This document shows, in pieces, positions 1 through 64,000 of a stretch of 64,000 nt of DNA (position 1 is the first letter of the stretch; each line of letters begins with the position of its first letter). The stretch spans positions 28,875-92,874 of the forward strand of contig CAJKBQ010000004.1 in assembly GCA_905198155.1 (NCBI GenBank), read 5' to 3'. The stretch comes from an uncultured Eubacteriales bacterium (GTDB taxonomy: Bacteria > Bacillota > Clostridia > Oscillospirales > Acutalibacteraceae). The notes beneath the pieces were generated by a model. It ran no database searches, was not told the origin of the DNA, and saw nothing but the letters and a program-made list of their open reading frames with translations. The position numbers and the translations under genes are program-made.

Positions 1-584
1 CCGTCGCACAGAAAATGAAGCGGCGCTGGATCGGTGTGGAAATGGGTAATCACGCCTATACCCACTGCAAAGTGCGCATGGATAAGGTCATTGCCGGAGA
101 AGACCCCGGCGGCATTACCAAGGCACAGAACTGGCAAGGAGGGGGAGGATACCGCTTCTATGAGGTCGCACCTACGCTCATTAACAAAGACCCCTTTGAC
201 GAATATGTCATCAACGAGGACTACGACGCCAATATGCTGGCAGCTGCGGTCGCCCTGCATGAGGGATTTCGCTATCAGCCGGATGGAGACCTGTTCTGGA
301 AACAGTCTGTAGGCAACGAGAACAGCTACCTCTTTGTGACTACCCGCCACCTGAACAGCCCCTATCTGGACTCCATCAAGGACACCATGGAGGAGGGCGA
401 GTATCTGATCATCGCTTGCCGCTCCTTTGACAGCGGACTGGACAAGGCTTACGATAATATCACAGTGAAGAAGATCCCGCAAATGCTGCTGGAACGCTGC
501 GAGTTCGGCAAAGCGGATTACAACCTGAATATCGTACACCCGCCGGTGTATGATGATTGCGACGAGGAGGAAGAGGATGTCTAA
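1..584 (+). CDS. mod: Type III restriction-modification methyltransferase (Mod), C-terminal ~190 aa. The gene starts upstream of the window.
   Basis: The reading frame is open back to nt 1. The stop overlaps the start of the downstream Res helicase by 8 nt (ATGTCTAA), the typical mod-res arrangement. The MTase assignment rests mainly on this context plus weak resemblance (RRWIGVE) to the region after motif I of beta-class N6A methyltransferases. Confidence 0.5.
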   Translation, partial: VAQKMKRRWIGVEMGNHAYTHCKVRMDKVIAGEDPGGITKAQNWQGGGGYRFYEVAPTLINKDPFDEYVINEDYDANMLAAAVALHEGFRYQPDGDLFWKQSVGNENSYLFVTTRHLNSPYLDSIKDTMEEGEYLIIACRSFDSGLDKAYDNITVKKIPQMLLERCEFGKADYNLNIVHPPVYDDCDEEEEDV

Positions 585-3228
585 CGATTTCCCGCTCTAT
601 ACCACAGACTATATCAGTGGCGTCATGTCCCTCCGCAAACCGCAGACGCAATCGTTGAAGATTCTTGAAGAGATCACCAACGCCGTACAGCTCCGCAAGG
701 GCATGAATCTGAAGGCGGCACTGGGTGCTGTCCACGCTATGTATCCGATCTGCTCCGATTTTGAGCGTGACTTTATGTCCCTGACCTTTGCTCTGGCCAC
801 CGGTGTGGGTAAAACCCGGCTGACGGGCGCATTTATCGCCTATCTGTATACGCAGCACAACATCCGAAACTTTTTTGTGGTTGCGCCAAACACCACCATC
901 TATGAAAAGCTCAAGAAAGACTTGAGCGATAACGGCAGTCCGAAGTATGTGTTCCGTGGACTGGGCTGTTTTACCGTACAGCCGCAGATCATTACGGATG
1001 ACGATTACCGGGAAAAGAATCTCTCTTTGTTTGAATCCGATGTACATATCTTCGTATATAACATCGATAAGTTCAACAAAGAGGGCGCAAACATGAAAAA
1101 AGTGAACGAGCTTATCGGTGACTCGTTCTATCAGGCGCTCTCCAATCTGCCGGACTTGGTGCTGATTATGGATGAATCTCACCATTACCGGGCGGAGAGG
1201 GGTATGCAGGCACTCAACGAACTGCATCCGCTGCTGGGATTGGAGCTAACTGCGACTCCCCTTGTGACGAAGGGTAATAAGCAAGTTCCTTTCAAAAATG
1301 TTGTATATGAATATCCGCTGTCCAAGGCCATCGAGGACGGCTATACTCGCACACCCTTTGCCGTGACCCGCTCGGACATTGATTTCTATAACTTCGGTGA
1401 TGAACAGCTGGATAAAATGATGCTGCTGGACGGCATCACCTGCCATGAGAGCACCAAACGGAAGCTGGAGGTTTATGCTGTCAACCATGGAAAGCCGGTT
1501 GTGAAGCCGTTTATGCTCGTAGTTTGCAAGGATACAGATCACGCAACCTGGGTGGAGCAATTCGTAAAGTCAGACGAATTCCGTGGTGGCGCATATCGCA
1601 ACAAAACGATAATCGTCCACTCTAAACAGAAAGGCGCAGAGACCGAAGCGAACACTCGTCTGCTTCTGGATGTGGAAAACCCGAAAAATCCGGTGGAAAT
1701 CGTAATCCACGTCAATATGCTCAAAGAAGGCTGGGATGTCAACAACCTCTATACCATCGTTCCGCTCCGGACGGCCGCATCCAAAATTCTGCGGGAGCAG
1801 ATGGTCGGTCGCGGTCTGCGTTTGCCCTATGGCGAGCGTACCGGAGATTGTGATGTTGACGCAGTTATGCTTACGGCACACGATAAATTCAACGACATTC
1901 TGGCGGAGGCGCAGCGCGGTGATTCCATTTTCAAGGCAGGGAATGTTATCAAGGCGGAAGAAATTGTGCCGGAACAGGTTACCACCACGCAGTTATCGTT
2001 TGACATGCCGTCCAACGAAAGCCACGATGAAGCATATTCCTTCACACAGATTGAGCGGACAGAGCAGACCGACGCTGTGATCTCCAGAGCGCAGACGCTG
2101 ATCCGGCAGGAGGTTTCCCGCAGCATTCAGACCGAGCCAGAGCATACCGTTACACCTCAAACCGCACAGAAAATTGTTGATACGGTTGCTGCACAGCTCT
2201 CTGTGGATAAGGACTTGGGCGTTACGTTCCATGAAAATGAGATGCCGTTGGCCGCATGGATGCTGTATCAGACGGAGCAGACACATATCGCCGCAAAAGC
2301 AAAGTTCATCCCGATTCCCCGTATCAAGATCACGGATGCCGGCGTTGAGGAATATGTGTTTGTGGATTTTGATCTCGATGTGTCGGCCTTTAATCATGTG
2401 CCTATTCGCAATGAATTGCTAATCCAGAACCTTGAAGACATGGCAGATCGCCAGCGCATCAAGGGAGACGCCATTGATTTTGAAGGCTATAACCCCAAGA
2501 AAGTAATTCTGGATGAGCTGCGCAAAAAGCCGGAGATCGACTATGAAAAATGCTCTGCGCTTTTGTTCAAAATGATCTCCCGGCTTTGCGACCACTATAC
2601 AGCGAACCACGGCGAGAACGGCATGCGCAATATCGTTATGATGTATAAGCGCGATATCGCAAACAAGCTGTATGCGCAAATGATGCAGCATTTTTACTGT
2701 AAGAACGGCTTTCTGCAAGAGGAGGTCGTTGGTACCCGCGAATATAATCTCCAGCAGACTTATAGCTGGAGAGAAAAGGTCGGCCTTTTTGAATCCTTTA
2801 CCGAGGATATCAGGAATGTGCTGTTTACCGGTATTCAAAAGGGCGTTTTCAGTGAGGCGAAGTTCCATAGCAAGGACGGAGAGCTGACGCTTGCCCGTGT
2901 GATGGAAACAGATTCTGATGTCATCAACTGGCTTAGACCGCATCCCCGTGAGTTCAATATCACCTATAACCACGGCCATGCGTACGAGCCGGACTTCGTG
3001 GTAGAAACCGAGGATATTATTTATCTGGTGGAGGTCAAGGGCGAGGATAAGCTCAATGACCCGGATGTAATCGCAAAGAAAGAGCGAGGGATACAGTATT
3101 GCGCCGTTGCCTCCCGTTGGGGCAAAGCCAACGGATACAAGGAGTGGCAGTATTTGTTTATTCCGGCGGGGCAGATCAGGTCGAGTTCTACCTTTGCGCT
3201 TTTGGCCGAGAGGTTTAAGGAGCTGTAA
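577..3228 (+). CDS. res: Type III restriction endonuclease Res subunit (SF2 helicase-like).
   Basis: Walker A GVGKTRLTG and a DEAH-like LIMDESHHY motif are present. The protein is ~880 aa. A strong RBS (GAGGAGGAAGAGG) precedes the ATG at 577, which overlaps the mod stop. Confidence 0.8.
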   Translation: MSNDFPLYTTDYISGVMSLRKPQTQSLKILEEITNAVQLRKGMNLKAALGAVHAMYPICSDFERDFMSLTFALATGVGKTRLTGAFIAYLYTQHNIRNFFVVAPNTTIYEKLKKDLSDNGSPKYVFRGLGCFTVQPQIITDDDYREKNLSLFESDVHIFVYNIDKFNKEGANMKKVNELIGDSFYQALSNLPDLVLIMDESHHYRAERGMQALNELHPLLGLELTATPLVTKGNKQVPFKNVVYEYPLSKAIEDGYTRTPFAVTRSDIDFYNFGDEQLDKMMLLDGITCHESTKRKLEVYAVNHGKPVVKPFMLVVCKDTDHATWVEQFVKSDEFRGGAYRNKTIIVHSKQKGAETEANTRLLLDVENPKNPVEIVIHVNMLKEGWDVNNLYTIVPLRTAASKILREQMVGRGLRLPYGERTGDCDVDAVMLTAHDKFNDILAEAQRGDSIFKAGNVIKAEEIVPEQVTTTQLSFDMPSNESHDEAYSFTQIERTEQTDAVISRAQTLIRQEVSRSIQTEPEHTVTPQTAQKIVDTVAAQLSVDKDLGVTFHENEMPLAAWMLYQTEQTHIAAKAKFIPIPRIKITDAGVEEYVFVDFDLDVSAFNHVPIRNELLIQNLEDMADRQRIKGDAIDFEGYNPKKVILDELRKKPEIDYEKCSALLFKMISRLCDHYTANHGENGMRNIVMMYKRDIANKLYAQMMQHFYCKNGFLQEEVVGTREYNLQQTYSWREKVGLFESFTEDIRNVLFTGIQKGVFSEAKFHSKDGELTLARVMETDSDVINWLRPHPREFNITYNHGHAYEPDFVVETEDIIYLVEVKGEDKLNDPDVIAKKERGIQYCAVASRWGKANGYKEWQYLFIPAGQIRSSSTFALLAERFKEL

Positions 3229-3281
3229 TGGTCGATAGCTATAGTATCGGCTATGTGCCACATAGGAGAAAGAGGTTTATT

Positions 3282-6044
3282 ATGAGTTATTCGGGCATTG
3301 AGCATAAACTGAGAGTTTTTATCAGTTCTAAATGTGGCGGGAAATACACCATCGCAAGGAAATCGTTACAGAAGCTGTTAGATGTAACAGGCTTGGTAGA
3401 AACATATGTTTTTGAAACAGATCCAGCCAGCAGCGAAGACACGCAAAGTGCTTATTTGGATTATGTTGACAATTCAAATCTCTGTATCTTTCTCGTTGAT
3501 AATGCGGATGGGGTTCCTCCGGCTGTCTTAAGTGAAGAAAAAAGAGCAAAAGACAAGCATTTAAGATTGCTTTATATTTTTTGCGATGAGAACAAGAAAG
3601 AGCCAACCCCCATGCAGGAAGATGTCAGAAAACTGCAATCAGCAAAGTATGCTCTTGCACACGAGTTTTCTGACATCGTCTCCAAAGCATACGATAGCGT
3701 GATGCAGGACGTTATCGCGGTATATAAGAAGAAGGAAGAACTGTTTTCGGTCGAAAAGAGCGAAGTCGAGCCAATAAGTGCTAAGGCGCTAATCACTGAA
3801 ACATATTCGCTTCCAGCCACGAGTTTTTCAAAATACCCGCATGTTGCATGTGTACTCACAAAAAATATACTTCCGGTGAACCCGCTTAATAAAGAGGATG
3901 AAGAAACATCGCTCGAAAGACTGCTGTCTGAGCATCTGCAAACCGTTATTTTTCAAAAGCCCTTTGATGAGACTATTATCGATAGCATATGCACCGAAGT
4001 GAGCAAAGAGAATAACGGGGAAATATGCGAAGTTTTGCAGCTGCGATATCAGGCTCAAAAATGCTACTATCTCACTAAGTATGATGAATGTCTTATGTTG
4101 CTTCAGCAAGCTGTTTCTACTGCGATTAATAAGCAAGGTATTCCAACGTGGATTGCAAACGACATCGCAATCGATATCCGACATGTCAAAGGACGAATTG
4201 ACGAAAGAAATAGCACATTCACTCTTGAAAATCCGGGTCAAAAACTAATAGATACGAGCGGCGAACCGGTGTATTTCCCGTACTTGGATAGACAAGTCGA
4301 AAACATGCAGGAAGAGATAGCCAAAAAATATTATTCTCAGTTAAGCATTTCTCCCTACACAACAAACTGGGGTGGACTGGATCAGATTTTTTCTCCGCTT
4401 GCAAATGCTTTTTGCATTGCTGAAATGCACGGATCTATTGTTCAAACAGAGATAACGCGAGACAGGCTCATTTCGATTTATTCGATGCTCTGTATTCTTT
4501 ATGAAGATCATGAATTGCTTGTCGAATACATTAAGTATCTTATAATCAACCGAGACTTGAAGAAACTTGATGCGGTAATCAGGACATATAATCAATCCAT
4601 AGATATCCTCAATGGTCAGGATATTGATTCGATTATGGATTGTATCAATAATATGTTTGATCCTATTCATCAAATAATGTCTAAATATCTTCTGGCCAGC
4701 CGGCTTGGATATTATATGAGCGATACAGCATATTCTGCTCTTTATAGCGAATTGATAGATTACGCTATGAGGTGGGTTCAAGACGATAAGCGTGTTTACA
4801 ATATCAATACTTTTATTTTTGATTTTTTTGGACAGAACACTTACCGTATGAATGGCAAAGATATTGTTGCCTTTATACGTGAGGTATTTCATCATGGGTT
4901 GAAGCGCTTTTATATGGATTGTTTTAAGGTGCTTCGCAGTATTGATTTTGAAAAGATTACTCAGAAGGATCAGCTCAAGGTAAAACAAGTATTACTTGAT
5001 GTGACAGCGACAGAAAACGAACAACTCTTTGATCAATACTATTCTTCGGCAGTTATCCGGTTTTGCAAGACTACTGAGGTGTTATACGAAGACCTTGAAG
5101 CAGTAATAGCGGAAAAGTATCCTGATTTTTATAAGCATACATTCTTGTTGGAAATGTCAGCACAACGAAATCAAGACTTCTCTGAGCACATCAAATCGTA
5201 TATAGCGGAAGCAAAATCTCGCAACGAAACGCAGGAAATGAATGGGACATATTCTGGATATGCCTACGAAAGCCTTGATGTGGTTTATAATATTCTAAAA
5301 ACAGAGGAAATCATTCTCGGTTCAGAATTGCTAAAAAGCATTATCGATGCAGGAATTGAAACTCTATCTTCAGAAAAGCAAACAATACAAGCCAAGAGAT
5401 CGGCGGTTCGTCTTTTGCAATTTGTATATTTCAGAAGCCGTGAACAAAAAGAACTCTGGAATGAAATAGGCGACCAAATGATAGCCAATGCTGCAGCTTT
5501 TTCTATCGGAAATGAGATGGGATTTTTCTCAAAAGATACAAATCGCATATTATCATTCCAGTATTACCTCTTTATTTACAGTTCTTTCGAACCAGGCTGC
5601 GAAGGTCTGCTTGATCAGCTATATTCAACAGATTCATCGGAAGCGTATACCATTGTGCAGTTTTTGAAGATAATAACTGATTTTCTTGAGTGCGCAAAAG
5701 ATCAATTGGAGGATGATACTCTCATTTCAGCATTTTTGTATTATAGCATTTTTATGTCACAGCATAAGGAGCGAGATGTAAAGTATTACGCGACCACATG
5801 TCTGATTGAGCTAACTAATTTCGAAAATGCAAAACGCCTTGCTTTGATTCATCTATCGCAAATCATGGATACTGGATCACAAGCAGCTAAGATTGCAATC
5901 TTAACTCGTCTGGGGCGAATACAGGTTAATGAGGATGATTCGTATTTAAGGCAAATAATAAACAAAGGCAAGTCAGACAGCAATTATCTTGTACGGTTTG
6001 TTGCAGCGCGTGACGATCTTGACTCTATTGGTGACAACGTATGA
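3282..6044 (+). CDS. DUF4062-like N-terminal domain protein with a ~800-aa all-helical repeat C-terminus (TPR/HEAT-like). Function unknown; candidate defence protein.
   Basis: An RBS (AGGAGAAAGAGG) lies 6 nt upstream of the ATG at 3282. The N-terminus reads KLRVFISSKCGG...FETDPASSEDTQ...NLCIFLVDNADGV, matching the DUF4062 'vFISS' pattern. No Walker motif is present. GC is about 37% against about 50% in the flanking genes. The frame is open from 3228 (TAATG with the res stop), and the gene end overlaps the next gene by ATGA. Confidence 0.7.
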   Translation: MSYSGIEHKLRVFISSKCGGKYTIARKSLQKLLDVTGLVETYVFETDPASSEDTQSAYLDYVDNSNLCIFLVDNADGVPPAVLSEEKRAKDKHLRLLYIFCDENKKEPTPMQEDVRKLQSAKYALAHEFSDIVSKAYDSVMQDVIAVYKKKEELFSVEKSEVEPISAKALITETYSLPATSFSKYPHVACVLTKNILPVNPLNKEDEETSLERLLSEHLQTVIFQKPFDETIIDSICTEVSKENNGEICEVLQLRYQAQKCYYLTKYDECLMLLQQAVSTAINKQGIPTWIANDIAIDIRHVKGRIDERNSTFTLENPGQKLIDTSGEPVYFPYLDRQVENMQEEIAKKYYSQLSISPYTTNWGGLDQIFSPLANAFCIAEMHGSIVQTEITRDRLISIYSMLCILYEDHELLVEYIKYLIINRDLKKLDAVIRTYNQSIDILNGQDIDSIMDCINNMFDPIHQIMSKYLLASRLGYYMSDTAYSALYSELIDYAMRWVQDDKRVYNINTFIFDFFGQNTYRMNGKDIVAFIREVFHHGLKRFYMDCFKVLRSIDFEKITQKDQLKVKQVLLDVTATENEQLFDQYYSSAVIRFCKTTEVLYEDLEAVIAEKYPDFYKHTFLLEMSAQRNQDFSEHIKSYIAEAKSRNETQEMNGTYSGYAYESLDVVYNILKTEEIILGSELLKSIIDAGIETLSSEKQTIQAKRSAVRLLQFVYFRSREQKELWNEIGDQMIANAAAFSIGNEMGFFSKDTNRILSFQYYLFIYSSFEPGCEGLLDQLYSTDSSEAYTIVQFLKIITDFLECAKDQLEDDTLISAFLYYSIFMSQHKERDVKYYATTCLIELTNFENAKRLALIHLSQIMDTGSQAAKIAILTRLGRIQVNEDDSYLRQIINKGKSDSNYLVRFVAARDDLDSIGDNV

Positions 6045-6982
6045 AAGAACAAAGAGGCTATATCGTAATCCTCCCGGAACAGATCATCGAAATCCCCCTA
6101 AGCAGCAACCTTTCCTGGCTGCGGATGTTCTATGCGCTGCCGCGTGAGCTTGTGGAGAAGCGTCCGGAGTATTTGGAACTGCCGAGAAATATCCGGCGTT
6201 TGCTCGACAGCGAAAAGTACCGCAGTATGCTGAAAAGCGACAGCTTTTTGGAGCTTGTATGGGATTGCTATGCCTGGGCTGCCTGGCAGTTCTTTCAGGT
6301 TCCGAAAAAGGGCGGCAAGTATCAGGACATCCCCGGAGACTGGCAGAAGTATTCCGGCGACTTCCCATTGTGGAGAATGGCATATCTCATTCTCCCACAT
6401 TTCCGCAACAGGATCGAGGCGTCTGACGGCGCCAGCTTCCAGGAGCTCTTTACGGAGCCCACAGCGCATGACATTGATTGGCTGACATACGAGCAATTCA
6501 GCGTGTTTGTTGAAGACCTCACCAAAATAACCGTCGAAGAGGAAAACTGGCAGCCGCTTATTGACGAGATATGGAAATCCCGTCAGCCGGAGGATTATGC
6601 CGGAAAAAGCGTTCAGAAGCGGGACTTCATGCGCTCATGGATGCACAGCCGGACAATACCCGCCCTGTCCTTGGAGGAAATCAGAGCAAACGGGCTGTCA
6701 ATCAACGGCGATGCTCTCTATGATATCGCTGACCCAAGTGCGGAATTTGAAACGAGGGTTCTGGAAAAAGCCAAGATGGATGATTTCAAAAGCCGTTTGA
6801 GTGAGACGGATCAGAGAATTCTGGAGCTTCGAGCCGCGGGTTATTCTCAGAAAGAAATCGCAGAGAGGGTTGGTTTCAAGGTGCCGAGCGCAGTTTCAAA
6901 GCGAATCCGGCAGGTGGCAAATCGTTTTGACGATTTTGTAAGCAAGGAATACGGCGAATTCATAGACAAGCATATAGAGTAG
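6041..6982 (+). CDS. HTH protein with a C-terminal sigma-70 region-4 / LuxR-like helix-turn-helix. The N-terminal domain is unknown.
   Basis: The C-terminus reads DQRILELRAAGYSQKEIAERVGFKVPSAVSKRIRQVANRF, typical of a sigma70-r4/ECF-type HTH. The start overlaps the upstream stop (ATGA). No sigma region-2 motif is seen. Confidence 0.6.
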   Translation: MKEQRGYIVILPEQIIEIPLSSNLSWLRMFYALPRELVEKRPEYLELPRNIRRLLDSEKYRSMLKSDSFLELVWDCYAWAAWQFFQVPKKGGKYQDIPGDWQKYSGDFPLWRMAYLILPHFRNRIEASDGASFQELFTEPTAHDIDWLTYEQFSVFVEDLTKITVEEENWQPLIDEIWKSRQPEDYAGKSVQKRDFMRSWMHSRTIPALSLEEIRANGLSINGDALYDIADPSAEFETRVLEKAKMDDFKSRLSETDQRILELRAAGYSQKEIAERVGFKVPSAVSKRIRQVANRFDDFVSKEYGEFIDKHIE

Positions 6983-7166
6983 GAATTGCGCCTTTTCGCT
7001 GTGTACATACGTACCGAAAAAGTTTTTCAAAAAAATTCTCAAAATTGGAACAAAACACATTCCCCCATGCCCATATACTATGGAGAGGGAGAAAACAAGC
7101 GAAGCTTTGTCAAAAGACGGAGCCTCGCTTGTTCTTTATCTGAGAGAAATTTGCCGGAGGTGCAAC

Positions 7167-7640
7167 ATGAAAGAACAGAACAGAATAACGGAAGCGGCTT
7201 CCGAAAATCGAAAGCGCGGTAGGCCTCCGATAGATATCGGGACTACTTCCTGCTTAGACGGTACTCGCCGTACACAGGTCAATGCAAAGTATATGTTTGA
7301 GGCAATCAATATAATTTCGGAAGCCGCTTCCGAAATTCCGGATAGCCATATGCTCTGGCGTTCCGATGACGCAACACAAACCGCCACCGGGAAGCACGGC
7401 ATACTGGAACAGATTGGTCGTATGTGGCTGCAGGATCGTATGTCCTATGAATCCTGCGTCCTTATCGCGAACTTATCTATCAGTGCATTGAAGATGGGGT
7501 ACAAATCCCGTGAGATCGAATATGCGATTCGTAAAATCCGCAATGCAGCCAAGCTTGTAAAGAAGAATCCATATAGTGATTGGTTCTACCAGTCGGAGGT
7601 GGAAGCCATCAGAGAGTTTCAGAGAATGGCCGGAGATTGA
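7167..7640 (+). CDS. Hypothetical 157-aa protein with an AT-hook-like KRGRPP motif. It contains two copies of a palindromic DNA repeat.
   Basis: An RBS (GGAGGTG) lies 5 nt before the ATG at 7167. The ORF is open to the TGA at 7638. The upstream extension to 7080 has no RBS. Coding status is uncertain because of the embedded palindromes. Confidence 0.4.
   Translation: MKEQNRITEAASENRKRGRPPIDIGTTSCLDGTRRTQVNAKYMFEAINIISEAASEIPDSHMLWRSDDATQTATGKHGILEQIGRMWLQDRMSYESCVLIANLSISALKMGYKSREIEYAIRKIRNAAKLVKKNPYSDWFYQSEVEAIREFQRMAGD
7189..7203. repeat. Palindrome copy 1: CGGAAGC-g-GCTTCCG.
   Basis: 7-bp inverted arms around a single central nucleotide. Same core as copies 2 and 3. Confidence 0.8.
7313..7337. 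repeat. Palindrome copy 2: AATTTCGGAAGC-c-GCTTCCGAAATT.
   Basis: Perfect 12-bp inverted arms. Confidence 0.85.
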
Positions 7641-7669
7641 GGAATTTCGGAAGCGGCTTCCGAAATTCC
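7641..7669. repeat. Palindrome copy 3: GGAATTTCGGAAGC-g-GCTTCCGAAATTCC.
   Basis: Perfect 14-bp inverted arms, immediately after the TGA of the 7167 ORF. Confidence 0.85.
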
Positions 7670-7748
7670 TTCCTTCAAGCCGCTGCGGGCAGGCGCCGTA
7701 CATAGCCCGGACATTTTGCCGGGCTAAATCTTACGAAGGAGTGATAGC

Positions 7749-8339
7749 ATGCCACAAATCGAAATCATTAAAGCAAAGGTTGCACCTGCCGACGCCGCAC
7801 GACAGTACGGATTGACCGTACACAGGAACGGGATGGCGCTATGCCCGTTCCACAACGACACCAACCCGAGCATGAAGCTCTATGACGACCACTTCTACTG
7901 CTTCGCCTGCGGGGCGCACGGGGATGTCATCGACCTGTCAGCAAAGCTTCTGGGGCTGAGCTTTACGGAGGTTATTCACCGTATTGCCGTGGATTTTGGT
8001 ATTGACCCGGACAAGCCGCCGACTTTGATGCCGGTAAGACCGTATCTCGCGCAGTTCCGGAAGGACGAAACGCTGTGCATTTCAGTTCTCACGGAATATG
8101 AGCAGCTGCTCCGCCGCTGGAAGACCGAATACGCACCGAAAACGCCGGATGAAGAATTCGACGACCGTTTCGTGGAAGCCTGTCAGATGCTCGACACAAT
8201 CGAGTATTTGGCAGATTTTTTATGCGCCGCAACATTGGAGGAGCGCGTAAAAACCGTGGACGACCTGCTTCAAAACGGTCTGATAGAAAAGCTGCGTTAC
8301 AGATTGGAGGGGGTGCATGCCAATGGACGAGCTGCTTGA
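7749..8339 (+). CDS. CHC2 zinc-finger protein (DnaG-type primase zinc-binding domain; no Toprim).
   Basis: CPFHNDTNPSM...CFACGAHGDVID is a CHC2 zinc-finger signature. An RBS (GGAGTG) is present. The gene overlaps the next gene by 23 nt. Confidence 0.75.
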   Translation: MPQIEIIKAKVAPADAARQYGLTVHRNGMALCPFHNDTNPSMKLYDDHFYCFACGAHGDVIDLSAKLLGLSFTEVIHRIAVDFGIDPDKPPTLMPVRPYLAQFRKDETLCISVLTEYEQLLRRWKTEYAPKTPDEEFDDRFVEACQMLDTIEYLADFLCAATLEERVKTVDDLLQNGLIEKLRYRLEGVHANGRAA

Positions 8340-9642
8340 TTGCCCAATCTGGTGGAACGGAAAAGATATTGTCGAGGCGGCATTCTGCGAAGAGTTCACA
8401 CGCAATCATCAGCTCGCTTATGATTGCAGCGCCTTCTTTACACCGGAGGGACACATGACGGACGAGCGCCCGTTGAAACAGAAAATCTATCATGAGCTGA
8501 AAATCTGCGCCGTCAAAAACGTACCGCACACCATCAACAATATCGTGGAGCTTTTGAAATTCTACAGTACGGGTATCGATCTTGCGCCGCAGCAGGACAG
8601 AGTTCATCTTGCAAACGGAACGCTGTATCTGGACGGGACGATTGTCCCCGGAAAGCCTGAGATCGTCCGCAGCCGTTTGCCGATCAGGTACGATCCCGAT
8701 GCTCCGAGACCGGAAAAGTGGCTGCGATTTTTGCATGACCTGTTCCATGAGGAAGATATCCCGGCTTTGCAGGAATACCTCGGATACTGCCTCATCCCCT
8801 CTACCAAAGGTCAGAGAATGATGATTATCAAGGGAAAGGGCGGCGAAGGAAAAAGCCAGATCGGCAGCGTCATGAACGCTGTCTTCGGCAGCAACATGAA
8901 GGACGGCAGCATCGGAAAAGTCTCGGAAAACCGATTCGCCCGCGCCGACCTTGAACACCAGCTTCTTATGATCGATGACGATATGAAAATGGAAGCGCTG
9001 AAACAGACCAACTATGTAAAATCCATCGTTACCGCACAGGGGAAAATGGATTTGGAACGCAAGGGCAAGCAGAGCTATCAGGGCTGGATGTTCTGCCGAC
9101 TGCTCGCCTTCTCCAACGGAGATTTGCAGGCGCTTTATGACCGCTCCAACGGCTTTTACCGCCGTCAGCTCATTCTGACCACGAAAGAAAAGGCGACAGA
9201 CAGGATGGATGATCCGGATATCGCCGACAAAATGAAGGATGAGGCGGAGGGCGTTTTTCTCTGGATGTTTGCGGGATTGCAGCGGCTTGTTTCAAACAAA
9301 TTCCAATTCACGGAAAGTGAGCGCATCCGCAATAACCGCGAGTACGTAAAACGGGACTCCAACAACCTGATCGATTTTATGGAGGATGAGGGCTATGTGC
9401 GGCTCAAAGCCGATTGCAGTGCCTCTTCCAAGGAAATCTATGAAACCTATGCCATCTGGTGTGAGGAAAATGCAATGACGCCTTTGAAGCCCCGTTCCGT
9501 CAGTGATTTTCTGGTGGAGAACGAGAAGAAATACAATCTCGAGCACACCAACACCATTACGAATTCTGCCGGACGGCGCGTCTGGGGATTTCTCGGAATC
9601 GAGCTGTTGGTGAAACCCTACTGTAACAGCAGCTTGCGGTAA
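8317..9642 (+). CDS. Phage/plasmid primase of the P4 family, C-terminal domain (D5_N plus SF3 helicase-like NTPase).
   Basis: Walker A KGKGGEGKS. Overall resemblance to P4-type primase-helicase / virulence-associated protein E proteins of Firmicutes mobile elements. Confidence 0.7.
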   Translation: MPMDELLDCPIWWNGKDIVEAAFCEEFTRNHQLAYDCSAFFTPEGHMTDERPLKQKIYHELKICAVKNVPHTINNIVELLKFYSTGIDLAPQQDRVHLANGTLYLDGTIVPGKPEIVRSRLPIRYDPDAPRPEKWLRFLHDLFHEEDIPALQEYLGYCLIPSTKGQRMMIIKGKGGEGKSQIGSVMNAVFGSNMKDGSIGKVSENRFARADLEHQLLMIDDDMKMEALKQTNYVKSIVTAQGKMDLERKGKQSYQGWMFCRLLAFSNGDLQALYDRSNGFYRRQLILTTKEKATDRMDDPDIADKMKDEAEGVFLWMFAGLQRLVSNKFQFTESERIRNNREYVKRDSNNLIDFMEDEGYVRLKADCSASSKEIYETYAIWCEENAMTPLKPRSVSDFLVENEKKYNLEHTNTITNSAGRRVWGFLGIELLVKPYCNSSLR

Positions 9643-9756
9643 AACGATATGTACGTATGTACACAGCGAGAAGGCGATGTTCGCCAATATACAGGAGGTG
9701 CCGATGAACAAGGAGCTTGAACGACTGAATGATGAAAAACCCGTAATGAGGCAAAG

Positions 9757-10008
9757 ATGCGACAACTGAAAAATGAGATCAAGGCTATGGAAGCCGCTGA
9801 AAAAGGGCTTCTCCGGAAGCAGCGGAACCGGAGAATCTTCACTCGCGGCGGGATGTTGGAAGCATTCCTTCTGAAACCGCTGCTGCTGACCGACAAACAG
9901 GTACACGAGCTCCTGCTCACGGCGTTCCGTCAGCCTGCCGTTGACGCGCTCCTAAAGGCGATGATCCAAAACGCCGGAAAAGAAGACACCGGGGATGAGA
10001 CCCGATGA
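9757..10008 (+). CDS. Small coiled-coil hypothetical protein (possible relaxosome accessory, DUF3847-like).
   Basis: An 83-aa ORF directly upstream of the relaxase. A 21-codon ORF with a strong RBS (CAGGAGGTG) at 9703 in another frame could be its N-terminus if a frameshift is present. Confidence 0.3.
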   Translation: MRQLKNEIKAMEAAEKGLLRKQRNRRIFTRGGMLEAFLLKPLLLTDKQVHELLLTAFRQPAVDALLKAMIQNAGKEDTGDETR

Positions 10009-10059
10009 AAGAGGGCGCAATTATACACCGGTTTCCCGGTGCTCTTGCGTTTACAAGGT

Positions 10060-10135
10060 TGTTGGATTCTCGCAGGCTCCAATCACAGGGGCAAGCCCCT
10101 GCGCCGTTCCGGCTACCCTGTTTTAAGGTCGCAAA
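10060..10135 (+). other. Candidate oriT: inverted repeat CAGGGGCaaGCCCCTG followed by a GGCTACCCTG nick-like core.
   Basis: The IR lies in the ~150-bp intergenic region immediately upstream of the MobA/MobL relaxase. The downstream core resembles MOBQ-type YATCCTG nick sequences. Weak, position-based call. Confidence 0.3.
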
Positions 10136-10163
10136 GCGCGACTTGTGGGAATGGAGGTGATTC

Positions 10164-11696
10164 ATTATCGCATGTCCGCATTTTTCAATCTCTATCCGGC
10201 AAAGAAGCAAACCGCAGTCCGCCGTTGCCGGAGCCGCCTATCAGAGCGGCGAAAAGTTTTTCAGCGAGTACGACTTGAAGACAAAAAACTACAGCTATAA
10301 ATCCGGCGAGGTCTTGGCAAAAGGCATTCTCCTTCCACCCAATGCTCCGCCGGAATACGCAGACCGTCAGGCACTGTGGAATGCCGCCGAGAAGGTCGAA
10401 GGACAATGGAACGCCCAGCTTGCGCGGGGAATCATCATGGCGCTGCCAATAGAACTGCCCAAAAACGAATATGAAGCCTTGATCCGCGATTACTGCCGGG
10501 AGCAATTTGTCTCCCGCGGCATGATCGCGGACTTTGCGATTCACGACAAAGGCGACGGCAATCCTCACGCGCATATTCTGCTGACAATGCGGGCGATGAA
10601 CGAAAACGGGAAGTGGCTTCCGAAAGCGCGCAAGGTTTACGATCTCGACGAAAACGGCGAACGCATCCGGCTCCCGTCCGGCGAATGGAAAAGCCATAAG
10701 GAAAACACCGTTGACTGGAACGACAGAAAGTACGCCGAGGTTTGGCGTACCGAATGGGCGAAGGCGGTCAATCGGTATTTTGAGAAAAACGGTATCCCCG
10801 AACGGCTCGATCTTCGCTCCTTTGAGCGCCAGGGCAAGGCGGAGCTTCCGACGATTCATCTCGGTCCGGCGGTCGCCCACATGGAGGAAAAAGGAATCCG
10901 CACGGAGATCGGTGAATACAACCGCCGGATAAAAGAGCATAACAGCGCGCTTTCTTCGCTGCGGCGACTGCTGACCGATCTGTCCGCCTGGCTCAAATCC
11001 GTGGTGCGGAAGATTTCGGAATTCACCGAGAAAGAAGCACCCCAGCCCACGATTCTGGATTTTGTCAATGCCTATTATGATATGAGAAAGAATCAGCGTT
11101 TTGACTGGAATAAATACGCGAAACAAAAAGGTTCTGTCGTAGATTTGAAGCAACGTTCTAAAATCTTCAACTGGCTGCAGGAAACAGGGATCACAACTAT
11201 GGAAGATTTCAAGGTCATGCTTAAATCCCAACAGCCGATTATCGACAAAGTCAAAGCCAACGAAAAGCGCATCAAGCGTCTGGAAACCGGCATCGGTTAT
11301 ATCGACACCAGCGCACGCCTGAAGCCGATTGCCGATAAATCCAAGCGTGGATTCAAAAGTATAAGAGAAAAGTATGCAGAGGCACACGGGGACGAACTCG
11401 CCGAATACAACAAAGCAATTCGGTATTTGAAAGCAAACAACATCACCAACGAAGACCGTGAAAAGCTTGCAGCCGAAGTGCGGATGCTCAAAAAGGAAAA
11501 CAAGAAGCTCAATGACCAACTGCAATCTGCAAATATGGATTCGGAAATTATCCGGCAAATCCGGTATTGTGTGGACACAGTGCTCCATGAAGCAGAGATT
11601 CCAGAGAAAAAAGAAAGTGTCATGGTGATGTTGAAAGCAGATAGGACACCCGCACCGCAGAAAAGGATTCACAAAAAAGAGGAGCTGTCAATGTAA
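10164..11696 (+). CDS. MobA/MobL family relaxase.
   Basis: The HxH motif DKGDGNPHAHILLTMRAM is present. The conserved N-terminus ...IACPHFSISIRQRSKPQSAVAGAAYQSGEKF (catalytic Tyr region) is in frame upstream of the first canonical start (TTG at 10275). The frame opens after the TGA at 10158, and only ATT/ATC codons are available as start. Confidence 0.75.
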   Translation: MIACPHFSISIRQRSKPQSAVAGAAYQSGEKFFSEYDLKTKNYSYKSGEVLAKGILLPPNAPPEYADRQALWNAAEKVEGQWNAQLARGIIMALPIELPKNEYEALIRDYCREQFVSRGMIADFAIHDKGDGNPHAHILLTMRAMNENGKWLPKARKVYDLDENGERIRLPSGEWKSHKENTVDWNDRKYAEVWRTEWAKAVNRYFEKNGIPERLDLRSFERQGKAELPTIHLGPAVAHMEEKGIRTEIGEYNRRIKEHNSALSSLRRLLTDLSAWLKSVVRKISEFTEKEAPQPTILDFVNAYYDMRKNQRFDWNKYAKQKGSVVDLKQRSKIFNWLQETGITTMEDFKVMLKSQQPIIDKVKANEKRIKRLETGIGYIDTSARLKPIADKSKRGFKSIREKYAEAHGDELAEYNKAIRYLKANNITNEDREKLAAEVRMLKKENKKLNDQLQSANMDSEIIRQIRYCVDTVLHEAEIPEKKESVMVMLKADRTPAPQKRIHKKEELSM

Positions 11697-12015
11697 CCGC
11701 AAGGATGATTTGACTTGAGCCTCGATTCATCAAAGACAGCAGAAATAAGACATCGTCATCGCAGTACGTGGATGACAGAAAGTGAGTTGTATATGAAATA
11801 ATGCTTGAATAGCTGGCTGGCTGGAAAGGACTTGTATTTGGAAAACTACAGGAACGAATTGATGCAGGATCGAAACTTTATTCGCTGCTCCGTTATGATA
11901 GCTGAACTGCTGTTAAAATATAAGACGAAAGAAATCGGTGATACGGAGGATAACGGGGAACCCACCGGTTCCCCGCCCTCGGAATTTACATATAGGTACT
12001 TGATAATATCTGTGT

Positions 12016-12050
12016 CATTGTTTATAATAAACCCATATAGAAAAATACTA
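12016..12050 (+). promoter_or_regulatory. Sigma-A-like promoter TTGATA-17-TATAAT upstream of the recombinase remnant.
   Basis: Hexamers with 17-nt spacing in the AT-rich region. Confidence 0.4.
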
Positions 12051-12113
12051 CTGACAATATAATGAAACATGGAAAAGCGTTAGAGGATTTTACGGAAAGG
12101 AGATGAGCTGTTC

Positions 12114-13432
12114 ATGGAGAACGCATATATCTATACTCGTGTTTCCACGCTCATACAGGTGGATGGCTTCTCTCTTGATGCGCAGGAAGAAGAAATCAGA
12201 GACTTTGCCAAGAGGCGGGACATCAGCATCGTAGGAAAATACTCTGATGAAGGCAAATCCGGCAAGAACGCCGAACACAGACCTGCGTTCAGCCAAATGA
12301 TGGAGGATATATCACCCGCAAGCTGAATGATGAAAATGTAACGAGGCAGCAGCGCGGAAATACAAAGATTTCCGGGTTTACTGATAGAACGATCCGGGCT
12401 ATTCTGAAAAATCCTGTCTACGAAGGCAAGATTGCCTATGGCCGCCGCCATACGGTAAAAGTTGAGGGTACAAACAACGAGACAAAGGTCGTAAAACAGG
12501 ATGACGAAAGTAAAATCATACTGGTCGATGGCTTACACGACGCAATTATATCCGAGGAAACCTTTGAAAGAGCCCAGAGTCTTCTTGCAAAACGCGCAGC
12601 CCACAGGAAAACCCGCAGTGACAGCACCAATATTTATCCGTTGACGGGCCTCATCAAATGCCCGGATTGCGGCAAAAACCTTTTCGGGTATACGGCTCCG
12701 CAAAGGCCGCGAAAAAACGGAAAGGAAGGCTTTTATCCCCGGTATATTTCCTATCGCTGTATTTCCGGCAGAGACCGAAACGGACTGATCTGTTCATTGG
12801 CAAACAAGTATTACAGTGGCACTAAGCTGGAAAAGGAGGTGCGCGATGTTATCTCCGCGATGGTAACGATCCCGGAATTTGTAGAATTGATCTCAAAGAA
12901 AGTAGACTGTGAAACCGATATTGAGCGTCTAAGAAAGAAACGAGCCGGAATTGAAGCCGAGCACAATAAATACAGAAACAATCTCATGCAGACCGAAAAA
13001 AGACTTTCAGAGCTGGATGCCGGTGACAGACATTATGAGAAAAAGGTTGACAGTCTGAACCGCGTATTAGATGATATCTACGACAAGCTGGATGATACTC
13101 AGACAAGGCTGGATCAGGTCGATGACGAAATCACGATGGTACAGAAATCCACCATGACGAAGGAATCCATCTTTGAAATGCTGGAAGGGTTCAGCAAATA
13201 CTACGATGTAATGTCCCCGGAGGACAAGAAAGGACTGCTGCGAGCCATGATTTCTTCCATAGAAATCAACGAGCTCCCAAAGGGAAAACGGGCAGACGGG
13301 CGTCTGATTAAAACCATCCACTTTACATTCCCTGTGACCTATGACGGAGAAAGTGGAGTCTTGTTTGTCAGCAATACAGGCGGTGAAGTTGAAACCGTCT
13401 GTCTCCTCACCAAACACGCAGAAAGTAAATAA
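12114..13432 (+). pseudogene. Large serine recombinase, internally deleted and frameshifted.
   Basis: The N-terminal 70 aa (MENAYIYTRVST..., catalytic Ser present) stop at 12326. The recombinase-domain tail (…ITRKLNDENV…IRAILKNPVYEGK…), the Zn ribbon (CPDCGKNLFGY) and the coiled-coil continue in the -1 frame, open from 12246. About 150 aa are missing: the rest of the catalytic domain, helix E and the start of the recombinase domain. Confidence 0.75.
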
Positions 13433-13511
13433 AATCCAATCCACTCGGTCTCTTCGTCCCATTTTTATTTCCATAAAATAAAACATTCCCAATTTTCGAT
13501 TTTCGAGCGAG

Positions 13512-13560
13512 AAAAGATAACAGCCCCCGTTCTGCTGCAAATTTGCCGCAGGACGGGGAC
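13512..13560 (-). terminator. Rho-independent terminator for the ABC substrate-binding-protein gene.
   Basis: Hairpin CCCCGTTCTGC...GCAGGACGGGG followed by a T-rich tract on the minus strand. Confidence 0.6.
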
Positions 13561-13591
13561 TGAGGATTTGTGGATATGTCAGGTATCGCGA

Positions 13592-15223
13592 TTATTTGCC
13601 GCTGGTGAAGCGATCGTACGCACTCTGATACGCGCCGATCAGTTCGTCGAGGTGCAGCTTCGCAAAGCCGTCGCAGTAGTCTTTCCACACCGCGTCATCG
13701 CTCGGGTTTTTGGTTCCGGTGATAAACGCGCCGTTCCACTCTTTGACGTACTCTTGCAACTCGGTCTGATAGGTTGTGACGACGTTCGTCTCTTCCTCGT
13801 TCATCGTGCCATACAGGAACGGTACTTCCTCTTCGTAGGGCTTGGTGTTCTTGATGTAGCCCATCTGGCGGGAGCGGTTGTTGCTCGCACCGGCCAGCAC
13901 CGCATTTTTGAACGTATCGTAGCGGCCGAGGTTGGAGAAGATGATGGCGTAGCCTTGGTACGGGCCGTTGGCTTCCGCATCGTAGTCACCCGGGATGATG
14001 TAGTTGTACTCGGTATGATCTGCGTTCGCCCACTCCCACGTCACGTTTTCCGGACCGTAGGTGCCGGCGATGCCGTACATCCCGGAGCCTTTCACGACTT
14101 CTTCGCTCGCGAACAGCACGTCGAGCATCTGGCAGATTTCCTTGGCGTATTTCGACTCCGCGTTGACCGCCGTACCGGTCGGCGCAATCACGTTGCCGGC
14201 GTAGATTTTCCGCTCACTGTCGTACTTGGAGGTCAGCGGCGCGAGCACCTGCAGCTTTTCAAAGTCGCCGTTGAACGCAGCTTCCGTCGCATTGCCCCAG
14301 CCGTCCTGGCCGAACGCCAGCTTGCGGTCGTTGATCATCGACGCTTTGGTGGAATTGTCGAGGGTGAGGTATTCCTGATGCAGCAGCCCTTCCGCATACA
14401 GCTGGTTCAGATACTGCATCGTCAGCCGGTACTGGTCGCTGTCGCGATCGTACACGACTTTGCCGTTGGCATCCGCGTAAAAGTCCGGAGAGGTCGCCGG
14501 GCCGAACGCCGAGAAGAAATAGTAGTCGCCGTTGCTGCCCCAGATGTGAGCCGAAACGTTGTCCGCATACGGCGCGCCGCCGAGTTTTTCTTTCAGCGTG
14601 ACCAGCGCATCGTGGAATTCGTCCACGGTGGTCGGCACTTTGATGTTGTACTCTTCGAGCAGGCTGGCATTGTAGTGCATCCGGACGATGGAGCTGGTGG
14701 GACCGTTGTCAATTTTCAGCAGTTTATAGATGCCGCCGTTGGATGCCATGCAGCGTTTTTTGGCCGCAAAGTTTTCGTAGTCTTTATAGGTTTGCTGCAG
14801 GTTCGGCATCACATCGGCGTAATCTTCGTAGTTGACGATTTTTTTGCCGACGACACCCCATTCTTCGATCAGGTCATCAGTGAATCCGTCGTGGAACAGA
14901 TCCGGCCAGTTGCCGGCCGCGATATAGACCGCCCGCTGATCGCCCGGGATAATCTTCCAGTCCACTTTGATGTTCGTGATTTTCTCCATCTCGTCCCAAG
15001 TGATGCGCGTGTTGGTTTTCTGGGAACCGAACACCACACCGGAGACCGTGACTTTGTCTTTCACGAGCGGGTAGATCGACGTTTCCGCCGCGCTGGACGT
15101 GTCCGCTTTGGACTCCGTGCCGGACGGCGTGGGCACAGTCGAGCTGGCCGGCGTTTTGGCGCAGGCCGCGAGGCTCACGCACAGGCAGAGTGCCAGTGCG
15201 AGCGCGAGCAATTTTTTGTACAT
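13592..15223 (-). CDS. ABC transporter substrate-binding lipoprotein (large extracellular solute-binding protein, copy 1).
   Basis: Signal peptide plus lipobox MYKKLLALALALCLCVSLAAC. An RBS (AGGAGGAAG) precedes the start. The protein is ~540 aa, of the LplA/YtcQ-type family. Confidence 0.85.
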   Translation of the reverse strand: MYKKLLALALALCLCVSLAACAKTPASSTVPTPSGTESKADTSSAAETSIYPLVKDKVTVSGVVFGSQKTNTRITWDEMEKITNIKVDWKIIPGDQRAVYIAAGNWPDLFHDGFTDDLIEEWGVVGKKIVNYEDYADVMPNLQQTYKDYENFAAKKRCMASNGGIYKLLKIDNGPTSSIVRMHYNASLLEEYNIKVPTTVDEFHDALVTLKEKLGGAPYADNVSAHIWGSNGDYYFFSAFGPATSPDFYADANGKVVYDRDSDQYRLTMQYLNQLYAEGLLHQEYLTLDNSTKASMINDRKLAFGQDGWGNATEAAFNGDFEKLQVLAPLTSKYDSERKIYAGNVIAPTGTAVNAESKYAKEICQMLDVLFASEEVVKGSGMYGIAGTYGPENVTWEWANADHTEYNYIIPGDYDAEANGPYQGYAIIFSNLGRYDTFKNAVLAGASNNRSRQMGYIKNTKPYEEEVPFLYGTMNEEETNVVTTYQTELQEYVKEWNGAFITGTKNPSDDAVWKDYCDGFAKLHLDELIGAYQSAYDRFTSGK

Positions 15224-15307
15224 AGTTGACTTCCTCCTAAAAAATTGAAATTTTTCTATTCGCAACGCTGCCGCTGCAGTCGGCGGCGCAGGAATCAAAG
15301 TGAGATT

Positions 15308-16216
15308 TCAGCCTTTGACCGACCCGATCATCACGCCCTTGACAAAATATTTCTGCAAGAACGGATACAGGATCAGCACCGGCAGCGACGATACCACGAT
15401 CACCGCAAACTTAATCTGCTGCGCAATTTTATACATTTCGTCCGCATTTTCCTGATCGAACGAGCCGTTGACCATGCTGGACTGCGTAATCGCTTCGACC
15501 AGGATGGTGCGCAGCACCAGCTGGAGCGGGCGTTTGTTTTGGTCGTAAATATACATCATCGCGTTGAAGTAGCTGTTCCACTGTTCGACGGCGAAGTACA
15601 GCACCATCACGCCCAGCAGCGCCTGCGAGATCGGCAGCACGATCTGCAGAAAATACCGCATCGGCGAGCAGCCGTCGATTGCGGCCGCCTCCCCCATCTC
15701 CGCCGGGATTGACGAAAAGAACGTCCGGCAGATAATGCAGTTGTAGCAGTTGAACGCGCCAAGAATCAGCAGCACCGCGCGGGTGTTGTACAGCCCCAGG
15801 TTTTTGATGAGCAGGAACGTCGGGATCATCCCGCCGCCGAAATACATCGTGAACATGAAGATGCCCATGAAGATATTTTTGCCCGGCACCTTCCGCTGCG
15901 CCAGTGCGAATCCGCACGGCACCGTCACGACCATATCGATCAGCGTGCCGACCACGGTGTAAAAGAGTGTGTTGGCATAGCCGGTCATGATGCTGTCGTC
16001 CTGAAACACGCGGCGGTAGCCGGAGATTGTCACCTGCTTTGGCAGCAGGATCACTTCGCCGCTGTACACCGCGTCCGGCGAGCTGACCGACGCCGAAACG
16101 ACGTAAACCAGCGGGTAAATCACGATCACCAGCGCCAGCGCCAGCAGAACATATGCAATCGTCAGAAACACGCGGTCGCCGGCGGCCATCCGGATTTTAT
16201 TTTTCGTGTGAGCCAT
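15308..16216 (-). CDS. Carbohydrate ABC transporter permease (LplC/YtcP-like, copy 1).
   Basis: Multi-TM protein with an MetI-like EAA region. Confidence 0.85.
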   Translation of the reverse strand: MAHTKNKIRMAAGDRVFLTIAYVLLALALVIVIYPLVYVVSASVSSPDAVYSGEVILLPKQVTISGYRRVFQDDSIMTGYANTLFYTVVGTLIDMVVTVPCGFALAQRKVPGKNIFMGIFMFTMYFGGGMIPTFLLIKNLGLYNTRAVLLILGAFNCYNCIICRTFFSSIPAEMGEAAAIDGCSPMRYFLQIVLPISQALLGVMVLYFAVEQWNSYFNAMMYIYDQNKRPLQLVLRTILVEAITQSSMVNGSFDQENADEMYKIAQQIKFAVIVVSSLPVLILYPFLQKYFVKGVMIGSVKG

Positions 16217-16231
16217 ATCGTCCGCGCCCCC

Positions 16232-17182
16232 TTAGAACAAGCTGGTGTCGGTTGCTTTGCGCGAAAACGCGTTCGCGAGCAGCAGCAGCGCCACATTGAT
16301 GAGATTGTTGAACAGTCCGACGGCGGACGTGAAGCTGTAACTGGTGTTCAGAATGCCGCGCTTGTACACATACGTCGAAATCACTTCGGAAACTTCCTGA
16401 TTCAGGTCATTTTGGAGCAGATATACTTTTTCGTACCCCACGTTGACCAGCGACCCGATGCGCATGATCAGCAGGATCATGATCGTCGGCAGAATCGACG
16501 GCAGGTTGATGTGAATCACGCGCTGCAGCCGGCTGGCGCCGTCGATGGTGGCGGCCTCGTGCAGCTCCGGACTGACCCCGGCCAACGCTGCAATGTAAAT
16601 CACCGCGCCCCATCCGGTGCCCTGCCACACGCCCGACCAGACGTACATATGCCGGAACACGCCGGGCTGCGCCAAAAAGTAAATCCGGTCGCCGCCCAGC
16701 GCCGCAATCGCATGGTTCACGATGCCGATCGACGGCGAAAACATCACGTTAATCATGCCGACCATCACCACTGTCGAGATAAAGTGCGGCGCATACAGGA
16801 TGGTTTGCGACACTTTCCGGATTTTGGGTGTCACTTCGTTCAGCAGCAGCGCCAAAAGAATCGGGAACGGGAAGCTGACGAGCATCGAATATAGCGACAG
16901 GATCAGTGTATTTTTCATCAATCGCCAAAAGTAGTAGCCTTTGAAAAACGAGATGAAGTGCGTAAGCCCCACCCACGGGCTGCCCACGATGCCGTAGACG
17001 CCTTTGTAGTCTTTGAACGCGATCTGCAAACCGTACATCGGCTGGTAGCAAAAAATCAGTACGTAAATCAGCGCGGGGAGCATCATCAGGTAATACGTTT
17101 TCGCTTGCCGGATGTCGTTCCACAATCGCTTTCTGCGGGTCGCCCGTGCCGGAGCAGCAGCCGCAGCGGTTGGATTCTGCAT
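16232..17182 (-). CDS. Carbohydrate ABC transporter permease (LplB-like, copy 1).
   Basis: Start at MQNPTAAAAAP..., with an RBS (AGGAGGAAT). The longer ORF call is an upstream in-frame artefact. Confidence 0.8.
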   Translation of the reverse strand: MQNPTAAAAAPARATRRKRLWNDIRQAKTYYLMMLPALIYVLIFCYQPMYGLQIAFKDYKGVYGIVGSPWVGLTHFISFFKGYYFWRLMKNTLILSLYSMLVSFPFPILLALLLNEVTPKIRKVSQTILYAPHFISTVVMVGMINVMFSPSIGIVNHAIAALGGDRIYFLAQPGVFRHMYVWSGVWQGTGWGAVIYIAALAGVSPELHEAATIDGASRLQRVIHINLPSILPTIMILLIMRIGSLVNVGYEKVYLLQNDLNQEVSEVISTYVYKRGILNTSYSFTSAVGLFNNLINVALLLLANAFSRKATDTSLF

Positions 17183-17258
17183 ATTCGATTCCTCCTGAGA
17201 GATTTGTGCCGGGTGTTTCCGTCGTTTTGCACGGAAACGCTGTCCGGTCGATGGCACA

Positions 17259-17304
17259 ATTATATCCCGCCGCCGCAGAAAATGCAAGAGTAAAGTTTTG
17301 CAAG
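17259..17304 (-). promoter_or_regulatory. Promoter TTGCAT-17-TATAAT with an upstream direct-repeat motif CTTGCAaaactttactCTTGCA (operon copy 1).
   Basis: Hexamers with exact 17-nt spacing. The TGCAAAACTTTACT motif recurs at 21341-21362 and 21507-21520. Confidence 0.55.
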
Positions 17305-17557
17305 AAAAAATTTCTTTTTTTGAATACGATCTGAACAAATTTCCCGGAACGGATTTGTGCAGGGTGTTGATTTTCCGGGAAATATTGGGCTGTCAAGACC
17401 GCAAATGTTCAAATTTTTGCGCGGTCGCGGTTCTCAATTTTTGGGCGCGCAAAATATTGCTAAAATCCGTCCGGTTCCGCCGGGCCGCTTGGTGATCGCG
17501 CACAAAATTCAAAAACTGTATTTGACATATTAAATTTCTGTAAATGTGGTAAAATTT

Positions 17558-17611
17558 ATGTATAAAAATACCGCCCCTGTCCCGCGGCGAAATCGCCGGA
17601 AACAGGGGCGG
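17558..17611 (-). terminator. Rho-independent terminator after substrate-binding-protein copy 2.
   Basis: Hairpin CCGCCCCTGT...ACAGGGGCGG followed by a T-run on the minus strand. Confidence 0.6.
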
Positions 17612-17654
17612 ATTTATGGGGATTTGGAATGTTTATTCTGCGGGGTCGGTCGGA

Positions 17655-19271
17655 TTATTTACCGTTGAAACGGTCGTACGCTGACTGATACGCGCCGATC
17701 AGTTCGTCGGTGTGCAGCTTCGCAAAGCCGTCGATGTACTCTTTCCACACCGCATCATCGTTCGGGTTTTTGGTCCCGGTGATGAACGCGCTGTTCCACT
17801 CTTTGACGTACTCCTGGAAGTCGGTCAGATAAGTGTTGACCACATTCTGCTCTTCTTCGTTCAGCGATCCGTACACGAACGGATGCTTTTCTTTGTACGG
17901 ATGGAAGTTCTCGATGAAGCCCAGCTGACGCGCACGGTTGTTGGATTCTTCCGCAACCACCGCGTTTTTGAACACATCGTAGCGGCCGAGGTTGGAGAAG
18001 ATCACGCGGTTGTTCTGGAACGTGTTCGCAGCTTCCGTGTAGTCGCTCGGAATGATGTATTCATATGTGGTGTGGTCTTTATCCACCCATTTCCATGTGA
18101 CATTTTCCGGGCCATATGTACCGGCAACACCGTAGAGGCCTGTGCCCTCCGCCACTTCTTTGCTCGCGAAGAAGATGTCCAGCATCTGGCAGATCTCTTT
18201 CGCATACTTGGAATCCGCATTGACAACCGTGCGGGTTTTTTCGATCGGATTCGACGCTTCTACCACGCGCTCGTTGTCATATTCAGAGGTCAGCGGTGCC
18301 AGCGTTTTCAGATTATCCCAGCTGCCGCCCACAACATCAACGCTGATGTTCGCGAACTGATCCATGCCAAACACCGCTTTGCGCGCTTCGATCAGGGATT
18401 TCCGGGTGGAACTGTCCAGCGTCAGGTACTCTTTGTGGAGCAGACCTTCGGCATACAGGCGGTTCATGTACTGCATGGTCAGGCGGTACTGGTCGCTCAA
18501 ACGACCGTTGGACACTTTGCCGTTTTCGTCCGCCGCAAAGTCCGGCTGCGTCAGTTTGCCAAAGGACGGGAAGATGAATACGTCGCACGGGTTCGCCCAG
18601 CTGTACGCCAGCATGGTGTCCGCCATCGGCGCTTCGCCGGTTTTCGCCTGGATCGCTTTCAGCACATTGTAGAACTCTTCGGTCGTGGTCGGGGTTTCCA
18701 GGCCGTACTCTTTCAGCACGTCCGCATTGTAGTGCATCCGGACAACGGTGTTCGTCGGGCCGTCGTCGATCCTGATTAGGCCATACACGCCGCCGTCGGT
18801 CGCCTGCGCAATACGTTTGCCGCCGTAGTTGTCGTAATCTTTGTACGTCTGCTGCAAGTTCGGCATCACGTCGGCATAGTCTTCAAAGTTGACCAGTTTT
18901 TTGCCGACAACGCCCCACTCTTCGATCAGGTCATCGCCGAATCCGCCATGGAACAGATCCGGCCAGTTGCCGGCCGCGATGAACACGGGCTTCTGCTCAT
19001 CCGAAACGATTTTCCAGTTCACAGTGATACCAGTCAGTTCCGCGAGTTTGTCCCAGGTGATACGCTTGGTATCGTCAGAGGAACCAAACACGACGCCTTC
19101 CACCGTCACCGGGCTGGAAACGAGCGGATATTTGCTGTCCGTCGTGTCCGATTTGGACTCCGTCGTGTCGGACGGGGTGGGCGCAGTCGAGCTGGCCGGG
19201 GTCTTCGCGCAAGCCGCGAGGCTGATGCACAGGCAGAGTGCCAGTGCGAACGCGAGCAGTTTTTTGTACAT
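17655..19271 (-). CDS. ABC transporter substrate-binding lipoprotein (copy 2, paralog of 13592-15223).
   Basis: Lipobox MYKKLLAFALALCLCISLAAC. Highly similar to copy 1 throughout. Confidence 0.85.
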   Translation of the reverse strand: MYKKLLAFALALCLCISLAACAKTPASSTAPTPSDTTESKSDTTDSKYPLVSSPVTVEGVVFGSSDDTKRITWDKLAELTGITVNWKIVSDEQKPVFIAAGNWPDLFHGGFGDDLIEEWGVVGKKLVNFEDYADVMPNLQQTYKDYDNYGGKRIAQATDGGVYGLIRIDDGPTNTVVRMHYNADVLKEYGLETPTTTEEFYNVLKAIQAKTGEAPMADTMLAYSWANPCDVFIFPSFGKLTQPDFAADENGKVSNGRLSDQYRLTMQYMNRLYAEGLLHKEYLTLDSSTRKSLIEARKAVFGMDQFANISVDVVGGSWDNLKTLAPLTSEYDNERVVEASNPIEKTRTVVNADSKYAKEICQMLDIFFASKEVAEGTGLYGVAGTYGPENVTWKWVDKDHTTYEYIIPSDYTEAANTFQNNRVIFSNLGRYDVFKNAVVAEESNNRARQLGFIENFHPYKEKHPFVYGSLNEEEQNVVNTYLTDFQEYVKEWNSAFITGTKNPNDDAVWKEYIDGFAKLHTDELIGAYQSAYDRFNGK

Positions 19272-19356
19272 AGTTGACTTCCTCCTAAGAAATAAGTTTT
19301 TTCTATTCACAACGCAGCCGCCTGCAGTCGTCCGCGCAGGAACCAAAGTAAATGGT

Positions 19357-20265
19357 TTAGCCTTTGACCGACCCGATCATGACGCCCTTGACAAAGTATT
19401 TCTGCAAGAACGGATACAGAATCAGCACCGGCAGCGACGATACCACGATCACCGCGAATTTAATCTGCTGCGCAATTTTGTACATTTCGGCGGCGTATTC
19501 GTCGTCGAACGAGCCGTCCATCATGTTGGCGTTGGTAATCGCCTCCACCAGGATCGACCGCAGCACCAGCTGGAGCGGGCGTTTGGACTCGTCGTAAATA
19601 TACATCATCGCGTTGAAGTAGCTGTTCCAATGCCCAACGGCGAAGTACAGCACCATCACGCCCAGCAGCGCCTGCGAAATCGGCAGCACAATCTGGATGA
19701 AATACCGCATCGGGGAGCAGCCGTCGATGGCCGCCGCTTCGCCCATTTCCGCCGGGATCGAAGCAAAAAACGTCCGGCAGATGATGCAGTTGTAGCAGCT
19801 GAATGCCCCAAGGATCAGCAGCACCGCGCGGGTGTTGTACAGTCCCAGGTTTTTAATCAACAGGAACGTCGGGATCATGCCGCCGCCGAAATACATCGTG
19901 AACATGAAGATGGCCATGAAAAGATTTTTCCCCGGCACCTTCCGCTGCGCCAGTGCGAATCCGCACGGCACCGTCACAGCCATGTCGATCATCGTACCGA
20001 CCACGGTGTAAAAAAACGTGTTGGCGTAGCCGGTCATGATGCTGTCGTCCTGGAACACCCGGCGGTATCCGGCCATCGTGATCTGCTTCGGCAGCAGGAT
20101 CACTTCGCCGCTGTACACCGCGTCCGGCGAACTGATGGACGCCGATACGATGTAAACCAGCGGATACACCACGATAATCAGGGCGAGAAACAGCAGTACG
20201 TAAATAAACGTCAGGAACGCGTGATCTCCGCCGGAAATGCGGATTTTGTTTTTGGTATGCGCCAT
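19357..20265 (-). CDS. Carbohydrate ABC transporter permease (LplC-like, copy 2).
   Basis: Near-identical to 15308-16216. Start at MAHTKNKIRISGG, with a GAGGTG RBS. Confidence 0.85.
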   Translation of the reverse strand: MAHTKNKIRISGGDHAFLTFIYVLLFLALIIVVYPLVYIVSASISSPDAVYSGEVILLPKQITMAGYRRVFQDDSIMTGYANTFFYTVVGTMIDMAVTVPCGFALAQRKVPGKNLFMAIFMFTMYFGGGMIPTFLLIKNLGLYNTRAVLLILGAFSCYNCIICRTFFASIPAEMGEAAAIDGCSPMRYFIQIVLPISQALLGVMVLYFAVGHWNSYFNAMMYIYDESKRPLQLVLRSILVEAITNANMMDGSFDDEYAAEMYKIAQQIKFAVIVVSSLPVLILYPFLQKYFVKGVMIGSVKG

Positions 20266-20281
20266 TTTTGTCCGCACCTCC

Positions 20282-21232
20282 TCAGAACAGGCTGGTTTCC
20301 GTTGCTTTGCGCGAAAATGCGTTCGCGAGCAGCAGCAGCGCCACGTTGATGATATTGTTGAACAGTCCGACGGCCGAAGAAAAGCTGTAACTGGTGTTCA
20401 AAATACCGCGTTTGTATACATAGGTCGAAATCACTTCGGAAACTTCCTGGTTCAAGCTGTTTTGCAGCAGGTACACTTTTTCGTACCCTACGTTGACCAG
20501 CGACCCGATGCGCATAATCAGCAGGATCATGATCGTCGGCAAAATGGACGGCAGATTGATGTGAATCATCCGCTGCAGCCGGCTTGCACCGTCGATGGTG
20601 GCGGCTTCGTGCAGCTCGGGGCTGACGCCAGCCAGCGCCGCGATGTAAATCACCGCGCCCCATCCGGTCTCCTGCCAAGCGCCCGACCACACATAGATGT
20701 GGCGGAACATGCTCGGCTGCGCCAAAAAGTAAATCCGTTCGCCGCCCAGCGCTTCGATGAGGTGATTCACGATGCCGATCGACGGCGAGAACATCACGTT
20801 GATCATACCGACCAGCACCACGGTCGAGATGAAGTGCGGCGCGTACAGGATCGTTTGCGATGCCTTGCGCAGCTTCGACGTCACCTCATTCAGCAGCAGC
20901 GCCAGAATAATCGGGAGCGGGAAGCTGACGATCATCGAATAGAGCGAGATAATCAGCGTGTTTTTCATCAGCCGCCAAAAGTAGTAGCCTTTGAAGAACG
21001 AGATGAAGTGCGTCAACCCCACCCATGGACTCCCGGAGATGCCGAACACGCCTTTGTAGTCTTTGAACGCAATCTGCAAACCGTACATCGGCTGGTAGCA
21101 GAAGATCAGTACATAGATCAGCGCGGGGAGCATCAGCAGGTAATAGGTTTTCGCTTGCTTGATGTCGTTCCACAATCGTCTGCCGCGGGAAGCCCGCGCC
21201 GGTAAAGTGGATGCAGCGGTTGGATTCTGCAT
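20282..21232 (-). CDS. Carbohydrate ABC transporter permease (LplB-like, copy 2).
   Basis: Start at MQNPTAASTLP.... Paralog of 16232-17182. Confidence 0.8.
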   Translation of the reverse strand: MQNPTAASTLPARASRGRRLWNDIKQAKTYYLLMLPALIYVLIFCYQPMYGLQIAFKDYKGVFGISGSPWVGLTHFISFFKGYYFWRLMKNTLIISLYSMIVSFPLPIILALLLNEVTSKLRKASQTILYAPHFISTVVLVGMINVMFSPSIGIVNHLIEALGGERIYFLAQPSMFRHIYVWSGAWQETGWGAVIYIAALAGVSPELHEAATIDGASRLQRMIHINLPSILPTIMILLIMRIGSLVNVGYEKVYLLQNSLNQEVSEVISTYVYKRGILNTSYSFSSAVGLFNNIINVALLLLANAFSRKATETSLF

Positions 21233-21316
21233 TTTCAATTCCTCCTGAGAATTTTGTACCGCGTCCTCGCCGCATTGGCATTTGAATTTCGGAAAAGGAC
21301 TTCGGTTGATGGCACA

Positions 21317-21362
21317 ATTATACCCCCTCCCCGCGAAAAACGCAAGAGTAAAGTTTTGCAAG
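21317..21362 (-). promoter_or_regulatory. Promoter TTGCGT-17-TATAAT with the same upstream CTTGCAAAACTTTACTCTTGC motif (operon copy 2).
   Basis: Duplicate of the copy-1 promoter architecture. Confidence 0.55.
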
Positions 21363-21506
21363 CGGCATTTTCAAAATTTTGAATACGGATTGCCCAAAAA
21401 GACGCCGATATTTTTGTGCAACATAGTGAATTGACATAAATTGGACGGTTCTGCATGAACCAAAACAGTAATTTTTTGCGCCCTTTGAAACCCCTTTTTT
21501 ACCCAG

Positions 21507-21570
21507 TGCAAAACTTTACTATTTTTTTCGCAAAAAAAGATTTGCATTTGACGCCCGGATGTGGTATGAT
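21507..21570 (+). promoter_or_regulatory. araC-type regulator promoter (TTGCAT-16/17-TATGAT), preceded by a third copy of the TGCAAAACTTTACT motif.
   Basis: Motif at 21507-21520. Hexamers at 21543-21548 and 21565-21570. Confidence 0.45.
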
Positions 21571-21653
21571 AAATTTAGGGTATCCGGCGCAAGATTCGCA
21601 CTTTTTTCAATGCGACCGGCACCGTCTTTTCAGAACAAGAGGGGGACGCTTTT

Positions 21654-23636
21654 GTGAGCGAAATCAATAGTGAGCAGCAAGAATTTTTTCAGCCGAACGT
21701 ACCGCAGTCCGGACCCAGGGTAGTCGTTTTCTTCCGTTCGCTGATCGCCAAAATCCGCGCGCGCATCCAGGAACGGCACTATCTGTTCCGGCTGATCGTC
21801 GCCGTGATCGCGCTGGCGCTGATGCCATACATTATATCACTGGTGTCCATGCTGCGCTACTCCTACCGCGAGATGGAAATCAACAACGAACAAATATATA
21901 GCGAAGCCGTGGACAACTTTGCGGAGCTGTTTTCGGACCAAGTGAACGAATATCTTGTTCATGCCGCCCAGATTTCGTCGGACAGCCGGAACCCGGCGCG
22001 CGCAGCAAACACCCTGCAAATGGAAACCATCCTGCCGTACCCTTCCACTTATCCCAAAGTAATCCGCACCATTAACCAATATAATCCGTCCGCGTACGAC
22101 TACGCCATTTATTTCCCGAACCACGACGCGCTATTCACCACCCAAAGCAAATACACGGCTTTGTCCTATATGCACGCAATGTCGCTCGAAAACACTGCAT
22201 TTTCGAGCTTTTTAATCCCGAATGCGGAAAACGCCTCCGGGATCCGATTTTGCGCGATTTATGACGAAAATGACGCCGGAAAGCTCTATATTGGCATTCC
22301 TACCACCATTGGCAACCTGCGCGAACCGGCGCTGATCTTTTATGCGCTGGACGCGATGAACACGTCGCGCATCTCATCCAGTGCCGCACTGGCGCAGTGG
22401 TCCGTGCTGGATTCGGACGGCACGCTGATTTATTGCACCGGAAAACGGCTGATTCCGGCTGCCGAATTGAACGAAATCCTGACCAGTTCTCCGGAAAAAA
22501 AGCAGTTTACCACCAAATCGCACTATATTTTTCGGAAAAATGACGCCATTCTTCCGTACACGTTCGTCGAAATTGTCCCGCTGGACGCCGCTACCGTTGG
22601 ATTGCTGAATTTTTATGCTGCCGCATGGAAATTTTTGATTGTCAACGTCGTGATGTTCGTTTTGCTGCTGATTTTGCTGCTGTATATTTCGTACCGACCG
22701 GTCAAGATATTCCTGGAGAAAATTGTGCAGGGCATCCATCCGTTCGGCGAATTCGAGACCATTCGCTCCATGTTTGAGAAAATGAACCGCGAACTGTCAG
22801 AGCGCGACAACATGGTGCTGGATTTCCTGCTGAACAACCTGCTGTACGGCCTGCCCGTCCCCGAAAAAGAGGCCGAGCGGTTCGGCATTCCGACCGAGAA
22901 GGGATATTTTCGGGTATTTGTGCTGAGCGGCGCGCAGCTGGATTCGACGCAGCGCACAGAAATCACCAAAATGCTGCGCGATGCGCGCGGGATTACAGCG
23001 TTTATCACCGACATTCTGGGCGAACCGTACACCGTGTTGATTTGTCTTTCGGAGCAGCCGGAAGTATCGCATTCGCTCACGCGCCCCATCAACGAGTGGC
23101 TGCACGCGCACTTTGCGGACTACGAGCTGCGCACCGGCGAAGTGATGGATTCGATCAACCGGATTCGCGATTCGTATCTGTCGTGCTTCCCGCAGCCCGA
23201 GCCGGAAACGGTGGACGCAGCGGAATCGATTTTTCCCGCCGATGCAGCCGATCCCGACGCGCCGTACGGAATCGAAGCGCCGCCCACGGAGCAGATGCAG
23301 CGGGTACTCCAACTGAAAGCGGAAGTAGAGGCTTATATCCGAACCAATTTCCGCGATCCCATGATCAGTCAAACCGCTGTCGCCGACCATTTCAAAATTT
23401 CCGTTTACTCGCTCAGCCGCTTGTTCAAAAAACACATCGGCATCGGCTTCACCGAATTCATCACCGGTATCCGGCTGGAAGAGGCGCAGGCGCTGCTGCT
23501 GAAAACCGATATGACCATCGGCGAAATTTCCACCGCCGTTGGGATGCCGAATTCCAACTATTTTTCCCGCCTGTTCAAGGCAACTTATTTGGTTACGCCC
23601 GCGCAGTTCCGAAAAAAGAATATCGTAACCAAATAA
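21654..23636 (+). CDS. Membrane-anchored AraC-family transcriptional regulator. It has two TM segments flanking a ~240-aa extracytoplasmic domain, a cytoplasmic linker and an AraC HTH.
   Basis: GTG start with an RBS (AGAGGGGGA). TM helices at ~aa 40-62 and ~aa 305-335. The C-terminal tandem HTH (...SLSRLFKKHIGIGFTEF...NSNYFSRLFK...) is AraC-type. No HisKA or HATPase motifs. Confidence 0.75.
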   Translation: MSEINSEQQEFFQPNVPQSGPRVVVFFRSLIAKIRARIQERHYLFRLIVAVIALALMPYIISLVSMLRYSYREMEINNEQIYSEAVDNFAELFSDQVNEYLVHAAQISSDSRNPARAANTLQMETILPYPSTYPKVIRTINQYNPSAYDYAIYFPNHDALFTTQSKYTALSYMHAMSLENTAFSSFLIPNAENASGIRFCAIYDENDAGKLYIGIPTTIGNLREPALIFYALDAMNTSRISSSAALAQWSVLDSDGTLIYCTGKRLIPAAELNEILTSSPEKKQFTTKSHYIFRKNDAILPYTFVEIVPLDAATVGLLNFYAAAWKFLIVNVVMFVLLLILLLYISYRPVKIFLEKIVQGIHPFGEFETIRSMFEKMNRELSERDNMVLDFLLNNLLYGLPVPEKEAERFGIPTEKGYFRVFVLSGAQLDSTQRTEITKMLRDARGITAFITDILGEPYTVLICLSEQPEVSHSLTRPINEWLHAHFADYELRTGEVMDSINRIRDSYLSCFPQPEPETVDAAESIFPADAADPDAPYGIEAPPTEQMQRVLQLKAEVEAYIRTNFRDPMISQTAVADHFKISVYSLSRLFKKHIGIGFTEFITGIRLEEAQALLLKTDMTIGEISTAVGMPNSNYFSRLFKATYLVTPAQFRKKNIVTK

Positions 23637-23682
23637 AAGCATCGGACGCCCGAACTTCCCGGACGTCCGATGCTTTTTATGT
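23637..23682. terminator. Bidirectional terminator between the convergent araC and SDR genes.
   Basis: Hairpin AAGCATCGGACG...CGTCCGATGCTT flanked by A and T runs. Confidence 0.6.
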
Positions 23683-23695
23683 TGCCGAATACCGG

Positions 23696-24421
23696 TCAGA
23701 TGCTGCGGCGGCAGCCGTCAACCTGATAGACCTGGCCGGAGATGTACGACGCCTCCGGACTGGCCAAAAATGCAATCAACGCCGCGCATTCCTCCGGCGA
23801 TCCGCTGCGCTTCGCGTACGATAGCGAAACGCCTGCGCCGTCCGCGTTCCCGATGGTGCCGGGCGCGACGGCGTTGACGGTGATCTGGTTGTCGGCCACT
23901 TCTTTGGCCAGCGCGTGCGTGAAACTATGCACAGCGCCTTTGGTCATCGAATAATCGGCCATATTGCGGTTGCCGTATACGGCTGCGACCGAACCCAGGT
24001 TCACGATCCGGCCGTAGTGGTGCGCGATCATATGCGGCAGCACGGCGTGCGTGAAATACAGCACGCCGTAAATATTGATGTCGATTTTCCGCTTCCAGTT
24101 TTCGGGCGTCGTCTCCAAAAACGGTTTATAAGTTGACCGAAAATCGCCGGCATTGTTCACGAGGATATCGATCCGGCCCAGCTGAATCGATACATCTTCT
24201 ACGACAGCACGAACGCGCGCTTCGTCGCGGACGTCGCACACATAGGACCATACCTGGCCCGGAAATTCCGCCGAAAGCTGTGCGGCCGCTTCGGCCAATT
24301 TCGATTCGTCGTAATCCACCAGTGCCACCCGGCAGCCCAGTTCCGCCAGTTTTCGCGCCGTTGCGCGCCCGATTCCCATCGCTGCGCCGGTAACGATCGC
24401 AGCCTGATCCTGCATATTCAT
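23696..24421 (-). CDS. SDR family oxidoreductase.
   Basis: TGAAMGIGRA Rossmann motif and an NNAG motif. RBS AAAGGTGGAA. Confidence 0.8.
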   Translation of the reverse strand: MNMQDQAAIVTGAAMGIGRATARKLAELGCRVALVDYDESKLAEAAAQLSAEFPGQVWSYVCDVRDEARVRAVVEDVSIQLGRIDILVNNAGDFRSTYKPFLETTPENWKRKIDINIYGVLYFTHAVLPHMIAHHYGRIVNLGSVAAVYGNRNMADYSMTKGAVHSFTHALAKEVADNQITVNAVAPGTIGNADGAGVSLSYAKRSGSPEECAALIAFLASPEASYISGQVYQVDGCRRSI

Positions 24422-24531
24422 TGAAAATTCCACCTTTCTGGTTTTTCTCTATTGTATCACGAACGAAAGTGTGATACAATGATTTCATCCATTTGGATTT
24501 ATCTGAATCGTTCCAACGAAAGGGGCACACC

Positions 24532-25269
24532 ATGAATCTGCAATCCATCCGCATCCTAGATTTTGCGTCGGCGGTCGCGGTGCGCAACGAAGCGCACCGT
24601 GCGATTGAAATAAACCGCCGGCCGACCGCTGCGCTGATTTTTCCGATGAACGGCCGCCTGCGCTTCACACAGGACGGCAATTCCGTCATTGCATCGCAAA
24701 CGCAGCCGGTTTTGATTCCGGAAGGCGCATCGTATCGCAACGAATGTTTGGAAACCGCTGACAGCCGGATGTTTAATCTGCACATTGCCAGTGCAGGCGA
24801 CCGTATTTGTGCACTCGCCGCACCGCTGGTCGCGGTGGTGAGCGACGCATTCCAGTCGATCTGCGCCGCCGCCGCGGCAGCGCTGCCGGAAGCGCCCGCG
24901 CTGATTTTGGCGGATCTGTATGGGCTGATCGGCGCGATCATCCGCGCCGAACGTGTCCAAACGCCGCAGGAGGCGCTGTTTGCCCGCGCCGCCGCGGAGA
25001 TGGAGCACCATCTGGGCGATCCGTCCCTGACGCTCCAACGCATCGCCGCGGCGCTCCCGGTCAGCAGTTCGTACCTGTACAAACTGTTCCAACGGTACAG
25101 CGGCCAGTCCCCACAGCAATTTCTTCGCCGTCTACGGATGACGCAGGCGCAGGCGTTGCTGTCGGAGCGCTCCGTCACCGAGACGGCGTTGGCCGTCGGA
25201 TACAGCGACATTTATGCGTTTTCGCGCGCATATAAACAATGCTTCGGCGTCTCCCCCAGTCAACGGTAG
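24532..25269 (+). CDS. AraC family transcriptional regulator (cupin-like N-terminus plus AraC HTH).
   Basis: C-terminus ...SYLYKLFQRYSGQSPQQFLRRLRM...AFSRAYKQCFG. RBS GAAAGGGG. Confidence 0.75.
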   Translation: MNLQSIRILDFASAVAVRNEAHRAIEINRRPTAALIFPMNGRLRFTQDGNSVIASQTQPVLIPEGASYRNECLETADSRMFNLHIASAGDRICALAAPLVAVVSDAFQSICAAAAAALPEAPALILADLYGLIGAIIRAERVQTPQEALFARAAAEMEHHLGDPSLTLQRIAAALPVSSSYLYKLFQRYSGQSPQQFLRRLRMTQAQALLSERSVTETALAVGYSDIYAFSRAYKQCFGVSPSQR

Positions 25270-25302
25270 ACGCCGAAGCATTTTGCGGCTATTGAATTCA
25301 AT

Positions 25303-26526
25303 TCATTTTAATGTGGCACGGAACGCAATCACGCCGGGCGACGGCGATTCCGCCGAAATCTCGCCGCGGTGGCGCTGGACGATGGCCTGTGCGATGGACA
25401 ATCCGATGCCGAATCCGCCGTCCGACGACCGGGCCGGGTCGCCGCGGTAAAACCGGTCGAACAATGCATCCAGCGCCAAATTCTGCACCGATGCGCAGCT
25501 GTTTTCGACCACAATCACCGGGTGCCGGTGGGCGCGCAGCAACACACGAATTTCTCCACCGTCGTCACAATATTTGACGGCATTGTCCAGCAGGATCGAC
25601 ACCAGCCGCCGGATGGCGCCCTCGTCGCCGGTGTATGATACATCGCGCGCGATTTCCGTGTGAATCGGAATGGCGCGGCGGGCGGCCAGCGGCGCAAATT
25701 CGGACGCCGTATCGCTCACGGCTGCGCTTAAGTCAAACCGGGTGCGGACAGACACGGATTTTCCCTCGTCCATCCGCGTCAACGCGCCCAACTGGCCGAT
25801 CAGCGCCGCCATACGCTTGCCCTCGGTTCGGATATCGTCCAGCCATTCGTTCGCGCCCAGCTCTGCTTCGGCGATATCGACGTTCGTCAGGATCAGCGTC
25901 AGCGGTGTTTTGAGTTCGTGATTGGCGTTGGTGATAAATTGCTTCTGCTTTTCAATCGATTCGGCCGCCGGTTTGACGGCGCGCTTGGAAAACACGATAA
26001 TCAGCAGCAGGATCACCGCGGCGCTGCCCAGCAGCACCGCACCGGCAATCACCAGCGTCATGCGCGTCATCGCGCGGTTCATGCTGCCGTCCACAAACAC
26101 CACGGTCGTTCCGCCGTCCGTCATGCGAATGCGGTAGCGGAAATCGTCGATCCAGCCAACGGATCGGCGGCCCAGCGCAGCCTGCGCCAGCGTCTGCGCC
26201 TGCGATTCCGTGATCGACGCCATTGCATCGATGTGAACCGCCGCGACGGAACCGTCCGTCGCGAAATCCACGGTGAAAAACCGGGTACTGAATTTGGTTT
26301 CCGGCGTGATAAAATCCGGCGGTATGCGGTCTGCCGGCGGGCGGTGCGCGTCGTCAAACACCGGGGACTGACCGCCGTGCAGCGAAATCCGGTCAGTCAG
26401 TTCGTCCATTGCCTGATTCAGCTGGCGCGTGCTCAGTCCGAAAATCAGCCCAAAAATCGCGGCGAACACTGCAAGCAGCGATGCACCGGAAATCAGAATG
26501 AATTTTTTCTGCAATTGGTAAATCAT
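25303..26526 (-). CDS. Sensor histidine kinase.
   Basis: H-box ANHELKTPLT and an HATPase region. TM segments are present. The start overlaps the response-regulator stop (ATGA). Confidence 0.8.
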   Translation of the reverse strand: MIYQLQKKFILISGASLLAVFAAIFGLIFGLSTRQLNQAMDELTDRISLHGGQSPVFDDAHRPPADRIPPDFITPETKFSTRFFTVDFATDGSVAAVHIDAMASITESQAQTLAQAALGRRSVGWIDDFRYRIRMTDGGTTVVFVDGSMNRAMTRMTLVIAGAVLLGSAAVILLLIIVFSKRAVKPAAESIEKQKQFITNANHELKTPLTLILTNVDIAEAELGANEWLDDIRTEGKRMAALIGQLGALTRMDEGKSVSVRTRFDLSAAVSDTASEFAPLAARRAIPIHTEIARDVSYTGDEGAIRRLVSILLDNAVKYCDDGGEIRVLLRAHRHPVIVVENSCASVQNLALDALFDRFYRGDPARSSDGGFGIGLSIAQAIVQRHRGEISAESPSPGVIAFRATLK

Positions 26527-27197
26527 GCGCGCGCCTCCAACACATACCCCACGCCGCGCACAAACCGAATGGCGATGGGCGCGCCCAATCGATCGATTTT
26601 TTTGCGAATATTGGAAATGTGTACCCACACGACGCTGGTATCCACGCTGGCATCCCAGCCCCAGATGTGCGTCATGAACGATTCTGTCCCGATCACCTGT
26701 CCCGGCCGGGTCATCAGCAGTTCCAGCACCTGAAATTCTTTCCCGCTGAGCGCCTGAACTGCGCTGCCGTACGATAATTCGTACGTGGAACGGTTGAGCG
26801 TCATATCCCGGAACGTCAGTAAGTCCGGCGTATATTGGGATTTGCGCCGCAGCATGGCACGGACGCGCGCCAGCAGTTCCGCCGTGGAAAACGGCTTGGG
26901 CAGGTAGTCATCCGCTCCGGCGTCCAGCCCTTCGATGCGCTGTTCGATTTCAGTACGCGCCGTCAGAAAAAGCGTCGGCGTTTCGATTCCGGTCGCGCGC
27001 AGTCGGCGCAGTACCTCCACCCCGTCCAGTCCGGGCATCATGATATCCAGCACCAGGCCGTCGTACTCGTCCGACTGCGCCATGTCCAGCGCGTCGGTGC
27101 CGGTGGAAACACCGTCCACCGCGTATTTGTTCGCTTTGAAAATGTGCAGCAGCGATTTGAGCAAGCGCGGGTCGTCCTCCGCAATCAACAACCGCAT
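26523..27197 (-). CDS. OmpR-family response regulator.
   Basis: REC domain (MRLLIAEDDP...) plus a winged-helix C-terminus. Confidence 0.85.
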   Translation of the reverse strand: MRLLIAEDDPRLLKSLLHIFKANKYAVDGVSTGTDALDMAQSDEYDGLVLDIMMPGLDGVEVLRRLRATGIETPTLFLTARTEIEQRIEGLDAGADDYLPKPFSTAELLARVRAMLRRKSQYTPDLLTFRDMTLNRSTYELSYGSAVQALSGKEFQVLELLMTRPGQVIGTESFMTHIWGWDASVDTSVVWVHISNIRKKIDRLGAPIAIRFVRGVGYVLEARA

Positions 27198-27293
27198 GGG
27201 GATCGGCTCCTTTCGTGAAATGAAAGATTCTGAAAGATATCATCGCACGCCAGCCTAAATCGGCGCGAAAGAAACCGGAAAATCGCGAAAAAA

Positions 27294-28367
27294 TTACGCG
27301 AAATCTGCGATAATCCCGCCGCCCAATATCCAGTCGCCGTCCGTAAAGACCACCGACTGTCCCGGCGTGATGGCGCGCTGCGGATCGTCAAACACAACGC
27401 GCACTGTTTGGCCTGCTGCCGGTTCAATGCGGCAGGGTGCGGGCACCGCCTGGTAGCGAATGCGGGCTTCGGCGCGGATCGGTTGGGTCAACACGTCAAA
27501 CTGGATCCAATTCAGTTGCTCGGCAATCAGTTCGGACGCGTATTGGCTGCCCTCCGGCCCCAGCACCACCTGGTTTTTTTTGGCATTGATACGCGTCACA
27601 TACATCGGTGCGCCGAATGAAATGCCCAGTCCTTTGCGCTGGCCGACGGTGTAGTGCGTAATGCCGCGATGGTGCCCCAGCACACGGCCGGATGCGTCCA
27701 CAAAATCGCCCTCCGGCGCGGTTCTGCCGGTATATTGCGTGATAAACCGGACGTAGTTTTGGTCTTTGACAAAGCAAATTTCTTCGCTGTCCGGCTTTTT
27801 GGCAATCGGGAGATGTGCCTGCGCCGCCAAGGCGCGCACCTGCGGCTTTTCGAGTTCGGACAGTGGGAACCGGATGTGCGACAGCTGGTGCTGCGTGAGC
27901 GTGTACAGCACATAGCTTTGGTCTTTGGCGACCGGCGACCGGCGCAGCAGCCAGCGGCCGCCGCGCTGCACCACCTGGGCATAGTGCCCGGTCGCGACGC
28001 CATCGAACCCCATGTCCAGCGCACGATCCAGCATTGCGCCGAATTTGATCGCCGGGTTACACAGGACGCACGGGTTTGGCGTGCGTCCGCGCAGATATTC
28101 GTCGGCAAACGGCTGCATCACCCGTTCGGCAAACAGCGCAGTAAAATCCATCACATAATGCGGGATACCCAGCGCGGCGCACACGGCTGCCGCATCGGCG
28201 ACGTCGTCCGACGAGCCGCATCCGACGGAGGAGCCGGTCAATGCCGGATCGTCCGGACAGAGACGCAGTGTCATCCCGGCGACGTCAACGCCTTGATCCC
28301 GTAGCATGAGGGCGGCGACGGAGCTATCCACGCCGCCGCTCATCCCAACCATGATTTTTTCGCTCAT
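27294..28367 (-). CDS. mnmA: tRNA 2-thiouridine(34) synthase MnmA.
   Basis: PP-loop SGGVDSS. Overall MnmA features. Confidence 0.85.
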   Translation of the reverse strand: MSEKIMVGMSGGVDSSVAALMLRDQGVDVAGMTLRLCPDDPALTGSSVGCGSSDDVADAAAVCAALGIPHYVMDFTALFAERVMQPFADEYLRGRTPNPCVLCNPAIKFGAMLDRALDMGFDGVATGHYAQVVQRGGRWLLRRSPVAKDQSYVLYTLTQHQLSHIRFPLSELEKPQVRALAAQAHLPIAKKPDSEEICFVKDQNYVRFITQYTGRTAPEGDFVDASGRVLGHHRGITHYTVGQRKGLGISFGAPMYVTRINAKKNQVVLGPEGSQYASELIAEQLNWIQFDVLTQPIRAEARIRYQAVPAPCRIEPAAGQTVRVVFDDPQRAITPGQSVVFTDGDWILGGGIIADFA

Positions 28368-28368
28368 A

Positions 28369-29790
28369 TCACGCATTCACCGACCATTTGGTGCCTTGCG
28401 GCGTATCCGTCAGCGTGATGCCCTTTTGTTTCAGCTCGTCGCGGATGCGATCGGCCTCGGCGTAATTTTTCGCCTTCTTGGCGGCGGCACGCGCGGCAAT
28501 TTGTTCCGCGACATACGATTCCAGTGCGTCGTCGGCTTTCGGCGTTTCATCCGCCGTTTGCAATGCATTGGCGCCCTCGATCAGGTTCAGGGACAGTACG
28601 CGGTCAAAATCTGCGATCAGCGCCAGCTTCGTCGCATCGTTGGTGTCCGCTTTCAGCACGTCGTACAATGCGGTCACGGCCAGCGACGTGTTGAGGTCAT
28701 TGTCGAGCGCATCGGTAAAATCTTTTTTCAGCGCGGCAAACGCGGCTTCATCCACATCGCCGTCATTTTTCAGCGCAGCAATGCGGCTCAGCAATTTCTG
28801 ATACGCCTGCGCGGCATTGTCCAGCGTATCGTACGAAAAGACCAGCGTTTTGCGGTAATGCGATTGGAGGCAGAACAGCCGGTACACCAGCGGGTTGTAT
28901 CCTTTCGATTCCAGCAGCGATACCGTCAGGAACTCACCCTTCGACTTACTCATTTTGCCGTCGTTGGTGTTGAGGTGATGCACATGGAACCAGAAATTGC
29001 ACCATTTGTGACCGGTGTACGCTTCCGACTGGGCAATTTCGTTGGTATGATGCGGAAACGCATTGTCGATGCCGCCGCAGTGGATGTCGAGCCGGTCGCC
29101 GAGGTGCTTCATACTGATGCACGAGCACTCGATGTGCCAACCCGGATATCCCACGCCCCACGGCGAGTCCCATTTCAGTTCCTGGTCTTCAAATTTGGAT
29201 TTGGTGAACCACAGCACAAAGTCGCATTTATTGCGCTTGTTGCCGTCCTCTTCGACGCCGTCACGGACGCCGACAGCCAAATCCTCTTGGTCGTGTTTGT
29301 TGAACACATAGTACTCTTTCAGTTTGGACGTGTCGAAATAGATATTGCCGCCGGCTTCGTACGCGTAACCTTTTTGCAGCAGCACCTGGATCATGTCGAT
29401 GAATCGGTCGATGCAGTTCGTCGCCGGTTCCACCACGTCCGGGCGTTTGATATTCAGCTTTGCGCAGTCTGAGAAAAAAGCATCGGTGTAAAACTGTGCA
29501 ATCTCCATGACGGTTTTGTGCTCCCGGCGCGCGCCTTTGAGCATTTTGTCCTCACCGGTATCGGCATCGCTGGTCAAGTGACCCACATCGGTGATGTTCA
29601 TCACGCGCTTCACGTCGTACCCTTGATACCGAAGGTATTTTTCCAGCACATCTTCCATGATGTAGCTGCGCAGGTTGCCGATGTGCGCGTAGTGATACAC
29701 CGTGGGGCCGCAGGTATACATTTTGACCTTGCCCGGCTCGTTGGGAACAAATTCATCTTTGGTGCGCGTTAAGCTGTTATACAATTTCAT
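28369..29790 (-). CDS. cysS: Cysteine--tRNA ligase.
   Basis: HIGH-type motif (HYAHIGN) and KMSKS. Confidence 0.9.
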   Translation of the reverse strand: MKLYNSLTRTKDEFVPNEPGKVKMYTCGPTVYHYAHIGNLRSYIMEDVLEKYLRYQGYDVKRVMNITDVGHLTSDADTGEDKMLKGARREHKTVMEIAQFYTDAFFSDCAKLNIKRPDVVEPATNCIDRFIDMIQVLLQKGYAYEAGGNIYFDTSKLKEYYVFNKHDQEDLAVGVRDGVEEDGNKRNKCDFVLWFTKSKFEDQELKWDSPWGVGYPGWHIECSCISMKHLGDRLDIHCGGIDNAFPHHTNEIAQSEAYTGHKWCNFWFHVHHLNTNDGKMSKSKGEFLTVSLLESKGYNPLVYRLFCLQSHYRKTLVFSYDTLDNAAQAYQKLLSRIAALKNDGDVDEAAFAALKKDFTDALDNDLNTSLAVTALYDVLKADTNDATKLALIADFDRVLSLNLIEGANALQTADETPKADDALESYVAEQIAARAAAKKAKNYAEADRIRDELKQKGITLTDTPQGTKWSVNA

Positions 29791-29809
29791 TTTTGAAAAC
29801 TTCCTTTCA

Positions 29810-30475
29810 TTAAACGGGGATTTCTTCCGTATTGGATTTTTCTGCTTTTTTCAGCGTGTCGATTTCCTGTTGCATTGCCGTAATCTGGTGATGCATTCGC
29901 ACCAATTCCTGGGTAATCGGGTCGGTAATATGAATTTGATCCAGCAGGCCGACTTTTTCGCCATTGACGCGGGCGATGCGCGCCGGAACGCCAACGGCTG
30001 TTGCATTGGCCGGCACTTCGCTCAGAACCACCGCACCGGCGGCGATCCGCGCATGGTCGCCGATTTTGAACGGGCCGAGCACCTTTGCGCCGGATCCAAC
30101 CATCACATAGTTGCCCAGCGTGGGGTGACGTTTGCCAACGTCTTTGCCGGTACCTCCGAGCGTCACGTTTTGGTACAGCGTGCAGTAATCGCCAATTTCC
30201 GTCGTTTCGCCGATCACAACGCCCATCCCGTGGTCAATAAACAAGCCTTTGCCAATCGTCGCGCCGGGATGAATCTCGATCCCGGTACGGTGGCGGCAGC
30301 GTTGGGAGATCCAGCGTGCGATAAATTTCATGTTGTGCCGGAAAAACCAGTTGGCATACCGGTGCGACCGCACCGCGCGGAATCCGGAGTACAAAAAGTA
30401 CACTTCCAGCCGCGACCGTGCGGCCGGGTCGCGTTCCATGATGGAGTCCAGCTCTGCTTTGAGTTTGTCAAACAT
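29810..30475 (-). CDS. cysE: Serine O-acetyltransferase.
   Basis: Hexapeptide-repeat left-handed beta-helix. N-terminus is CysE-like. Confidence 0.85.
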   Translation of the reverse strand: MFDKLKAELDSIMERDPAARSRLEVYFLYSGFRAVRSHRYANWFFRHNMKFIARWISQRCRHRTGIEIHPGATIGKGLFIDHGMGVVIGETTEIGDYCTLYQNVTLGGTGKDVGKRHPTLGNYVMVGSGAKVLGPFKIGDHARIAAGAVVLSEVPANATAVGVPARIARVNGEKVGLLDQIHITDPITQELVRMHHQITAMQQEIDTLKKAEKSNTEEIPV

Positions 30476-30479
30476 TCCA

Positions 30480-30800
30480 TTAACCTCCTAAGTTTACGGC
30501 GAGCCCTGTCATCGCAGCAAAAACGCCGCCCCGTCCCAACCCCGCACAGGGGCCGAAGGACGGAGGCGGCAATCGCGGTTCCACTCCGATTTTGTGACTC
30601 GTTGGGCCGATAACGGGGCCGATTCCGCGCCGGGATACTGCGCGCGGTCTGCGCGGTTCCCCCGACGAGCTGGCGGGTGCATTTCACTTTTCCGGCCGCA
30701 AACTGCTCGCACCATGTGCAGTTCTCTCTGAGCGGCCCGCAAATAAAGCTACTTCTCCCGGTAAACGCCGATGCATTGCTTGGATGCTTATTCTATTATA
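30480..30800 (-). ncRNA. T-box riboswitch leader (presumably Cys-responsive) with terminator, controlling cysE-cysS-mnmA.
   Basis: On the minus strand there is an extended -10 (TGtATAAT, 30795-30802). The T-box core GAGTGGAACCGCGATT is at 30571-30587. The terminator GCCGCCtCCGTCC...GGGACGGGGCGGC plus TTTTT is at 30517-30570. The leader is ~300 nt. Confidence 0.7.
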
Positions 30801-30826
30801 CATCAACCGATGCAAAATTGCACCTG

Positions 30827-31393
30827 TTATTTTGCAGGATTCAAAAACTTTTTATTTTGCAGCAAGTAGACAATTCCGGAGATCACCGTAAGCGCCACGC
30901 TGACCCAAATCAGCACTGCGCACAGCGGGTTCATCCACACGCCGCCGTCGATCCAGCGCCATGCATCGCACTGACGCAGCGCCATCACCAGGATCGTCAC
31001 CGTCATCTGGCTGGCGGTCTTAACTTTGCCCCAATAATTAGCTGCAATCACCGTACCCTCGCCGACGGCCACCAGCCGCAGCGACGTGACGGTAAATTCC
31101 CGCGCCAAAATCAGGATCACCGCCCATGCACTGCAAATACCCAGCTGCACAAACGCCGTGTATGCCGCGCAGATCAGCAGCTTATCGGCAATGGGATCCA
31201 TAAATTTCCCGAAATTTGTGACCAGATTGTACTTGCGGGCGATTTTGCCGTCCAGCAGATCGGTCAGCGATGCGACGGAAAAAATCAGCAGCGCGTACAG
31301 GTCGTGATTCGGCAGCGACTCCCACAGCAAAAATGCAACAAACACCGGAACCAGCAAAATCCGCAGCAGCGTCAATTTATTCGGCAGATTCAT
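30827..31393 (-). CDS. pgsA: CDP-diacylglycerol--glycerol-3-phosphate 3-phosphatidyltransferase.
   Basis: DLLDGKIAR...DPIADK CDP-alcohol phosphatidyltransferase motif. Confidence 0.85.
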   Translation of the reverse strand: MNLPNKLTLLRILLVPVFVAFLLWESLPNHDLYALLIFSVASLTDLLDGKIARKYNLVTNFGKFMDPIADKLLICAAYTAFVQLGICSAWAVILILAREFTVTSLRLVAVGEGTVIAANYWGKVKTASQMTVTILVMALRQCDAWRWIDGGVWMNPLCAVLIWVSVALTVISGIVYLLQNKKFLNPAK

Positions 31394-31429
31394 CGTTTGT
31401 AACCGTTCCTTTCTATGCAAATCCCGTAC

Positions 31430-32776
31430 TCAGGAATTGGTTTCGCGCGCCGTCAGTTCCCCGATCAGGTCGCCGTCCAACGTATCTGTCACGCGAACCG
31501 TGACCAGTTCTCCGGCGTTGAGCGAATGCGTTTTGGCGGTAAAGAAGATTTTGCCGTCCACTTCCGGCGCATCGGCCGGCGTGCGGCCGAAAAAGCTGGA
31601 CGCATAGCGGTCGTAGCCCTCGACCAGCACCTGCACGGTCGATCCGACTTTTTGCTCCGCGCCTTCCGCCATAATCGTCATTTGCAGCTCCATGATGTTT
31701 TCCTGGCGCTGCTGCTTGACCGATTCGGCCAACTGATCGGGCAATCGTGCAGCCGGAGTGCCGTCCTCGGCGGAATAAGCAAAGCAGCCCAGCCGGTCAA
31801 ACCGGACGTCGCGCACAAACTCCGCCAGCTCGGTAAACTGCGCCTCGGTCTCGCCGGGGAACCCGACCATCACCGTGGTGCGCAGCGTCACTCCGGGAAT
31901 CCGGTCGCGCAGCTTTTGAATCAGCGCCGTCAGCGACGCACGGTCGCCGAAGCGATTCATCCGGCGCAGCACCTGCGCGTCGCAATGCTGCAACGGGATA
32001 TCAATATATTTGACCACTTTCGGTTCGCTTGCAATCGCATCGATCACGTCGTCCGTCAGCCGGTCGGGATAGAGATACAGCACGCGAATCCAGCGCAGGC
32101 CGTCGATCTCCCCCAGCCGGTGCAGCAATTCTGCCAGCCGCGGCGCACCGTACAAATCCACGCCGTACTGCGTGGTATCCTGCGCGATGATGTTCAGTTC
32201 GCGCACGCCGTTTTTCGCCAAGTGCGCCGCTTCCGCCACCAATTCTTCGATCGGACGGCTGCGGAATGCGCCGCGAATCATCGGAATCGCGCAATAGGTA
32301 CATCGGTTGTCGCAGCCTTCCGCAATTTTGAGGTAGGACGTGTAGTACGGCGTCGTCTGGACGCGTTCGCCGCACAGCGGGAGCGCTTCTTTCGGCGGAA
32401 AAATCTCCGGCGCCGCTCCGTCCAGCACCTGCTGCACCAGTTCGACGATCTCGCCATTGGCGCCGATCCCGATCACGGCGTCCACTTCGGGGATTTCGCG
32501 GCGGATTTCCGTACGATACCGCTCCGCCAGGCAGCCCGTGACCAAAATGGCGCGAATGCGGCCTTCTTTTTTTAGCTGCACCAATTCCAGAATTTCTTCA
32601 ATCGCTTCTTTTTTGGCATCGTCGATAAATCCACACGTGTTAACGATTGCGACATCCGCCATCCCGGCCTCTTCGACCAGCTTGTACCCGGCCGCTTGCA
32701 GCTTGCCCATCATCACTTCCGCGTCCACGCGGTTTTTGGCGCAGCCCAAACTGACCAGTCCGATTTTGATTGCCAT
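31430..32776 (-). CDS. rimO: Ribosomal protein S12 methylthiotransferase RimO (radical SAM MTTase).
   Basis: N-terminus MAIKIGLVSLGCAKN. Radical SAM CxxxCxxC. TRAM C-terminus. Confidence 0.75.
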   Translation of the reverse strand: MAIKIGLVSLGCAKNRVDAEVMMGKLQAAGYKLVEEAGMADVAIVNTCGFIDDAKKEAIEEILELVQLKKEGRIRAILVTGCLAERYRTEIRREIPEVDAVIGIGANGEIVELVQQVLDGAAPEIFPPKEALPLCGERVQTTPYYTSYLKIAEGCDNRCTYCAIPMIRGAFRSRPIEELVAEAAHLAKNGVRELNIIAQDTTQYGVDLYGAPRLAELLHRLGEIDGLRWIRVLYLYPDRLTDDVIDAIASEPKVVKYIDIPLQHCDAQVLRRMNRFGDRASLTALIQKLRDRIPGVTLRTTVMVGFPGETEAQFTELAEFVRDVRFDRLGCFAYSAEDGTPAARLPDQLAESVKQQRQENIMELQMTIMAEGAEQKVGSTVQVLVEGYDRYASSFFGRTPADAPEVDGKIFFTAKTHSLNAGELVTVRVTDTLDGDLIGELTARETNS

Positions 32777-32780
32777 ATTC

Positions 32781-33431
32781 TTAATCGAATCCTTTCGTTT
32801 CCTCGTCGTCCCAATCCGGCGTCTCGCTGCGTTGAAGTGCAGCGCGGATATCGTCCCAGCGGTAGCCCATGCGTTGAAGCGCGGCCACTGTGCGCCGGCG
32901 GCCTTTTTCGTCGCCGTATTTCCCGGAAAATTTTGTGCGCAGCAGCGCATCGATGGCCTTGGCCGGATCCGGCGCATATTCTGCCGCCGCATCCGCGGCC
33001 GCCTGCTGCGCCAAATCCCGGTCAATGCCGCGGTGCCGCAGTTCCTGCACGATCCGCATCGTGGAAAAATGCCGGAGCCGGATCAATTCCGCCGCATAGC
33101 GGTGCGCATAGTCTGCATCATCCACCAAACCCAGTTCCTGCGCGCGGACGATGGCCGCGTCAATTGCCGCGGGGGAATGCGCCGTCCGCATTTTCTCCCG
33201 CAGCATCCCGCTGGTGTAGCTGCGGCGTTCGAGCAGCCAAAACGCATAGCTTTTGGCACGCGCAATGTCCGATTCGGCGCAAAGGGTCGTCCATTCGTCG
33301 TCAGTCATCTCATCCCCCGGACGAACACGCAGCCGAACGGCTGTCTCGTAATCCACTTGCCCGGCCGACTGGCCGTCGAGGTAGATTTCCACCATCGACT
33401 TGCGCCGCGGCTCCATCGCGGTCACAAGCAT
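32781..33431 (-). CDS. recX: Recombination regulator RecX.
   Basis: RecX-like helical repeats. Located directly downstream of recA. Confidence 0.75.
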   Translation of the reverse strand: MLVTAMEPRRKSMVEIYLDGQSAGQVDYETAVRLRVRPGDEMTDDEWTTLCAESDIARAKSYAFWLLERRSYTSGMLREKMRTAHSPAAIDAAIVRAQELGLVDDADYAHRYAAELIRLRHFSTMRIVQELRHRGIDRDLAQQAAADAAAEYAPDPAKAIDALLRTKFSGKYGDEKGRRRTVAALQRMGYRWDDIRAALQRSETPDWDDEETKGFD

Positions 33432-34561
33432 CAGTCGTCCACCGAGATGTCAATATTGGTTTTCGCAACCGCCGAACGCGCCGGTTTGCGTGCTGCCGGT
33501 TTTTCGGCGGGCGCTTCCGCAGACGCCTCGGCCGCAGCCGACGGCTCCGCCGCAGCCAGCTGATTCTCCGAAGTACCTTTCAGCTTGGCCATCAATTTGT
33601 GCTCGATTTCAGACGAAATTTCGGGATGTTCTTTCAGGTAATTGCGCGCATTGTCGCGGCCCTGACCCAGCCGGGTCTCGCCGTACGAAAACCATGCGCC
33701 GCCTTTGGTGACGATATCGTATTTTGCAGCCAAATCCAGCAGTTCGCCCAGCCGGTTGATGCCGGTGCCGTACATAATGTCAAATTCCGCCTCGCGGTAC
33801 GGCGGTGCAACTTTATTTTTCACCACTTTGGCGCGCGTGTGCGACCCGATGATCTCGGAACCGTTTTTGATCGATTCCTGCTTGCGGATATCGATGCGCA
33901 CCGATGCGTAATATTTCAGCGCGTTGCCGCCGGTCGTCACTTCGGGGTTGCCGTAGACCACACCGACTTTCAGGCGCAGCTGGTTGATGAAAATCACCAC
34001 GCAGTTCGACCGCGAGATGGCGCCGGCCAGCTTGCGCATGGCCTGGCTCATCAGGCGTGCGTGCAGCCCCATGTGCGAATCGCCCATTTCGCCTTCGATT
34101 TCCGCGCGCGGCACCAGCGCCGCCACAGAGTCCACGACGATCACGTCCACCGCGCTGGAATTGGCCAGCGCCTCAGTGATTTCGAGCGCCGATTCACCGG
34201 TATCCGGCTGCGACACCAGCAGTGCATCCACGTCCACGCCCAGCGCGCGCGCATAAACGGGATCCAGCGCGTGTTCCACGTCGATGAATGCCGCCGTACC
34301 GCCGTTCTTCTGGCCTTCGGCAATGCAGTGCAGCGCCAGCGTCGTCTTGCCGGACGACTCCGGCCCATAAATTTCGACGATTCGACCGCGCGGGAGGCCG
34401 CCGATGCCCAGCGCCAGGTCCAACGTCAACGATCCGGTCGGGATGGCTTCCACTTCCATCGTCCGGTTGTCGCCTAATTTCATGATGGAATCTTTACCGA
34501 ACCGCTTTTCAATTGCGTCCAGTGCATTCTTGAGAGCCTTTTGTTTTTCTTCGTTTAGCAT
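33431..34561 (-). CDS. recA: Recombinase RecA (with an Ala/Pro-rich C-terminal tail).
   Basis: GPESSGKTT Walker A and typical RecA core sequence. Confidence 0.95.
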
Positions 34562-34696
34562 AATCGTGTCGCACCCTTTCCGGTGATGATGGATTGAAAT
34601 TCAAAAAAAGAAACGCTGTATATCATTATAGCGGATTTGCGCCGAAAAATCAATATGCAATTTGCAAAGTTCCGTAATCCTTGCAAATTTTTCGGA

Positions 34697-35560
34697 TTAT
34701 TCGGCGGCGCACGGTGCGATTCCGCGCACCACACGGTCAATTCCGGAAAAATCGGGACGAATTTGCACGTCGCGCAGCCCGGCAGCACGGAACGCATCGG
34801 CCAGCGCAGCGCCCTGCCCAATGCCGCACTCCACCGCGAGCAGTCCGCCCGCCGTCAGCATCGGCCGCCAGATACGCAAAATTGCGCGGTAAAAATCCAA
34901 CCCGTCCGCCCCGCCATCCAACGCCATGCGCGGCTCGCGGTGAACCTCACGCTGCAGCCCCGCCAGATCGTCGGTCGGAATGTACGGTGGGTTGGACAGA
35001 ATCACCTCAGCCACCCCGGCCGCTTCGGCCGTTTCCGACCTAGTGATATCGCCTTGCAGAATGCGTGTGCGCTGCGGCTCGGGCGCAATGGCTTCCCGAT
35101 TGCGGTGCAGATACGGCAGTGCATCCGGCGACAGTTCCACTGCCGTCACGGTACAGTCAGGCAATGCCGCTGCGCAGCTCCACCCCACCGCGCCGCTGCC
35201 TGCGCATAAATCGATGATACGGCAAGGGCGATGGCCACAGAATGCCAGCGCCTCGCGCACCAGCAGTTCCGTTTCCGGCCGCGGGATCAGCACGCCTAGC
35301 CCCACCGCAAAGGAATGCGCCATAAACGGCCACGCGCCGAGCAGATATTGCAGCGGTTCTCCGGCCGCACGCCGCGCAATTTGCACATGGAACGGCGCAA
35401 TCCACGACTGCGGTGCAGGGTCGTCCCCATGCATCAGCTGTGCCGTACGATCCCAGCCGGACAGCTGTTCCAGCAGCAGCGACGCATCGAGTGCAGCGGT
35501 ATCAATCCCGGCATCGGCCAATTGCTGCTTCCCGCGTAAATACAATTCCCGAACACGCAT
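34697..35560 (-). CDS. prmC: Release factor glutamine methyltransferase PrmC/HemK.
   Basis: NPPY motif (SNPPYIP) and a SAM-binding region. Confidence 0.8.
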   Translation of the reverse strand: MRVRELYLRGKQQLADAGIDTAALDASLLLEQLSGWDRTAQLMHGDDPAPQSWIAPFHVQIARRAAGEPLQYLLGAWPFMAHSFAVGLGVLIPRPETELLVREALAFCGHRPCRIIDLCAGSGAVGWSCAAALPDCTVTAVELSPDALPYLHRNREAIAPEPQRTRILQGDITRSETAEAAGVAEVILSNPPYIPTDDLAGLQREVHREPRMALDGGADGLDFYRAILRIWRPMLTAGGLLAVECGIGQGAALADAFRAAGLRDVQIRPDFSGIDRVVRGIAPCAAE

Positions 35561-35565
35561 CGCTT

Positions 35566-36513
35566 TCACCGGGACTGTACGTCGATCCGGTCCTCGCCGT
35601 TGGCCGGAATCACAGCCTTCAGCGCATCGATCGCCACTTCGATCATCGAATCGTCCGGCTCCTGCGTGGTAATGTGCTGCATCCACATCCCCGGCGCGGC
35701 GATAATCCGCGTCAGGATATTGTCGTGGCGGCCGCAGAATTTAATCAGCTCATACCCGATGCCCATCGTCACCGGCAGCAGCAGCAGCCGGATCAGCATC
35801 CGCAGCCACGGATTCGGCGTCCGGATGAAAAACCCGATCACAATACCCACCAGCAGCATCAGCACCAAAAAGCTCGTACCGCACCGCGGATGAAACCGCC
35901 GGAACGCGCGAACATTTTCAACCGTCAATTCCTGGCCGTGTTCGTAGCAGAAAATTGTCTTGTGCTCTGCCCCGTGATATTCGAACACGCGGTGAATCTC
36001 TTTGAGCCGCGATACCGCCAGCATATATGCCAGCATAATCAGCAGCCGGAACACGCCTTCAAACACCGAGCGCCACACTGCTCCGCCTGCCAAATCGCGC
36101 AGCAGCAGGTTATACAAAAACGCCGGCAGCCACAAAAACAGCAGGATCGCCAGTCCCAGTCCCAGCACGCCGCCGATGCCTGCGGCGATGGAAACCATCT
36201 TGTCGCCGAAGTGGCGGTTGAGCCACTGATCGAACTTGCTTTCTGGCTCCTCGTCTGCTTCGCCGGATGCCTCTGCCGAATACATCAATGCGCTGTATCC
36301 CAGTTTCATCGAACTGATAAACGAGAAAATGCCGCGTACGAACGGAATTTTCATCACCGGCGACCGGCTGATCGGCGATTTGGGAAATTCTTTTTGCTCG
36401 ATGGTACCGTCCGGCTTACGGACGGAAGCAACCGTTTTGAACGGTCCGTTCATCATAATTCCTTCGATCAGCGCCTGACCGCCGATGGAAGTGCGAATGG
36501 GGGTAGAATTCAT
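35566..36513 (-). CDS. DUF1385-like (YqhQ-like) membrane protein.
   Basis: Multi-TM protein of ~315 aa. Resemblance from memory; low certainty. Confidence 0.5.
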   Translation of the reverse strand: MNSTPIRTSIGGQALIEGIMMNGPFKTVASVRKPDGTIEQKEFPKSPISRSPVMKIPFVRGIFSFISSMKLGYSALMYSAEASGEADEEPESKFDQWLNRHFGDKMVSIAAGIGGVLGLGLAILLFLWLPAFLYNLLLRDLAGGAVWRSVFEGVFRLLIMLAYMLAVSRLKEIHRVFEYHGAEHKTIFCYEHGQELTVENVRAFRRFHPRCGTSFLVLMLLVGIVIGFFIRTPNPWLRMLIRLLLLPVTMGIGYELIKFCGRHDNILTRIIAAPGMWMQHITTQEPDDSMIEVAIDALKAVIPANGEDRIDVQSR

Positions 36514-36550
36514 CGTTTGTTTTCCTTTCTGTTGATTGAATCTGCCGCGC

Positions 36551-38032
36551 TCACTGCGGCGAATCCGGCGTTTCCGCCGTCTCCGCGTGGTACACGGGCA
36601 GACGAATGGTCACGGTTGTGCCGACGCCAACGGCACTATCCAGTTGAAGCGTGCCGTCGTGCTGGCGAATAATTTCATCCGCAACGGCCAGCCCGATTCC
36701 GGATCCACCGCGCGTTTTGTTGGCTCTGTAAAATTTTTCTGTCACCCGCGGCAGATCCTGCGGCTCAATCCCGCAGCCTTCGTCGCGCACCGACACCACC
36801 AGTTCGTCCGCATCCTGATGTGCGTTCACATAGACGCAGCCGCCGGGGGATGAATATTTCACGCCGTTGTCGATGATATTGACAAACACCTGTTTAATCC
36901 GATTGGCGTCGCCGAACGCCGGCGGAAGCGTATCCGGAAAATCGCACACCAACGTGATCTGCTCGCGCTCGGCACGCGCGCGGTACATATATAACGCTTC
37001 CTCTAACTCCGCGATCAAATCCATTTTGTCTTTGAGCACCGACAGCCGGCCGCTTTGCATCCGGGAAAAGTCCAGCAAATCTTCCACCAGGCCGGACAGC
37101 CGTTCCGTTTCTCGCGCGATGGTTTGCAATCCGTGTACCATCGTTTTGCGATCCACCTGATCGACGTTTTGAATCGTCTCCGCCCAGCCGCGAATCGCCG
37201 TCAGCGGCGTGCGCAGTTCGTGCGACACCGACGAGATGAAGTCGTTCTTTATCTTTTCGGCGGCGGCCAGTTCCTGCGCCATGTAATTGACCGTTTCGCT
37301 CAATTCGCCCAATTCATCGTCACGATGCTTGGTCAGCCGTGCGGAAAAATCGCCCTTCGCCACGCGCTTGGCCGTTTGACTGATCTCGCGTACCGGGTTG
37401 ACGATCGAATTGACGAAATAGGATCCGGTCATCAGTACAAACAGCAGAATCAAGATCCCGACCAGCCACAGCGCGCCCATCAGCAGAAAAATCTGGCGGT
37501 CAATCCGCTCAATGGACGATGTCAGCCGGATATAGGCAATCGCCGTCCCCACATGGATGCGGCGCGTTGCGATCATCACCTTTTCGCCGTTCGGCAGCGC
37601 CGTGACGCGGCTCGTCGTGACATCCGTGTCCGGCAGCGGCACCGCAGCGGCGATATTGCTGTCCGACGGGTCAAATCCGGTGCTGGTAATCACCGCATAC
37701 CCTTCCGCATTCAAAACCGTCAGTTCCATGTGCTCTTTGGCTTCAAAATTTTCCACAAAATCGCGCGCCGTTTTTTCCAAATCGGCATTGGACGCACTGT
37801 CGCCGGCTGCCGACACCAGCGATGCGCACACGTCACACCGCGCACGCAGCGCGCGCTCTACGCCGTTGTAGTACCACTGCTTCAACGATATGGAACCGGC
37901 AACTTCAACGGCCATTACCAGCAGCAGCGCCAACCCCAGACTGTTAAACAGCCAGCGGCCAACGATGCTGTGTACCCAGTTTCTTGCCGGCGTATCGACC
38001 GGCGCAGGGCTTGTATTTTTCACTCCTGCCAT
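36551..38032 (-). CDS. Sensor histidine kinase (HAMP-HisKA-HATPase).
   Basis: H-box SHELRTPLTAI. G-boxes. Confidence 0.85.
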   Translation of the reverse strand: MAGVKNTSPAPVDTPARNWVHSIVGRWLFNSLGLALLLVMAVEVAGSISLKQWYYNGVERALRARCDVCASLVSAAGDSASNADLEKTARDFVENFEAKEHMELTVLNAEGYAVITSTGFDPSDSNIAAAVPLPDTDVTTSRVTALPNGEKVMIATRRIHVGTAIAYIRLTSSIERIDRQIFLLMGALWLVGILILLFVLMTGSYFVNSIVNPVREISQTAKRVAKGDFSARLTKHRDDELGELSETVNYMAQELAAAEKIKNDFISSVSHELRTPLTAIRGWAETIQNVDQVDRKTMVHGLQTIARETERLSGLVEDLLDFSRMQSGRLSVLKDKMDLIAELEEALYMYRARAEREQITLVCDFPDTLPPAFGDANRIKQVFVNIIDNGVKYSSPGGCVYVNAHQDADELVVSVRDEGCGIEPQDLPRVTEKFYRANKTRGGSGIGLAVADEIIRQHDGTLQLDSAVGVGTTVTIRLPVYHAETAETPDSPQ

Positions 38033-38718
38033 TTATACCCCTGTCCCCATACCGTCAGAATATGCCGCGGCGACGACGGGTCGCGCTCAATCTTCATCCG
38101 CAGGCGCCGCATATTTACGTCCACAATCTTGTCCTCGCCCACATAGGCATCGCCCCAAATATACTGCAAAATATATGTGCGCAGCAAAGTTTTGCCGACG
38201 TTCCGGAAGAACAGTTCCATCATTTGCAGTTCCACCTGCGTCAGGTCAATCAACCGGCCGGCCTGACGCAGCTCGCGGCTGCGCATATCCAGTACATATT
38301 CGCCGGACGTCAGTACGCTGGTCTTTCGGCGCGTCACGGTCGCCGACATCGACTCCACACGGCGATGCAGCGCATCCACACGGGCAATCAGCTCCGACGG
38401 CGAAAACGGCTTTGCCACGTAGTCGTCCGCACCCTGCATCAGTCCGCTGACCTTGTCGATCTCCTGCGTTTTAGCCGTCAGCATGATGATTCCAATGGTG
38501 TTATTCTGGCTGCGAATCTCGCGGCACACCGTCAGCCCGTCGATTCCCGGCAGCATAATATCCAGCACGGCAATATCGAACTGCTCACTGTTCCGGATGA
38601 GCGCCAATGCTTCTTCCCCGCTCGCCGCCTCCACGGTAGTGTACCCGGCGCGCTGCAAATTAAATACAACGAAATCCCGGATCGATTCCTCATCCTCCAA
38701 TACCAACACGCGCTTCAT
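38020..38718 (-). CDS. OmpR-family response regulator.
   Basis: REC domain (MKRVLVLEDEES...) plus a winged helix. Confidence 0.85.
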   Translation of the reverse strand: MKRVLVLEDEESIRDFVVFNLQRAGYTTVEAASGEEALALIRNSEQFDIAVLDIMLPGIDGLTVCREIRSQNNTIGIIMLTAKTQEIDKVSGLMQGADDYVAKPFSPSELIARVDALHRRVESMSATVTRRKTSVLTSGEYVLDMRSRELRQAGRLIDLTQVELQMMELFFRNVGKTLLRTYILQYIWGDAYVGEDKIVDVNMRRLRMKIERDPSSPRHILTVWGQGYKWQE

Positions 38719-38729
38719 TCTTTCGTCTC

Positions 38730-40142
38730 CTATTCGTTCAAGATCACGCAGTTCGTCAGCGTATCTAGGTGCAGCCGTTCGCGCCACACGGCCTGCTTTT
38801 CCGGCGTCAGCTCCGGCGACAATGCAAGCACATACACCGTGTCGTCCGTCGATTGCAGCAGCTGTCCCGGCGATTTTGACCCGCTCTGCGCGCGCTCAAA
38901 AGCCGCTTTCGTCATCGGCCGAACGGTCAAAACTTCAATGCCGCTGATCGCGTCAAAAAATATAATTGCACTGCTTTTTTCGTCGTACTTAAAATACAGA
39001 TTCTGAATCCACTCCAATGCACCGTTGTTCATATTCAGCCGCAGCGCATATTCAGGCGTTTGAACCGTATACAATGCCGTTTGAGCCGAATTCGACGCTA
39101 CCAGATGCACCCATGTGGTGTAATATTCGCCCTGCGTTCCCACCGTCTGCGCAGGCAACGCCGGTGCATCCGTTTTCCCGGTCGCCGGGCGTATACAATA
39201 TCGCGGAATCGGAAATTCAAGCGTGCCGTCATTGTCGATGTCGCGGCACAAATCAGTCCCTTCGCGCACCGAGACGGTACGGCTGATCTTTTCGCCGCCC
39301 AACATTCCAAAGTCCACCAGGCACAGCCGCCCGCTGATGATATCCCAATACACAATCTCCGTCTGCATCAATTCGGCATTCTTGACTTCGTCAATGCAGA
39401 CTCCGTGCGCGACGGGAATGCCGTTGCGGAACGGCCAGATTTGTCCGACCTGGATCGCCGCATACGAAATGATATCGCCGTCCAGCTGAACCGCGCCGGC
39501 TTCGCGCATCCGGCCGGTGGTACTGTTTCGTTTCAGCAGCCGCCCGGTCGCGGTCATGTCGGTCGCGCTGAACGAGACGGTAAACAATTCGGGATTCCCA
39601 TCGACGTCCAAATCCGTCACAAGCATTTCCGTATATGCAAATTCGGTGCTGGCCTGTACGAGCCGGTCGTTCGCGTAATAGTACACCGCGCCCAGTTTGT
39701 CCCGGCTGCGCATATTCCACCCGATCAGGATGTTGAGCTGTTCGGTTTCGTCGAACCGCGTGAGAAGGACCTGCTCCACGTCCACGCCGGGGCCGGTGAT
39801 ATCGCCCGTCACGCGCCACTCCCCGTTTATCGCGTCCAGCACGATCATATGCATTTCGCTGTTTTCATTTTTCATCCGGCAAAACGCCAGCGCCTCGTCG
39901 ATTCCGTCGGAATCCAAATCCACCAGCGTGATGGCCGAGCGATATTGCCCTGACCGCGGGTATTTTAATGTGAATCCGCTCCCGGCGTATGCCGTCAACG
40001 TATGCTGAATTTCCGACTGTACCCCCGTCTTCTGCGGCGGCGTCAGCCAGTCTTCCATATCCAGATTGCCCGCACACCCCGTCAGCAGCATCAGCATCGC
40101 CAACAGCACGGCCGCGTACAGCCGCTGTTTTTGCTTGCGCAT
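38730..40142 (-). CDS. Lipoprotein with FG-GAP/VCBS-like DxDxDG repeats.
   Basis: Lipobox LLTGCAG. Repeats DLDSDGIDE, DLDVDGNPE and DIDNDGTLE. Confidence 0.6.
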   Translation of the reverse strand: MRKQKQRLYAAVLLAMLMLLTGCAGNLDMEDWLTPPQKTGVQSEIQHTLTAYAGSGFTLKYPRSGQYRSAITLVDLDSDGIDEALAFCRMKNENSEMHMIVLDAINGEWRVTGDITGPGVDVEQVLLTRFDETEQLNILIGWNMRSRDKLGAVYYYANDRLVQASTEFAYTEMLVTDLDVDGNPELFTVSFSATDMTATGRLLKRNSTTGRMREAGAVQLDGDIISYAAIQVGQIWPFRNGIPVAHGVCIDEVKNAELMQTEIVYWDIISGRLCLVDFGMLGGEKISRTVSVREGTDLCRDIDNDGTLEFPIPRYCIRPATGKTDAPALPAQTVGTQGEYYTTWVHLVASNSAQTALYTVQTPEYALRLNMNNGALEWIQNLYFKYDEKSSAIIFFDAISGIEVLTVRPMTKAAFERAQSGSKSPGQLLQSTDDTVYVLALSPELTPEKQAVWRERLHLDTLTNCVILNE

Positions 40143-40322
40143 CCCGTTCCTCCTTCCGGTTTTCGATGTTTCTTACATTATAGCACAAATGGGACACAGA
40201 ACGCAACCGATTTTTCGGAATTCAACGGAAATTCACAATTTTCGTGTAAAAGTATTGCATCCGCCGCCGAAACATGATAGAATAAGCAGCAGGAATTCAA
40301 TCGTAAAGGAGTTATCCCGATT

Positions 40323-41087
40323 ATGTTATTCGATCAAGGCATAAACCAACCCAAAGTGCTGGCCCAGGTGGGCGGCAAAACCATCACCAGTGCGGACGTG
40401 GACGCGATGATCGCGTCGATGGGATCGCGCGGGCAAAACTACCAGTCCCCGCAGGGGCGCGCCGCCGTGCTGGAACAGCTGATCGGCCGGCAGCTGATTC
40501 TGACGGACGCCAAGCGCAACCTGATGGACCGCGAGCCGGGGTATCTGGCGGAGCTGGACCGCGTGAAAGACGAACTGCTGGCCGGTTACGCCATTGAAAA
40601 GCTGATGAGCAAGATCACCGTCACCGAAACGGACGCACGGAAGTTTTACGACGAAAATCCGTCGATGTTTCAGTCCGGCGAAACGGTCAACGCCAGCCAC
40701 ATCCTGGTAGACACCGAAGACGAAGCCAACGCGCTGCTGACGAAGCTGGACGCCGGCGAACTGACGTTTGAAGAAGCGGCCAAAGCGCACAGCAAGTGCC
40801 CGTCGGCGGAGCAGGGCGGTTCGCTCGGCGAATTCGGCAAAGGCCAGATGGTACCGGAATTTGACCAGGCGTGCTTTTCGATGACGCCGGGCGAAATCAA
40901 AGGGCCGGTCAAAACGCAGTTTGGGTATCACATCATCCGCCTGAACAGCAAAAGCGACGCCAAACCGCTGACGTTCGACGATGTCAAGGAGCAGATTATC
41001 CAGCACCTGACCGCGCAGAAGCAGTCCGAAGCGTACCAGAGCAAAGTCAATCAGCTGAAAATTCTGTACCCGGTGGACAAGTTCTGA
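40323..41087 (+). CDS. Parvulin-type peptidylprolyl isomerase (PrsA/SurA-like).
   Basis: PPIC domain ...HILV...GGSLGEFGKGQMVPEFD...GYHIIRL. Promoter TTGCAT-17-TAGAAT upstream. Confidence 0.8.
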   Translation: MLFDQGINQPKVLAQVGGKTITSADVDAMIASMGSRGQNYQSPQGRAAVLEQLIGRQLILTDAKRNLMDREPGYLAELDRVKDELLAGYAIEKLMSKITVTETDARKFYDENPSMFQSGETVNASHILVDTEDEANALLTKLDAGELTFEEAAKAHSKCPSAEQGGSLGEFGKGQMVPEFDQACFSMTPGEIKGPVKTQFGYHIIRLNSKSDAKPLTFDDVKEQIIQHLTAQKQSEAYQSKVNQLKILYPVDKF

Positions 41088-41165
41088 TTCTCAGTTCGTA
41101 AAAAATACGGTTCACTAATAAAAGTTGAGATCGCGTTTTCGCCACCCCAACTTTTGTTAGTGAAC

Positions 41166-41208
41166 CCAAAAAAGATTGGGGTGCACCTTCCTGCACCCCA
41201 ATTTTTTT
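41166..41208. terminator. Bidirectional rho-independent terminator.
   Basis: TTGGGGTGCA-ccttcc-TGCACCCCAA flanked by A7 and T7. Confidence 0.75.
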
Positions 41209-41215
41209 GAATAGT

Positions 41216-42172
41216 TTAATAAAATGTCGCGACCTCTTCCTCCGGCGCAGACGTCTGCGCCACGGACTGAATCGTCAGCACCGGGCCTTTGCGGCCGTAA
41301 CCTTTGTGATATTTGGTGTTGACCGTCGCCGTCACCATCACCCAATCGCGCTGTTTGAGCGTCGCCGCGGATGCCGGATCCCACACGCACAGCAGCCCCG
41401 CGTATGTGATATCCGCTTCGCAGCACGTCATCACATGGCGTCCCGCCGCAAAGCATCCCTTCGGCAGTTTGGCGTTGGTTGCGACCAGTCCGCGGAAATG
41501 GACGGTTTTGCCTTCGTAATTGGCCGGGTTTTCGGACAGATCACGGTACCACACGGCATAATCCGTATCCTTGATCTCGATCACCGACGCATTCAAGTCA
41601 AACGGCAGCGGATCCTCGATCTCGTCGTACTCCACATGGTCGTTGCCGTAGTCAAACGCGATGTCGCACCGGCGGTTGGACGTACGGACGATTTTGTGGA
41701 TCGTCAGCTTGTCGCCATCCATCTCGGCACGGAACCGGTTCAGCACCAGCAGTTCGCAGCTTTTCAATTTGTCCACCATCAGGCTGCGCATATTGGCGTT
41801 GTAGTTGAGGAACGTAGACGCATCCGCAAACATGAACTCCTGATACACCGCCCAGTTTTCCGGCAGGTTCTGGTACAGGGAATCCAGCATCCACATTCCG
41901 TTGTATTCAATCACCACGCGGCGGGCATTGTGTTTTTTCAGCAGCGCGGTCAGATGTTCGCGGTTGAGGTCGCTTTCCTCCTCCACCAGCTCCAAAAACA
42001 CGTTCGGCGACGCGAAGGAGTCGGGGGTGTATTCCTCGACGCCTTCTTCGCACACCAGCAGCAGCGTCCGCTCGCCTTTGCCGTTGAAGCGCTTGTCTTC
42101 GAGCGTTTCCTGAATGAATTTCGTCTTGCCGGACTCCAAAAAGCCCGTAAACAGGTAAACCGGGATATCCAT
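41216..42172 (-). CDS. P-loop GTPase-like protein (G3E/CobW-like N-terminus) with a C-terminal domain of unknown function.
   Basis: Walker A GFLESGKTK. No CxCC motif. Cys-rich C-terminus (HVMTCCE). Confidence 0.45.
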   Translation of the reverse strand: MDIPVYLFTGFLESGKTKFIQETLEDKRFNGKGERTLLLVCEEGVEEYTPDSFASPNVFLELVEEESDLNREHLTALLKKHNARRVVIEYNGMWMLDSLYQNLPENWAVYQEFMFADASTFLNYNANMRSLMVDKLKSCELLVLNRFRAEMDGDKLTIHKIVRTSNRRCDIAFDYGNDHVEYDEIEDPLPFDLNASVIEIKDTDYAVWYRDLSENPANYEGKTVHFRGLVATNAKLPKGCFAAGRHVMTCCEADITYAGLLCVWDPASAATLKQRDWVMVTATVNTKYHKGYGRKGPVLTIQSVAQTSAPEEEVATFY

Positions 42173-42200
42173 ACAATCATTTCTCCTCAAAATCCGGGAA

Positions 42201-43379
42201 TTACACGCGGAACAGCGCCCGGACGGCGTCCTCGTTCAGCTTGGAGCCGATCACGCACAGGCGGCCAGTGACGTCTGCCGCACCATGCCTCACATTGGCT
42301 TCGCCCGGCACATAGTCGAAGTGAATCCACTGGCCGTCGGTGCCCGCCACAATGCCTTTGGCACGCAGCACCGCGCCGTATTTTTCGCTGTCGTCCAGCT
42401 GCGCCAGCATCTCGCGCAGTTCGGCTTCGGTGAATTTGCGGGTCGTTTCTTCGCCCCAGCTGGTGAACACCTCGTCCGCGTGGTGATGATGGTGGTGATG
42501 GTGCTCATGCTCATGGTCATGATCTTCGTGCTCATGGTCATGATCGTGACCGCAGCAGCAATGCTCGTCGTCATCATCGTCATCGTCGTGGTGATGATGC
42601 TCGTGCTCGTGTTCATGCTCGTCATCATCGTCGTCATGATGGTGGTGATGATGATGTTCATGCTCGTGCGCATCGTCATCATGATCGTGATGGTGATGGC
42701 ACCCGCATTCCGAATCGTCGCACTCGTCATCGTCATGGTCATGCGCCGCTTCTTCCGCCAGGTGCGCCAGCTCGGCGTCCAGCGTCGATTTATGCTCCAT
42801 GCTGGCCAAAATCTGTTTGCCGTCCAGCTGATCCCACGGCGTGGTAATCACGGTCGCCTTGGTGTTGTGTTCCCGCAGCAGGCTCACGCACGCCGCGAGC
42901 TTTTCGTCGGACATTCCGTCGGTGCGGCTGAGTACAATCGAATTGGCAAACTCTACCTGGTTGTTGAAGAATTCGCCGAAATTCTTCATATACATCTTGC
43001 ACTTGGTCGCGTCCACCACAGTGGTGAAACTGTTGAGTACCACGTGATCCATGTGCAGCCCCTGCACCGCGCGAATCACGTCGCTCAGCTTGCCGACGCC
43101 GGACGGTTCGATCAAAATGCGATCGGGCGCAAACTGATCCATCACCTTTTCGAGCGCTTTGCCAAAGTCGCCGACCAGGCTGCAGCAAATGCAGCCGGAG
43201 TTCATTTCGGTAATCTGAATCCCGGCTTCTTTCAAAAACCCGCCGTCGATCCCGATTTCGCCGAATTCGTTTTCGATCAGTACCAGTTTCTCCCCGGCGT
43301 AAGCCTCTTGAATCAGCTTTTTAATCAGCGTCGTTTTTCCAGCGCCCAAAAAGCCGGAGAAAATATCAATCTTTGTCAT
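42201..43379 (-). CDS. COG0523 (CobW/YciC/ZigA-type) G3E GTPase with a ~90-aa His/Asp/Glu-rich insert.
   Basis: Walker A GFLGAGKTT. CxCC (GCICCS). His-rich tract at aa ~241-330 (nt 42477-42746). Confidence 0.8.
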   Translation of the reverse strand: MTKIDIFSGFLGAGKTTLIKKLIQEAYAGEKLVLIENEFGEIGIDGGFLKEAGIQITEMNSGCICCSLVGDFGKALEKVMDQFAPDRILIEPSGVGKLSDVIRAVQGLHMDHVVLNSFTTVVDATKCKMYMKNFGEFFNNQVEFANSIVLSRTDGMSDEKLAACVSLLREHNTKATVITTPWDQLDGKQILASMEHKSTLDAELAHLAEEAAHDHDDDECDDSECGCHHHHDHDDDAHEHEHHHHHHHDDDDDEHEHEHEHHHHDDDDDDDEHCCCGHDHDHEHEDHDHEHEHHHHHHHHADEVFTSWGEETTRKFTEAELREMLAQLDDSEKYGAVLRAKGIVAGTDGQWIHFDYVPGEANVRHGAADVTGRLCVIGSKLNEDAVRALFRV

Positions 43380-43471
43380 AGTAAAACGCATCCTTTCGTC
43401 TGTTGCATCGCAGAAACGCGCAAAAGCAGATCGGAGCGGCTGCAAAAACGAACCGTCCGTCTGCAAATCGT

Positions 43472-44623
43472 TTAGCTGAACATATCCTTAATCGTATTGA
43501 AAAAGCCTTTGCGCTTTTGGTAATTGCGGTCGTTGGACAGTTCGTCAAGCTGGCGGAGGCATTCTTTCTGCTTTTCCGTCAGATTTTTCGGCACTTCCAC
43601 CGTCACTTTTACATATTGGTCGCCGCGCACGCGCGTATTGATCCCGGTAATGCCTTTGCCTTTCAGCTTGAACACATCGCCCGGCTGCGTCCCTTCGTGG
43701 ACGCGATAGCTGACCTTGCCGTCCAGCGTCGGCACCACGATCTCCGCGCCCAGCGCCGCCTGCGTAAACGTGATCGGCACTTCGCACCACACGTCGTTGC
43801 CGCGCCGCTCGAACAGCGGATGCGGACGCACGTTGACGCCCACAATCAAATTCCCCGCGGGGCCGCCATTTGCGCCGGCATCGCCGTGATTGGCAACGCT
43901 GATCATCTGCCCGTCGGCGATCCCGGCCGGGACATTGATCTCAACTTTGCGCGACCGGCGAATCCGGCCGGAACCGGAGCAGGTGCGGCACGGACTGTCA
44001 ATTACCTTGCCGGTGCCGTGGCACTTGTCGCACGGCGCCTGGGTGCGCACCGTACCGAACGGCGTCCGCTGGTTCACCACCACCTGGCCGCTGCCGCCGC
44101 ACGCAGTACAGGTTTTGGGCTGCGTGCCTTTTGCCGCGCCGGAACCGCCGCAGTCGGGGCATTCGTCGATGCAGCTGTACGCTACCGTTTTTTTGCAGCC
44201 TTTGGCCGCTTCTTCAAACGTGATGGTAATTTGTGCTTCGGTGTCGCGGCCGCGGCGCGGCGCATTGGATCGCGCACGGCTGCTGCCGCCAAATCCGCCG
44301 CCAAATCCGCCGAATCCGCCGAAAATGCTGCCGAAAATATCGTCGATATCAACGCCGCCGGTATAACCGCCGCCTGCGCCCGCCCCAAAGTTCGGATCCA
44401 CGCCCGCATGGCCGAACTGGTCGTACCGTGCACGCTTGTCTTTGTCCGATAGCACTTCGTACGCTTCGTTGACTTCCTTAAATTTCTGCTCGGCCGTTTT
44501 ATCCCCCGGGTTGAGATCCGGATGATATTTTTTTGCCAGCGACCGATATGCTTTTTTGATTTCGTCCTCCGAGGCGTCGCGGGATACGCCCATCACCTCG
44601 TAGTAATCTCGTTTTTCTGCCAA
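43472..44623 (-). CDS. dnaJ: Molecular chaperone DnaJ.
   Basis: J domain (HPD). G/F-rich region. Four CxxCxGxG repeats. A TTG start (MAEKRDYY) with a GGGAG RBS is more likely than the GTG at 44632. Confidence 0.9.
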
Positions 44624-44708
44624 GGGTATCACTCCCGTAATTCGATCACAAGATCAGACGGAGGAAGGCGCGTGCCTGCCCCCGTCTGATCGTCAACGCT
44701 TCGGACAA

Positions 44709-46556
44709 TCAGTGCGTGCCGTTGTCGTCCACGTCTTTATAGTCTGCGTCATACACGCCGTCCGCCGCAGCGCCCGCCGCGTTCCCGGCATCCGTCGGCG
44801 CACCCTGCGCACCGGCCGCAGCCTGCGTGTTCTTCATGACTTTTTCATACGCCGCGTAGAACACCTTTTTCAGCTCTTCGGTCGCCGAATTGATGCGATC
44901 CATATCGTCGCCTTTGAGCGCTTCCTTGGCGGCGTTGAGTTTCGCTTCGATCTCGGTCTTTTCGTCGGCCGGAACCTTGTCGCCCAGCTCTTCGAGCGAT
45001 TTTTCGGTCGAAAGCACCAGCGCTTCGGCCGCATTGCGCGCATCGACGGCTTCGCGGCGTTTCTTGTCTTCCTCCGCGTACTGCTCGGCTTCGCGCACCG
45101 CCTTGTCAACGTCCTCCTTGCTCATGTTCGTGTTGGACGTGATGGTGATGCTCTGCTCCTTGCCGGTGCCCAGTTCCTTGGCGGACACATGGACAATGCC
45201 GTTGGAGTCGATGTCGAACGTCACTTCGATCTGCGGCACACCGCTGCGCGCCGCCGGAATGCCGTCCAGGTGGAACATCCCGAGCGTCTTGTTGTCTTTC
45301 GCGAATTCACGCTCGCCTTGCAGCACATGAACCTCTACGGAAGTCTGGCCGTCCACCGCCGTGGTGAAGATTTGGCTCTTCTTGGTCGGGATGGTGGTGT
45401 TGCGCTCGATGATCTTGGTGGTCACGCCGCCCTTGGTCTCAACGCCCAGCGACAGCGGGGTCACATCCAGCAGCAGCAGTCCTTTGACTTCGCCGCCGAG
45501 CACACCGGCTTGCAGCGCCGCACCGATGGCCACGCACTCGTCGGGGTTAATGCCTTTGAACGGCTCTTTGCCGGTCATCTTGCGCACGGTGTCAATGACA
45601 GCCGGAATACGGGACGAACCGCCCACCATCAGCACCTTGTCGATATCGGAGAATTGCAGTCCGGAGTCGGACAGCACCTGCTTCACCGGGCCGACAGTCT
45701 TCTGAACGAGATCTGCGGTCAGCTCGTCAAACTTCGCGCGCGACAGCGTCATATCCAGGTGTTTCGGGCCGGTCGCATCCGCCGTAATGAACGGCAGGTT
45801 GATCTGCGAGCTGGTCACGCCGGACAGCTCAATCTTCGCTTTTTCAGCCGCTTCCTTCAACCGCTGCATGGCCATTTTGTCGCCGCGCAGGTCAATGCCG
45901 GTTTCGCTGCGGAACCCGTCGCACAGCCAGTCGATGACCTTCTGGTCGAAGTCGTCACCGCCCAGGCGGTTGTTGCCGGCCGTCGCAAGCACTTCCTGCA
46001 CACCGTCGCCCATTTCGATCAGCGAAACATCGAACGTACCGCCGCCGAGGTCGTACACCATGATCTTCTGATCTTTTTCTTTATCGATGCCGTACGACAG
46101 CGCCGCCGCCGTCGGCTCGTTGATAATCCGTTTCACGTCCAGACCGGCAATCTTACCGGCATCCTTCGTCGCCTGGCGCTGCGCATCGGTGAAGTACGCC
46201 GGCACGGTGATAACCGCAGAATCAACCTTTTCGCCGATATACGCTTCGGCATCCGCTTTCAGCTTTTGCAGGATCATCGCAGAGATTTCCTGCGGCGTAT
46301 ATGCTTTGCCGTCGATGTGTACTTTGTAATCGGTGCCCATTTCCCGTTTAATGGACGAAACCGTGCGCTCCGGATTCGTAATGGCCTGGCGTTTTGCCAC
46401 CTGACCCACCATGCGCTCACCGGTTTTCGAGAACGCCACCACAGACGGCGTCGTGCGCGCGCCTTCCGCATTGGGGATGACCACCGGCTCGCCGCCTTCG
46501 ATCACAGCCACACAAGAGTTCGTAGTACCCAGATCAATACCAATCGTTTTCGACAT
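44709..46556 (-). CDS. dnaK: Molecular chaperone DnaK.
   Basis: N-terminus [10 protein letters not shown]. Start at MSKTIGIDL with an RBS GGAGG. Confidence 0.95.
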
Positions 46557-46642
46557 AATAAAAACCTCCATTGCATTACGCAAATCATTCAGTAAAAATT
46601 CAAAATCTATCTGAAACCATCGCTTGATGGATTCATGCAAAA

Positions 46643-47215
46643 TCAGTTCGCGACTTTGACCATCGCGTACCGCAGCACCTTGCCGCCGAGCTTGTAACCC
46701 TTTTGCAGCACCTGCACCACGGTATTGTCGCCGGCTGCCTCGTCTTCGACATGCATCACGGCGTTGTGCGCATTGGGATCGAACGGCACATTTTCGGCGT
46801 CGATCGGCTCAATGCTGAGCTTGGTGAACACGTTCTGAATCTGCTGCTGCACCATCGCGATGCCCTTGCGCAGATCCGCTTCGTTTCCCTCGGCCGTCGC
46901 CAGCGCCCGCTCGATGTTGTCAGCCACCGGCAGCAGTTCCTTGACGGTTTCCACCCGGACATTCGCCGCAATCTCACCCATCTCGCGCGCCGTCCGTTTC
47001 CGATAATTGTCGTACTCCGCACGCACCCGCAGGTTCTGGTCTTTCTGCTCCGCCAGCTGGGCTTTCAGCGATTCCAGCTCCGCCTGCATCTGCTGTTCGG
47101 GCGTCGGTTCCGCTTCCGGCTGCTGTGCGGTCTGCGATTCGGCCGCCTCCGCCGCCGCGCACGTTTCTTGCTTATTTTCGGTATCCAAATCCGTCAACTC
47201 CTTATTTCTACTCAT
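46643..47215 (-). CDS. grpE: Nucleotide exchange factor GrpE.
   Basis: GrpE fold. Operon context. Confidence 0.85.
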
Positions 47216-48239
47216 TTCGGAGCATATCCGTCAGCATCTGACTGATTCGCTCAGAAAAATATTCTGCAATTGCGATGATCCGCGGGTAATTCATCCGCGT
47301 CGATCCAATCAGCGCAATCCGTCCGCACGGCGTCCCGTTGATTCGATATCCAACGGACACCACGCTGCAATTCAGCAGCTCCGGCCGGTTCAGCTCTGCG
47401 CCGATCCCAATCCGCAGCCCGCTGCGGCCATCGCCCAGCAGCGCCGCGACGTCCTCCGTCCGGTTCAGGAAGTCCAGCACCGGGCGCATCTGCGTGTCGC
47501 CGTACACGGAATGATCCAGCAGGTTGCCCTGCCCGCCGATGTATACATCGGCCCGCACCGCATCCTGCACGGCCTCCAATATGGCCAGCAGCACCGGCGC
47601 AATCAGGAACACCAGCTCGTCGATCGATGCGGCAATGGACTGAATATACGCCACCGTCAGCTCGTTCAGCGTCCGGCCAATGACCTTTTCGTTCACTAGC
47701 CGCGTAATCACGCGCATCACTTCGGGCGTCAGGTCAAACCCGCAGCGGCATACCCGGTTTTTCAGGATGCCGACCGAAGTCATCAGCACCACCACAGCCG
47801 TCCGGCGGCCAACCGGCACCACCTGCACGCTGTGCACCGTTGTCGATGCGGCGCGCGGCGCGGTGGAAACCGTTGCGCAGTTGGTCAGGAATGCCAGCGA
47901 CCGCACCGCCGTTTCCAGCAAGTGCTCCGGGTCGCTGCCCGACTCCATCAACATGGCGTCGATCGTGCGCTGATCCTTGGCGGACAGCGCCGCTTTTTCC
48001 ATCCGGCTGCCAATGTACATCCGATACCCGGCACCGGTCGGGATCCGTCCGGCGGAAGTGTGCGGCTGTTGAAGCAGCCCCCGTTCTGCCAAGTCGGCCA
48101 TCTCGTTGCGGATGGTTGCGGAGGATACGGTATTGCCCAGCCGCTCGCAAATCATCTTGGAGCCGACCGGTTCACCGGTCCGGATATACGCTTCGACAAC
48201 CGCAGCCAAGATTCGGAGCTTTCGTTCGCCCAACGTCAT
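47208..48239 (-). CDS. hrcA: Heat-inducible transcription repressor HrcA.
   Basis: HrcA N-terminal winged helix. CIRCE upstream. Confidence 0.9.
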   Translation of the reverse strand: MTLGERKLRILAAVVEAYIRTGEPVGSKMICERLGNTVSSATIRNEMADLAERGLLQQPHTSAGRIPTGAGYRMYIGSRMEKAALSAKDQRTIDAMLMESGSDPEHLLETAVRSLAFLTNCATVSTAPRAASTTVHSVQVVPVGRRTAVVVLMTSVGILKNRVCRCGFDLTPEVMRVITRLVNEKVIGRTLNELTVAYIQSIAASIDELVFLIAPVLLAILEAVQDAVRADVYIGGQGNLLDHSVYGDTQMRPVLDFLNRTEDVAALLGDGRSGLRIGIGAELNRPELLNCSVVSVGYRINGTPCGRIALIGSTRMNYPRIIAIAEYFSERISQMLTDMLRNE

Positions 48240-48258
48240 ATCCTCACCTCCATGTTCG

Positions 48259-48285
48259 TTAGCACTCTAACTCATCGAGTGCTAA
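48259..48285. promoter_or_regulatory. CIRCE operator TTAGCACTC-N9-GAGTGCTAA.
   Basis: Perfect consensus inverted repeat immediately downstream of the hrcA promoter. Confidence 0.95.
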
Positions 48286-48294
48286 CATGATAAT

Positions 48295-48323
48295 AATGTA
48301 CCATTTTCTTTGCCATTTGTCAA
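48295..48323 (-). promoter_or_regulatory. hrcA operon sigma-A promoter TTGACA-17-TACATT.
   Basis: Hexamers on the minus strand with 17-nt spacing. Confidence 0.6.
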
Positions 48324-48367
48324 TAGGTCAAGTGTAAACATTTTATGAATTCGCCATTTGCCGCTCA

Positions 48368-49480
48368 TTACGGCACATCGTCCAGCAGCATCCCGATCAC
48401 TGAGTTGGACAGCAGGAACCCGTCCTCCGTCAGCGACAGCGCCTCGTCGGTCATCCGAACCAGCCCGGCGCGTACCAGCGGCTGCGCGGCGCGCCGCATC
48501 GCGTCCGGAATCCCATGTCCAAACCGTGCGCGGCAGTCTGCCGCCCGCAGCCCTTCCGTCAGCCGCAGCGCCAGCATCGCATATTCCGCAAAATCGCCGC
48601 CGCGGCCGTCCCCGACCGGTTCCGCACCCGATTCAAACAGCCGGATGTCACGCGGATAGTAAAACCGCCGGCCATCCAAAAACGAATGCGCGGCCGGGCC
48701 AATCCCCAGGTACGGCGCATCGTGCCAATATTTCAGGTTGTGGCGGCTGGCGAAGCCGGGGCGCGCAAAATTGGAAATTTCGTACTGCGCGTATCCGTGT
48801 GATCGGAGCGCGGCGCAAACGGTGTGATACAGCGCCACCTGCGCGTCGTCGTCCGGCAGCGCCAGCTTGTCCGCGCGCGCGCCGAACGCCGTCCCCTGCT
48901 CGACTTTCAGCAAATATGCGGAAATATGCGGGACGCCCAGCGACGCGCAGAAATCCACGGACCGGCGCAGCGAATCGGCCGTCTGGCCGTGCAGCCCGAT
49001 CATCAGGTCGAGCGAAAGATTGCGGAATCCGGCTTCCTGCGCCGCGTGTACGGCTTCCGCCGCCTGTGCCGCCGTATGGCGACGCCCCAAAAAGTGCAGC
49101 TCGTCCGCGTCGGCGGATTGCAGCCCCATCGACAGCCGATTGAAGCCCCCGGCCCGCATCGCCCGGAACAGCAGTTCCTGCGCGGACGCCGGGTTGGCCT
49201 CTGCCGTGATCTCCGCGTCGGGTGCAACGGCAAACGCCGCGCGCGCCGCCGCCAGCATTCGGTTCAGCCGCGCCGCGCCAAGCAGCGTTGGCGTTCCGCC
49301 GCCAAAATAAACGGTATCGACGGGCGCGGAAAGGCGCGCGCCCCAATGCGTCAGCGACGTGCAAACGGCGTCGGTGTATCGATCCATCGCCGCTGCATCG
49401 CCGCGCATCGAATAAAAGTCGCAATAGGGGCATTTTCCGTCGCAAAATGGGATATGAATGTAAAGTCCTATGGGCTGCAT
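48368..49480 (-). CDS. hemW: Radical SAM heme chaperone HemW (HemN-like).
   Basis: HIPFCDGKCPYCDF CxxxCxxC motif. Confidence 0.8.
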   Translation of the reverse strand: MQPIGLYIHIPFCDGKCPYCDFYSMRGDAAAMDRYTDAVCTSLTHWGARLSAPVDTVYFGGGTPTLLGAARLNRMLAAARAAFAVAPDAEITAEANPASAQELLFRAMRAGGFNRLSMGLQSADADELHFLGRRHTAAQAAEAVHAAQEAGFRNLSLDLMIGLHGQTADSLRRSVDFCASLGVPHISAYLLKVEQGTAFGARADKLALPDDDAQVALYHTVCAALRSHGYAQYEISNFARPGFASRHNLKYWHDAPYLGIGPAAHSFLDGRRFYYPRDIRLFESGAEPVGDGRGGDFAEYAMLALRLTEGLRAADCRARFGHGIPDAMRRAAQPLVRAGLVRMTDEALSLTEDGFLLSNSVIGMLLDDVP

Positions 49481-49610
49481 TCGATTTCACTTCCTGTTCT
49501 TTCAATTCAAAAAGACGGAGGGTGTGCCATCCCGCACGCCCTCCGTCGGCAATCATTCGGGTGCAATTTTTTTGATCGTGTGGCGGCGAAAAAAAGGAAT
49601 GCTTCCCCAT

Positions 49611-49660
49611 CCCCCGCCGCCACTCGACTATATCCGGAAAACTCAGATCATCCCCGTGAC
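49611..49660. repeat. Direct repeat copy A (~50-75 bp). Duplicate of the 3' end and downstream flank of the DUF11 gene.
   Basis: TCCCCCGCCGCCACTCGACTATATCCGGAAAA[C/T]TCAGATC... is shared with 49757-49806. Confidence 0.7.
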
Positions 49661-49756
49661 GGGCTGCACGCAAGCACCGGACGATTTCGTCCGCGCGTCG
49701 TTGCCGGAACGCGCGCGAACGGGTCTTGCGGCGGTGCGGCAAGTGATACTCCGCCC

Positions 49757-49806
49757 CATTTCCCCCGCCGCCACTCGACTATATCCGGAAAATTCAGATC
49801 GTCCCG
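49757..49806. repeat. Direct repeat copy B, spanning the stop codon of the DUF11 gene.
   Basis: See copy A. Confidence 0.7.
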
Positions 49807-50648
49807 GTAACGGTCAGCACGCTGACCCCCGGCGTCACCGTCCACGCACTGGTCGTTGAATTCTGGACATACGTCGCCGCCGGAACGGTAATCTGCCCCG
49901 GAACGGTCGCAAAGGCGCCGGTTGCGGCGTCGTAGGTGTAGTTGGTCGGTTCCGTCCAGGCCGTCCCGTTGAAGGTCACGGAAATGGCGCGCAGCGGCGG
50001 CGTGAACGTATCCGTCACCGCGGCCAAGTCGGCCGCATCCGCCGCCGTATTGCCGCTGTTTTCGATGGTAAACGTGTAGGTCAGCTGTCCGTTTTCCATC
50101 ACCTGGGTCGGGCTGAGTGATTTGGTAATCGCCAGCTGCGGTTCAGCGCGCACCGTAATCGTTTCGGTGTCCGTCGGCGCAGTGGTCAACCCGTCGCCGG
50201 TCACGGTAATCGTGTTCACGATTGTGCTGTCCGCATTCAGCGGCGCACTCGCATTCAGCGTCGTTTCGTACACCAGCACCGCATCGCCGCCCGCCGGGAT
50301 ACTGATCCCGCTGAACACCAGCGGCGGGCCGGCAACGACCGTCGGCGCTGTTTGCAGCACGCCGTTGACGTAGTACCGCACGGCGTCGGCCGTGTAGGTG
50401 AGCGGCGTCAGCGTGGATGTGTCAAACGTATATGCGCCCAGATTATCGGTCACGGTCAGGCCGGTGAGCGCCGTCGTGCCGGAATTGACGATGCTGATCA
50501 CATAAGTGACGTGGTCGCCGGGACCGTACGTCCCGGTCAGCGCCGTTTTCCGAACGGCCAAAACATCCACCAGTTCGCCCGTCGTCGTGTTCGACTGGGT
50601 ACTGATCCCGTTGTAGGACAAGGTTGCCTGATTATAAAAAGTTGCCAT
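49794..50648 (-). CDS. DUF11/'conserved repeat domain' protein (Thr-rich beta-repeat protein; no signal peptide seen).
   Basis: Repeats of the TVTD..G.. type. RBS AAGGAGG. Confidence 0.55.
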   Translation of the reverse strand: MATFYNQATLSYNGISTQSNTTTGELVDVLAVRKTALTGTYGPGDHVTYVISIVNSGTTALTGLTVTDNLGAYTFDTSTLTPLTYTADAVRYYVNGVLQTAPTVVAGPPLVFSGISIPAGGDAVLVYETTLNASAPLNADSTIVNTITVTGDGLTTAPTDTETITVRAEPQLAITKSLSPTQVMENGQLTYTFTIENSGNTAADAADLAAVTDTFTPPLRAISVTFNGTAWTEPTNYTYDAATGAFATVPGQITVPAATYVQNSTTSAWTVTPGVSVLTVTGTI

Positions 50649-50915
50649 GCGCATCCTCCTTGCTGTGTGATGACAAATTGATTTGTCACTGTCACAATAT
50701 GCGGAACGCAGGCGGAGCGTGCGAATTATGCGCGCGATTCGGAGTACGGATCCGGGTCCTCGTCGTCCGGCAGCGCTGCCGGCCCATCCTCGGCCGGAAT
50801 CCACTGGTTTTCTTCGTCGTCCGTCCACACCGGACGGTCGTTTGGTTCGATCACCGCAATCGCTTCCTTTCTGCAAAAGCTCGGGTGATCCTATCGTATG
50901 CACCGGCGCGCCGGA

Positions 50916-51422
50916 TTATACGCCCTGTTCCTCCAGGTAGATGCCGCGTTCGGAATCCAGCCGCAGCGCGGCATGGCCGTCGTCCAGCCGCTGCATCAGC
51001 ACCCCGCTGGCACGGATACACACCACCGATGCGCACCGCGCCTCCGCCGCCTCAATCAGCGCCTTCATTCGCAGCGGCGCCTGCTGCACCGCCTGGGTGC
51101 GATACGTCAGCAGCGCATGAACCTCCTTGCCGCGCAGGTCATGCGACCGGAGGAATGCCGTCACCGGCGGGCACACATGATCCGCCCACACCGGCGACGC
51201 AACCACAATCCGCTCGTAGGATGATACGTCTTCTTCCAACGGGCGGATGGCGCAGCCGCCGCCGCGCATGGCGGTAGGCAGCCCCCGCAGATATACGGTA
51301 ATGGAATTATATGGATGTGCCTGCGGAATCTCGACCATCTCCCCAAACAGCGACTGCTGCAAACTGCTGCACAGCCGACGGGTGCATCCGGTTCGGGACG
51401 TGTATATGATTAAAGTCTTCAT
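50916..51422 (-). CDS. Flavodoxin family protein.
   Basis: MKTLIIYTSRTGCT flavodoxin-like N-terminus. Confidence 0.65.
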   Translation of the reverse strand: MKTLIIYTSRTGCTRRLCSSLQQSLFGEMVEIPQAHPYNSITVYLRGLPTAMRGGGCAIRPLEEDVSSYERIVVASPVWADHVCPPVTAFLRSHDLRGKEVHALLTYRTQAVQQAPLRMKALIEAAEARCASVVCIRASGVLMQRLDDGHAALRLDSERGIYLEEQGV

Positions 51423-51625
51423 TTCTTTGAATTCCTTTCATAAATCGTGCAAAAACGATGCTTTTTTATTATACTTCGTACCGCGCAAAAAATAAACCCT
51501 TTTTGCGAAAAAAAGGCCGGTAAATATGAAGAAGGTGTAATATTTTCGCGAAAGGGCTTTTCCTTGCACCGGAAAAATGCTATAATATGTAGCAAGAATC
51601 ATTCGCATCGAAGGGATGGATTGCT

Positions 51626-52072
51626 GTGAGCGAAGAAGTTTACGCGCGGCTGATGCTGGCGCTGATTGGGCTGGCGCTGGGAACCGTGCCGATGGTATAT
51701 GGGATTATCCGGAAACAAATACTGGCCGGGATTGCGGCGGCGGTCGTGTGCGCGGGCGTATCCGCCGTCGGGCTGCCGTATGCGTGCCTGCTGCTGGCGC
51801 CGGGCGCATTTTACCTGATTTATGTGCTGGCGCGCAACAAAGACGATGCCGACCGCAAAAAACACCGCGCAGCGTACAAAAAACACATCCGGCAGGAGCT
51901 GCAATCGCCGGATATCCGCACCAGCGGAATGGTCGAAAACCGCGACGCCGCCAACACCGCGTGGCCGCCGGTCGATCAGGTGATGGACGCGCAGGCCGCC
52001 GAAGAATATCAGCAGCTGGCCGCCAAAGAAGAAGCCGCGCGCGTGCAGCCGGACACGTCGCAACCGTCGTAA
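51626..52072 (+). CDS. Small hypothetical membrane protein.
   Basis: Two hydrophobic helices plus a charged C-terminus. GTG start. Confidence 0.45.
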   Translation: MSEEVYARLMLALIGLALGTVPMVYGIIRKQILAGIAAAVVCAGVSAVGLPYACLLLAPGAFYLIYVLARNKDDADRKKHRAAYKKHIRQELQSPDIRTSGMVENRDAANTAWPPVDQVMDAQAAEEYQQLAAKEEAARVQPDTSQPS

Positions 52073-52218
52073 TCGTGCCAAAATTCACTTTTATTTCGTC
52101 ATTTGTTGCCGGATGTGCCGAAAAGGGTTTCTTTTTTCAAATTGCTGTGCTATAATGCAGATAAGCCCCCAGGAATGACCGCTTGGGGAGGCAAAAAGCG
52201 AAAGGATGACAAAACATC

Positions 52219-53337
52219 ATGGATCAGAAATTACGCATCGGCATCATCGGCACCGGCGGGATCGCCCACAACCACATGAAGGCGTACCTGCACATGGACG
52301 ATGTAGAGATCGTCGCGGGCGCGGACATTGTGCCGGGGAAAGCGGAGGCTTTCTTTGAGGAATTCGGGCTGGAAGGCGTGCATTGCTACACCGACCACCG
52401 CGAAATGCTCCAAAACGAGCAGCTGGACGCCGTCAGCGTCTGCACGTACAACCGCCAGCACGCGGTGTGCGCCATTGACGCGCTGAACGCCGGCGTCAAT
52501 GTGCTGCTGGAAAAACCGTTCACCGTCACCACCGAGGAAGCGGTAGAAGTGATGCGGGCCGAGAAAAAGAGCGGAAAAGTGCTGTCGATCGGGTTCCAGC
52601 CGCGCGGCGACGAAAACATGAAAATGATCAAAAAAATCGTCGAATCCGGCACGCTGGGGCAGATTTATTACATTCAGACCGGCGGCGGCCGGCGGCGCGG
52701 CATTCCGAACAGCACGTTCATCGAGGATCGCACGGCCGGAATCGGTGCGCTGGGCGATATTGGATGCTATTCGCTCGACATGGTACTCAATGCCATCGGC
52801 TACCCGAAGCCGTTGACCGTCAGCGGCTACAAATCGGCGTTTTTCGGCACCAATCCGAAGTACGCGACGGCGGATAAAACCCACACGGCGGCAGAAAATG
52901 CTGCACGGTTCAGTGTGGACGACTTCGCAGCGGCGTTCGTCCGGCTGGAAGGCGGCATCATCCTGGACTTCCGCATTTCGTGGGCGATGCATCCCGACAC
53001 GCCCGGCGACACGATTATTTTCGGCACCGAAGGCGCGCTGCGCATTCCGTCCACCGACTGCTGGAACGGCACCGTCGGCGGCCCGATGACGCTGTATCAC
53101 GACGTTGCCGGTCAGCGCACCGAAACAGTGATCCCGATCATCGAAAACAAAACCAAAACGCCCAACTGGACAATTCTGTGGGACACCAAGATTCGCTCGT
53201 TCCTGGACGCGATTAAGTTCGGCACGCCGGTGCTGGCGCCGTCGTCGCAGATTCTGTACAATCAGGCGATCATCGATCACATCGTCAAATCCGCGGAATT
53301 AGGACACGAAATTGAGGTCAAAATTCCGGAAATCTGA
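52219..53337 (+). CDS. Gfo/Idh/MocA family oxidoreductase.
   Basis: N-terminus IGIIGTGGIAHNH. Rossmann fold. Confidence 0.85.
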   Translation: MDQKLRIGIIGTGGIAHNHMKAYLHMDDVEIVAGADIVPGKAEAFFEEFGLEGVHCYTDHREMLQNEQLDAVSVCTYNRQHAVCAIDALNAGVNVLLEKPFTVTTEEAVEVMRAEKKSGKVLSIGFQPRGDENMKMIKKIVESGTLGQIYYIQTGGGRRRGIPNSTFIEDRTAGIGALGDIGCYSLDMVLNAIGYPKPLTVSGYKSAFFGTNPKYATADKTHTAAENAARFSVDDFAAAFVRLEGGIILDFRISWAMHPDTPGDTIIFGTEGALRIPSTDCWNGTVGGPMTLYHDVAGQRTETVIPIIENKTKTPNWTILWDTKIRSFLDAIKFGTPVLAPSSQILYNQAIIDHIVKSAELGHEIEVKIPEI

Positions 53338-53382
53338 TTCCGGGTTTGAATAAAATAAAACGCACAAAGGAGTAAACACATC

Positions 53383-54105
53383 ATGGAATATGGCATTCAA
53401 TTGTACAGTGTGCGCGATTTGTCGAGCAAAAGCCTGGACGAAGCGCTGCGCCAGGTTGCAGAGATCGGGTACAGGTTCGTAGAATTCGCCGGGTTCTTTG
53501 ACCACACGGCGGACGAAGTGGCCGAAATGCTGCACAAATACGGGCTGAAAACCTCCGGTACACACAGCGGCATCGCTCCGCTGCTGTCCGATTTTGACGC
53601 GACTGTTGCATATCACAAGGCCATTGGCAACCACAACTACATCATTCCGGGCACCGACCTGTGGACGCGCGCAACGCTCGACCAGTTTATCGCCGACGTC
53701 AACAACGTGCTGCCGAAGCTGGAAGCCGCCGGGTTCCACATGGGCTTCCACAACCATCACAAAGAATTCAAAACGATGGATGAAGGCTACGTCCCGTACG
53801 ACGAGCTGGTCAACCGCACGAAGCTGCACTTGGAGATTGACACTTACTGGGCATATGTTGCCGGTAAAGACCCGGTCGCGCTGATGGAGCAGTACAAAGA
53901 CCGTCTGGATTTCATTCACATCAAAGACGGATCGGCCGACGGCCACGGCACGCCGCTGGGCATGGGTACTGCGCCGGTCGCAGCCGTGTACCGCAAGGCG
54001 ATCGAGCTGGGGATCCCGATGGTGGTCGAAAGCGGGACCTGCACGCCGGACGGCATCACCGAAGCGCGCATCTGCTTTGAGTATCTGAAAAAACTGGAAG
54101 GCTGA
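53383..54105 (+). CDS. Sugar phosphate isomerase/epimerase (xylose-isomerase-like TIM barrel).
   Basis: AP_endonuc_2-like sequence. Confidence 0.75.
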   Translation: MEYGIQLYSVRDLSSKSLDEALRQVAEIGYRFVEFAGFFDHTADEVAEMLHKYGLKTSGTHSGIAPLLSDFDATVAYHKAIGNHNYIIPGTDLWTRATLDQFIADVNNVLPKLEAAGFHMGFHNHHKEFKTMDEGYVPYDELVNRTKLHLEIDTYWAYVAGKDPVALMEQYKDRLDFIHIKDGSADGHGTPLGMGTAPVAAVYRKAIELGIPMVVESGTCTPDGITEARICFEYLKKLEG

Positions 54106-54130
54106 TTTCGGCTTTTCCTGCATCAACATT

Positions 54131-54171
54131 GCGAGCGGGACGGTTCTCTTTCGGAGCCGCCCCGCTTTTTG
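54131..54171 (+). terminator. Rho-independent terminator.
   Basis: AGCGGGaCGG...CCGcCCCGCT plus TTTTT. Confidence 0.6.
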
Positions 54172-54244
54172 CGTCCAGCGATGTGCAGACAGCAAACTGC
54201 CCGCCCATGCAGCGCGGCACGGGCGGGCGGTTGAAAATTTGAAG

Positions 54245-56173
54245 TTATTCCGCAGTGCGGTGATCCGACGGCGGCGCAATCGGCTGCGGGCCATCCGCGG
54301 CCGGTGCTTCGGCCGGGAGTTCCGTTTCCGGCTTGCCTTCCATCAGCGCTTTGAATTTCTTGCCTTCCACCTTTTCGTGTTCGATCAGGTACTGCGCGAC
54401 AACGTGCAGCTGGTCGATGTGATCCCGCAGAATCTGCTCCGTTTTGGCGTAGGCATCGCCGACAATCCGGCGGATTTCGGCGTCGATTTCGGACGCGATT
54501 TCCTCGGAATAGTTGCGGATGTGACCCATATCGCGGCCGAGGAACACCTCGTCGTTGTCGGAGCCGTAGGAGATCGGGCCGAGCTTGTCGCTCATGCCGT
54601 ACTTCGTCACCATGGAACGGGACAGCGCCGTCGCGCGCTCAATGTCATTGGACGCGCCGGTGGAAATATCTTTGAGAATCAGCGCTTCGGCCACGCGGCC
54701 GCCCAGCAGCACGGCAATATCTTCGTACATCTCGCCGCGCGCGCGGTAGGATTTATCCTCCGACGGCAGCGACATGGTGAATCCACCGGCCATGCCGCGC
54801 GGAATGATCGAAATCTGATGCACCGGATCCTGCGTGGGGCAGTAGTAGGTGACAATCGCGTGACCGGCTTCGTGGTACGCTGTCAGTTTCTTTTCGCGTT
54901 CGGTCATCACATGCGACTTTTTCTCGGTTCCGACGACGACTTTGATCGTCGCTTCCTCGATTTCCTGCATGGTAATCGCTTTGCGGTCGCGCCGGGCGGC
55001 CAGCAGTGCCGCTTCGTTCAGCAGATTTTCGAGGTCGGCGCCGGTGAAACCGGCCGTCGATTTGGCAATTACAGACAGTTCAACATCCGGAGCGAGCGGC
55101 TTCCCGCGCGCATGGACTTTCAGGATTTCTTCGCGGCCTTTGATGTCGGGGCGGCCAACCATCACCTGACGGTCGAACCTGCCGGGCCGCAGCAGCGCCG
55201 GGTCAAGGATATCAGGCCGGTTGGTGGCTGCGATCATAATCACGCCCTGGTTGGAACCGAAACCGTCCATCTCCACCAGCAGCTGGTTCAGCGTTTGCTC
55301 GCGTTCGTCGTGTCCGCCGCCGAATCCGGCGCCGCGCTGACGGCCGACCGCGTCGATTTCGTCGATAAAGACGATGCACGGCGAGCTTTTCTTCGCCTGG
55401 TCGAACAAATCGCGCACACGCGATGCGCCGACACCGACAAACATTTCCACAAAGTCGGAACCGGAAATCGAGAAAAACGGCACCCCGGCTTCGCCTGCGA
55501 CGGCGCGCGCCAGCAGCGTTTTACCGGTGCCCGGCGGGCCAACCAGCAGCACGCCTTTCGGGATTCGAGCACCCAAATTATCGTATTTCTTGGGATTTTT
55601 AAGGAATTCGACAATTTCGCGCAGCTCTTCTTTTTCTTCATCCGCACCCGCGACGTCCGCAAACGTCGTTTTCCGCTTTTCGTCGTTCAAATGCTTGACG
55701 CGCGCGCGGCCAAAGTTCATTTGCTTGCCTGCGTCGCCCATCGTGCTGCTGATCTTGCGGAACATGAAGAAGTATATTGCGCCCATCGCCACCACCATCA
55801 GCAGGTACGGCAGCAGCTGAACCAGCACGCTGGTCTCTTTGCGCGGCAGGTAGTTGTATACGATCTTATCGTCGGGGTGCGCTTCGTTGTACGACTGAAC
55901 GTAGGACCGCACATCTTCCAGAAACAGCGACACGTTCGGGACCTGATATGTGATGACCTTGTTGGCGTCGCTGCGCAGTTTGATCGCGCACGCGCCGGTT
56001 CCCAGATCCAGCTCAAACTCCGACACCTGATCTTTTTCAAAGTACTCGATCACGCTGGAATATTTGACGGACGGAACCGTCCGCTGATTCAGCGCAAACC
56101 CGATAACGATCAGGACGATGATCGGGATACCGACATACAATAATATACTGCGCAAATTCTTGCGAGAATCCAT
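54245..56173 (-). CDS. ftsH: ATP-dependent zinc metalloprotease FtsH.
   Basis: AAA Walker [14 protein letters not shown] zinc motif. Two N-terminal TM segments. RBS AAGGAG. Confidence 0.95.
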
Positions 56174-56205
56174 GAGATCACTCCTTTCGGCTCCGGGGAA
56201 CCACA

Positions 56206-56742
56206 TTATTTTTGATAGACCGACGGCTTCAACACACCGATAAACGGGAGATTCCGGTATTTCTCATCATAGTCTAAGCCGTATCCGACGATAAATTCGT
56301 CCGGCACTTCAAAACCGACGTAGTCCGCATGAATATCGGCCTGGCGACGCGACGGTTTGTCGAACAGCGTGCAGATTCGCAGGCTGCGCGGATTGCGCGC
56401 CCACAGCATATGCATCACATAGTCCAGCGTCATCCCGCTGTCCAGAATATCTTCGATAATCAGCACGTCTTTGCCCTCGATCGGGTGCGACAAATCCTTC
56501 AAAATCTGCACGACGCCGGTGGTTTTGGTGCCGGAACCGTAGCTGGACACCGCCATGAAGTCGATCGCGCACGGCAGATTCACCTGCCGCATCAGGTCGG
56601 TCATAAACATCACGGAGCCTTTCAGGATCGACACCAGCAACAGATCTTTGTCCTGGTAATCCGCTGTAATCTGACGGCCAATCTGCGTCACGACGCGCTG
56701 AATTTCTGTTTCGTTGTAAAATACCTTTTCGATGTCATTCAT
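56206..56742 (-). CDS. hpt: Hypoxanthine phosphoribosyltransferase.
   Basis: PRTase motif [13 protein letters not shown]. The ATG overlaps the tilS TGA (ATGA). Confidence 0.9.
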
Positions 56743-58100
56743 CGGGGAAACGCTGGACATGGCAACTCCTCCATCCAAATCCGGATCTGCCGCGGGCCTG
56801 TGGGCGCTGCCCACTCTGCCGTGCCGAGTCCTTCGACCCACGCGATACGGCCGTCCACTTCCAAAATGGCGATACGGCTGCGGCGGTCTGCCGGAATTTT
56901 TGCCTCATTCATGAATTTTTTGACGGTCTTGGTAATGCCGCGCCCCACCGGTCGGATTTCGTCTCCGGGGCGTCGGCTGCGCAATTGCACTTGCTTTGAT
57001 TTTGTTATTGTATCATAGTCGAGCGAATCAGATAAAGATTTTTTGTAAATTTTCTGTGCAGATTCCGCATTTCCGCACGATTCCGCTAAAAAAAGCTGCC
57101 GTCCGCACCATTTTGCGCGTATTGGCAACGAAACAGACAATATCAGCGGCGTCGGTTCATCGACCGGCACCGCAGCAAACGACAAAATTCCGGCGCTGCA
57201 CTGTATGCGCACGCCCCCGGGCAAATCGACCGCGCCGCCGGCGCGCAGAACGTGCGTCAGCTGGGCGATGTGCCGATCCGACAGATCGTGCCGGATCCCG
57301 CGGGCGGCGCAGATTTGCCGCAGTGCCTCGCTGCACACAGCCGACGGGGCATCCGCCAGCGCCACGGCGCGCCATCCGTCCGGCTGCGCGGACGATGCGC
57401 ACAGCGCAGCCGCCGTCTGCACCACGAAGTCGTGCTCCGCCTGCATTTGGCGCGTCATGCGCAGCACAGCGTGCTCCAGCTGCGGGTTCAAAGTGCGCAG
57501 CGCCGGAATCACCTGATTGCGGATGCGGTTGCGGGCATATGCGTCGTCGCCGTTGGTTGAATCCTGCACGAACGGGAGCTGGCGGGCGGCACAGTATGCT
57601 TCGATTTCGGCGCGCGTAAACGACAGCAGCGGCCGCAAAATCCGGCCGCGCACGCGCGGAATCCCGCACAGGCCAGCCGGTCCGGCGCCGCGCGTTAAAT
57701 TCAGCAGGACGGTTTCCGCCTGATCCGACAGCGTGTGCGCTGTTGCGATCCACCGGGCGCCCACTTCGTCGGCCGTTTGGGCCAACAATTGATAGCGCAC
57801 CCGACGCCCGCATTCTTCCAGCCCGATTTTCTCCCGGGCGGCCTGCGCCGGGATATCTACGCGGTACACGCGGCACGAAATGCCGTGCGATGCGCACCAG
57901 CTTTCCACCAGCGCGGCGTCGCGGTCGGCTTCTGCGCCGCGGATGCCGTGATGGACGTGAACCACCGTCAGGGGGGCAATGGGCAGGCGCACCAGGCCGT
58001 CCAGCATTGCCATGGAATCCGCGCCGCCGGACACCGCTGCGACGATGCCGTCCCCGGCGCGATAGGGTGTTTCCGCCAGTCCCTGCGCCAGATCAACCAT
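56739..58100 (-). CDS. tilS: tRNA(Ile)-lysidine synthetase TilS.
   Basis: PP-loop SGGADS. Confidence 0.85.
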   Translation of the reverse strand: MVDLAQGLAETPYRAGDGIVAAVSGGADSMAMLDGLVRLPIAPLTVVHVHHGIRGAEADRDAALVESWCASHGISCRVYRVDIPAQAAREKIGLEECGRRVRYQLLAQTADEVGARWIATAHTLSDQAETVLLNLTRGAGPAGLCGIPRVRGRILRPLLSFTRAEIEAYCAARQLPFVQDSTNGDDAYARNRIRNQVIPALRTLNPQLEHAVLRMTRQMQAEHDFVVQTAAALCASSAQPDGWRAVALADAPSAVCSEALRQICAARGIRHDLSDRHIAQLTHVLRAGGAVDLPGGVRIQCSAGILSFAAVPVDEPTPLILSVSLPIRAKWCGRQLFLAESCGNAESAQKIYKKSLSDSLDYDTITKSKQVQLRSRRPGDEIRPVGRGITKTVKKFMNEAKIPADRRSRIAILEVDGRIAWVEGLGTAEWAAPTGPRQIRIWMEELPCPAFPR

Positions 58101-59466
58101 TGCGGTGCACCATGTCCTGACCGGTGAAGCGCGTGAACTCGCCCTGCCAGTGCAGCTTGACCGTATCGGTGCGGCCGTGACGGTTTTTGGCCACGATGCA
58201 CTCGCTTTCGTTGACATCGGCTTTTTCTTCGGCGTTGCCGTCTTTGTAGTATTCGTCGCGGTAAAGGAACATCACGATATCCGCATCCTGCTCGATGGAG
58301 CCGGAATCCCGCAGGTCGGACAGCATTGGCCGGTGCGATTCGCGCTTTTCGGTGCTGCGCGACAGCTGCGACAGCGTCAGCACCGGCACGTCAAATTCTT
58401 TGGCCATATTTTTCAGGCTGCGGGTGATGTCCGATATTTCGAGCACGCGGTTGTCCGAATGGCGCGCGCCGGACGAGGACATCAGCTGCAGGTAGTCGAT
58501 GGCAACCAAATCCACGCCGCCCAAGCGACGCAAGCGGGCTTTCATTTCGGGGACGGTGATGCCGGGGGTATCGTCAAAATACATCTCCGTGCGGCTGAGC
58601 ACGTCCGATGCCTGCGCCATTTTGCTCCAATCGCCGGGTTGGAGTTTTCCGCTGCGCAGCCGGTCGCTGGGGATCAGCGCTTCCGACGACAACAGCCGCA
58701 TCACCAACTGCTCCTTGCTCATTTCGAGCGAGAAAAAAGCGACGCGCTTCTGCGCTTTCAGCGCCGCATAGCGCACAATATTCAGCGCAAAGCTGGTTTT
58801 GCCCATACCGGGACGCGCGGCCAGCAGCACCAGGTCGGTTTTATTCAAGCCGAAAATCACGTCGTCGAGCGCGGCGATGCCGGTCGGGACGCGCATGGCG
58901 TCGGGGTCGGATTCGTTGAGCTTGCCGAGCGTATCGTACGCTTTGATCAGGATGGTTCGGATCGGTTCCAGCCCGGTCGTACGCGCATCGCCGCGAATGC
59001 CGAGGATTTTTTCTTCGGCGGCGTCCAACAGCTCAGCCGGGTCGGAAGCGCCGTCCGTCGCCGTTTCGATAATATCGCGCGCAGCAGTAATCAGCGCGCG
59101 CACGTTGTATTTGTCGCGCACAATCTGCGCGTACGTTTCAACGTTCGCGATGCTGGGCACCAAATTGGCCAGCTGGAGCAGGTACGTTTTGTCGCTGGTT
59201 TCGTCGAACGTGCGTTCCATCCGCAGCCGATCCAGCACCGTCACAAAATCGATTTTCTGCCCGGCGGTCAGCTTTTCGAGCATGATGGTATAAATGGTGC
59301 GGTGCTTTTCCAGGTAAAAATACTGGGGCGACGGCAGCAATTCCATCACGCGGTCCAGGCAGGAAGCATCCAGCAGGACTGCGCCCAGCACCGACTGCTC
59401 CGCTTCCGGGCTGTACGGCAGGCTCAGCCCGTCGTACCCGGCGGTCGGTTTGATTTTCTCGTCCAT
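58093..59466 (-). CDS. dnaB: Replicative DNA helicase DnaB.
   Basis: DnaB N-terminus plus a RecA-like domain (GMGKTSFAL). Confidence 0.9.
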   Translation of the reverse strand: MDEKIKPTAGYDGLSLPYSPEAEQSVLGAVLLDASCLDRVMELLPSPQYFYLEKHRTIYTIMLEKLTAGQKIDFVTVLDRLRMERTFDETSDKTYLLQLANLVPSIANVETYAQIVRDKYNVRALITAARDIIETATDGASDPAELLDAAEEKILGIRGDARTTGLEPIRTILIKAYDTLGKLNESDPDAMRVPTGIAALDDVIFGLNKTDLVLLAARPGMGKTSFALNIVRYAALKAQKRVAFFSLEMSKEQLVMRLLSSEALIPSDRLRSGKLQPGDWSKMAQASDVLSRTEMYFDDTPGITVPEMKARLRRLGGVDLVAIDYLQLMSSSGARHSDNRVLEISDITRSLKNMAKEFDVPVLTLSQLSRSTEKRESHRPMLSDLRDSGSIEQDADIVMFLYRDEYYKDGNAEEKADVNESECIVAKNRHGRTDTVKLHWQGEFTRFTGQDMVHRNG

Positions 59467-59517
59467 CTCTGCGGCGGCTCCTTTCCTTCGGTTCATCCGG
59501 CCGAGCCGGATGCGGGA

Positions 59518-59970
59518 TTATGCTTCCAGTTCGGACACCATGGCGTACAGTTTGGCGCTGATGCCGTTGTACAGCTTCACTTCGCACTCGTAGGTGCCGA
59601 ATGCTTTGATGTCCTGAGACAGGACAATTTTGCGCTTGTCGATGTCGAGGTTGAAATTCTTTTTCAGCTCGTCGGCAATTTCTTTGACCGTCACGGAGCC
59701 AAACAGCCGGCCGCCCTGACCGGCTTTGGCGAACAGCTTCACCGTTTTGCCATTGATGCGGGCTGCGGCTTCCTGCGCAGCCTTGCGCTCGGTTTCTTCA
59801 CGATAGCGTGCGGACGCTTCGCGCTCGCGCAGCTCATTCATCACCTGCGCGTTGGCTTCCTTGGCCAGCTTCCGCGGGAAGAGAAAATTGCGGGCGTATC
59901 CGTCCGACACGTTTACCATTTCGCCTTTTTTCCCGGAACCTTTCACGTCTTGCAGCAATACAACTTTCAT
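59518..59970 (-). CDS. rplI: 50S ribosomal protein L9.
   Basis: N-terminus [29 protein letters not shown]. Confidence 0.95.
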
Positions 59971-60018
59971 GTATAACAACTTCCTTTCAATGAATTAATT
60001 TCAATCATTTCATATGAA

Positions 60019-62019
60019 TTACGGCGACGCGGGCTTTTCCACCGGCGCAGCACGATCTGCCAGAAAAGTGTCAATCGCCTGCACCACGCGGTCGCGCGCC
60101 TGCTGCGGCGTCATGTCCGGCAGCTGCGCGCCGGCCATCGTCAGATGTCCGCCGCCGCCAATTTTTTCCATAATTAACTGCACGTTAATCCGCCCGAACG
60201 ACCGGGCCGATACGTTGACCCCGTTGCCGAACGGGAACAGCACAAACGATGCGTCCACGCCCGAAATGCCCAGCAATTCGTCCGCCGCCTGCGCGGCCAC
60301 CACGCGGAAATCGCCGTCGCTGCGCGTGCCGACTGCAATGGCCATGCCGTGATACAGTTCGGCGCTCGAAATGAATTCGTATTTTTCCTGGTAGCTTTCA
60401 AAGCTGTTGGCAAACAGCCGCTTGGCTTCCACCGGGTCGGCGCCGTTTTTGCGCAGAAATGCCGCGGCTTCGAACGTCCGCGCACCGGTTTTCAGCACGA
60501 AATTCTTCGTGTCCAGCATGATGCCGGACAGCAGCGCTTCGGCTTGCAGCGGATCCATCCGGCCGTCGGTCAGGTAATCGATCAGCTCCGTAACCATTTC
60601 GGATGCGGACGATGCGAACGGTTCGTGATAGAAAATCACGGCACGGTCGATGTAATTGACCATTTTGCGGTGATGGTCGATGACCGCCACCTGCTTGCAC
60701 GCATCGTACACTTCGCGGCTTTCGAGGAAGTCGCGCGAATGCGTATCCACAATCACCAGCACCGACCGCTCGTCGATTTGGCTGAGCGCCTGTTTCGGCG
60801 TGAGGAACAGCCCCGACTGCCCTGCCGCGCGGAACGATTCCAACAGCGGCGTTGCGACGGTGGAGGCCGGGTCGATTACGATGTGGGCTTCTTTCCCAAA
60901 CCGCGCCCGCGCAAGATAGGAAATCCCCACGGCCGCGCCGACACAGTCCAGATCCGAATTGCGGTGCCCCATGACAAAGATATGTTCTGCGCCTTCAAAC
61001 AGCGTGGACAACGCATTGGCCACCACGCGCGCGCGAACCTTGCTGCGCTTTTCGATGCCTTTGGAAACGCCGCCGAAAAATTGATAGTCCGCGCCCAGCT
61101 TCACAACCGTCTGGTCGCCGCCGCGCCCCAGCGCCATATCCAGTGCCTGACCGGCCATATCGGCGCAGTCGCGCAGGGTCGCGCCGTCGCCGCCGACACC
61201 GATGGACAGCGTCACATTCACTTTGCCGGGCAGCTGAATCGTGCGCACGGCGTCCAGCAGATCGAACTTCCGCTCGATCGCGCGCTCCAAATGCTGCGCT
61301 TCCCAAATAATCTGATAATGCCCTGCCGAGGTGCGCGTCATGAATCCGCCGATTTCGTTGACCCAGTGAACGATTTTCATCTCCACATCGGCCGAAATCT
61401 GCGACATTTCGCCCGGCTTGGCCAGCTTGGAGATTTCGTCCATATTATCAAATACGATCAGCGCTGCCACCGGGCGGGTTTTTTTGTATTCGGCCGCAAT
61501 GGTTTTGAACTGCGTATTCTCGATGAAATACAGCAAATACCGGTAGGCGCCGTCGTCCGGCAGCCGGTTGCAGTACACGGTATACAGCTTGTTGGAAACT
61601 TCGACATCCAGCCCGTCCTCCGGGATTTCGGTCACGGTGTGGCCGGACAGATACTCGGCGATGTTTTCGCCCAGAAAGTTCTCCGTCGCGCCGACCGAAC
61701 CGGAAAACCGGCGGTTGCACCACACCAGATCGTTGCGCTCGCCGACGAGTGCGACCGGAAACGGGTATTGATCCAATGCGTCGCGCTGCGTCGAAGTCAG
61801 CACCTTGCCTGCCGCCGCCACCATCGACTTCAAATAGCGGCCGAACGTCCACTGGCTGAGCGCGATAATCAGCACCGCCGCAACCACGCAGAAAATCTGA
61901 AACACCAGGTGTCCGTACGCCTGCGCGCCGGACAGCAGGTAATTCTGCACCGCCAGCAGCACAATAATTGCCAGCAGCGCCACGGTGATCGGCGAATGGA
62001 TCCAGATGCGTTTTTTCAT
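60019..62019 (-). CDS. gdpP: Cyclic-di-AMP phosphodiesterase GdpP (two TM, PAS, degenerate GGDEF, DHH/DHHA1).
   Basis: DHH motifs. Conserved gdpP-rplI-dnaB synteny. Confidence 0.85.
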   Translation of the reverse strand: MKKRIWIHSPITVALLAIIVLLAVQNYLLSGAQAYGHLVFQIFCVVAAVLIIALSQWTFGRYLKSMVAAAGKVLTSTQRDALDQYPFPVALVGERNDLVWCNRRFSGSVGATENFLGENIAEYLSGHTVTEIPEDGLDVEVSNKLYTVYCNRLPDDGAYRYLLYFIENTQFKTIAAEYKKTRPVAALIVFDNMDEISKLAKPGEMSQISADVEMKIVHWVNEIGGFMTRTSAGHYQIIWEAQHLERAIERKFDLLDAVRTIQLPGKVNVTLSIGVGGDGATLRDCADMAGQALDMALGRGGDQTVVKLGADYQFFGGVSKGIEKRSKVRARVVANALSTLFEGAEHIFVMGHRNSDLDCVGAAVGISYLARARFGKEAHIVIDPASTVATPLLESFRAAGQSGLFLTPKQALSQIDERSVLVIVDTHSRDFLESREVYDACKQVAVIDHHRKMVNYIDRAVIFYHEPFASSASEMVTELIDYLTDGRMDPLQAEALLSGIMLDTKNFVLKTGARTFEAAAFLRKNGADPVEAKRLFANSFESYQEKYEFISSAELYHGMAIAVGTRSDGDFRVVAAQAADELLGISGVDASFVLFPFGNGVNVSARSFGRINVQLIMEKIGGGGHLTMAGAQLPDMTPQQARDRVVQAIDTFLADRAAPVEKPASP

Positions 62020-62053
62020 TTCCGGTTCAGCCTCCTTTGCGGTTCGGCGGACA

Positions 62054-63703
62054 TCACACTTCCATCAGCACCGGCAGGATCATCGGGTCACGCTTCGTAC
62101 GCTCGAAAATCAGCTTGCCGACGGCGTCTTTCGTTTTGGTTTTGACGACCGACCAATCGTGGAAATTTTCCGCCAGATACGTTTGGATGGTATGCAGCGC
62201 GACTTCGCGCACGTCGTGCATCAGCGATTCGGATTCGCGCACATATACAAATCCGCGGGACACAATGTCTGGCCCCGAAACAATCGTTCCGGTCGTCGGG
62301 TCGATCACGCATACGATGACCAGCAGACCGTCTTCCGCCAGATGCTTGCGATCCCGCAGCACCACGCTGCCCACGTCGCCGACGCCCAAACCGTCCACCA
62401 ATACGCGGCCGGCCGGTACATCCGCCACCTGTTCGAGCGAATCCGGCGTCAGCTCGACCGTACTGCCGATGGAACCGATGAAAATATTTTCGGGCGGGAT
62501 GCCCATCAGGCGACCCAGCTCAGCGTTTTTCTGCAAGTGCTTCTGTTCGCCATGCACCGGGATGAAGAATTTGGGCTTTGTGATCCCCATGATGATTTTG
62601 GACTCGCCTTGGCAGGCGTGACCCGACACGTGAACTTCGTACATCGATTCGTACACGACATGGCAGCCGAGTTTCATCAGTTCGTTGATGACGCGGCCGA
62701 CAGTCTTTTCGTTGCCGGGAATCGGGTTGGCCGAAATGATGATGAAATCGCCTTTGCCGACCATCACTTTGCGGTGATCGCCATATGCCATGCGGGACAG
62801 CGCGCTCATCGGTTCGCCCTGACTGCCGGTGGTAATCAGTACCAGCTGCTGCGGCGCATAGCGGTTCAGGTCGCCGATATCGATCAGCAGCCCTTCCGGT
62901 ACATCGAGGTAGCCCAGCTCCATTGCGACCGACATCACGTTCACCATGCTGCGGCCGCTGAGCGCGACCTTGCGGCCGTATTTCTGCGCGCAGTTGATAA
63001 TCTGCTGGACGCGGTGGATATTGGACGCGAACGTCGCGATGATGATTCGGCTGTCCTGCGCCTGGCGGAACAGTTTGTCGAACGAATCGCCGACTGTGCG
63101 TTCGCTGGCGGTAAAGCCCGGGCGTTCGGCATTGGTCGAATCGGACAACAGCGCCAGCACGCCTTCGCGTCCCAGCTCCGCAAACCGCGCCAGGTCAATC
63201 ATTTCGCCCTGAATGGGCGTGGTATCAATCTTGAAGTCGCCGGTCATCACGATGGTACCGGCGGGGGTGTGAATGCCAAAACCAACCGCATCCGGGATCG
63301 AATGGTTTACATGAATAAACTCCACCTGGATCGTCCCGAAGTTTACCATTTGACCGGCGCTGACCACGTTGAGATGCGCACGATCCAGCAGTGCGTGTTC
63401 GCGCAGCTTACCTTCCACCAGGCCAAGCGTCAGGCGCGTCCCATATACAGGGATATTCAATTCTTTCAGCAGGTACGGCAGCGAGCCGATATGATCTTCG
63501 TGGCCGTGCGTCAACACGATGCCGCGCACTTTGTCTTTATTCTTTACCACATAGGTAAAATCCGGGATCACACAGTCGATGCCGGGGGTGTCTTCTTCCG
63601 GGAACGCCATACCGCAGTCCACCAGAACAATATCCTGATCCGTTTCAAACAGCGTGATGTTCTTGCCGATTTCATTCAGACCGCCGAGGAAGGAAATGCG
63701 CAC
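62054..63703 (-). CDS. rnj: Ribonuclease J catalytic core (metallo-beta-lactamase/beta-CASP). The reading frame continues upstream to the window end.
   Basis: HGHEDH motif. The only start codon in the window is a GTG at 63703. The in-frame upstream sequence is stop-free to nt 64000 and encodes a K/A/P-rich tract. Confidence 0.85.
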   Translation of the reverse strand: MRISFLGGLNEIGKNITLFETDQDIVLVDCGMAFPEEDTPGIDCVIPDFTYVVKNKDKVRGIVLTHGHEDHIGSLPYLLKELNIPVYGTRLTLGLVEGKLREHALLDRAHLNVVSAGQMVNFGTIQVEFIHVNHSIPDAVGFGIHTPAGTIVMTGDFKIDTTPIQGEMIDLARFAELGREGVLALLSDSTNAERPGFTASERTVGDSFDKLFRQAQDSRIIIATFASNIHRVQQIINCAQKYGRKVALSGRSMVNVMSVAMELGYLDVPEGLLIDIGDLNRYAPQQLVLITTGSQGEPMSALSRMAYGDHRKVMVGKGDFIIISANPIPGNEKTVGRVINELMKLGCHVVYESMYEVHVSGHACQGESKIIMGITKPKFFIPVHGEQKHLQKNAELGRLMGIPPENIFIGSIGSTVELTPDSLEQVADVPAGRVLVDGLGVGDVGSVVLRDRKHLAEDGLLVIVCVIDPTTGTIVSGPDIVSRGFVYVRESESLMHDVREVALHTIQTYLAENFHDWSVVKTKTKDAVGKLIFERTKRDPMILPVLMEV

Positions 63704-64000
63704 CCGGTCGTTCGATTTCCGCCCGGTACGGGCGCGGGGCGACGCTTTCGGCGCTTTGGCCGGGGCCTTCGCCGCTGCGGCCGGTTTGTTCGGCTTCGTC
63801 CGGCTCGATTTGGCAGGCGCTTTGGCGGGCGCTTTTGCTGCGGACTTGGCGGCGGGTTTTGCGGACTTGGCCGGTTTGGACGCGGACTGCGCGTCCGTCA
63901 GCGCGGCAGATTTCTTCTTTTCGGCATCTTTTCCAGTCGATGTCTTTTTGCTCCGGCTCCAACTGCGGCGGACGGGTTTGCGCGCCGTATCTTCATTATT

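Follow-up and report, generated by a model that had tools for sequence, protein, structure and literature searches.

Among the mobile elements known to enter the rumA gene, the vanG/ICE-r elements of Streptococcus agalactiae/anginosus, Enterococcus faecalis and Roseburia intestinalis were described in 2014 as using a GA target in rumA and forming in-frame fusions on both sides (PMC4120198). rumA is a known target of serine integrases (PMC5704250), and the streptococcal integrative mobilizable elements (IMEs) of Class_IME_5 combine a single serine integrase with MobQ and have no coupling protein (PMC5357655). Class_IME_5 and the rumA IMEs, such as IME_SpnAP200_rumA, harbour a PF03389 relaxase and neither a coupling protein nor a T4SS (PMC5357655, PMC5704250), as is the case for the element described here. 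In clostridia, Tn4451/Tn4453 (TnpX) and Tn5397 (TndX) rely on a large serine recombinase (LSR) and need no separate directionality factor (PMC5704250).

We examined a stretch of 64,000 nucleotides, hereafter the window, from an uncultured gut member of the Clostridia (Acutalibacteraceae). Positions 1–13392, 13.4 kb in all, are very probably the right-hand part of a 16,469-bp IME of the serine-integrase/MobQ type without a coupling protein. In vanG/ICE-r as in this element, the insertion follows the GA of a Glu codon that lies about 11–13 codons before the end of rumA, and GA flanks the element on either side. In both, the serine recombinase gene at the right end lacks its own stop codon and continues in frame into the 3′ codons of rumA. 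A start-less left-end ORF is fused to the 5′ part of rumA, with about 100–115 codons in vanG/ICE-r and 94 residues here, and tandem arrays at the site are found in both. The likeness is one of target site, gene fusions and tandem arrangement. Whereas vanG/ICE-r are about 45 kb in length and carry conjugation genes with vancomycin or other resistance genes, our element is 16.5 kb, with a relaxase only and phage-defence cargo, and its host (57% GC), an uncultured member of the Clostridia from the gut, is unlike the hosts of vanG/ICE-r. The streptococcal rumA IMEs, with which we matched the element by module description, share the rumA target and tandem accretion, but differ in bacterial class, in cargo, and in lacking the added CHC2/P4-type primase-helicase module. 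Tn4451/Tn4453 and Tn5397 also cross over at a GA dinucleotide, and Tn4451 is mobilizable and encodes a Mob protein of its own; its choice of target is relaxed and its relaxase (TnpZ) is a different one. Unlike Tn4451, the window element targets one specific codon of one gene and has its attP within the recombinase ORF. The element belongs to a known kind, in that the rumA/GA target and both fusions had already been described for vanG/ICE-r.

The inserted region is distinct in base composition. Its GC content is 47.5% at positions 1–13390, compared to 57.3% at 13393–64000 (0.473±0.050 against 0.574±0.032 in one-kb windows), close to the 48–50% and 60% given in the first-pass annotation of this DNA. 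HMM searches also bore out the gene content listed there, namely mod-res, cargo, CHC2, a P4-type primase, a MobA/MobL relaxase and a serine recombinase, and its AT-rich junction corresponds to a spacer of 40% GC (11697–12113, forward strand) with a small ORF at 11862–12062. All element genes given with window coordinates below are on the forward strand. GC varies from 37% to 55% within the element region, and such heterogeneity would suit a low-GC region native to the chromosome, or else an island acquired by homologous recombination, with no site-specific mechanism involved. We consider this hardly conceivable, as the empty site is exact to 2 bp inside a coding sequence and the ends of the element are identical in unrelated genomes.

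The empty site was found in same-species metagenome contigs (L006–L008), which possess an uninterrupted rumA gene encoding 419 amino acids. They are 99.5–99.6% identical to the host DNA of the window and do not contain any of the inserted block; the block is not, then, syntenic in all close relatives. Alignment to these insert-free contigs, as proposed in the first pass, resolved the attL and attR junctions to a shared GA (13391–13392 in attR); apart from this GA, attB (L006), attL (L010, positions 3695–3696) and attR have no sequence in common. Homology of L006–L008 to the window ends at 13391. Since homology to the empty site starts at this position, the final 40 nt of the “recombinase” ORF (13393–13432, forward strand) are host rumA, and they are the same as the 3′ end of the uninterrupted gene. 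They supply the last base of the Glu codon, the 12 codons after it (TVCLLTKHAESK) and a stop codon, all in frame with the recombinase ORF, whose product terminates in GGEV-E-TVCLLTKHAESK with these host codons. The right boundary is thus inside the recombinase ORF, 60–170 bp further left than the 13.45–13.56 kb originally assigned, and the gap to the ABC transporter genes, given as 130 bp, is actually 159 bp from the ORF stop at 13432 to the stop of the ABC binding-protein gene at 13592. Intact rumA in L006–L008 is 160 bp from the latter gene. The left end had correctly been placed beyond the window; attL lies 3,077 bp before the window start on L010, the window's own contig extended leftwards, from which attL and the left-end genes were taken.

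The element is inserted in a rumA-like methyltransferase gene, at the Glu codon of its C-terminal HIETV motif. The GA forms the first two bases of this codon, which in this host is the 13th from the end of rumA. This target gene had gone unrecognised in the first sequence-only reading. Rfam and tRNA scans of the whole window gave no matches, so tRNA and tmRNA genes can be dismissed as the target. A search for inverted repeats at the two ends was unconvincing, with an in-register match at only 13 of 30 positions. As attP, reconstructed from the junctions, is situated within the LSR reading frame, integration produces two in-frame fusions. The integrated rumA keeps the Glu and TVCLL residues and gains a 94-residue element-encoded tail, resulting in a product of 506 amino acids with 94 element-specific residues following ETVCLL, and the LSR ORF takes the last 12 codons and the stop codon from rumA. 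Within the 90% rumA cluster of the host, most alleles are of the 419-residue form and the 506-residue fused form is found on 10 contigs. A scan of JGI metagenomes for the attP junction gave zero matches, in a collection that has only 8 copies of the element.

We then compared the recombinase gene of the window (12114–13390) with that of an intact relative by means of domain searches. The N-terminal 66 codons are present, including the YTRVST nucleophile motif, and are followed by a 386-bp deletion between two ATATA repeats (junction 12307–12311), by which codons 67–195 were lost and the frame was shifted. Recombinase, zinc-ribbon and coiled-coil domains are found downstream. The intact relative, with 562 codons of its own, displays Resolvase (1.4e-38), Recombinase (3.6e-23) and Zn_ribbon_recom (7.8e-8) matches and thereby the full LSR domain set (catalytic, recombinase and zinc ribbon/coiled coil), which is incomplete in the window copy. 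With the catalytic domain reduced to codons 1–66 and the frame broken, the window gene is an LSR-family pseudogene. The first-pass annotation had referred to a recombinase remnant, and the copy is indeed disabled, by an internal deletion and not by a truncated end. A near-consensus sigma-70 promoter (TTGATA-17-TATAAT, 12000–12028) is predicted upstream of the gene. We also found a lesion in the DUF3847 gene (9704–10008; DUF3847, 3.1e-9), whose product is probably an accessory to the relaxase. Loss of 1 nt from an A-run splits the gene; the run is A5 (9735–9739) as against A6 in the intact copies (L009), where the product has 101 residues, and the lesion is present in two independent assemblies (L001 and L002). 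Judging from these two defects, with most of the LSR catalytic domain deleted and DUF3847 frameshifted, the window copy cannot excise itself. As both att junctions are intact, movement would be possible only with a related LSR acting in trans.

Near-identical copies with an intact 562-codon LSR adjoin an unrelated rumA gene in a dnaE-pfk-rumA context. Intact copies are 16.9 kb in length, compared to 16.5 kb in the window copy, and differ from the window at about one position per kb outside a 3-kb R-M patch. Besides that of the window, the element occupies at least four other rumA contexts, including one in a Christensenellaceae MAG, and the LSR is 100% identical in the MAG “Christensenellaceae bacterium Phil1”. 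The right end of 26 nt, identical throughout, is followed beyond the GA by at least four different host rumA 3′ ends, and the same 26 nt also abut at least four different neighbouring elements. A rumA-like C-terminus, VE(T/A)V..., was observed in all 22 LSRs with at least 73% identity, which came from Lachnospiraceae, Oscillospiraceae, Acutalibacteraceae and Christensenellaceae genomes.

Profile searches of all called genes from attL to attR did not detect T4SS, VirB4, VirD4, TcpA-like or coupling-protein genes. A second recombinase, which the first pass had suggested might lie upstream of the window, is absent among the genes called within the element on L010. Taking into account that the window copy is visibly decaying and that rumA is also used by ICEs with related serine integrases (PMC4120198, PMC5357655), the region could be regarded as the remnant of a larger ICE or integrated plasmid that has lost its transfer genes, and thus as a unit not mobilizable by design. 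However, an identically bounded unit with an equal gene set, devoid of T4SS genes, is present in several genomes (16.5/16.9 kb), which indicates that the moving unit is the IME itself. In addition, a megablast search of the element against the PLSDB plasmids gave no match, arguing against an integrated plasmid. We therefore judge a remnant origin to be highly improbable.

Concerning mobilization of the IME, a MobQ (MobA/MobL) relaxase gene is present at 10167/10275–11696 (MobA_MobL, PF03389, 3.9e-76; NF041496 MobQ, 3.1e-54). The listed ORF starts with a TTG at 10275, and the MobA_MobL match begins at profile position 23. Frame analysis and comparison with a homologous locus (L021) revealed that the in-frame stretch upstream, from ATC 10167, encodes the conserved relaxase N-terminus MACPHFSIS...SAVAGAAYQSGEK. 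The N-terminal motif AAYQSGEK is in frame, with no canonical start codon. As the N-terminus lacks a canonical in-frame start codon, expression of the relaxase is assumed. We considered a programmed +1 frameshift at T5 (10180–10184) after ATG 10172, but rate a non-canonical ATC/ATA start as more likely, since L021 has CTG at the aligned codon. A conserved block upstream of the relaxase gene (10060–10125) is a candidate oriT. It contains the hairpin CAGGGG-CAAG-CCCCTG (10086–10101) and is kept in L021, whose relaxase is 68% identical, with one compensatory stem change (CAGGGC...GCCCTG). The folding energy of the hairpin was no better than that of shuffled sequences (z −0.6), and a nic site was not identified.

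Two further genes encode a CHC2 (DnaG-type) zinc-finger protein of 196 residues (7749–8339; Pfam Zn_ribbon_DnaG, 2.4e-15; TIGR01391, 1.7e-17) and a P4-family primase C-terminal/DUF5906 NTPase of 441 residues (8317–9642; DUF5906, 5.3e-19), whose match to TIGR01613 primase_Cterm (1.7e-34) exceeds the cut-off of that family. The presence of the CHC2 zinc finger and P4-family domain, along with a large serine integrase at the element end and the matches of DUF6061 and of the 94-residue tail to PHROG families of unknown function, would be in line with a phage satellite or defective prophage, in other words a phage-inducible island moved by packaging and not by conjugation. Such an origin has a very slight chance of being correct, taking into account the full-length MobQ relaxase with its conserved upstream block and the absence of capsid, terminase, portal, packaging and lysis genes among all called genes. 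Furthermore, megablast of the element against INPHARED (50,697 phage records) gave no match, and an integrase with MobQ and no coupling protein constitutes a described IME class (PMC5357655). The IME architecture recognised in the first pass is upheld by the relaxase, the lack of mating-pore and coupling-protein genes, the terminal serine recombinase, the exact attL/attR pair and the empty site.

The cargo of the IME begins in the window with the last 193 codons of mod, the methyltransferase gene of a type III R-M system (1–584; PADLOC MTase_III, 5.2e-55). At full length mod comprises 532 codons, with its start 1,014 bp to the left of the window (L010, 5759–7357; N6_N4_Mtase, 4.5e-45). It overlaps by 8 nt with res (577–3228), encoding a restriction subunit of 883 residues (Pfam ResIII, 3.2e-21; PADLOC REase_III, 1.4e-146) that is also called at this length on L009–L012; the two adjacent genes constitute a type III R-M system. 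Further cargo left of the window includes an AAA_14/DUF4143 ATPase. The res stop codon overlaps (ATGA) with the start of a gene of 38.8% GC (3228–6044) for a 938-residue protein with a putative DUF4062/NIR (TIR-like) α/β domain at the N-terminus and a C-terminal α-solenoid. The DUF4062 match (PF13271, 1.9e-4) scores 22 bits, below the gathering score of 24.7, and PF13271 is precomputed on many of the 243 homologues of the protein. In an AF2 model (pLDDT 82.6), a five-stranded α/β domain spans residues 28–167 and an all-α solenoid of about 730 residues spans 204–936, with pLDDT mostly above 85. The best Foldseek matches of the model were HEAT proteins (SF3b155, importin-β, PP2A-A). A PDB sequence search with the protein gave no match.

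Vulcan, tested as an Enterobacter protein, is a single-protein NIR(DUF4062)-HEAT anti-phage NADase with the catalytic residue E98 (Le Mouellic et al., bioRxiv 10.64898/2026.09.04.749371). The 938-residue protein has the same architecture of a DUF4062-type α/β domain and a HEAT-like solenoid, a likeness by architecture with the DUF4062 score sub-threshold, and both are encoded by a single gene on mobile elements beside other defence genes. Residues E63, E103 and E121 are invariant across 39 homologues, and E121 (F-C-D-E after the fourth strand) would be residue 103 if translation starts at M19; a putative counterpart of Vulcan E98 can be proposed among these invariant residues. The protein is probably an NAD+-depleting abortive-infection defence like Vulcan. 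The following gene (6041–6982), which overlaps it by 4 nt, encodes a protein of 313 residues with a C-terminal sigma-70 region-4-like HTH (Sigma70_r4_2, 2.2e-4, and HTH_38, both sub-gathering; TIGR02937, 1.3e-5), probably a regulator. A 157-residue protein (7167–7640) is called in all copies and has no family match.

From the protein families, we infer a transfer cycle in which the right-end LSR would recombine attP with the site in the host gene for a rumA-like RNA uracil-C5 methyltransferase, cutting at the GA that forms the first two bases of the HIETV-motif Glu codon. The excised circle would be nicked at an oriT located ahead of the MobQ relaxase gene and would leave the cell via the mating pore of a co-resident conjugative element, and the CHC2 zinc-finger and P4-type primase-helicase proteins may prime or replicate the transferred DNA.

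As attP is inside the recombinase frame, the circular and integrated states encode different recombinases. In the circular form, and also at tandem-array junctions, the predicted LSR carries the strongly conserved 94-residue tail. In the integrated form, the predicted LSR terminates in 12 host rumA codons, the tail having been transferred to RumA. The tail family comprises 1,709 clusters with 14 invariant residues, and its core is confidently predicted to be a small three-helix unit. When the tail model was used to search for similar folds, no match was better than E 0.4. The C-terminal swap might be a built-in directionality switch, with integration favoured by the tailed form and excision by the one without a tail, or vice versa. 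We regard this as rather unlikely; if real, the swap would take the place of a separate recombination directionality factor. Another possibility is that the tail modifies RumA or the ribosome in lysogens.

The element leaves the current understanding of IMEs unchanged. It provides a base-pair-exact set of attB, attL and attR, together with a reconstructed attP, for a rumA-specific LSR of gut Clostridia, and such att-site pairs are what screens for genome-engineering integrases seek. In terms of annotation, both the stop codon of the “recombinase” and the long form of rumA are artefacts that arise from fusion upon integration. The copy in the window is a fixed, non-autonomous remnant. The 16.9-kb element is a carrier of defence genes, and between bacteria of apparently different families its backbone shows about one base difference per kb. 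Such similarity suggests that the type III R-M system and the DUF4062-HEAT (Vulcan-like) gene have recently spread horizontally in the human gut.

Looking up the exact sequence of the adjacent ABC binding protein gave contigs of three kinds across the right boundary of the low-GC region. L001 and L002 were identical to the window, and L005 held a different LSR (large serine recombinase) element at the same place (see below). In L006–L008, empty-site contigs from the same species, the island was absent and an uninterrupted gene for a 419-aa RumA-like (PF05958) methyltransferase was present instead, its stop codon lying 160 bp from the ABC binding-protein gene. These contigs displayed 99.5–99.6% identity to the window and matched it down to position 13391. 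The left boundary was obtained from L010, the window's own contig extended leftwards, which was retrieved by a look-up of the 938-aa protein encoded in the island (window coordinate = L010 coordinate − 6773). The alignment against relatives lacking the insert, proposed in the first-pass annotation, thereby defined attB (...CACCATATC-GA-AACCGTCTGTC...), attL (...CACCATATC-GA-GACGGTGTGTC...) and attR (...GGTGAAGTT-GA-AACCGTCTGTC...), from which attP was reconstructed as ...GGCGGTGAAGTT-GA-GACGGTGTGTCTC... Only GA is common to attB, attL and attR, the signature of the 2-bp staggered cut of a serine recombinase. attR is located at 13391–13392 and attL 3,077 bp before the window, giving an element of 16,469 bp. 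The three-site comparison thus indicates that the right boundary previously placed at 13.45–13.56 kb was 60–170 bp too far right; positions 13393–13432 comprise the final 12 codons and the stop codon of the host rumA, not the end of the recombinase. The search for a second recombinase upstream of the window, suggested in the first-pass annotation, found none among the genes left of it. These comprise the start of mod together with genes for an AAA_14/DUF4143 ATPase, a DUF6061 protein and a tail fused to RumA (described below). We also noted a GC-rich hairpin (CCCCGTTCTGCTGC...GCCGCAGGACGGGG; 13524–13557) in the stretch separating the rumA remnant from the ABC binding-protein gene; this is host sequence and is also found at the empty site. 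It is probably a bidirectional terminator; a simple terminator scan made no call at this position.

The GA dinucleotide opens the codon for Glu in H-I-E-T-V, a C-terminal motif of the methyltransferase. This Glu is the counterpart of the catalytic base in E. coli RumA, which would explain why the insertion site is conserved across hosts. At attL, element sequence restores rumA through ETVCLL and then adds 94 element-encoded residues, resulting in a fused RumA of 506 aa versus 419 aa for the uninterrupted protein. In the host's 90% rumA cluster the 419-aa allele predominates, and the 506-aa fused allele is present on 10 contigs. At the other end, the large serine recombinase (LSR) ORF lacks a stop of its own and runs through attR into the rumA codons.

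The GC content was 47.5% over 1–13390 versus 57.3% over 13393–64000 (per 1-kb window, 0.473±0.050 in the island and 0.574±0.032 in the remainder), and fell to 37–39% across the gene for the 938-aa protein. HMM searches confirmed all of the genes named in the first-pass annotation, and its interpretation of a mobilizable element was supported. The island carries the 3′ end of a type III mod gene with res, genes for the 938-aa cargo protein, an HTH protein, a CHC2 zinc-finger protein, a P4-family primase C-terminal/DUF5906 protein, a DUF3847 protein and a MobA/MobL (MobQ) relaxase, an AT-rich spacer and a fragmented LSR gene. Type IV secretion system and coupling-protein genes are absent from the gene set of the element. 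The remainder of the window is core chromosome, including mnmA, cysS, miaB, recA, dnaK, ftsH and gdpP, along with two paralogous ABC sugar-transporter operons. The latter are arranged in tandem on the minus strand (14348–17304 and 18405–21362), each consisting of two permeases and a lipoprotein binding protein, and are 82% identical over 2,988 nt. tRNA and Rfam scans of the whole window gave no tRNA and no Rfam match. RecA of the host, an uncultured Clostridia bacterium, shared only 72–79% identity with its closest named counterparts (Faecalispora, Acutalibacteraceae and Clostridia MAGs).

Elements of this kind have been described. The vanG and ICE-r elements of streptococci, enterococci and Roseburia (Srinivasan et al. 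2014, PMC4120198) are likewise inserted after the GA in a 3′-proximal Glu codon of rumA, and their stop-less serine recombinase genes are likewise fused to the rumA 3′ codons. In those elements rumA is fused to a start-less left-end ORF of 115 codons, compared with the 94-residue tail found here. The same study remarked that the rumA GA site must serve many different elements. rumA is an established serine-integrase target, and integrative mobilizable elements with a serine integrase and MobQ, without a coupling protein, form a defined class (Coluzzi et al. 2017, PMC5357655; Guedon et al. 2017, PMC5704250). The element matches both descriptions, and what is new in it is only the host group, the cargo and the primase-helicase module.

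Compared with intact copies, such as those in samples ERZ28617452 and ERZ19649314, the copy in the window is decayed. Between two ATATA pentamers, 386 bp have been deleted (junction 12307–12311), which removes LSR codons 67–195, most of the catalytic domain, and shifts the frame, and an A6-to-A5 slip at 9735–9739 splits the DUF3847 gene. Independent assemblies from two samples (L001 and L002) share the two lesions, which are therefore not errors specific to the window. The window copy cannot excise alone; having intact att sites, it could serve as a substrate for a related LSR acting in trans. In two contigs from other samples, L003 (7339–7393) and L004 (5374–5435), the match to the window from the host side ends at 12138, 25 nt into the recombinase gene, and is followed by unrelated GC-rich sequence found in no other locus. 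This may represent another rearrangement or insertion in those strains.

The relaxase looks intact. In the region 10158–10275, an ATC codon at 10167 is the only point from which its conserved N-terminus (MACPHFSIS...AAYQSGEK) is read in frame; a GGAGG Shine-Dalgarno site lies 9 nt upstream of this codon. The aligned codon in L021 (about 700–816), a relative with a 68%-identical relaxase, is ATA. An out-of-frame ATG at 10172, followed by T5, could serve only with a +1 shift and seems less likely than a non-canonical start. Upstream of the relaxase gene, a block at ~10060–10125 is conserved with L021 and contains a hairpin with one compensatory change; this block is the best oriT candidate. The folding energy of the hairpin is unremarkable. 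The AT-rich spacer that precedes the LSR gene contains a near-consensus promoter (12000–12028). Judging from the protein families, the LSR would catalyse excision and integration at GA, the MobQ relaxase would nick oriT with the DNA leaving via the mating pore of a helper element, and the CHC2 and P4-type proteins would prime or replicate DNA.

The element with an intact 562-codon LSR was also found in rumA of a quite different genome (L009; left flank dnaE-pfk-rumA with a TRAM domain), and a genome scan identified an LSR of 100% identity, preceded by the same genes, in the MAG 'Christensenellaceae bacterium Phil1'. The window copy and L009 differ by ~1 base per kb outside a 3-kb patch in mod and res. 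The patch (window −1000 to 2000; the 3′ half of mod and 5′ third of res) contains 216 substitutions versus about 22 in the remaining ~13 kb, with 523/532 and 865/883 residues identical in Mod and Res, respectively. This looks like a recombination patch, which may alter restriction-modification specificity. In a pattern search, the last 26 nt of the element were linked, after GA, to the 3′ ends of at least four distinct rumA genes. They were also linked to neighbouring elements, at least four distinct ones, with left-end tails that carry on the LSR frame; these are tandem arrays. In the arrays, the LSR ORF is continued by the left-end tail of another, distinct rumA element, producing 'recombinases' of 658–663 aa, and the tails are followed by DUF6061 or other genes (L009 20532–21134, L013 12403–12750, and loci L089, L094, L028 and L037). 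A rumA-type C-terminus, VE(T/A)V..., was shared by all 22 LSRs of 73–90% identity, which came from genomes of Lachnospiraceae, Oscillospiraceae, Acutalibacteraceae and Christensenellaceae. No attP junction was found in the JGI metagenomes searched, a collection in which just eight copies of the element occur. A different element, with a 594-aa LSR and a SHOCT-like gene, occupies the same rumA site in a further strain of the species (L005, 1974–3758), indicating that unrelated LSR elements share this site as a hot spot.

The defence cargo includes mod and res, which form a standard type III pair. The 938-aa protein has 243 matches in a family of ~915-aa proteins, many of which carry a DUF4062 annotation. 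Its AF2 model (pLDDT 82.6) comprises a five-stranded α/β domain (28–167) and a long α-solenoid (204–936), and the best structural matches were HEAT-repeat proteins. DUF4062 (NIR) is a TIR-like NADase in phage defence (three 2026 preprints), and in Vulcan, one of the systems described there (bioRxiv 10.64898/2026.09.04.749371), the NIR makes up the N-terminal part and HEAT repeats the C-terminal part of one protein. The cargo protein is plausibly a member of this architecture, with E121 as the candidate catalytic Glu. Homologues in loci L084 and L087 reside on other mobile elements with tyrosine integrases, next to type IIG-like methylase and DndB-like genes and a BREX brxL/pglZ cluster.

The tail fused to RumA (L010 3697–3997; 2.8–3.1 kb before the window) had no Pfam family and matched one PHROG of unknown function. 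The family to which it belongs is large and well conserved, numbering 1,709 protein clusters and having 14 invariant residues; a few of the annotations within it read partial RlmD. The structure model confidently predicted a small three-helix unit as its core, for which a fold search gave no structural match. It is only in this tail, and in a possible regulatory role of the C-terminal swap between the LSR and RumA, that the element has real potential for novelty.

Follow-up and report, generated by a model that had tools for sequence, protein, structure and literature searches.

A NIR/DUF4062-helical solenoid protein family of Bacillota as a candidate stand-alone abortive-infection defence

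Described NIR/DUF4062 systems and the present locus

DUF4062 (NIR) domains have been described in 2026 preprints as NADases in abortive-infection defence (bioRxiv 10.64898/2026.09.04.749371, 10.64898/2026.05.01.722283, 10.64898/2026.06.25.731849). Depletion or hydrolysis of NAD+ has been reported for six such domains (KpSwz, Eva01, PsAvs2, Vulcan, VstA and human TEP1), and the activity is lost on mutation of the catalytic Glu. Vulcan, from Enterobacter roggenkampii (WP_050009967.1), has NIR and HEAT parts in one polypeptide, which a phage protein activates (bioRxiv 10.64898/2026.09.04.749371). The Swarozyc protein KpSwz has a TIR-like core and stalk (residues 15-205) and a portal-binding AUX region (W238/Y239), through which it binds the phage portal (bioRxiv 10.64898/2026.05.01.722283). 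In Evangelion, Eva01 has a short C-terminal AUX region, removed by a stop at L177, and shows enrichment on resistance plasmids of staphylococci and enterococci; 447 Evangelion-positive PLSDB plasmids have been reported (bioRxiv 10.64898/2026.06.25.731849).

The window analysed here is a stretch of 64,000 nucleotides from an uncultured Eubacteriales bacterium (assembly GCA_905198155.1, contig CAJKBQ010000004.1), and all features named below lie on its + strand. A gene at 3282..6044 (the large gene) encodes a 920-aa protein with an N-terminal NIR/DUF4062 domain and a helical solenoid, a candidate single-gene NAD+-depleting defence. We read it, with a probability of roughly 0.7, as a stand-alone abortive-infection defence of the DUF4062/NIR class, acquired horizontally as cargo and unlinked to the gene for a 313-aa protein that follows it; by analogy with the systems above, NAD+ would be its substrate and a trigger would be sensed by its C-terminal region. 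A first-pass annotation had taken the pairing of a DUF4062-helical protein with an HTH protein at a type III R-M to be an undescribed system; the architecture of the large protein is by now described in the preprints, which define DUF4062/NIR as an NADase domain and include in Vulcan a single-protein NIR-HEAT arrangement.

Domains of the large protein

The full-length AF2 model (pLDDT 83.9, pTM 0.74) and Foldseek bear out the expected layout, an alternating beta/alpha head (residues 10-149) followed by an all-alpha solenoid. The NIR/DUF4062 domain (3303..3731, residues ~8-150) has a TIR-like or deoxyribosyltransferase-like fold in the model, with five parallel beta-strands alternating with helices and a low-confidence loop (residues 46-55) at the BB-loop position. 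That the N-terminus belongs to DUF4062 had been proposed from a sequence pattern, and the HMM search agrees: PF13271 matches residues 11-74 (model positions 1-62 of 82, E=1.9e-4) at 22.0 bits, which falls below the Pfam gathering cut-off of 24.7 bits, and it is matched by 38/38 aligned relatives at E<=0.01 (best E=1.2e-6), with no second family recurring.

Mean conservation is highest in the N-domain (0.58) and lower in the solenoid (0.37-0.44). Across 231 family members of 21-99% identity, the best-conserved N-domain residues are F13, S15, S16, E45, N74, E85 and F100 (E85 is kept in 99.6%, F13 and E45 each in 98%), so that the family alignment holds both an aromatic first-strand motif and a candidate catalytic Glu. 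They appear to be the counterparts of the aromatic, W/E and catalytic-Glu motifs of the published domains. Glu85 (codon GAA, 3534..3536), at the start of helix alpha-C, is the predicted catalytic glutamate and the likely counterpart of the published one, as judged by motif, secondary structure and spacing rather than by superposition; Phe13 of the VFISS strand and Glu85 lie 72 residues apart, compared with 76 for F11-E87 in Eva01.

The chemistry assigned to this domain has a competitor, in which the protein is still a defence effector but its N-domain hydrolyses or exchanges (deoxy)nucleotide bases or synthesises a signalling nucleotide. The closest structural neighbours of the domain are deoxyribosyltransferases and their like (nucleoside 2-deoxyribosyltransferase, Rcl and MilB), so that some nucleoside, or a nucleotide different from NAD+, could be the substrate; moreover, the PsAvs2 effector was first annotated as a CMP hydrolase, and several adenine metabolites are perturbed on Eva01 infection. 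All DUF4062 domains assayed so far, however, deplete or hydrolyse NAD+ in a Glu-dependent manner, and the VFISS first-strand motif with a Glu at the start of alpha-C is TIR-like. We regard the non-NADase alternative as unlikely and, by analogy with the assayed domains, favour NADase chemistry for the large protein.

The head is joined to the rest by a disordered, poorly conserved linker (3732..3836, residues ~151-185, with 150-182 disordered in the model; pLDDT about 30, mean conservation 0.23), which is longer in three relatives (P0300, P0313 and P0337). The all-alpha solenoid that follows (3837..6026, residues 186-915 in the model) comprises ~730 aa in 39 helices and is presumed to be the sensor or regulatory region. 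Its fold matches (PP2A-A, SF3B1, importin-beta, HEATR1 and LGN) show HEAT- and TPR-like segments mixed; no Pfam HEAT or TPR match was found in it, so HEAT is assigned by fold alone. The earlier description of this part as helical and free of NTPase or nuclease motifs holds: a search of the large protein for a Walker A motif found none, and Pfam gave no NTPase or nuclease match and none to NACHT, NB-ARC or AAA.

An invariant charged patch (R255, W290, D294, D298, R300, Q320, P333, D336, R337 and S385 in the family alignment) lies in the first ~200 residues of the solenoid and is as conserved as the predicted NADase active site, down to 21% identity, a constancy that one would not expect if the surface were a sensor under adaptive change only. 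There is a small chance that the helical region is more than a passive HEAT sensor and holds a further active site or a pocket for a small molecule. If so, the Bacillota family would differ in mechanism from other NIR systems, being gated by a ligand or having two activities, and would not be a Vulcan orthologue.

With Vulcan, the large protein shares its build from one polypeptide, an N-terminal DUF4062/NIR domain fused directly to C-terminal alpha-helical HEAT-type repeats with no STAND or other NTPase, the repeats being likened by fold, not by sequence. Each also has a conserved Glu (E98, catalytic, in Vulcan; E85, predicted, here) and is encoded by a gene that stands alone in defence-rich neighbourhoods. 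Unlike Vulcan, which is enterobacterial, the present family comes from Bacillota (gut Clostridia, Bacilli), and its solenoid combines two repeat types and carries the charged patch. Swarozyc resembles it in having a DUF4062 TIR-like head with a C-terminal region (trigger-binding in KpSwz, presumed sensor here), in being a single gene with abortive-infection logic (proposed here), and in its defence islands and horizontal spread, but the present protein ends in a ~730-aa solenoid. Evangelion likewise combines aromatic first-strand and W/E-type motifs with a catalytic Glu (predicted here) in its DUF4062 core, is carried on mobile elements and forms one co-adapted unit of core and C-terminal region; the present protein differs in its 920 aa and in having no tblastn match in PLSDB. 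The Swarozyc/Evangelion type 01 plan (core plus short auxiliary region) is ruled out by the solenoid and the PLSDB result, and the NIR-Avs/NLR-like plan (central STAND NTPase) by the lack of a Walker A motif and of NACHT, NB-ARC or AAA domains and by the all-alpha structure after the linker.

DSR2 of Bacillus subtilis is activated by a phage structural protein. This SIR2-HEAT protein of ~1000 aa (PDB 8k9a, 8wyd) also joins an N-terminal Rossmann-like NADase (predicted here) to a ~700-aa helical-repeat sensor, and it was among the Foldseek matches over about 1,100 alignment columns, at weak scores (TM 0.12-0.19, E>0.01). Its effector is SIR2 and not a TIR-like NIR domain, and as far as could be tested the relationship appears analogous, not homologous. 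In a mechanism modelled on Vulcan, Swarozyc and DSR2, the C-terminal HEAT/TPR-like solenoid would keep the enzyme off until it bound a trigger from the phage, in all likelihood a protein, and binding or oligomerisation would then release the TIR-like NIR domain at the N-terminus, where Glu85 would be the catalytic residue.

Distribution and neighbourhoods of the family

The family comprises at least 373 clusters (50% identity, E<=1e-30) and is annotated as hypothetical throughout. At least 115 species genomes carry it, most of them from Bacillota of the gut and the environment. No enterobacterial genome is found among the best 80 of 115 GTDB species matches. Nor was a relative found in PLSDB plasmids (tblastn), phage records or IMG/VR viral contigs, which indicates a family distinct in sequence from the plasmid-borne Evangelion lineage.

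The surroundings of the gene vary. One relative adjoins a type I/IIG MTase, a DndB-like gene and BREX (L001), another an SLFN helicase and Mrr (L004), a third AbiTii/AbiEii (L009) and a fourth TnpV (L010). The nearest neighbours in 80 species genomes include type I, II and IV REases, SoFic, PbeA, AbiL, GmrSD, Schlafen and recombinases, none of them recurrent (no family accounts for more than 5-6 of 143 nearest neighbours), and spacing to same-strand neighbours is mostly >100 nt. The large gene stands alone amid changing defence and mobile-element neighbours, a comparison that suggests no obligate partner. The neighbourhood mapping called for by the first-pass annotation turned up defence contexts but no constant R-M or 313-aa partner, and the defence or abortive-infection role it had proposed for the DUF4062-plus-helical-repeat protein is the best reading.

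The same surroundings could suggest that the protein serves its mobile element, through addiction, exclusion of competing elements or as a scaffold with a silent TIR-like domain, given that the gene often rides on integrative elements, near TnpV, relaxases, integrases or transposases, and that NAD+ depletion could equally stabilise an element. We consider this distinctly improbable: the putative catalytic Glu is near-absolutely conserved, which argues for an active enzyme, the neighbours are mostly bona fide anti-phage genes, and some copies lie outside mobile DNA, as in the polysaccharide locus of L009.

Junctions, cassette and mobilizable element

Upstream of the large gene lies a type III R-M operon, a Mod methyltransferase and a Res helicase-nuclease. 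The 3' part of mod, cut by the window start, occupies 3..584 in frame 3 (PADLOC MTase_III, E=5.5e-52); in locus L022 (~98% identical) full-length mod has 541 aa with an N6_N4_Mtase domain. For res (577..3228 within ORF 550-3228; Pfam ResIII 3.2e-21, PADLOC REase_III 1.4e-146; called as 883 aa in L007) the start is probably ATG 577; it and the stop of mod overlap as ATGTCTAA. PADLOC, also suggested at the outset, recognised the R-M pair; PADLOC 2.0 (2023) has no model for the large protein.

The end of res reads TAATG (3224-3230), and the first-pass annotation had begun the frame of the large protein there. ATG 3228 is indeed in frame, giving 938 aa, and is a possible alternative start, but the start common to nearly all 38 aligned relatives is ATG 3282, giving 920 aa (N-terminus MSYSGIEHKLRVFISS), and nucleotide homology with other copies of the gene starts at 3259-3281. 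A Shine-Dalgarno-like sequence precedes both candidates (AAGGAG 3217-3222, GAGG 3272-3275). From the conserved start, the gap to the res stop is 53 nt. The downstream overlap was described correctly: the stop TGA (6042-6044) and the ATG (6041-6043) of the 313-aa frame share ATGA, and this ATG agrees with the conserved N-terminus of the 313-aa family. A + strand search found no terminator-like site separating res, the large gene and the 313-aa gene. Co-transcription of the large gene with mod-res in the present element, as had been claimed, is plausible; in the present copy a single transcript probably covers all four genes, from mod and res through the NIR gene to the 313-aa gene.

Composition sets the large gene apart. 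Its GC content is 38.7% vs 50-54% in the flanks (GC3 37.6% vs 60-65%), a discontinuity that points to recent insertion, and homology with other copies is confined to 3259-6022, ending at the gene edges. The large gene would be a horizontally acquired low-GC cassette now occupying the cargo slot within a ~16-kb integrative mobilizable element, 3' of mod-res and directly 5' of the first backbone gene. Arrival of foreign DNA at this position would make the three-way "hard-wired" system a local accident, and the hard-wiring to type III R-M that had been asserted is not borne out.

That first backbone gene encodes the 313-aa protein (6041..6982), with a C-terminal HTH (6773..6925, residues ~245-295) of sigma-r4/LuxR type. 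The proposed sigma-70 region-4-type HTH is in part upheld, in that Sigma70_r4_2 matches at the C-terminus (residues 251-282, E=2.2e-4) but at 21.2 bits, below the cut-off of 25.7; HTH_38 also matches below cut-off, NCBIfam sigma70-ECF (TIGR02937) reaches 24.8 bits vs a cut-off of 42.9 over residues 194-289 only, and a PDB profile search gave just weak matches to LuxR/VraR C-terminal HTHs. The region 2 and 4 models of the sigma-70 family are not matched at their cut-offs, and on sequence grounds this is a protein with an r4/LuxR-type HTH and not a demonstrable sigma factor. No characterised homologue was found in the NCBIfam and PDB profile searches. It is probably a transcriptional regulator of the primase/relaxase module of the element.

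The replication/mobilization backbone continues (7080..11696) with genes for a 186-aa protein (7080-7640) and, from Pfam/NCBIfam matches, a CHC2 Zn-ribbon protein (7749-8339), a P4-type primase C-terminal/DUF5906 protein (8317-9642), a DUF3847 protein (9757-10008) and a MobA/MobL relaxase (10275-11696). The large serine recombinase (12114..13423) is broken by a 386-bp deletion with loss of residues 67-195 and a frameshift, as located by tblastn with the intact 577-aa protein of L022 as query on the window; the intact protein has Pfam Resolvase, Recombinase and Zn_ribbon_recom domains. Homologues of the 313-aa protein always come first in this order (313 aa, ~186 aa, CHC2 Zn-ribbon, DUF5906/P4 primase, DUF3847, MobA/MobL, serine recombinase), which is the same in L006, L015-18 and L102. 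The cargo 5' of them varies among other type III R-M, type I R-M and LRR proteins. Where the large gene is missing, they directly follow another type III res (L015-18), type I hsdR (L102), LRR genes (L019-21) or chromosomal genes (L011-14). The 313-aa protein belongs to the mobile element, and no link between it and the defence protein is conserved. The element resembles Tn4451-like and related integrative mobilizable elements of Clostridia, which have a serine recombinase and a Mob relaxase: besides its large serine recombinase and MobA/MobL relaxase it has a P4-type primase, its site of insertion is a rumA-like tRNA U5-methyltransferase gene, at the 3' end, and it holds its accessory cargo at one end. 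No named element was matched to its backbone, and its 313-aa protein has no characterised homologue.

These data bear on the idea that the 920-aa and 313-aa proteins form a new two-gene module, for defence or R-M regulation, translationally coupled to mod-res. The TAATG and ATGA junctions with no terminator-like site between genes speak for it, as do the recurrence of the arrangement in L006-L008 and L022 and a ~80%-identical mod-res pair adjoining a distant large-protein relative in L100. The recurrences, however, all trace to one element, in copies with 98-100% nucleotide identity, the L100 pair is divergently oriented and is the only close mod-res pair outside those copies, the conserved start lies 53 nt past the res stop, and the large gene differs in GC. 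With a 313-aa homologue adjacent in just 4/90 loci (near-identical copies), none within 10 kb in the remaining loci, and the large gene absent beside 313-aa homologues in all further elements that were examined, a conserved functional link of the large gene, the 313-aa gene and mod-res is largely refuted and the two-gene module is barely tenable.

The overlapping stop and start codons here are a caution against taking such overlaps as proof of a functional system. If the genes are read as one transcript, a restriction layer and an abortive-infection layer would stand side by side in the present copy. The Clostridia mobilizable-element family has a defence cargo slot just 5' of its conserved HTH gene, a useful place to look for defence genes. 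As for the large protein, a stand-alone NIR defence would place a large hypothetical Bacillota family in the newly defined NIR/DUF4062 NADase defence class, whose experimental work has so far concerned proteins from Proteobacteria or Staphylococcus, and the family now has a predicted catalytic residue, E85, and clear domain boundaries.

The large protein and its family

The 920-aa protein encoded by the large gene (3282-6044, + strand) has a single Pfam match, DUF4062 (PF13271), which at 22.0 bits (E=1.9e-4) lies below the 24.7 cut-off. All 38 aligned relatives match the same model and no other model recurs, which bears out the DUF4062 N-terminus named in the first-pass annotation. An AlphaFold2 model built on those 38 relatives (pLDDT 83.9, pTM 0.74) divides into a domain of alternating beta and alpha elements (residues 10-149), a linker that is disordered (150-182) and 39 helices (186-915). 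No Walker A motif was found in the protein and no NTPase or nuclease domain by Pfam, in keeping with the earlier description of the remainder as helical and free of such motifs. The helical part gives weak, partial structural matches to HEAT/TPR solenoids, including PP2A-A, SF3B1, importin-beta, HEATR1, LGN, Rap proteins and the SIR2-HEAT defence protein DSR2. A sequence search of the PDB with the family profile of the N-domain returned nothing significant, and NCBIfam and PHROGs hold no model matching the large protein. A PADLOC match to LmuC (E=0.0037, 14.7 bits) was weak, partial and non-recurrent, and was taken as chance.

Three preprints of 2026 deal with the DUF4062 domain. Osinski et al. 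(bioRxiv 10.64898/2026.05.01.722283) identify DUF4062 as a TIR-like NADase and describe Swarozyc (KpSwz), with catalytic E97 and the phage portal as activator. Evangelion is the subject of the second (Ibarra-Chavez et al., 2026; bioRxiv 10.64898/2026.06.25.731849); its plasmid-borne protein Eva01 combines a short auxiliary region with the key residues F11, E87 and W162. Le Mouellic et al. (2026; bioRxiv 10.64898/2026.09.04.749371) rename the DUF4062 domain NIR, find that PsAvs2 (E108) depletes NAD+, and describe Vesta as well as Vulcan, which consists of one protein carrying NIR at its N-terminus and HEAT repeats at its C-terminus (E98); a lambda protein switches it on. Going by that published description, the large protein shares Vulcan's architecture of N-terminal NIR domain and helical repeats, so the earlier view that the arrangement had not been described no longer holds for the architecture; judged by sequence and modelled fold, it is a new Bacillota member of the kind described in 2026.

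A profile run exhaustively against 1.84 billion representative proteins gave 799 matches at E<=1e-3; at E<=1e-30 there were 373, and among the best 150 almost every one is full-length, at about 900-950 aa. When one genome per GTDB species was scanned, 115 genomes carried a relative, mostly Clostridia and Bacilli with a few Bacteroidota, Chloroflexota, Spirochaetota and Desulfobacterota; the best 80 of the 115 include no enterobacteria. Searches of PLSDB plasmids and GenBank phages (tblastn) and of IMG/VR viral contigs (pattern scan) found no relatives. In seven relatives (P0300, P0302, P0313, P0323, P0337, P0371 and P0380) the best family-profile match began at position ~170-200, and they had therefore looked like sensors with other effectors. 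Effector swapping was rejected after a local hmmsearch: all seven retain the NIR domain, and their linker is longer. A further relative, P0374 (1263 aa), carries a calcineurin-like metallophosphoesterase (PF00149, 2e-14) fused N-terminally to a complete NIR-solenoid, which recalls Vesta's pairing of NIR and phosphatase.

Gene layout and neighbourhoods

The layout reported earlier, with a type III restriction-modification (R-M) pair followed by two overlapping ORFs, is confirmed. All genes lie on the + strand: mod (PADLOC MTase_III, 5.5e-52), which the window start cuts, stays in frame to its TAA stop at 582-584, and res (ResIII; REase_III, 1.4e-146) occupies an ORF at 550-3228. Translation of res probably starts at ATG 577 rather than at the head of the longer ORF at 550; this ATG overlaps the mod stop as ATGTCTAA, with GAGGAGGAAGAGG before it. 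TAATG closes res, and its ATG at 3228 opens a 938-aa ORF whose stop overlaps the start of the 313-aa ORF in ATGA (6041-6044); the latter start agrees with the N-terminus that members of the 313-aa family have in common. The frame that opens in TAATG does run into the large protein, as noted earlier; the conserved start is ATG 3282, with MSYSGIEHKLRVFISS as the N-terminus, and almost every one of the 38 aligned relatives begins there. Other copies of the large gene share nucleotide homology from 3259-3281 onward. Since a Shine-Dalgarno-like sequence precedes both ATGs, 3228 may be an alternative start. No terminator-like site was found on the + strand between res, the large gene and the 313-aa gene, which makes co-transcription plausible in the window copy; a promoter scan was uninformative (13 sites versus 8.9+/-2.7 expected).

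The first-pass annotation read the large and 313-aa genes as a new two-gene system hard-wired to the type III R-M pair. Gene neighbourhoods of the relatives refute this tie: by tblastn a 313-aa homologue is present at four of 90 loci with a relative (L006-8 and L022), all near-identical copies of the window element. Beyond those copies a close mod-res pair accompanies a relative at only one of the 90 loci, L100, in divergent orientation. In this locus (L100:1417-8675, an Oscillospiraceae MAG) mod-res has ~80% protein identity to the window's and adjoins a distant (~26%) relative, which adds an independent second case of this R-M type beside a family member. When the 143 nearest neighbours in 80 species genomes were compared, none of the PADLOC or Pfam families appeared more than 5-6 times; the mix comprises type I, II and IV restriction enzymes, SoFic, PbeA, AbiL, GmrSD, Schlafen, recombinases and transposases, and same-strand gaps are mostly >100 nt. 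Individual relatives follow a type I/IIG methylase, an S subunit and a DndB-like gene with BREX near (L001), follow a Schlafen-type helicase and adjoin Mrr (L004), sit beside AbiTii and AbiEii within a polysaccharide locus (L009), or stand alone next to TnpV (L010).

Base composition also sets the large gene apart. Its GC content is 38.7% (GC3 37.6%); res, the 313-aa gene and the backbone have 50-54% (GC3 60-65%) and the remainder of the window 57%, a sharp break at 3228-6044. Homology to other copies does not extend past the gene (3259-6022). The large gene is a recently inserted cassette.

The 313-aa protein and its mobile element

The 313-aa family far outnumbers the family of the large protein; its clusters reach 1,927 members. 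In every context recovered, its gene (6041-6982 in the window) is the first of one conserved module: 313 aa, ~157-189 aa, CHC2 Zn-ribbon, DUF5906/P4-type primase, DUF3847, MobA/MobL, a small ORF and a large serine recombinase. In the mobilizable elements of this family, the region directly 5' of the gene (window 6041 and upstream) acts as a slot for cargo. Depending on the copy, its content is type III R-M (two unrelated systems occur), type I R-M, LRR proteins or, in the window, type III R-M together with the NIR gene. The other type III system (L015-18:1-8000) consists of mod (655 aa), a 173-aa ORF and res (1051 aa); type I R-M is found in L102-103 (L102:343-7216), LRR proteins in L019-21:1-7504 and chromosomal genes in L011-14.

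One of the loci from the species scan, L022 (a Christensenellaceae MAG), has the closest intact relative of the element: it is ~98% identical to the window across the element and carries it whole, with a rumA-like tRNA U5-methyltransferase gene on one side and GNAT/MerR genes on the other. There, and likewise in L016-18, the element is found at the rumA-like gene's 3' end. Inside the element, L022 has an AAA_14/DUF4143 ATPase gene before mod (L022:4364-5641), a place that corresponds to sequence beyond the window's left edge. The serine recombinase, intact at 577 aa in L022 and L006, is broken in the window (12114-13423): 386 bp are absent at ~12311 between short ATATA repeats (catalytic-domain residues 67-195), with a frameshift. 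Possible readings are immobilisation of the window copy or a collapsed assembly.

The sigma-70 region-4-type HTH noted earlier at the end of the 313-aa protein is present as a sigma-r4/LuxR-type HTH at residues ~245-295, but its matches are sub-threshold. The N-terminal ~240 aa have no recognisable relative, and a PDB search with the family profile gave nothing significant. A PADLOC CARF3 match (E=2e-4) covered the HTH only; weak, partial and non-recurrent, it was taken as chance. We infer that the protein acts as a regulator of the genes for replication and mobilization of the element.

Conserved residues and proposed function

Conservation was scored on an alignment of 231 family members (21-99% identity to the query). 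Its mean is higher in the N-domain (0.58) than in the solenoid (0.37-0.44), and the N-domain residues best kept are F13, S15, S16, R26, E45, N74, E85 (99.6%), F100 and Y148. In TIR and NDT enzymes the catalytic Glu lies at the start of helix alpha-C. E85 occupies that position, 72 residues past the first-strand Phe (76 in Eva01); spacing, motif and predicted secondary structure suggest that it is the equivalent of the published catalytic Glu.

The reading of the large gene as a defence module is supported. If the protein works like Vulcan, Swarozyc and DSR2, the solenoid would keep the NIR domain off until a phage component binds it and lifts the inhibition, probably via oligomerisation; the freed domain would then destroy NAD+ and abort the infection. 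In this element, the NIR protein would come into play after the R-M pair. The main rival, in which the N-domain acts on another nucleotide substrate instead of NAD+, is raised because deoxyribosyltransferases are its closest structural neighbours; we consider it unlikely.

A second conserved cluster, in the helical region, was unexpected: R255, W290, D294, D298, R300, Q320, P333, D336, R337 and S385. The invariant charged and aromatic patch spans residues 255-385 (window 4044-4436), with the motifs WIANDIAIDIRH, NPGQK and PYLDRQ, and among the 231 relatives it is conserved on a par with the putative NADase site. Of the large protein's features, this invariant solenoid patch alone might make it more than another NIR member.
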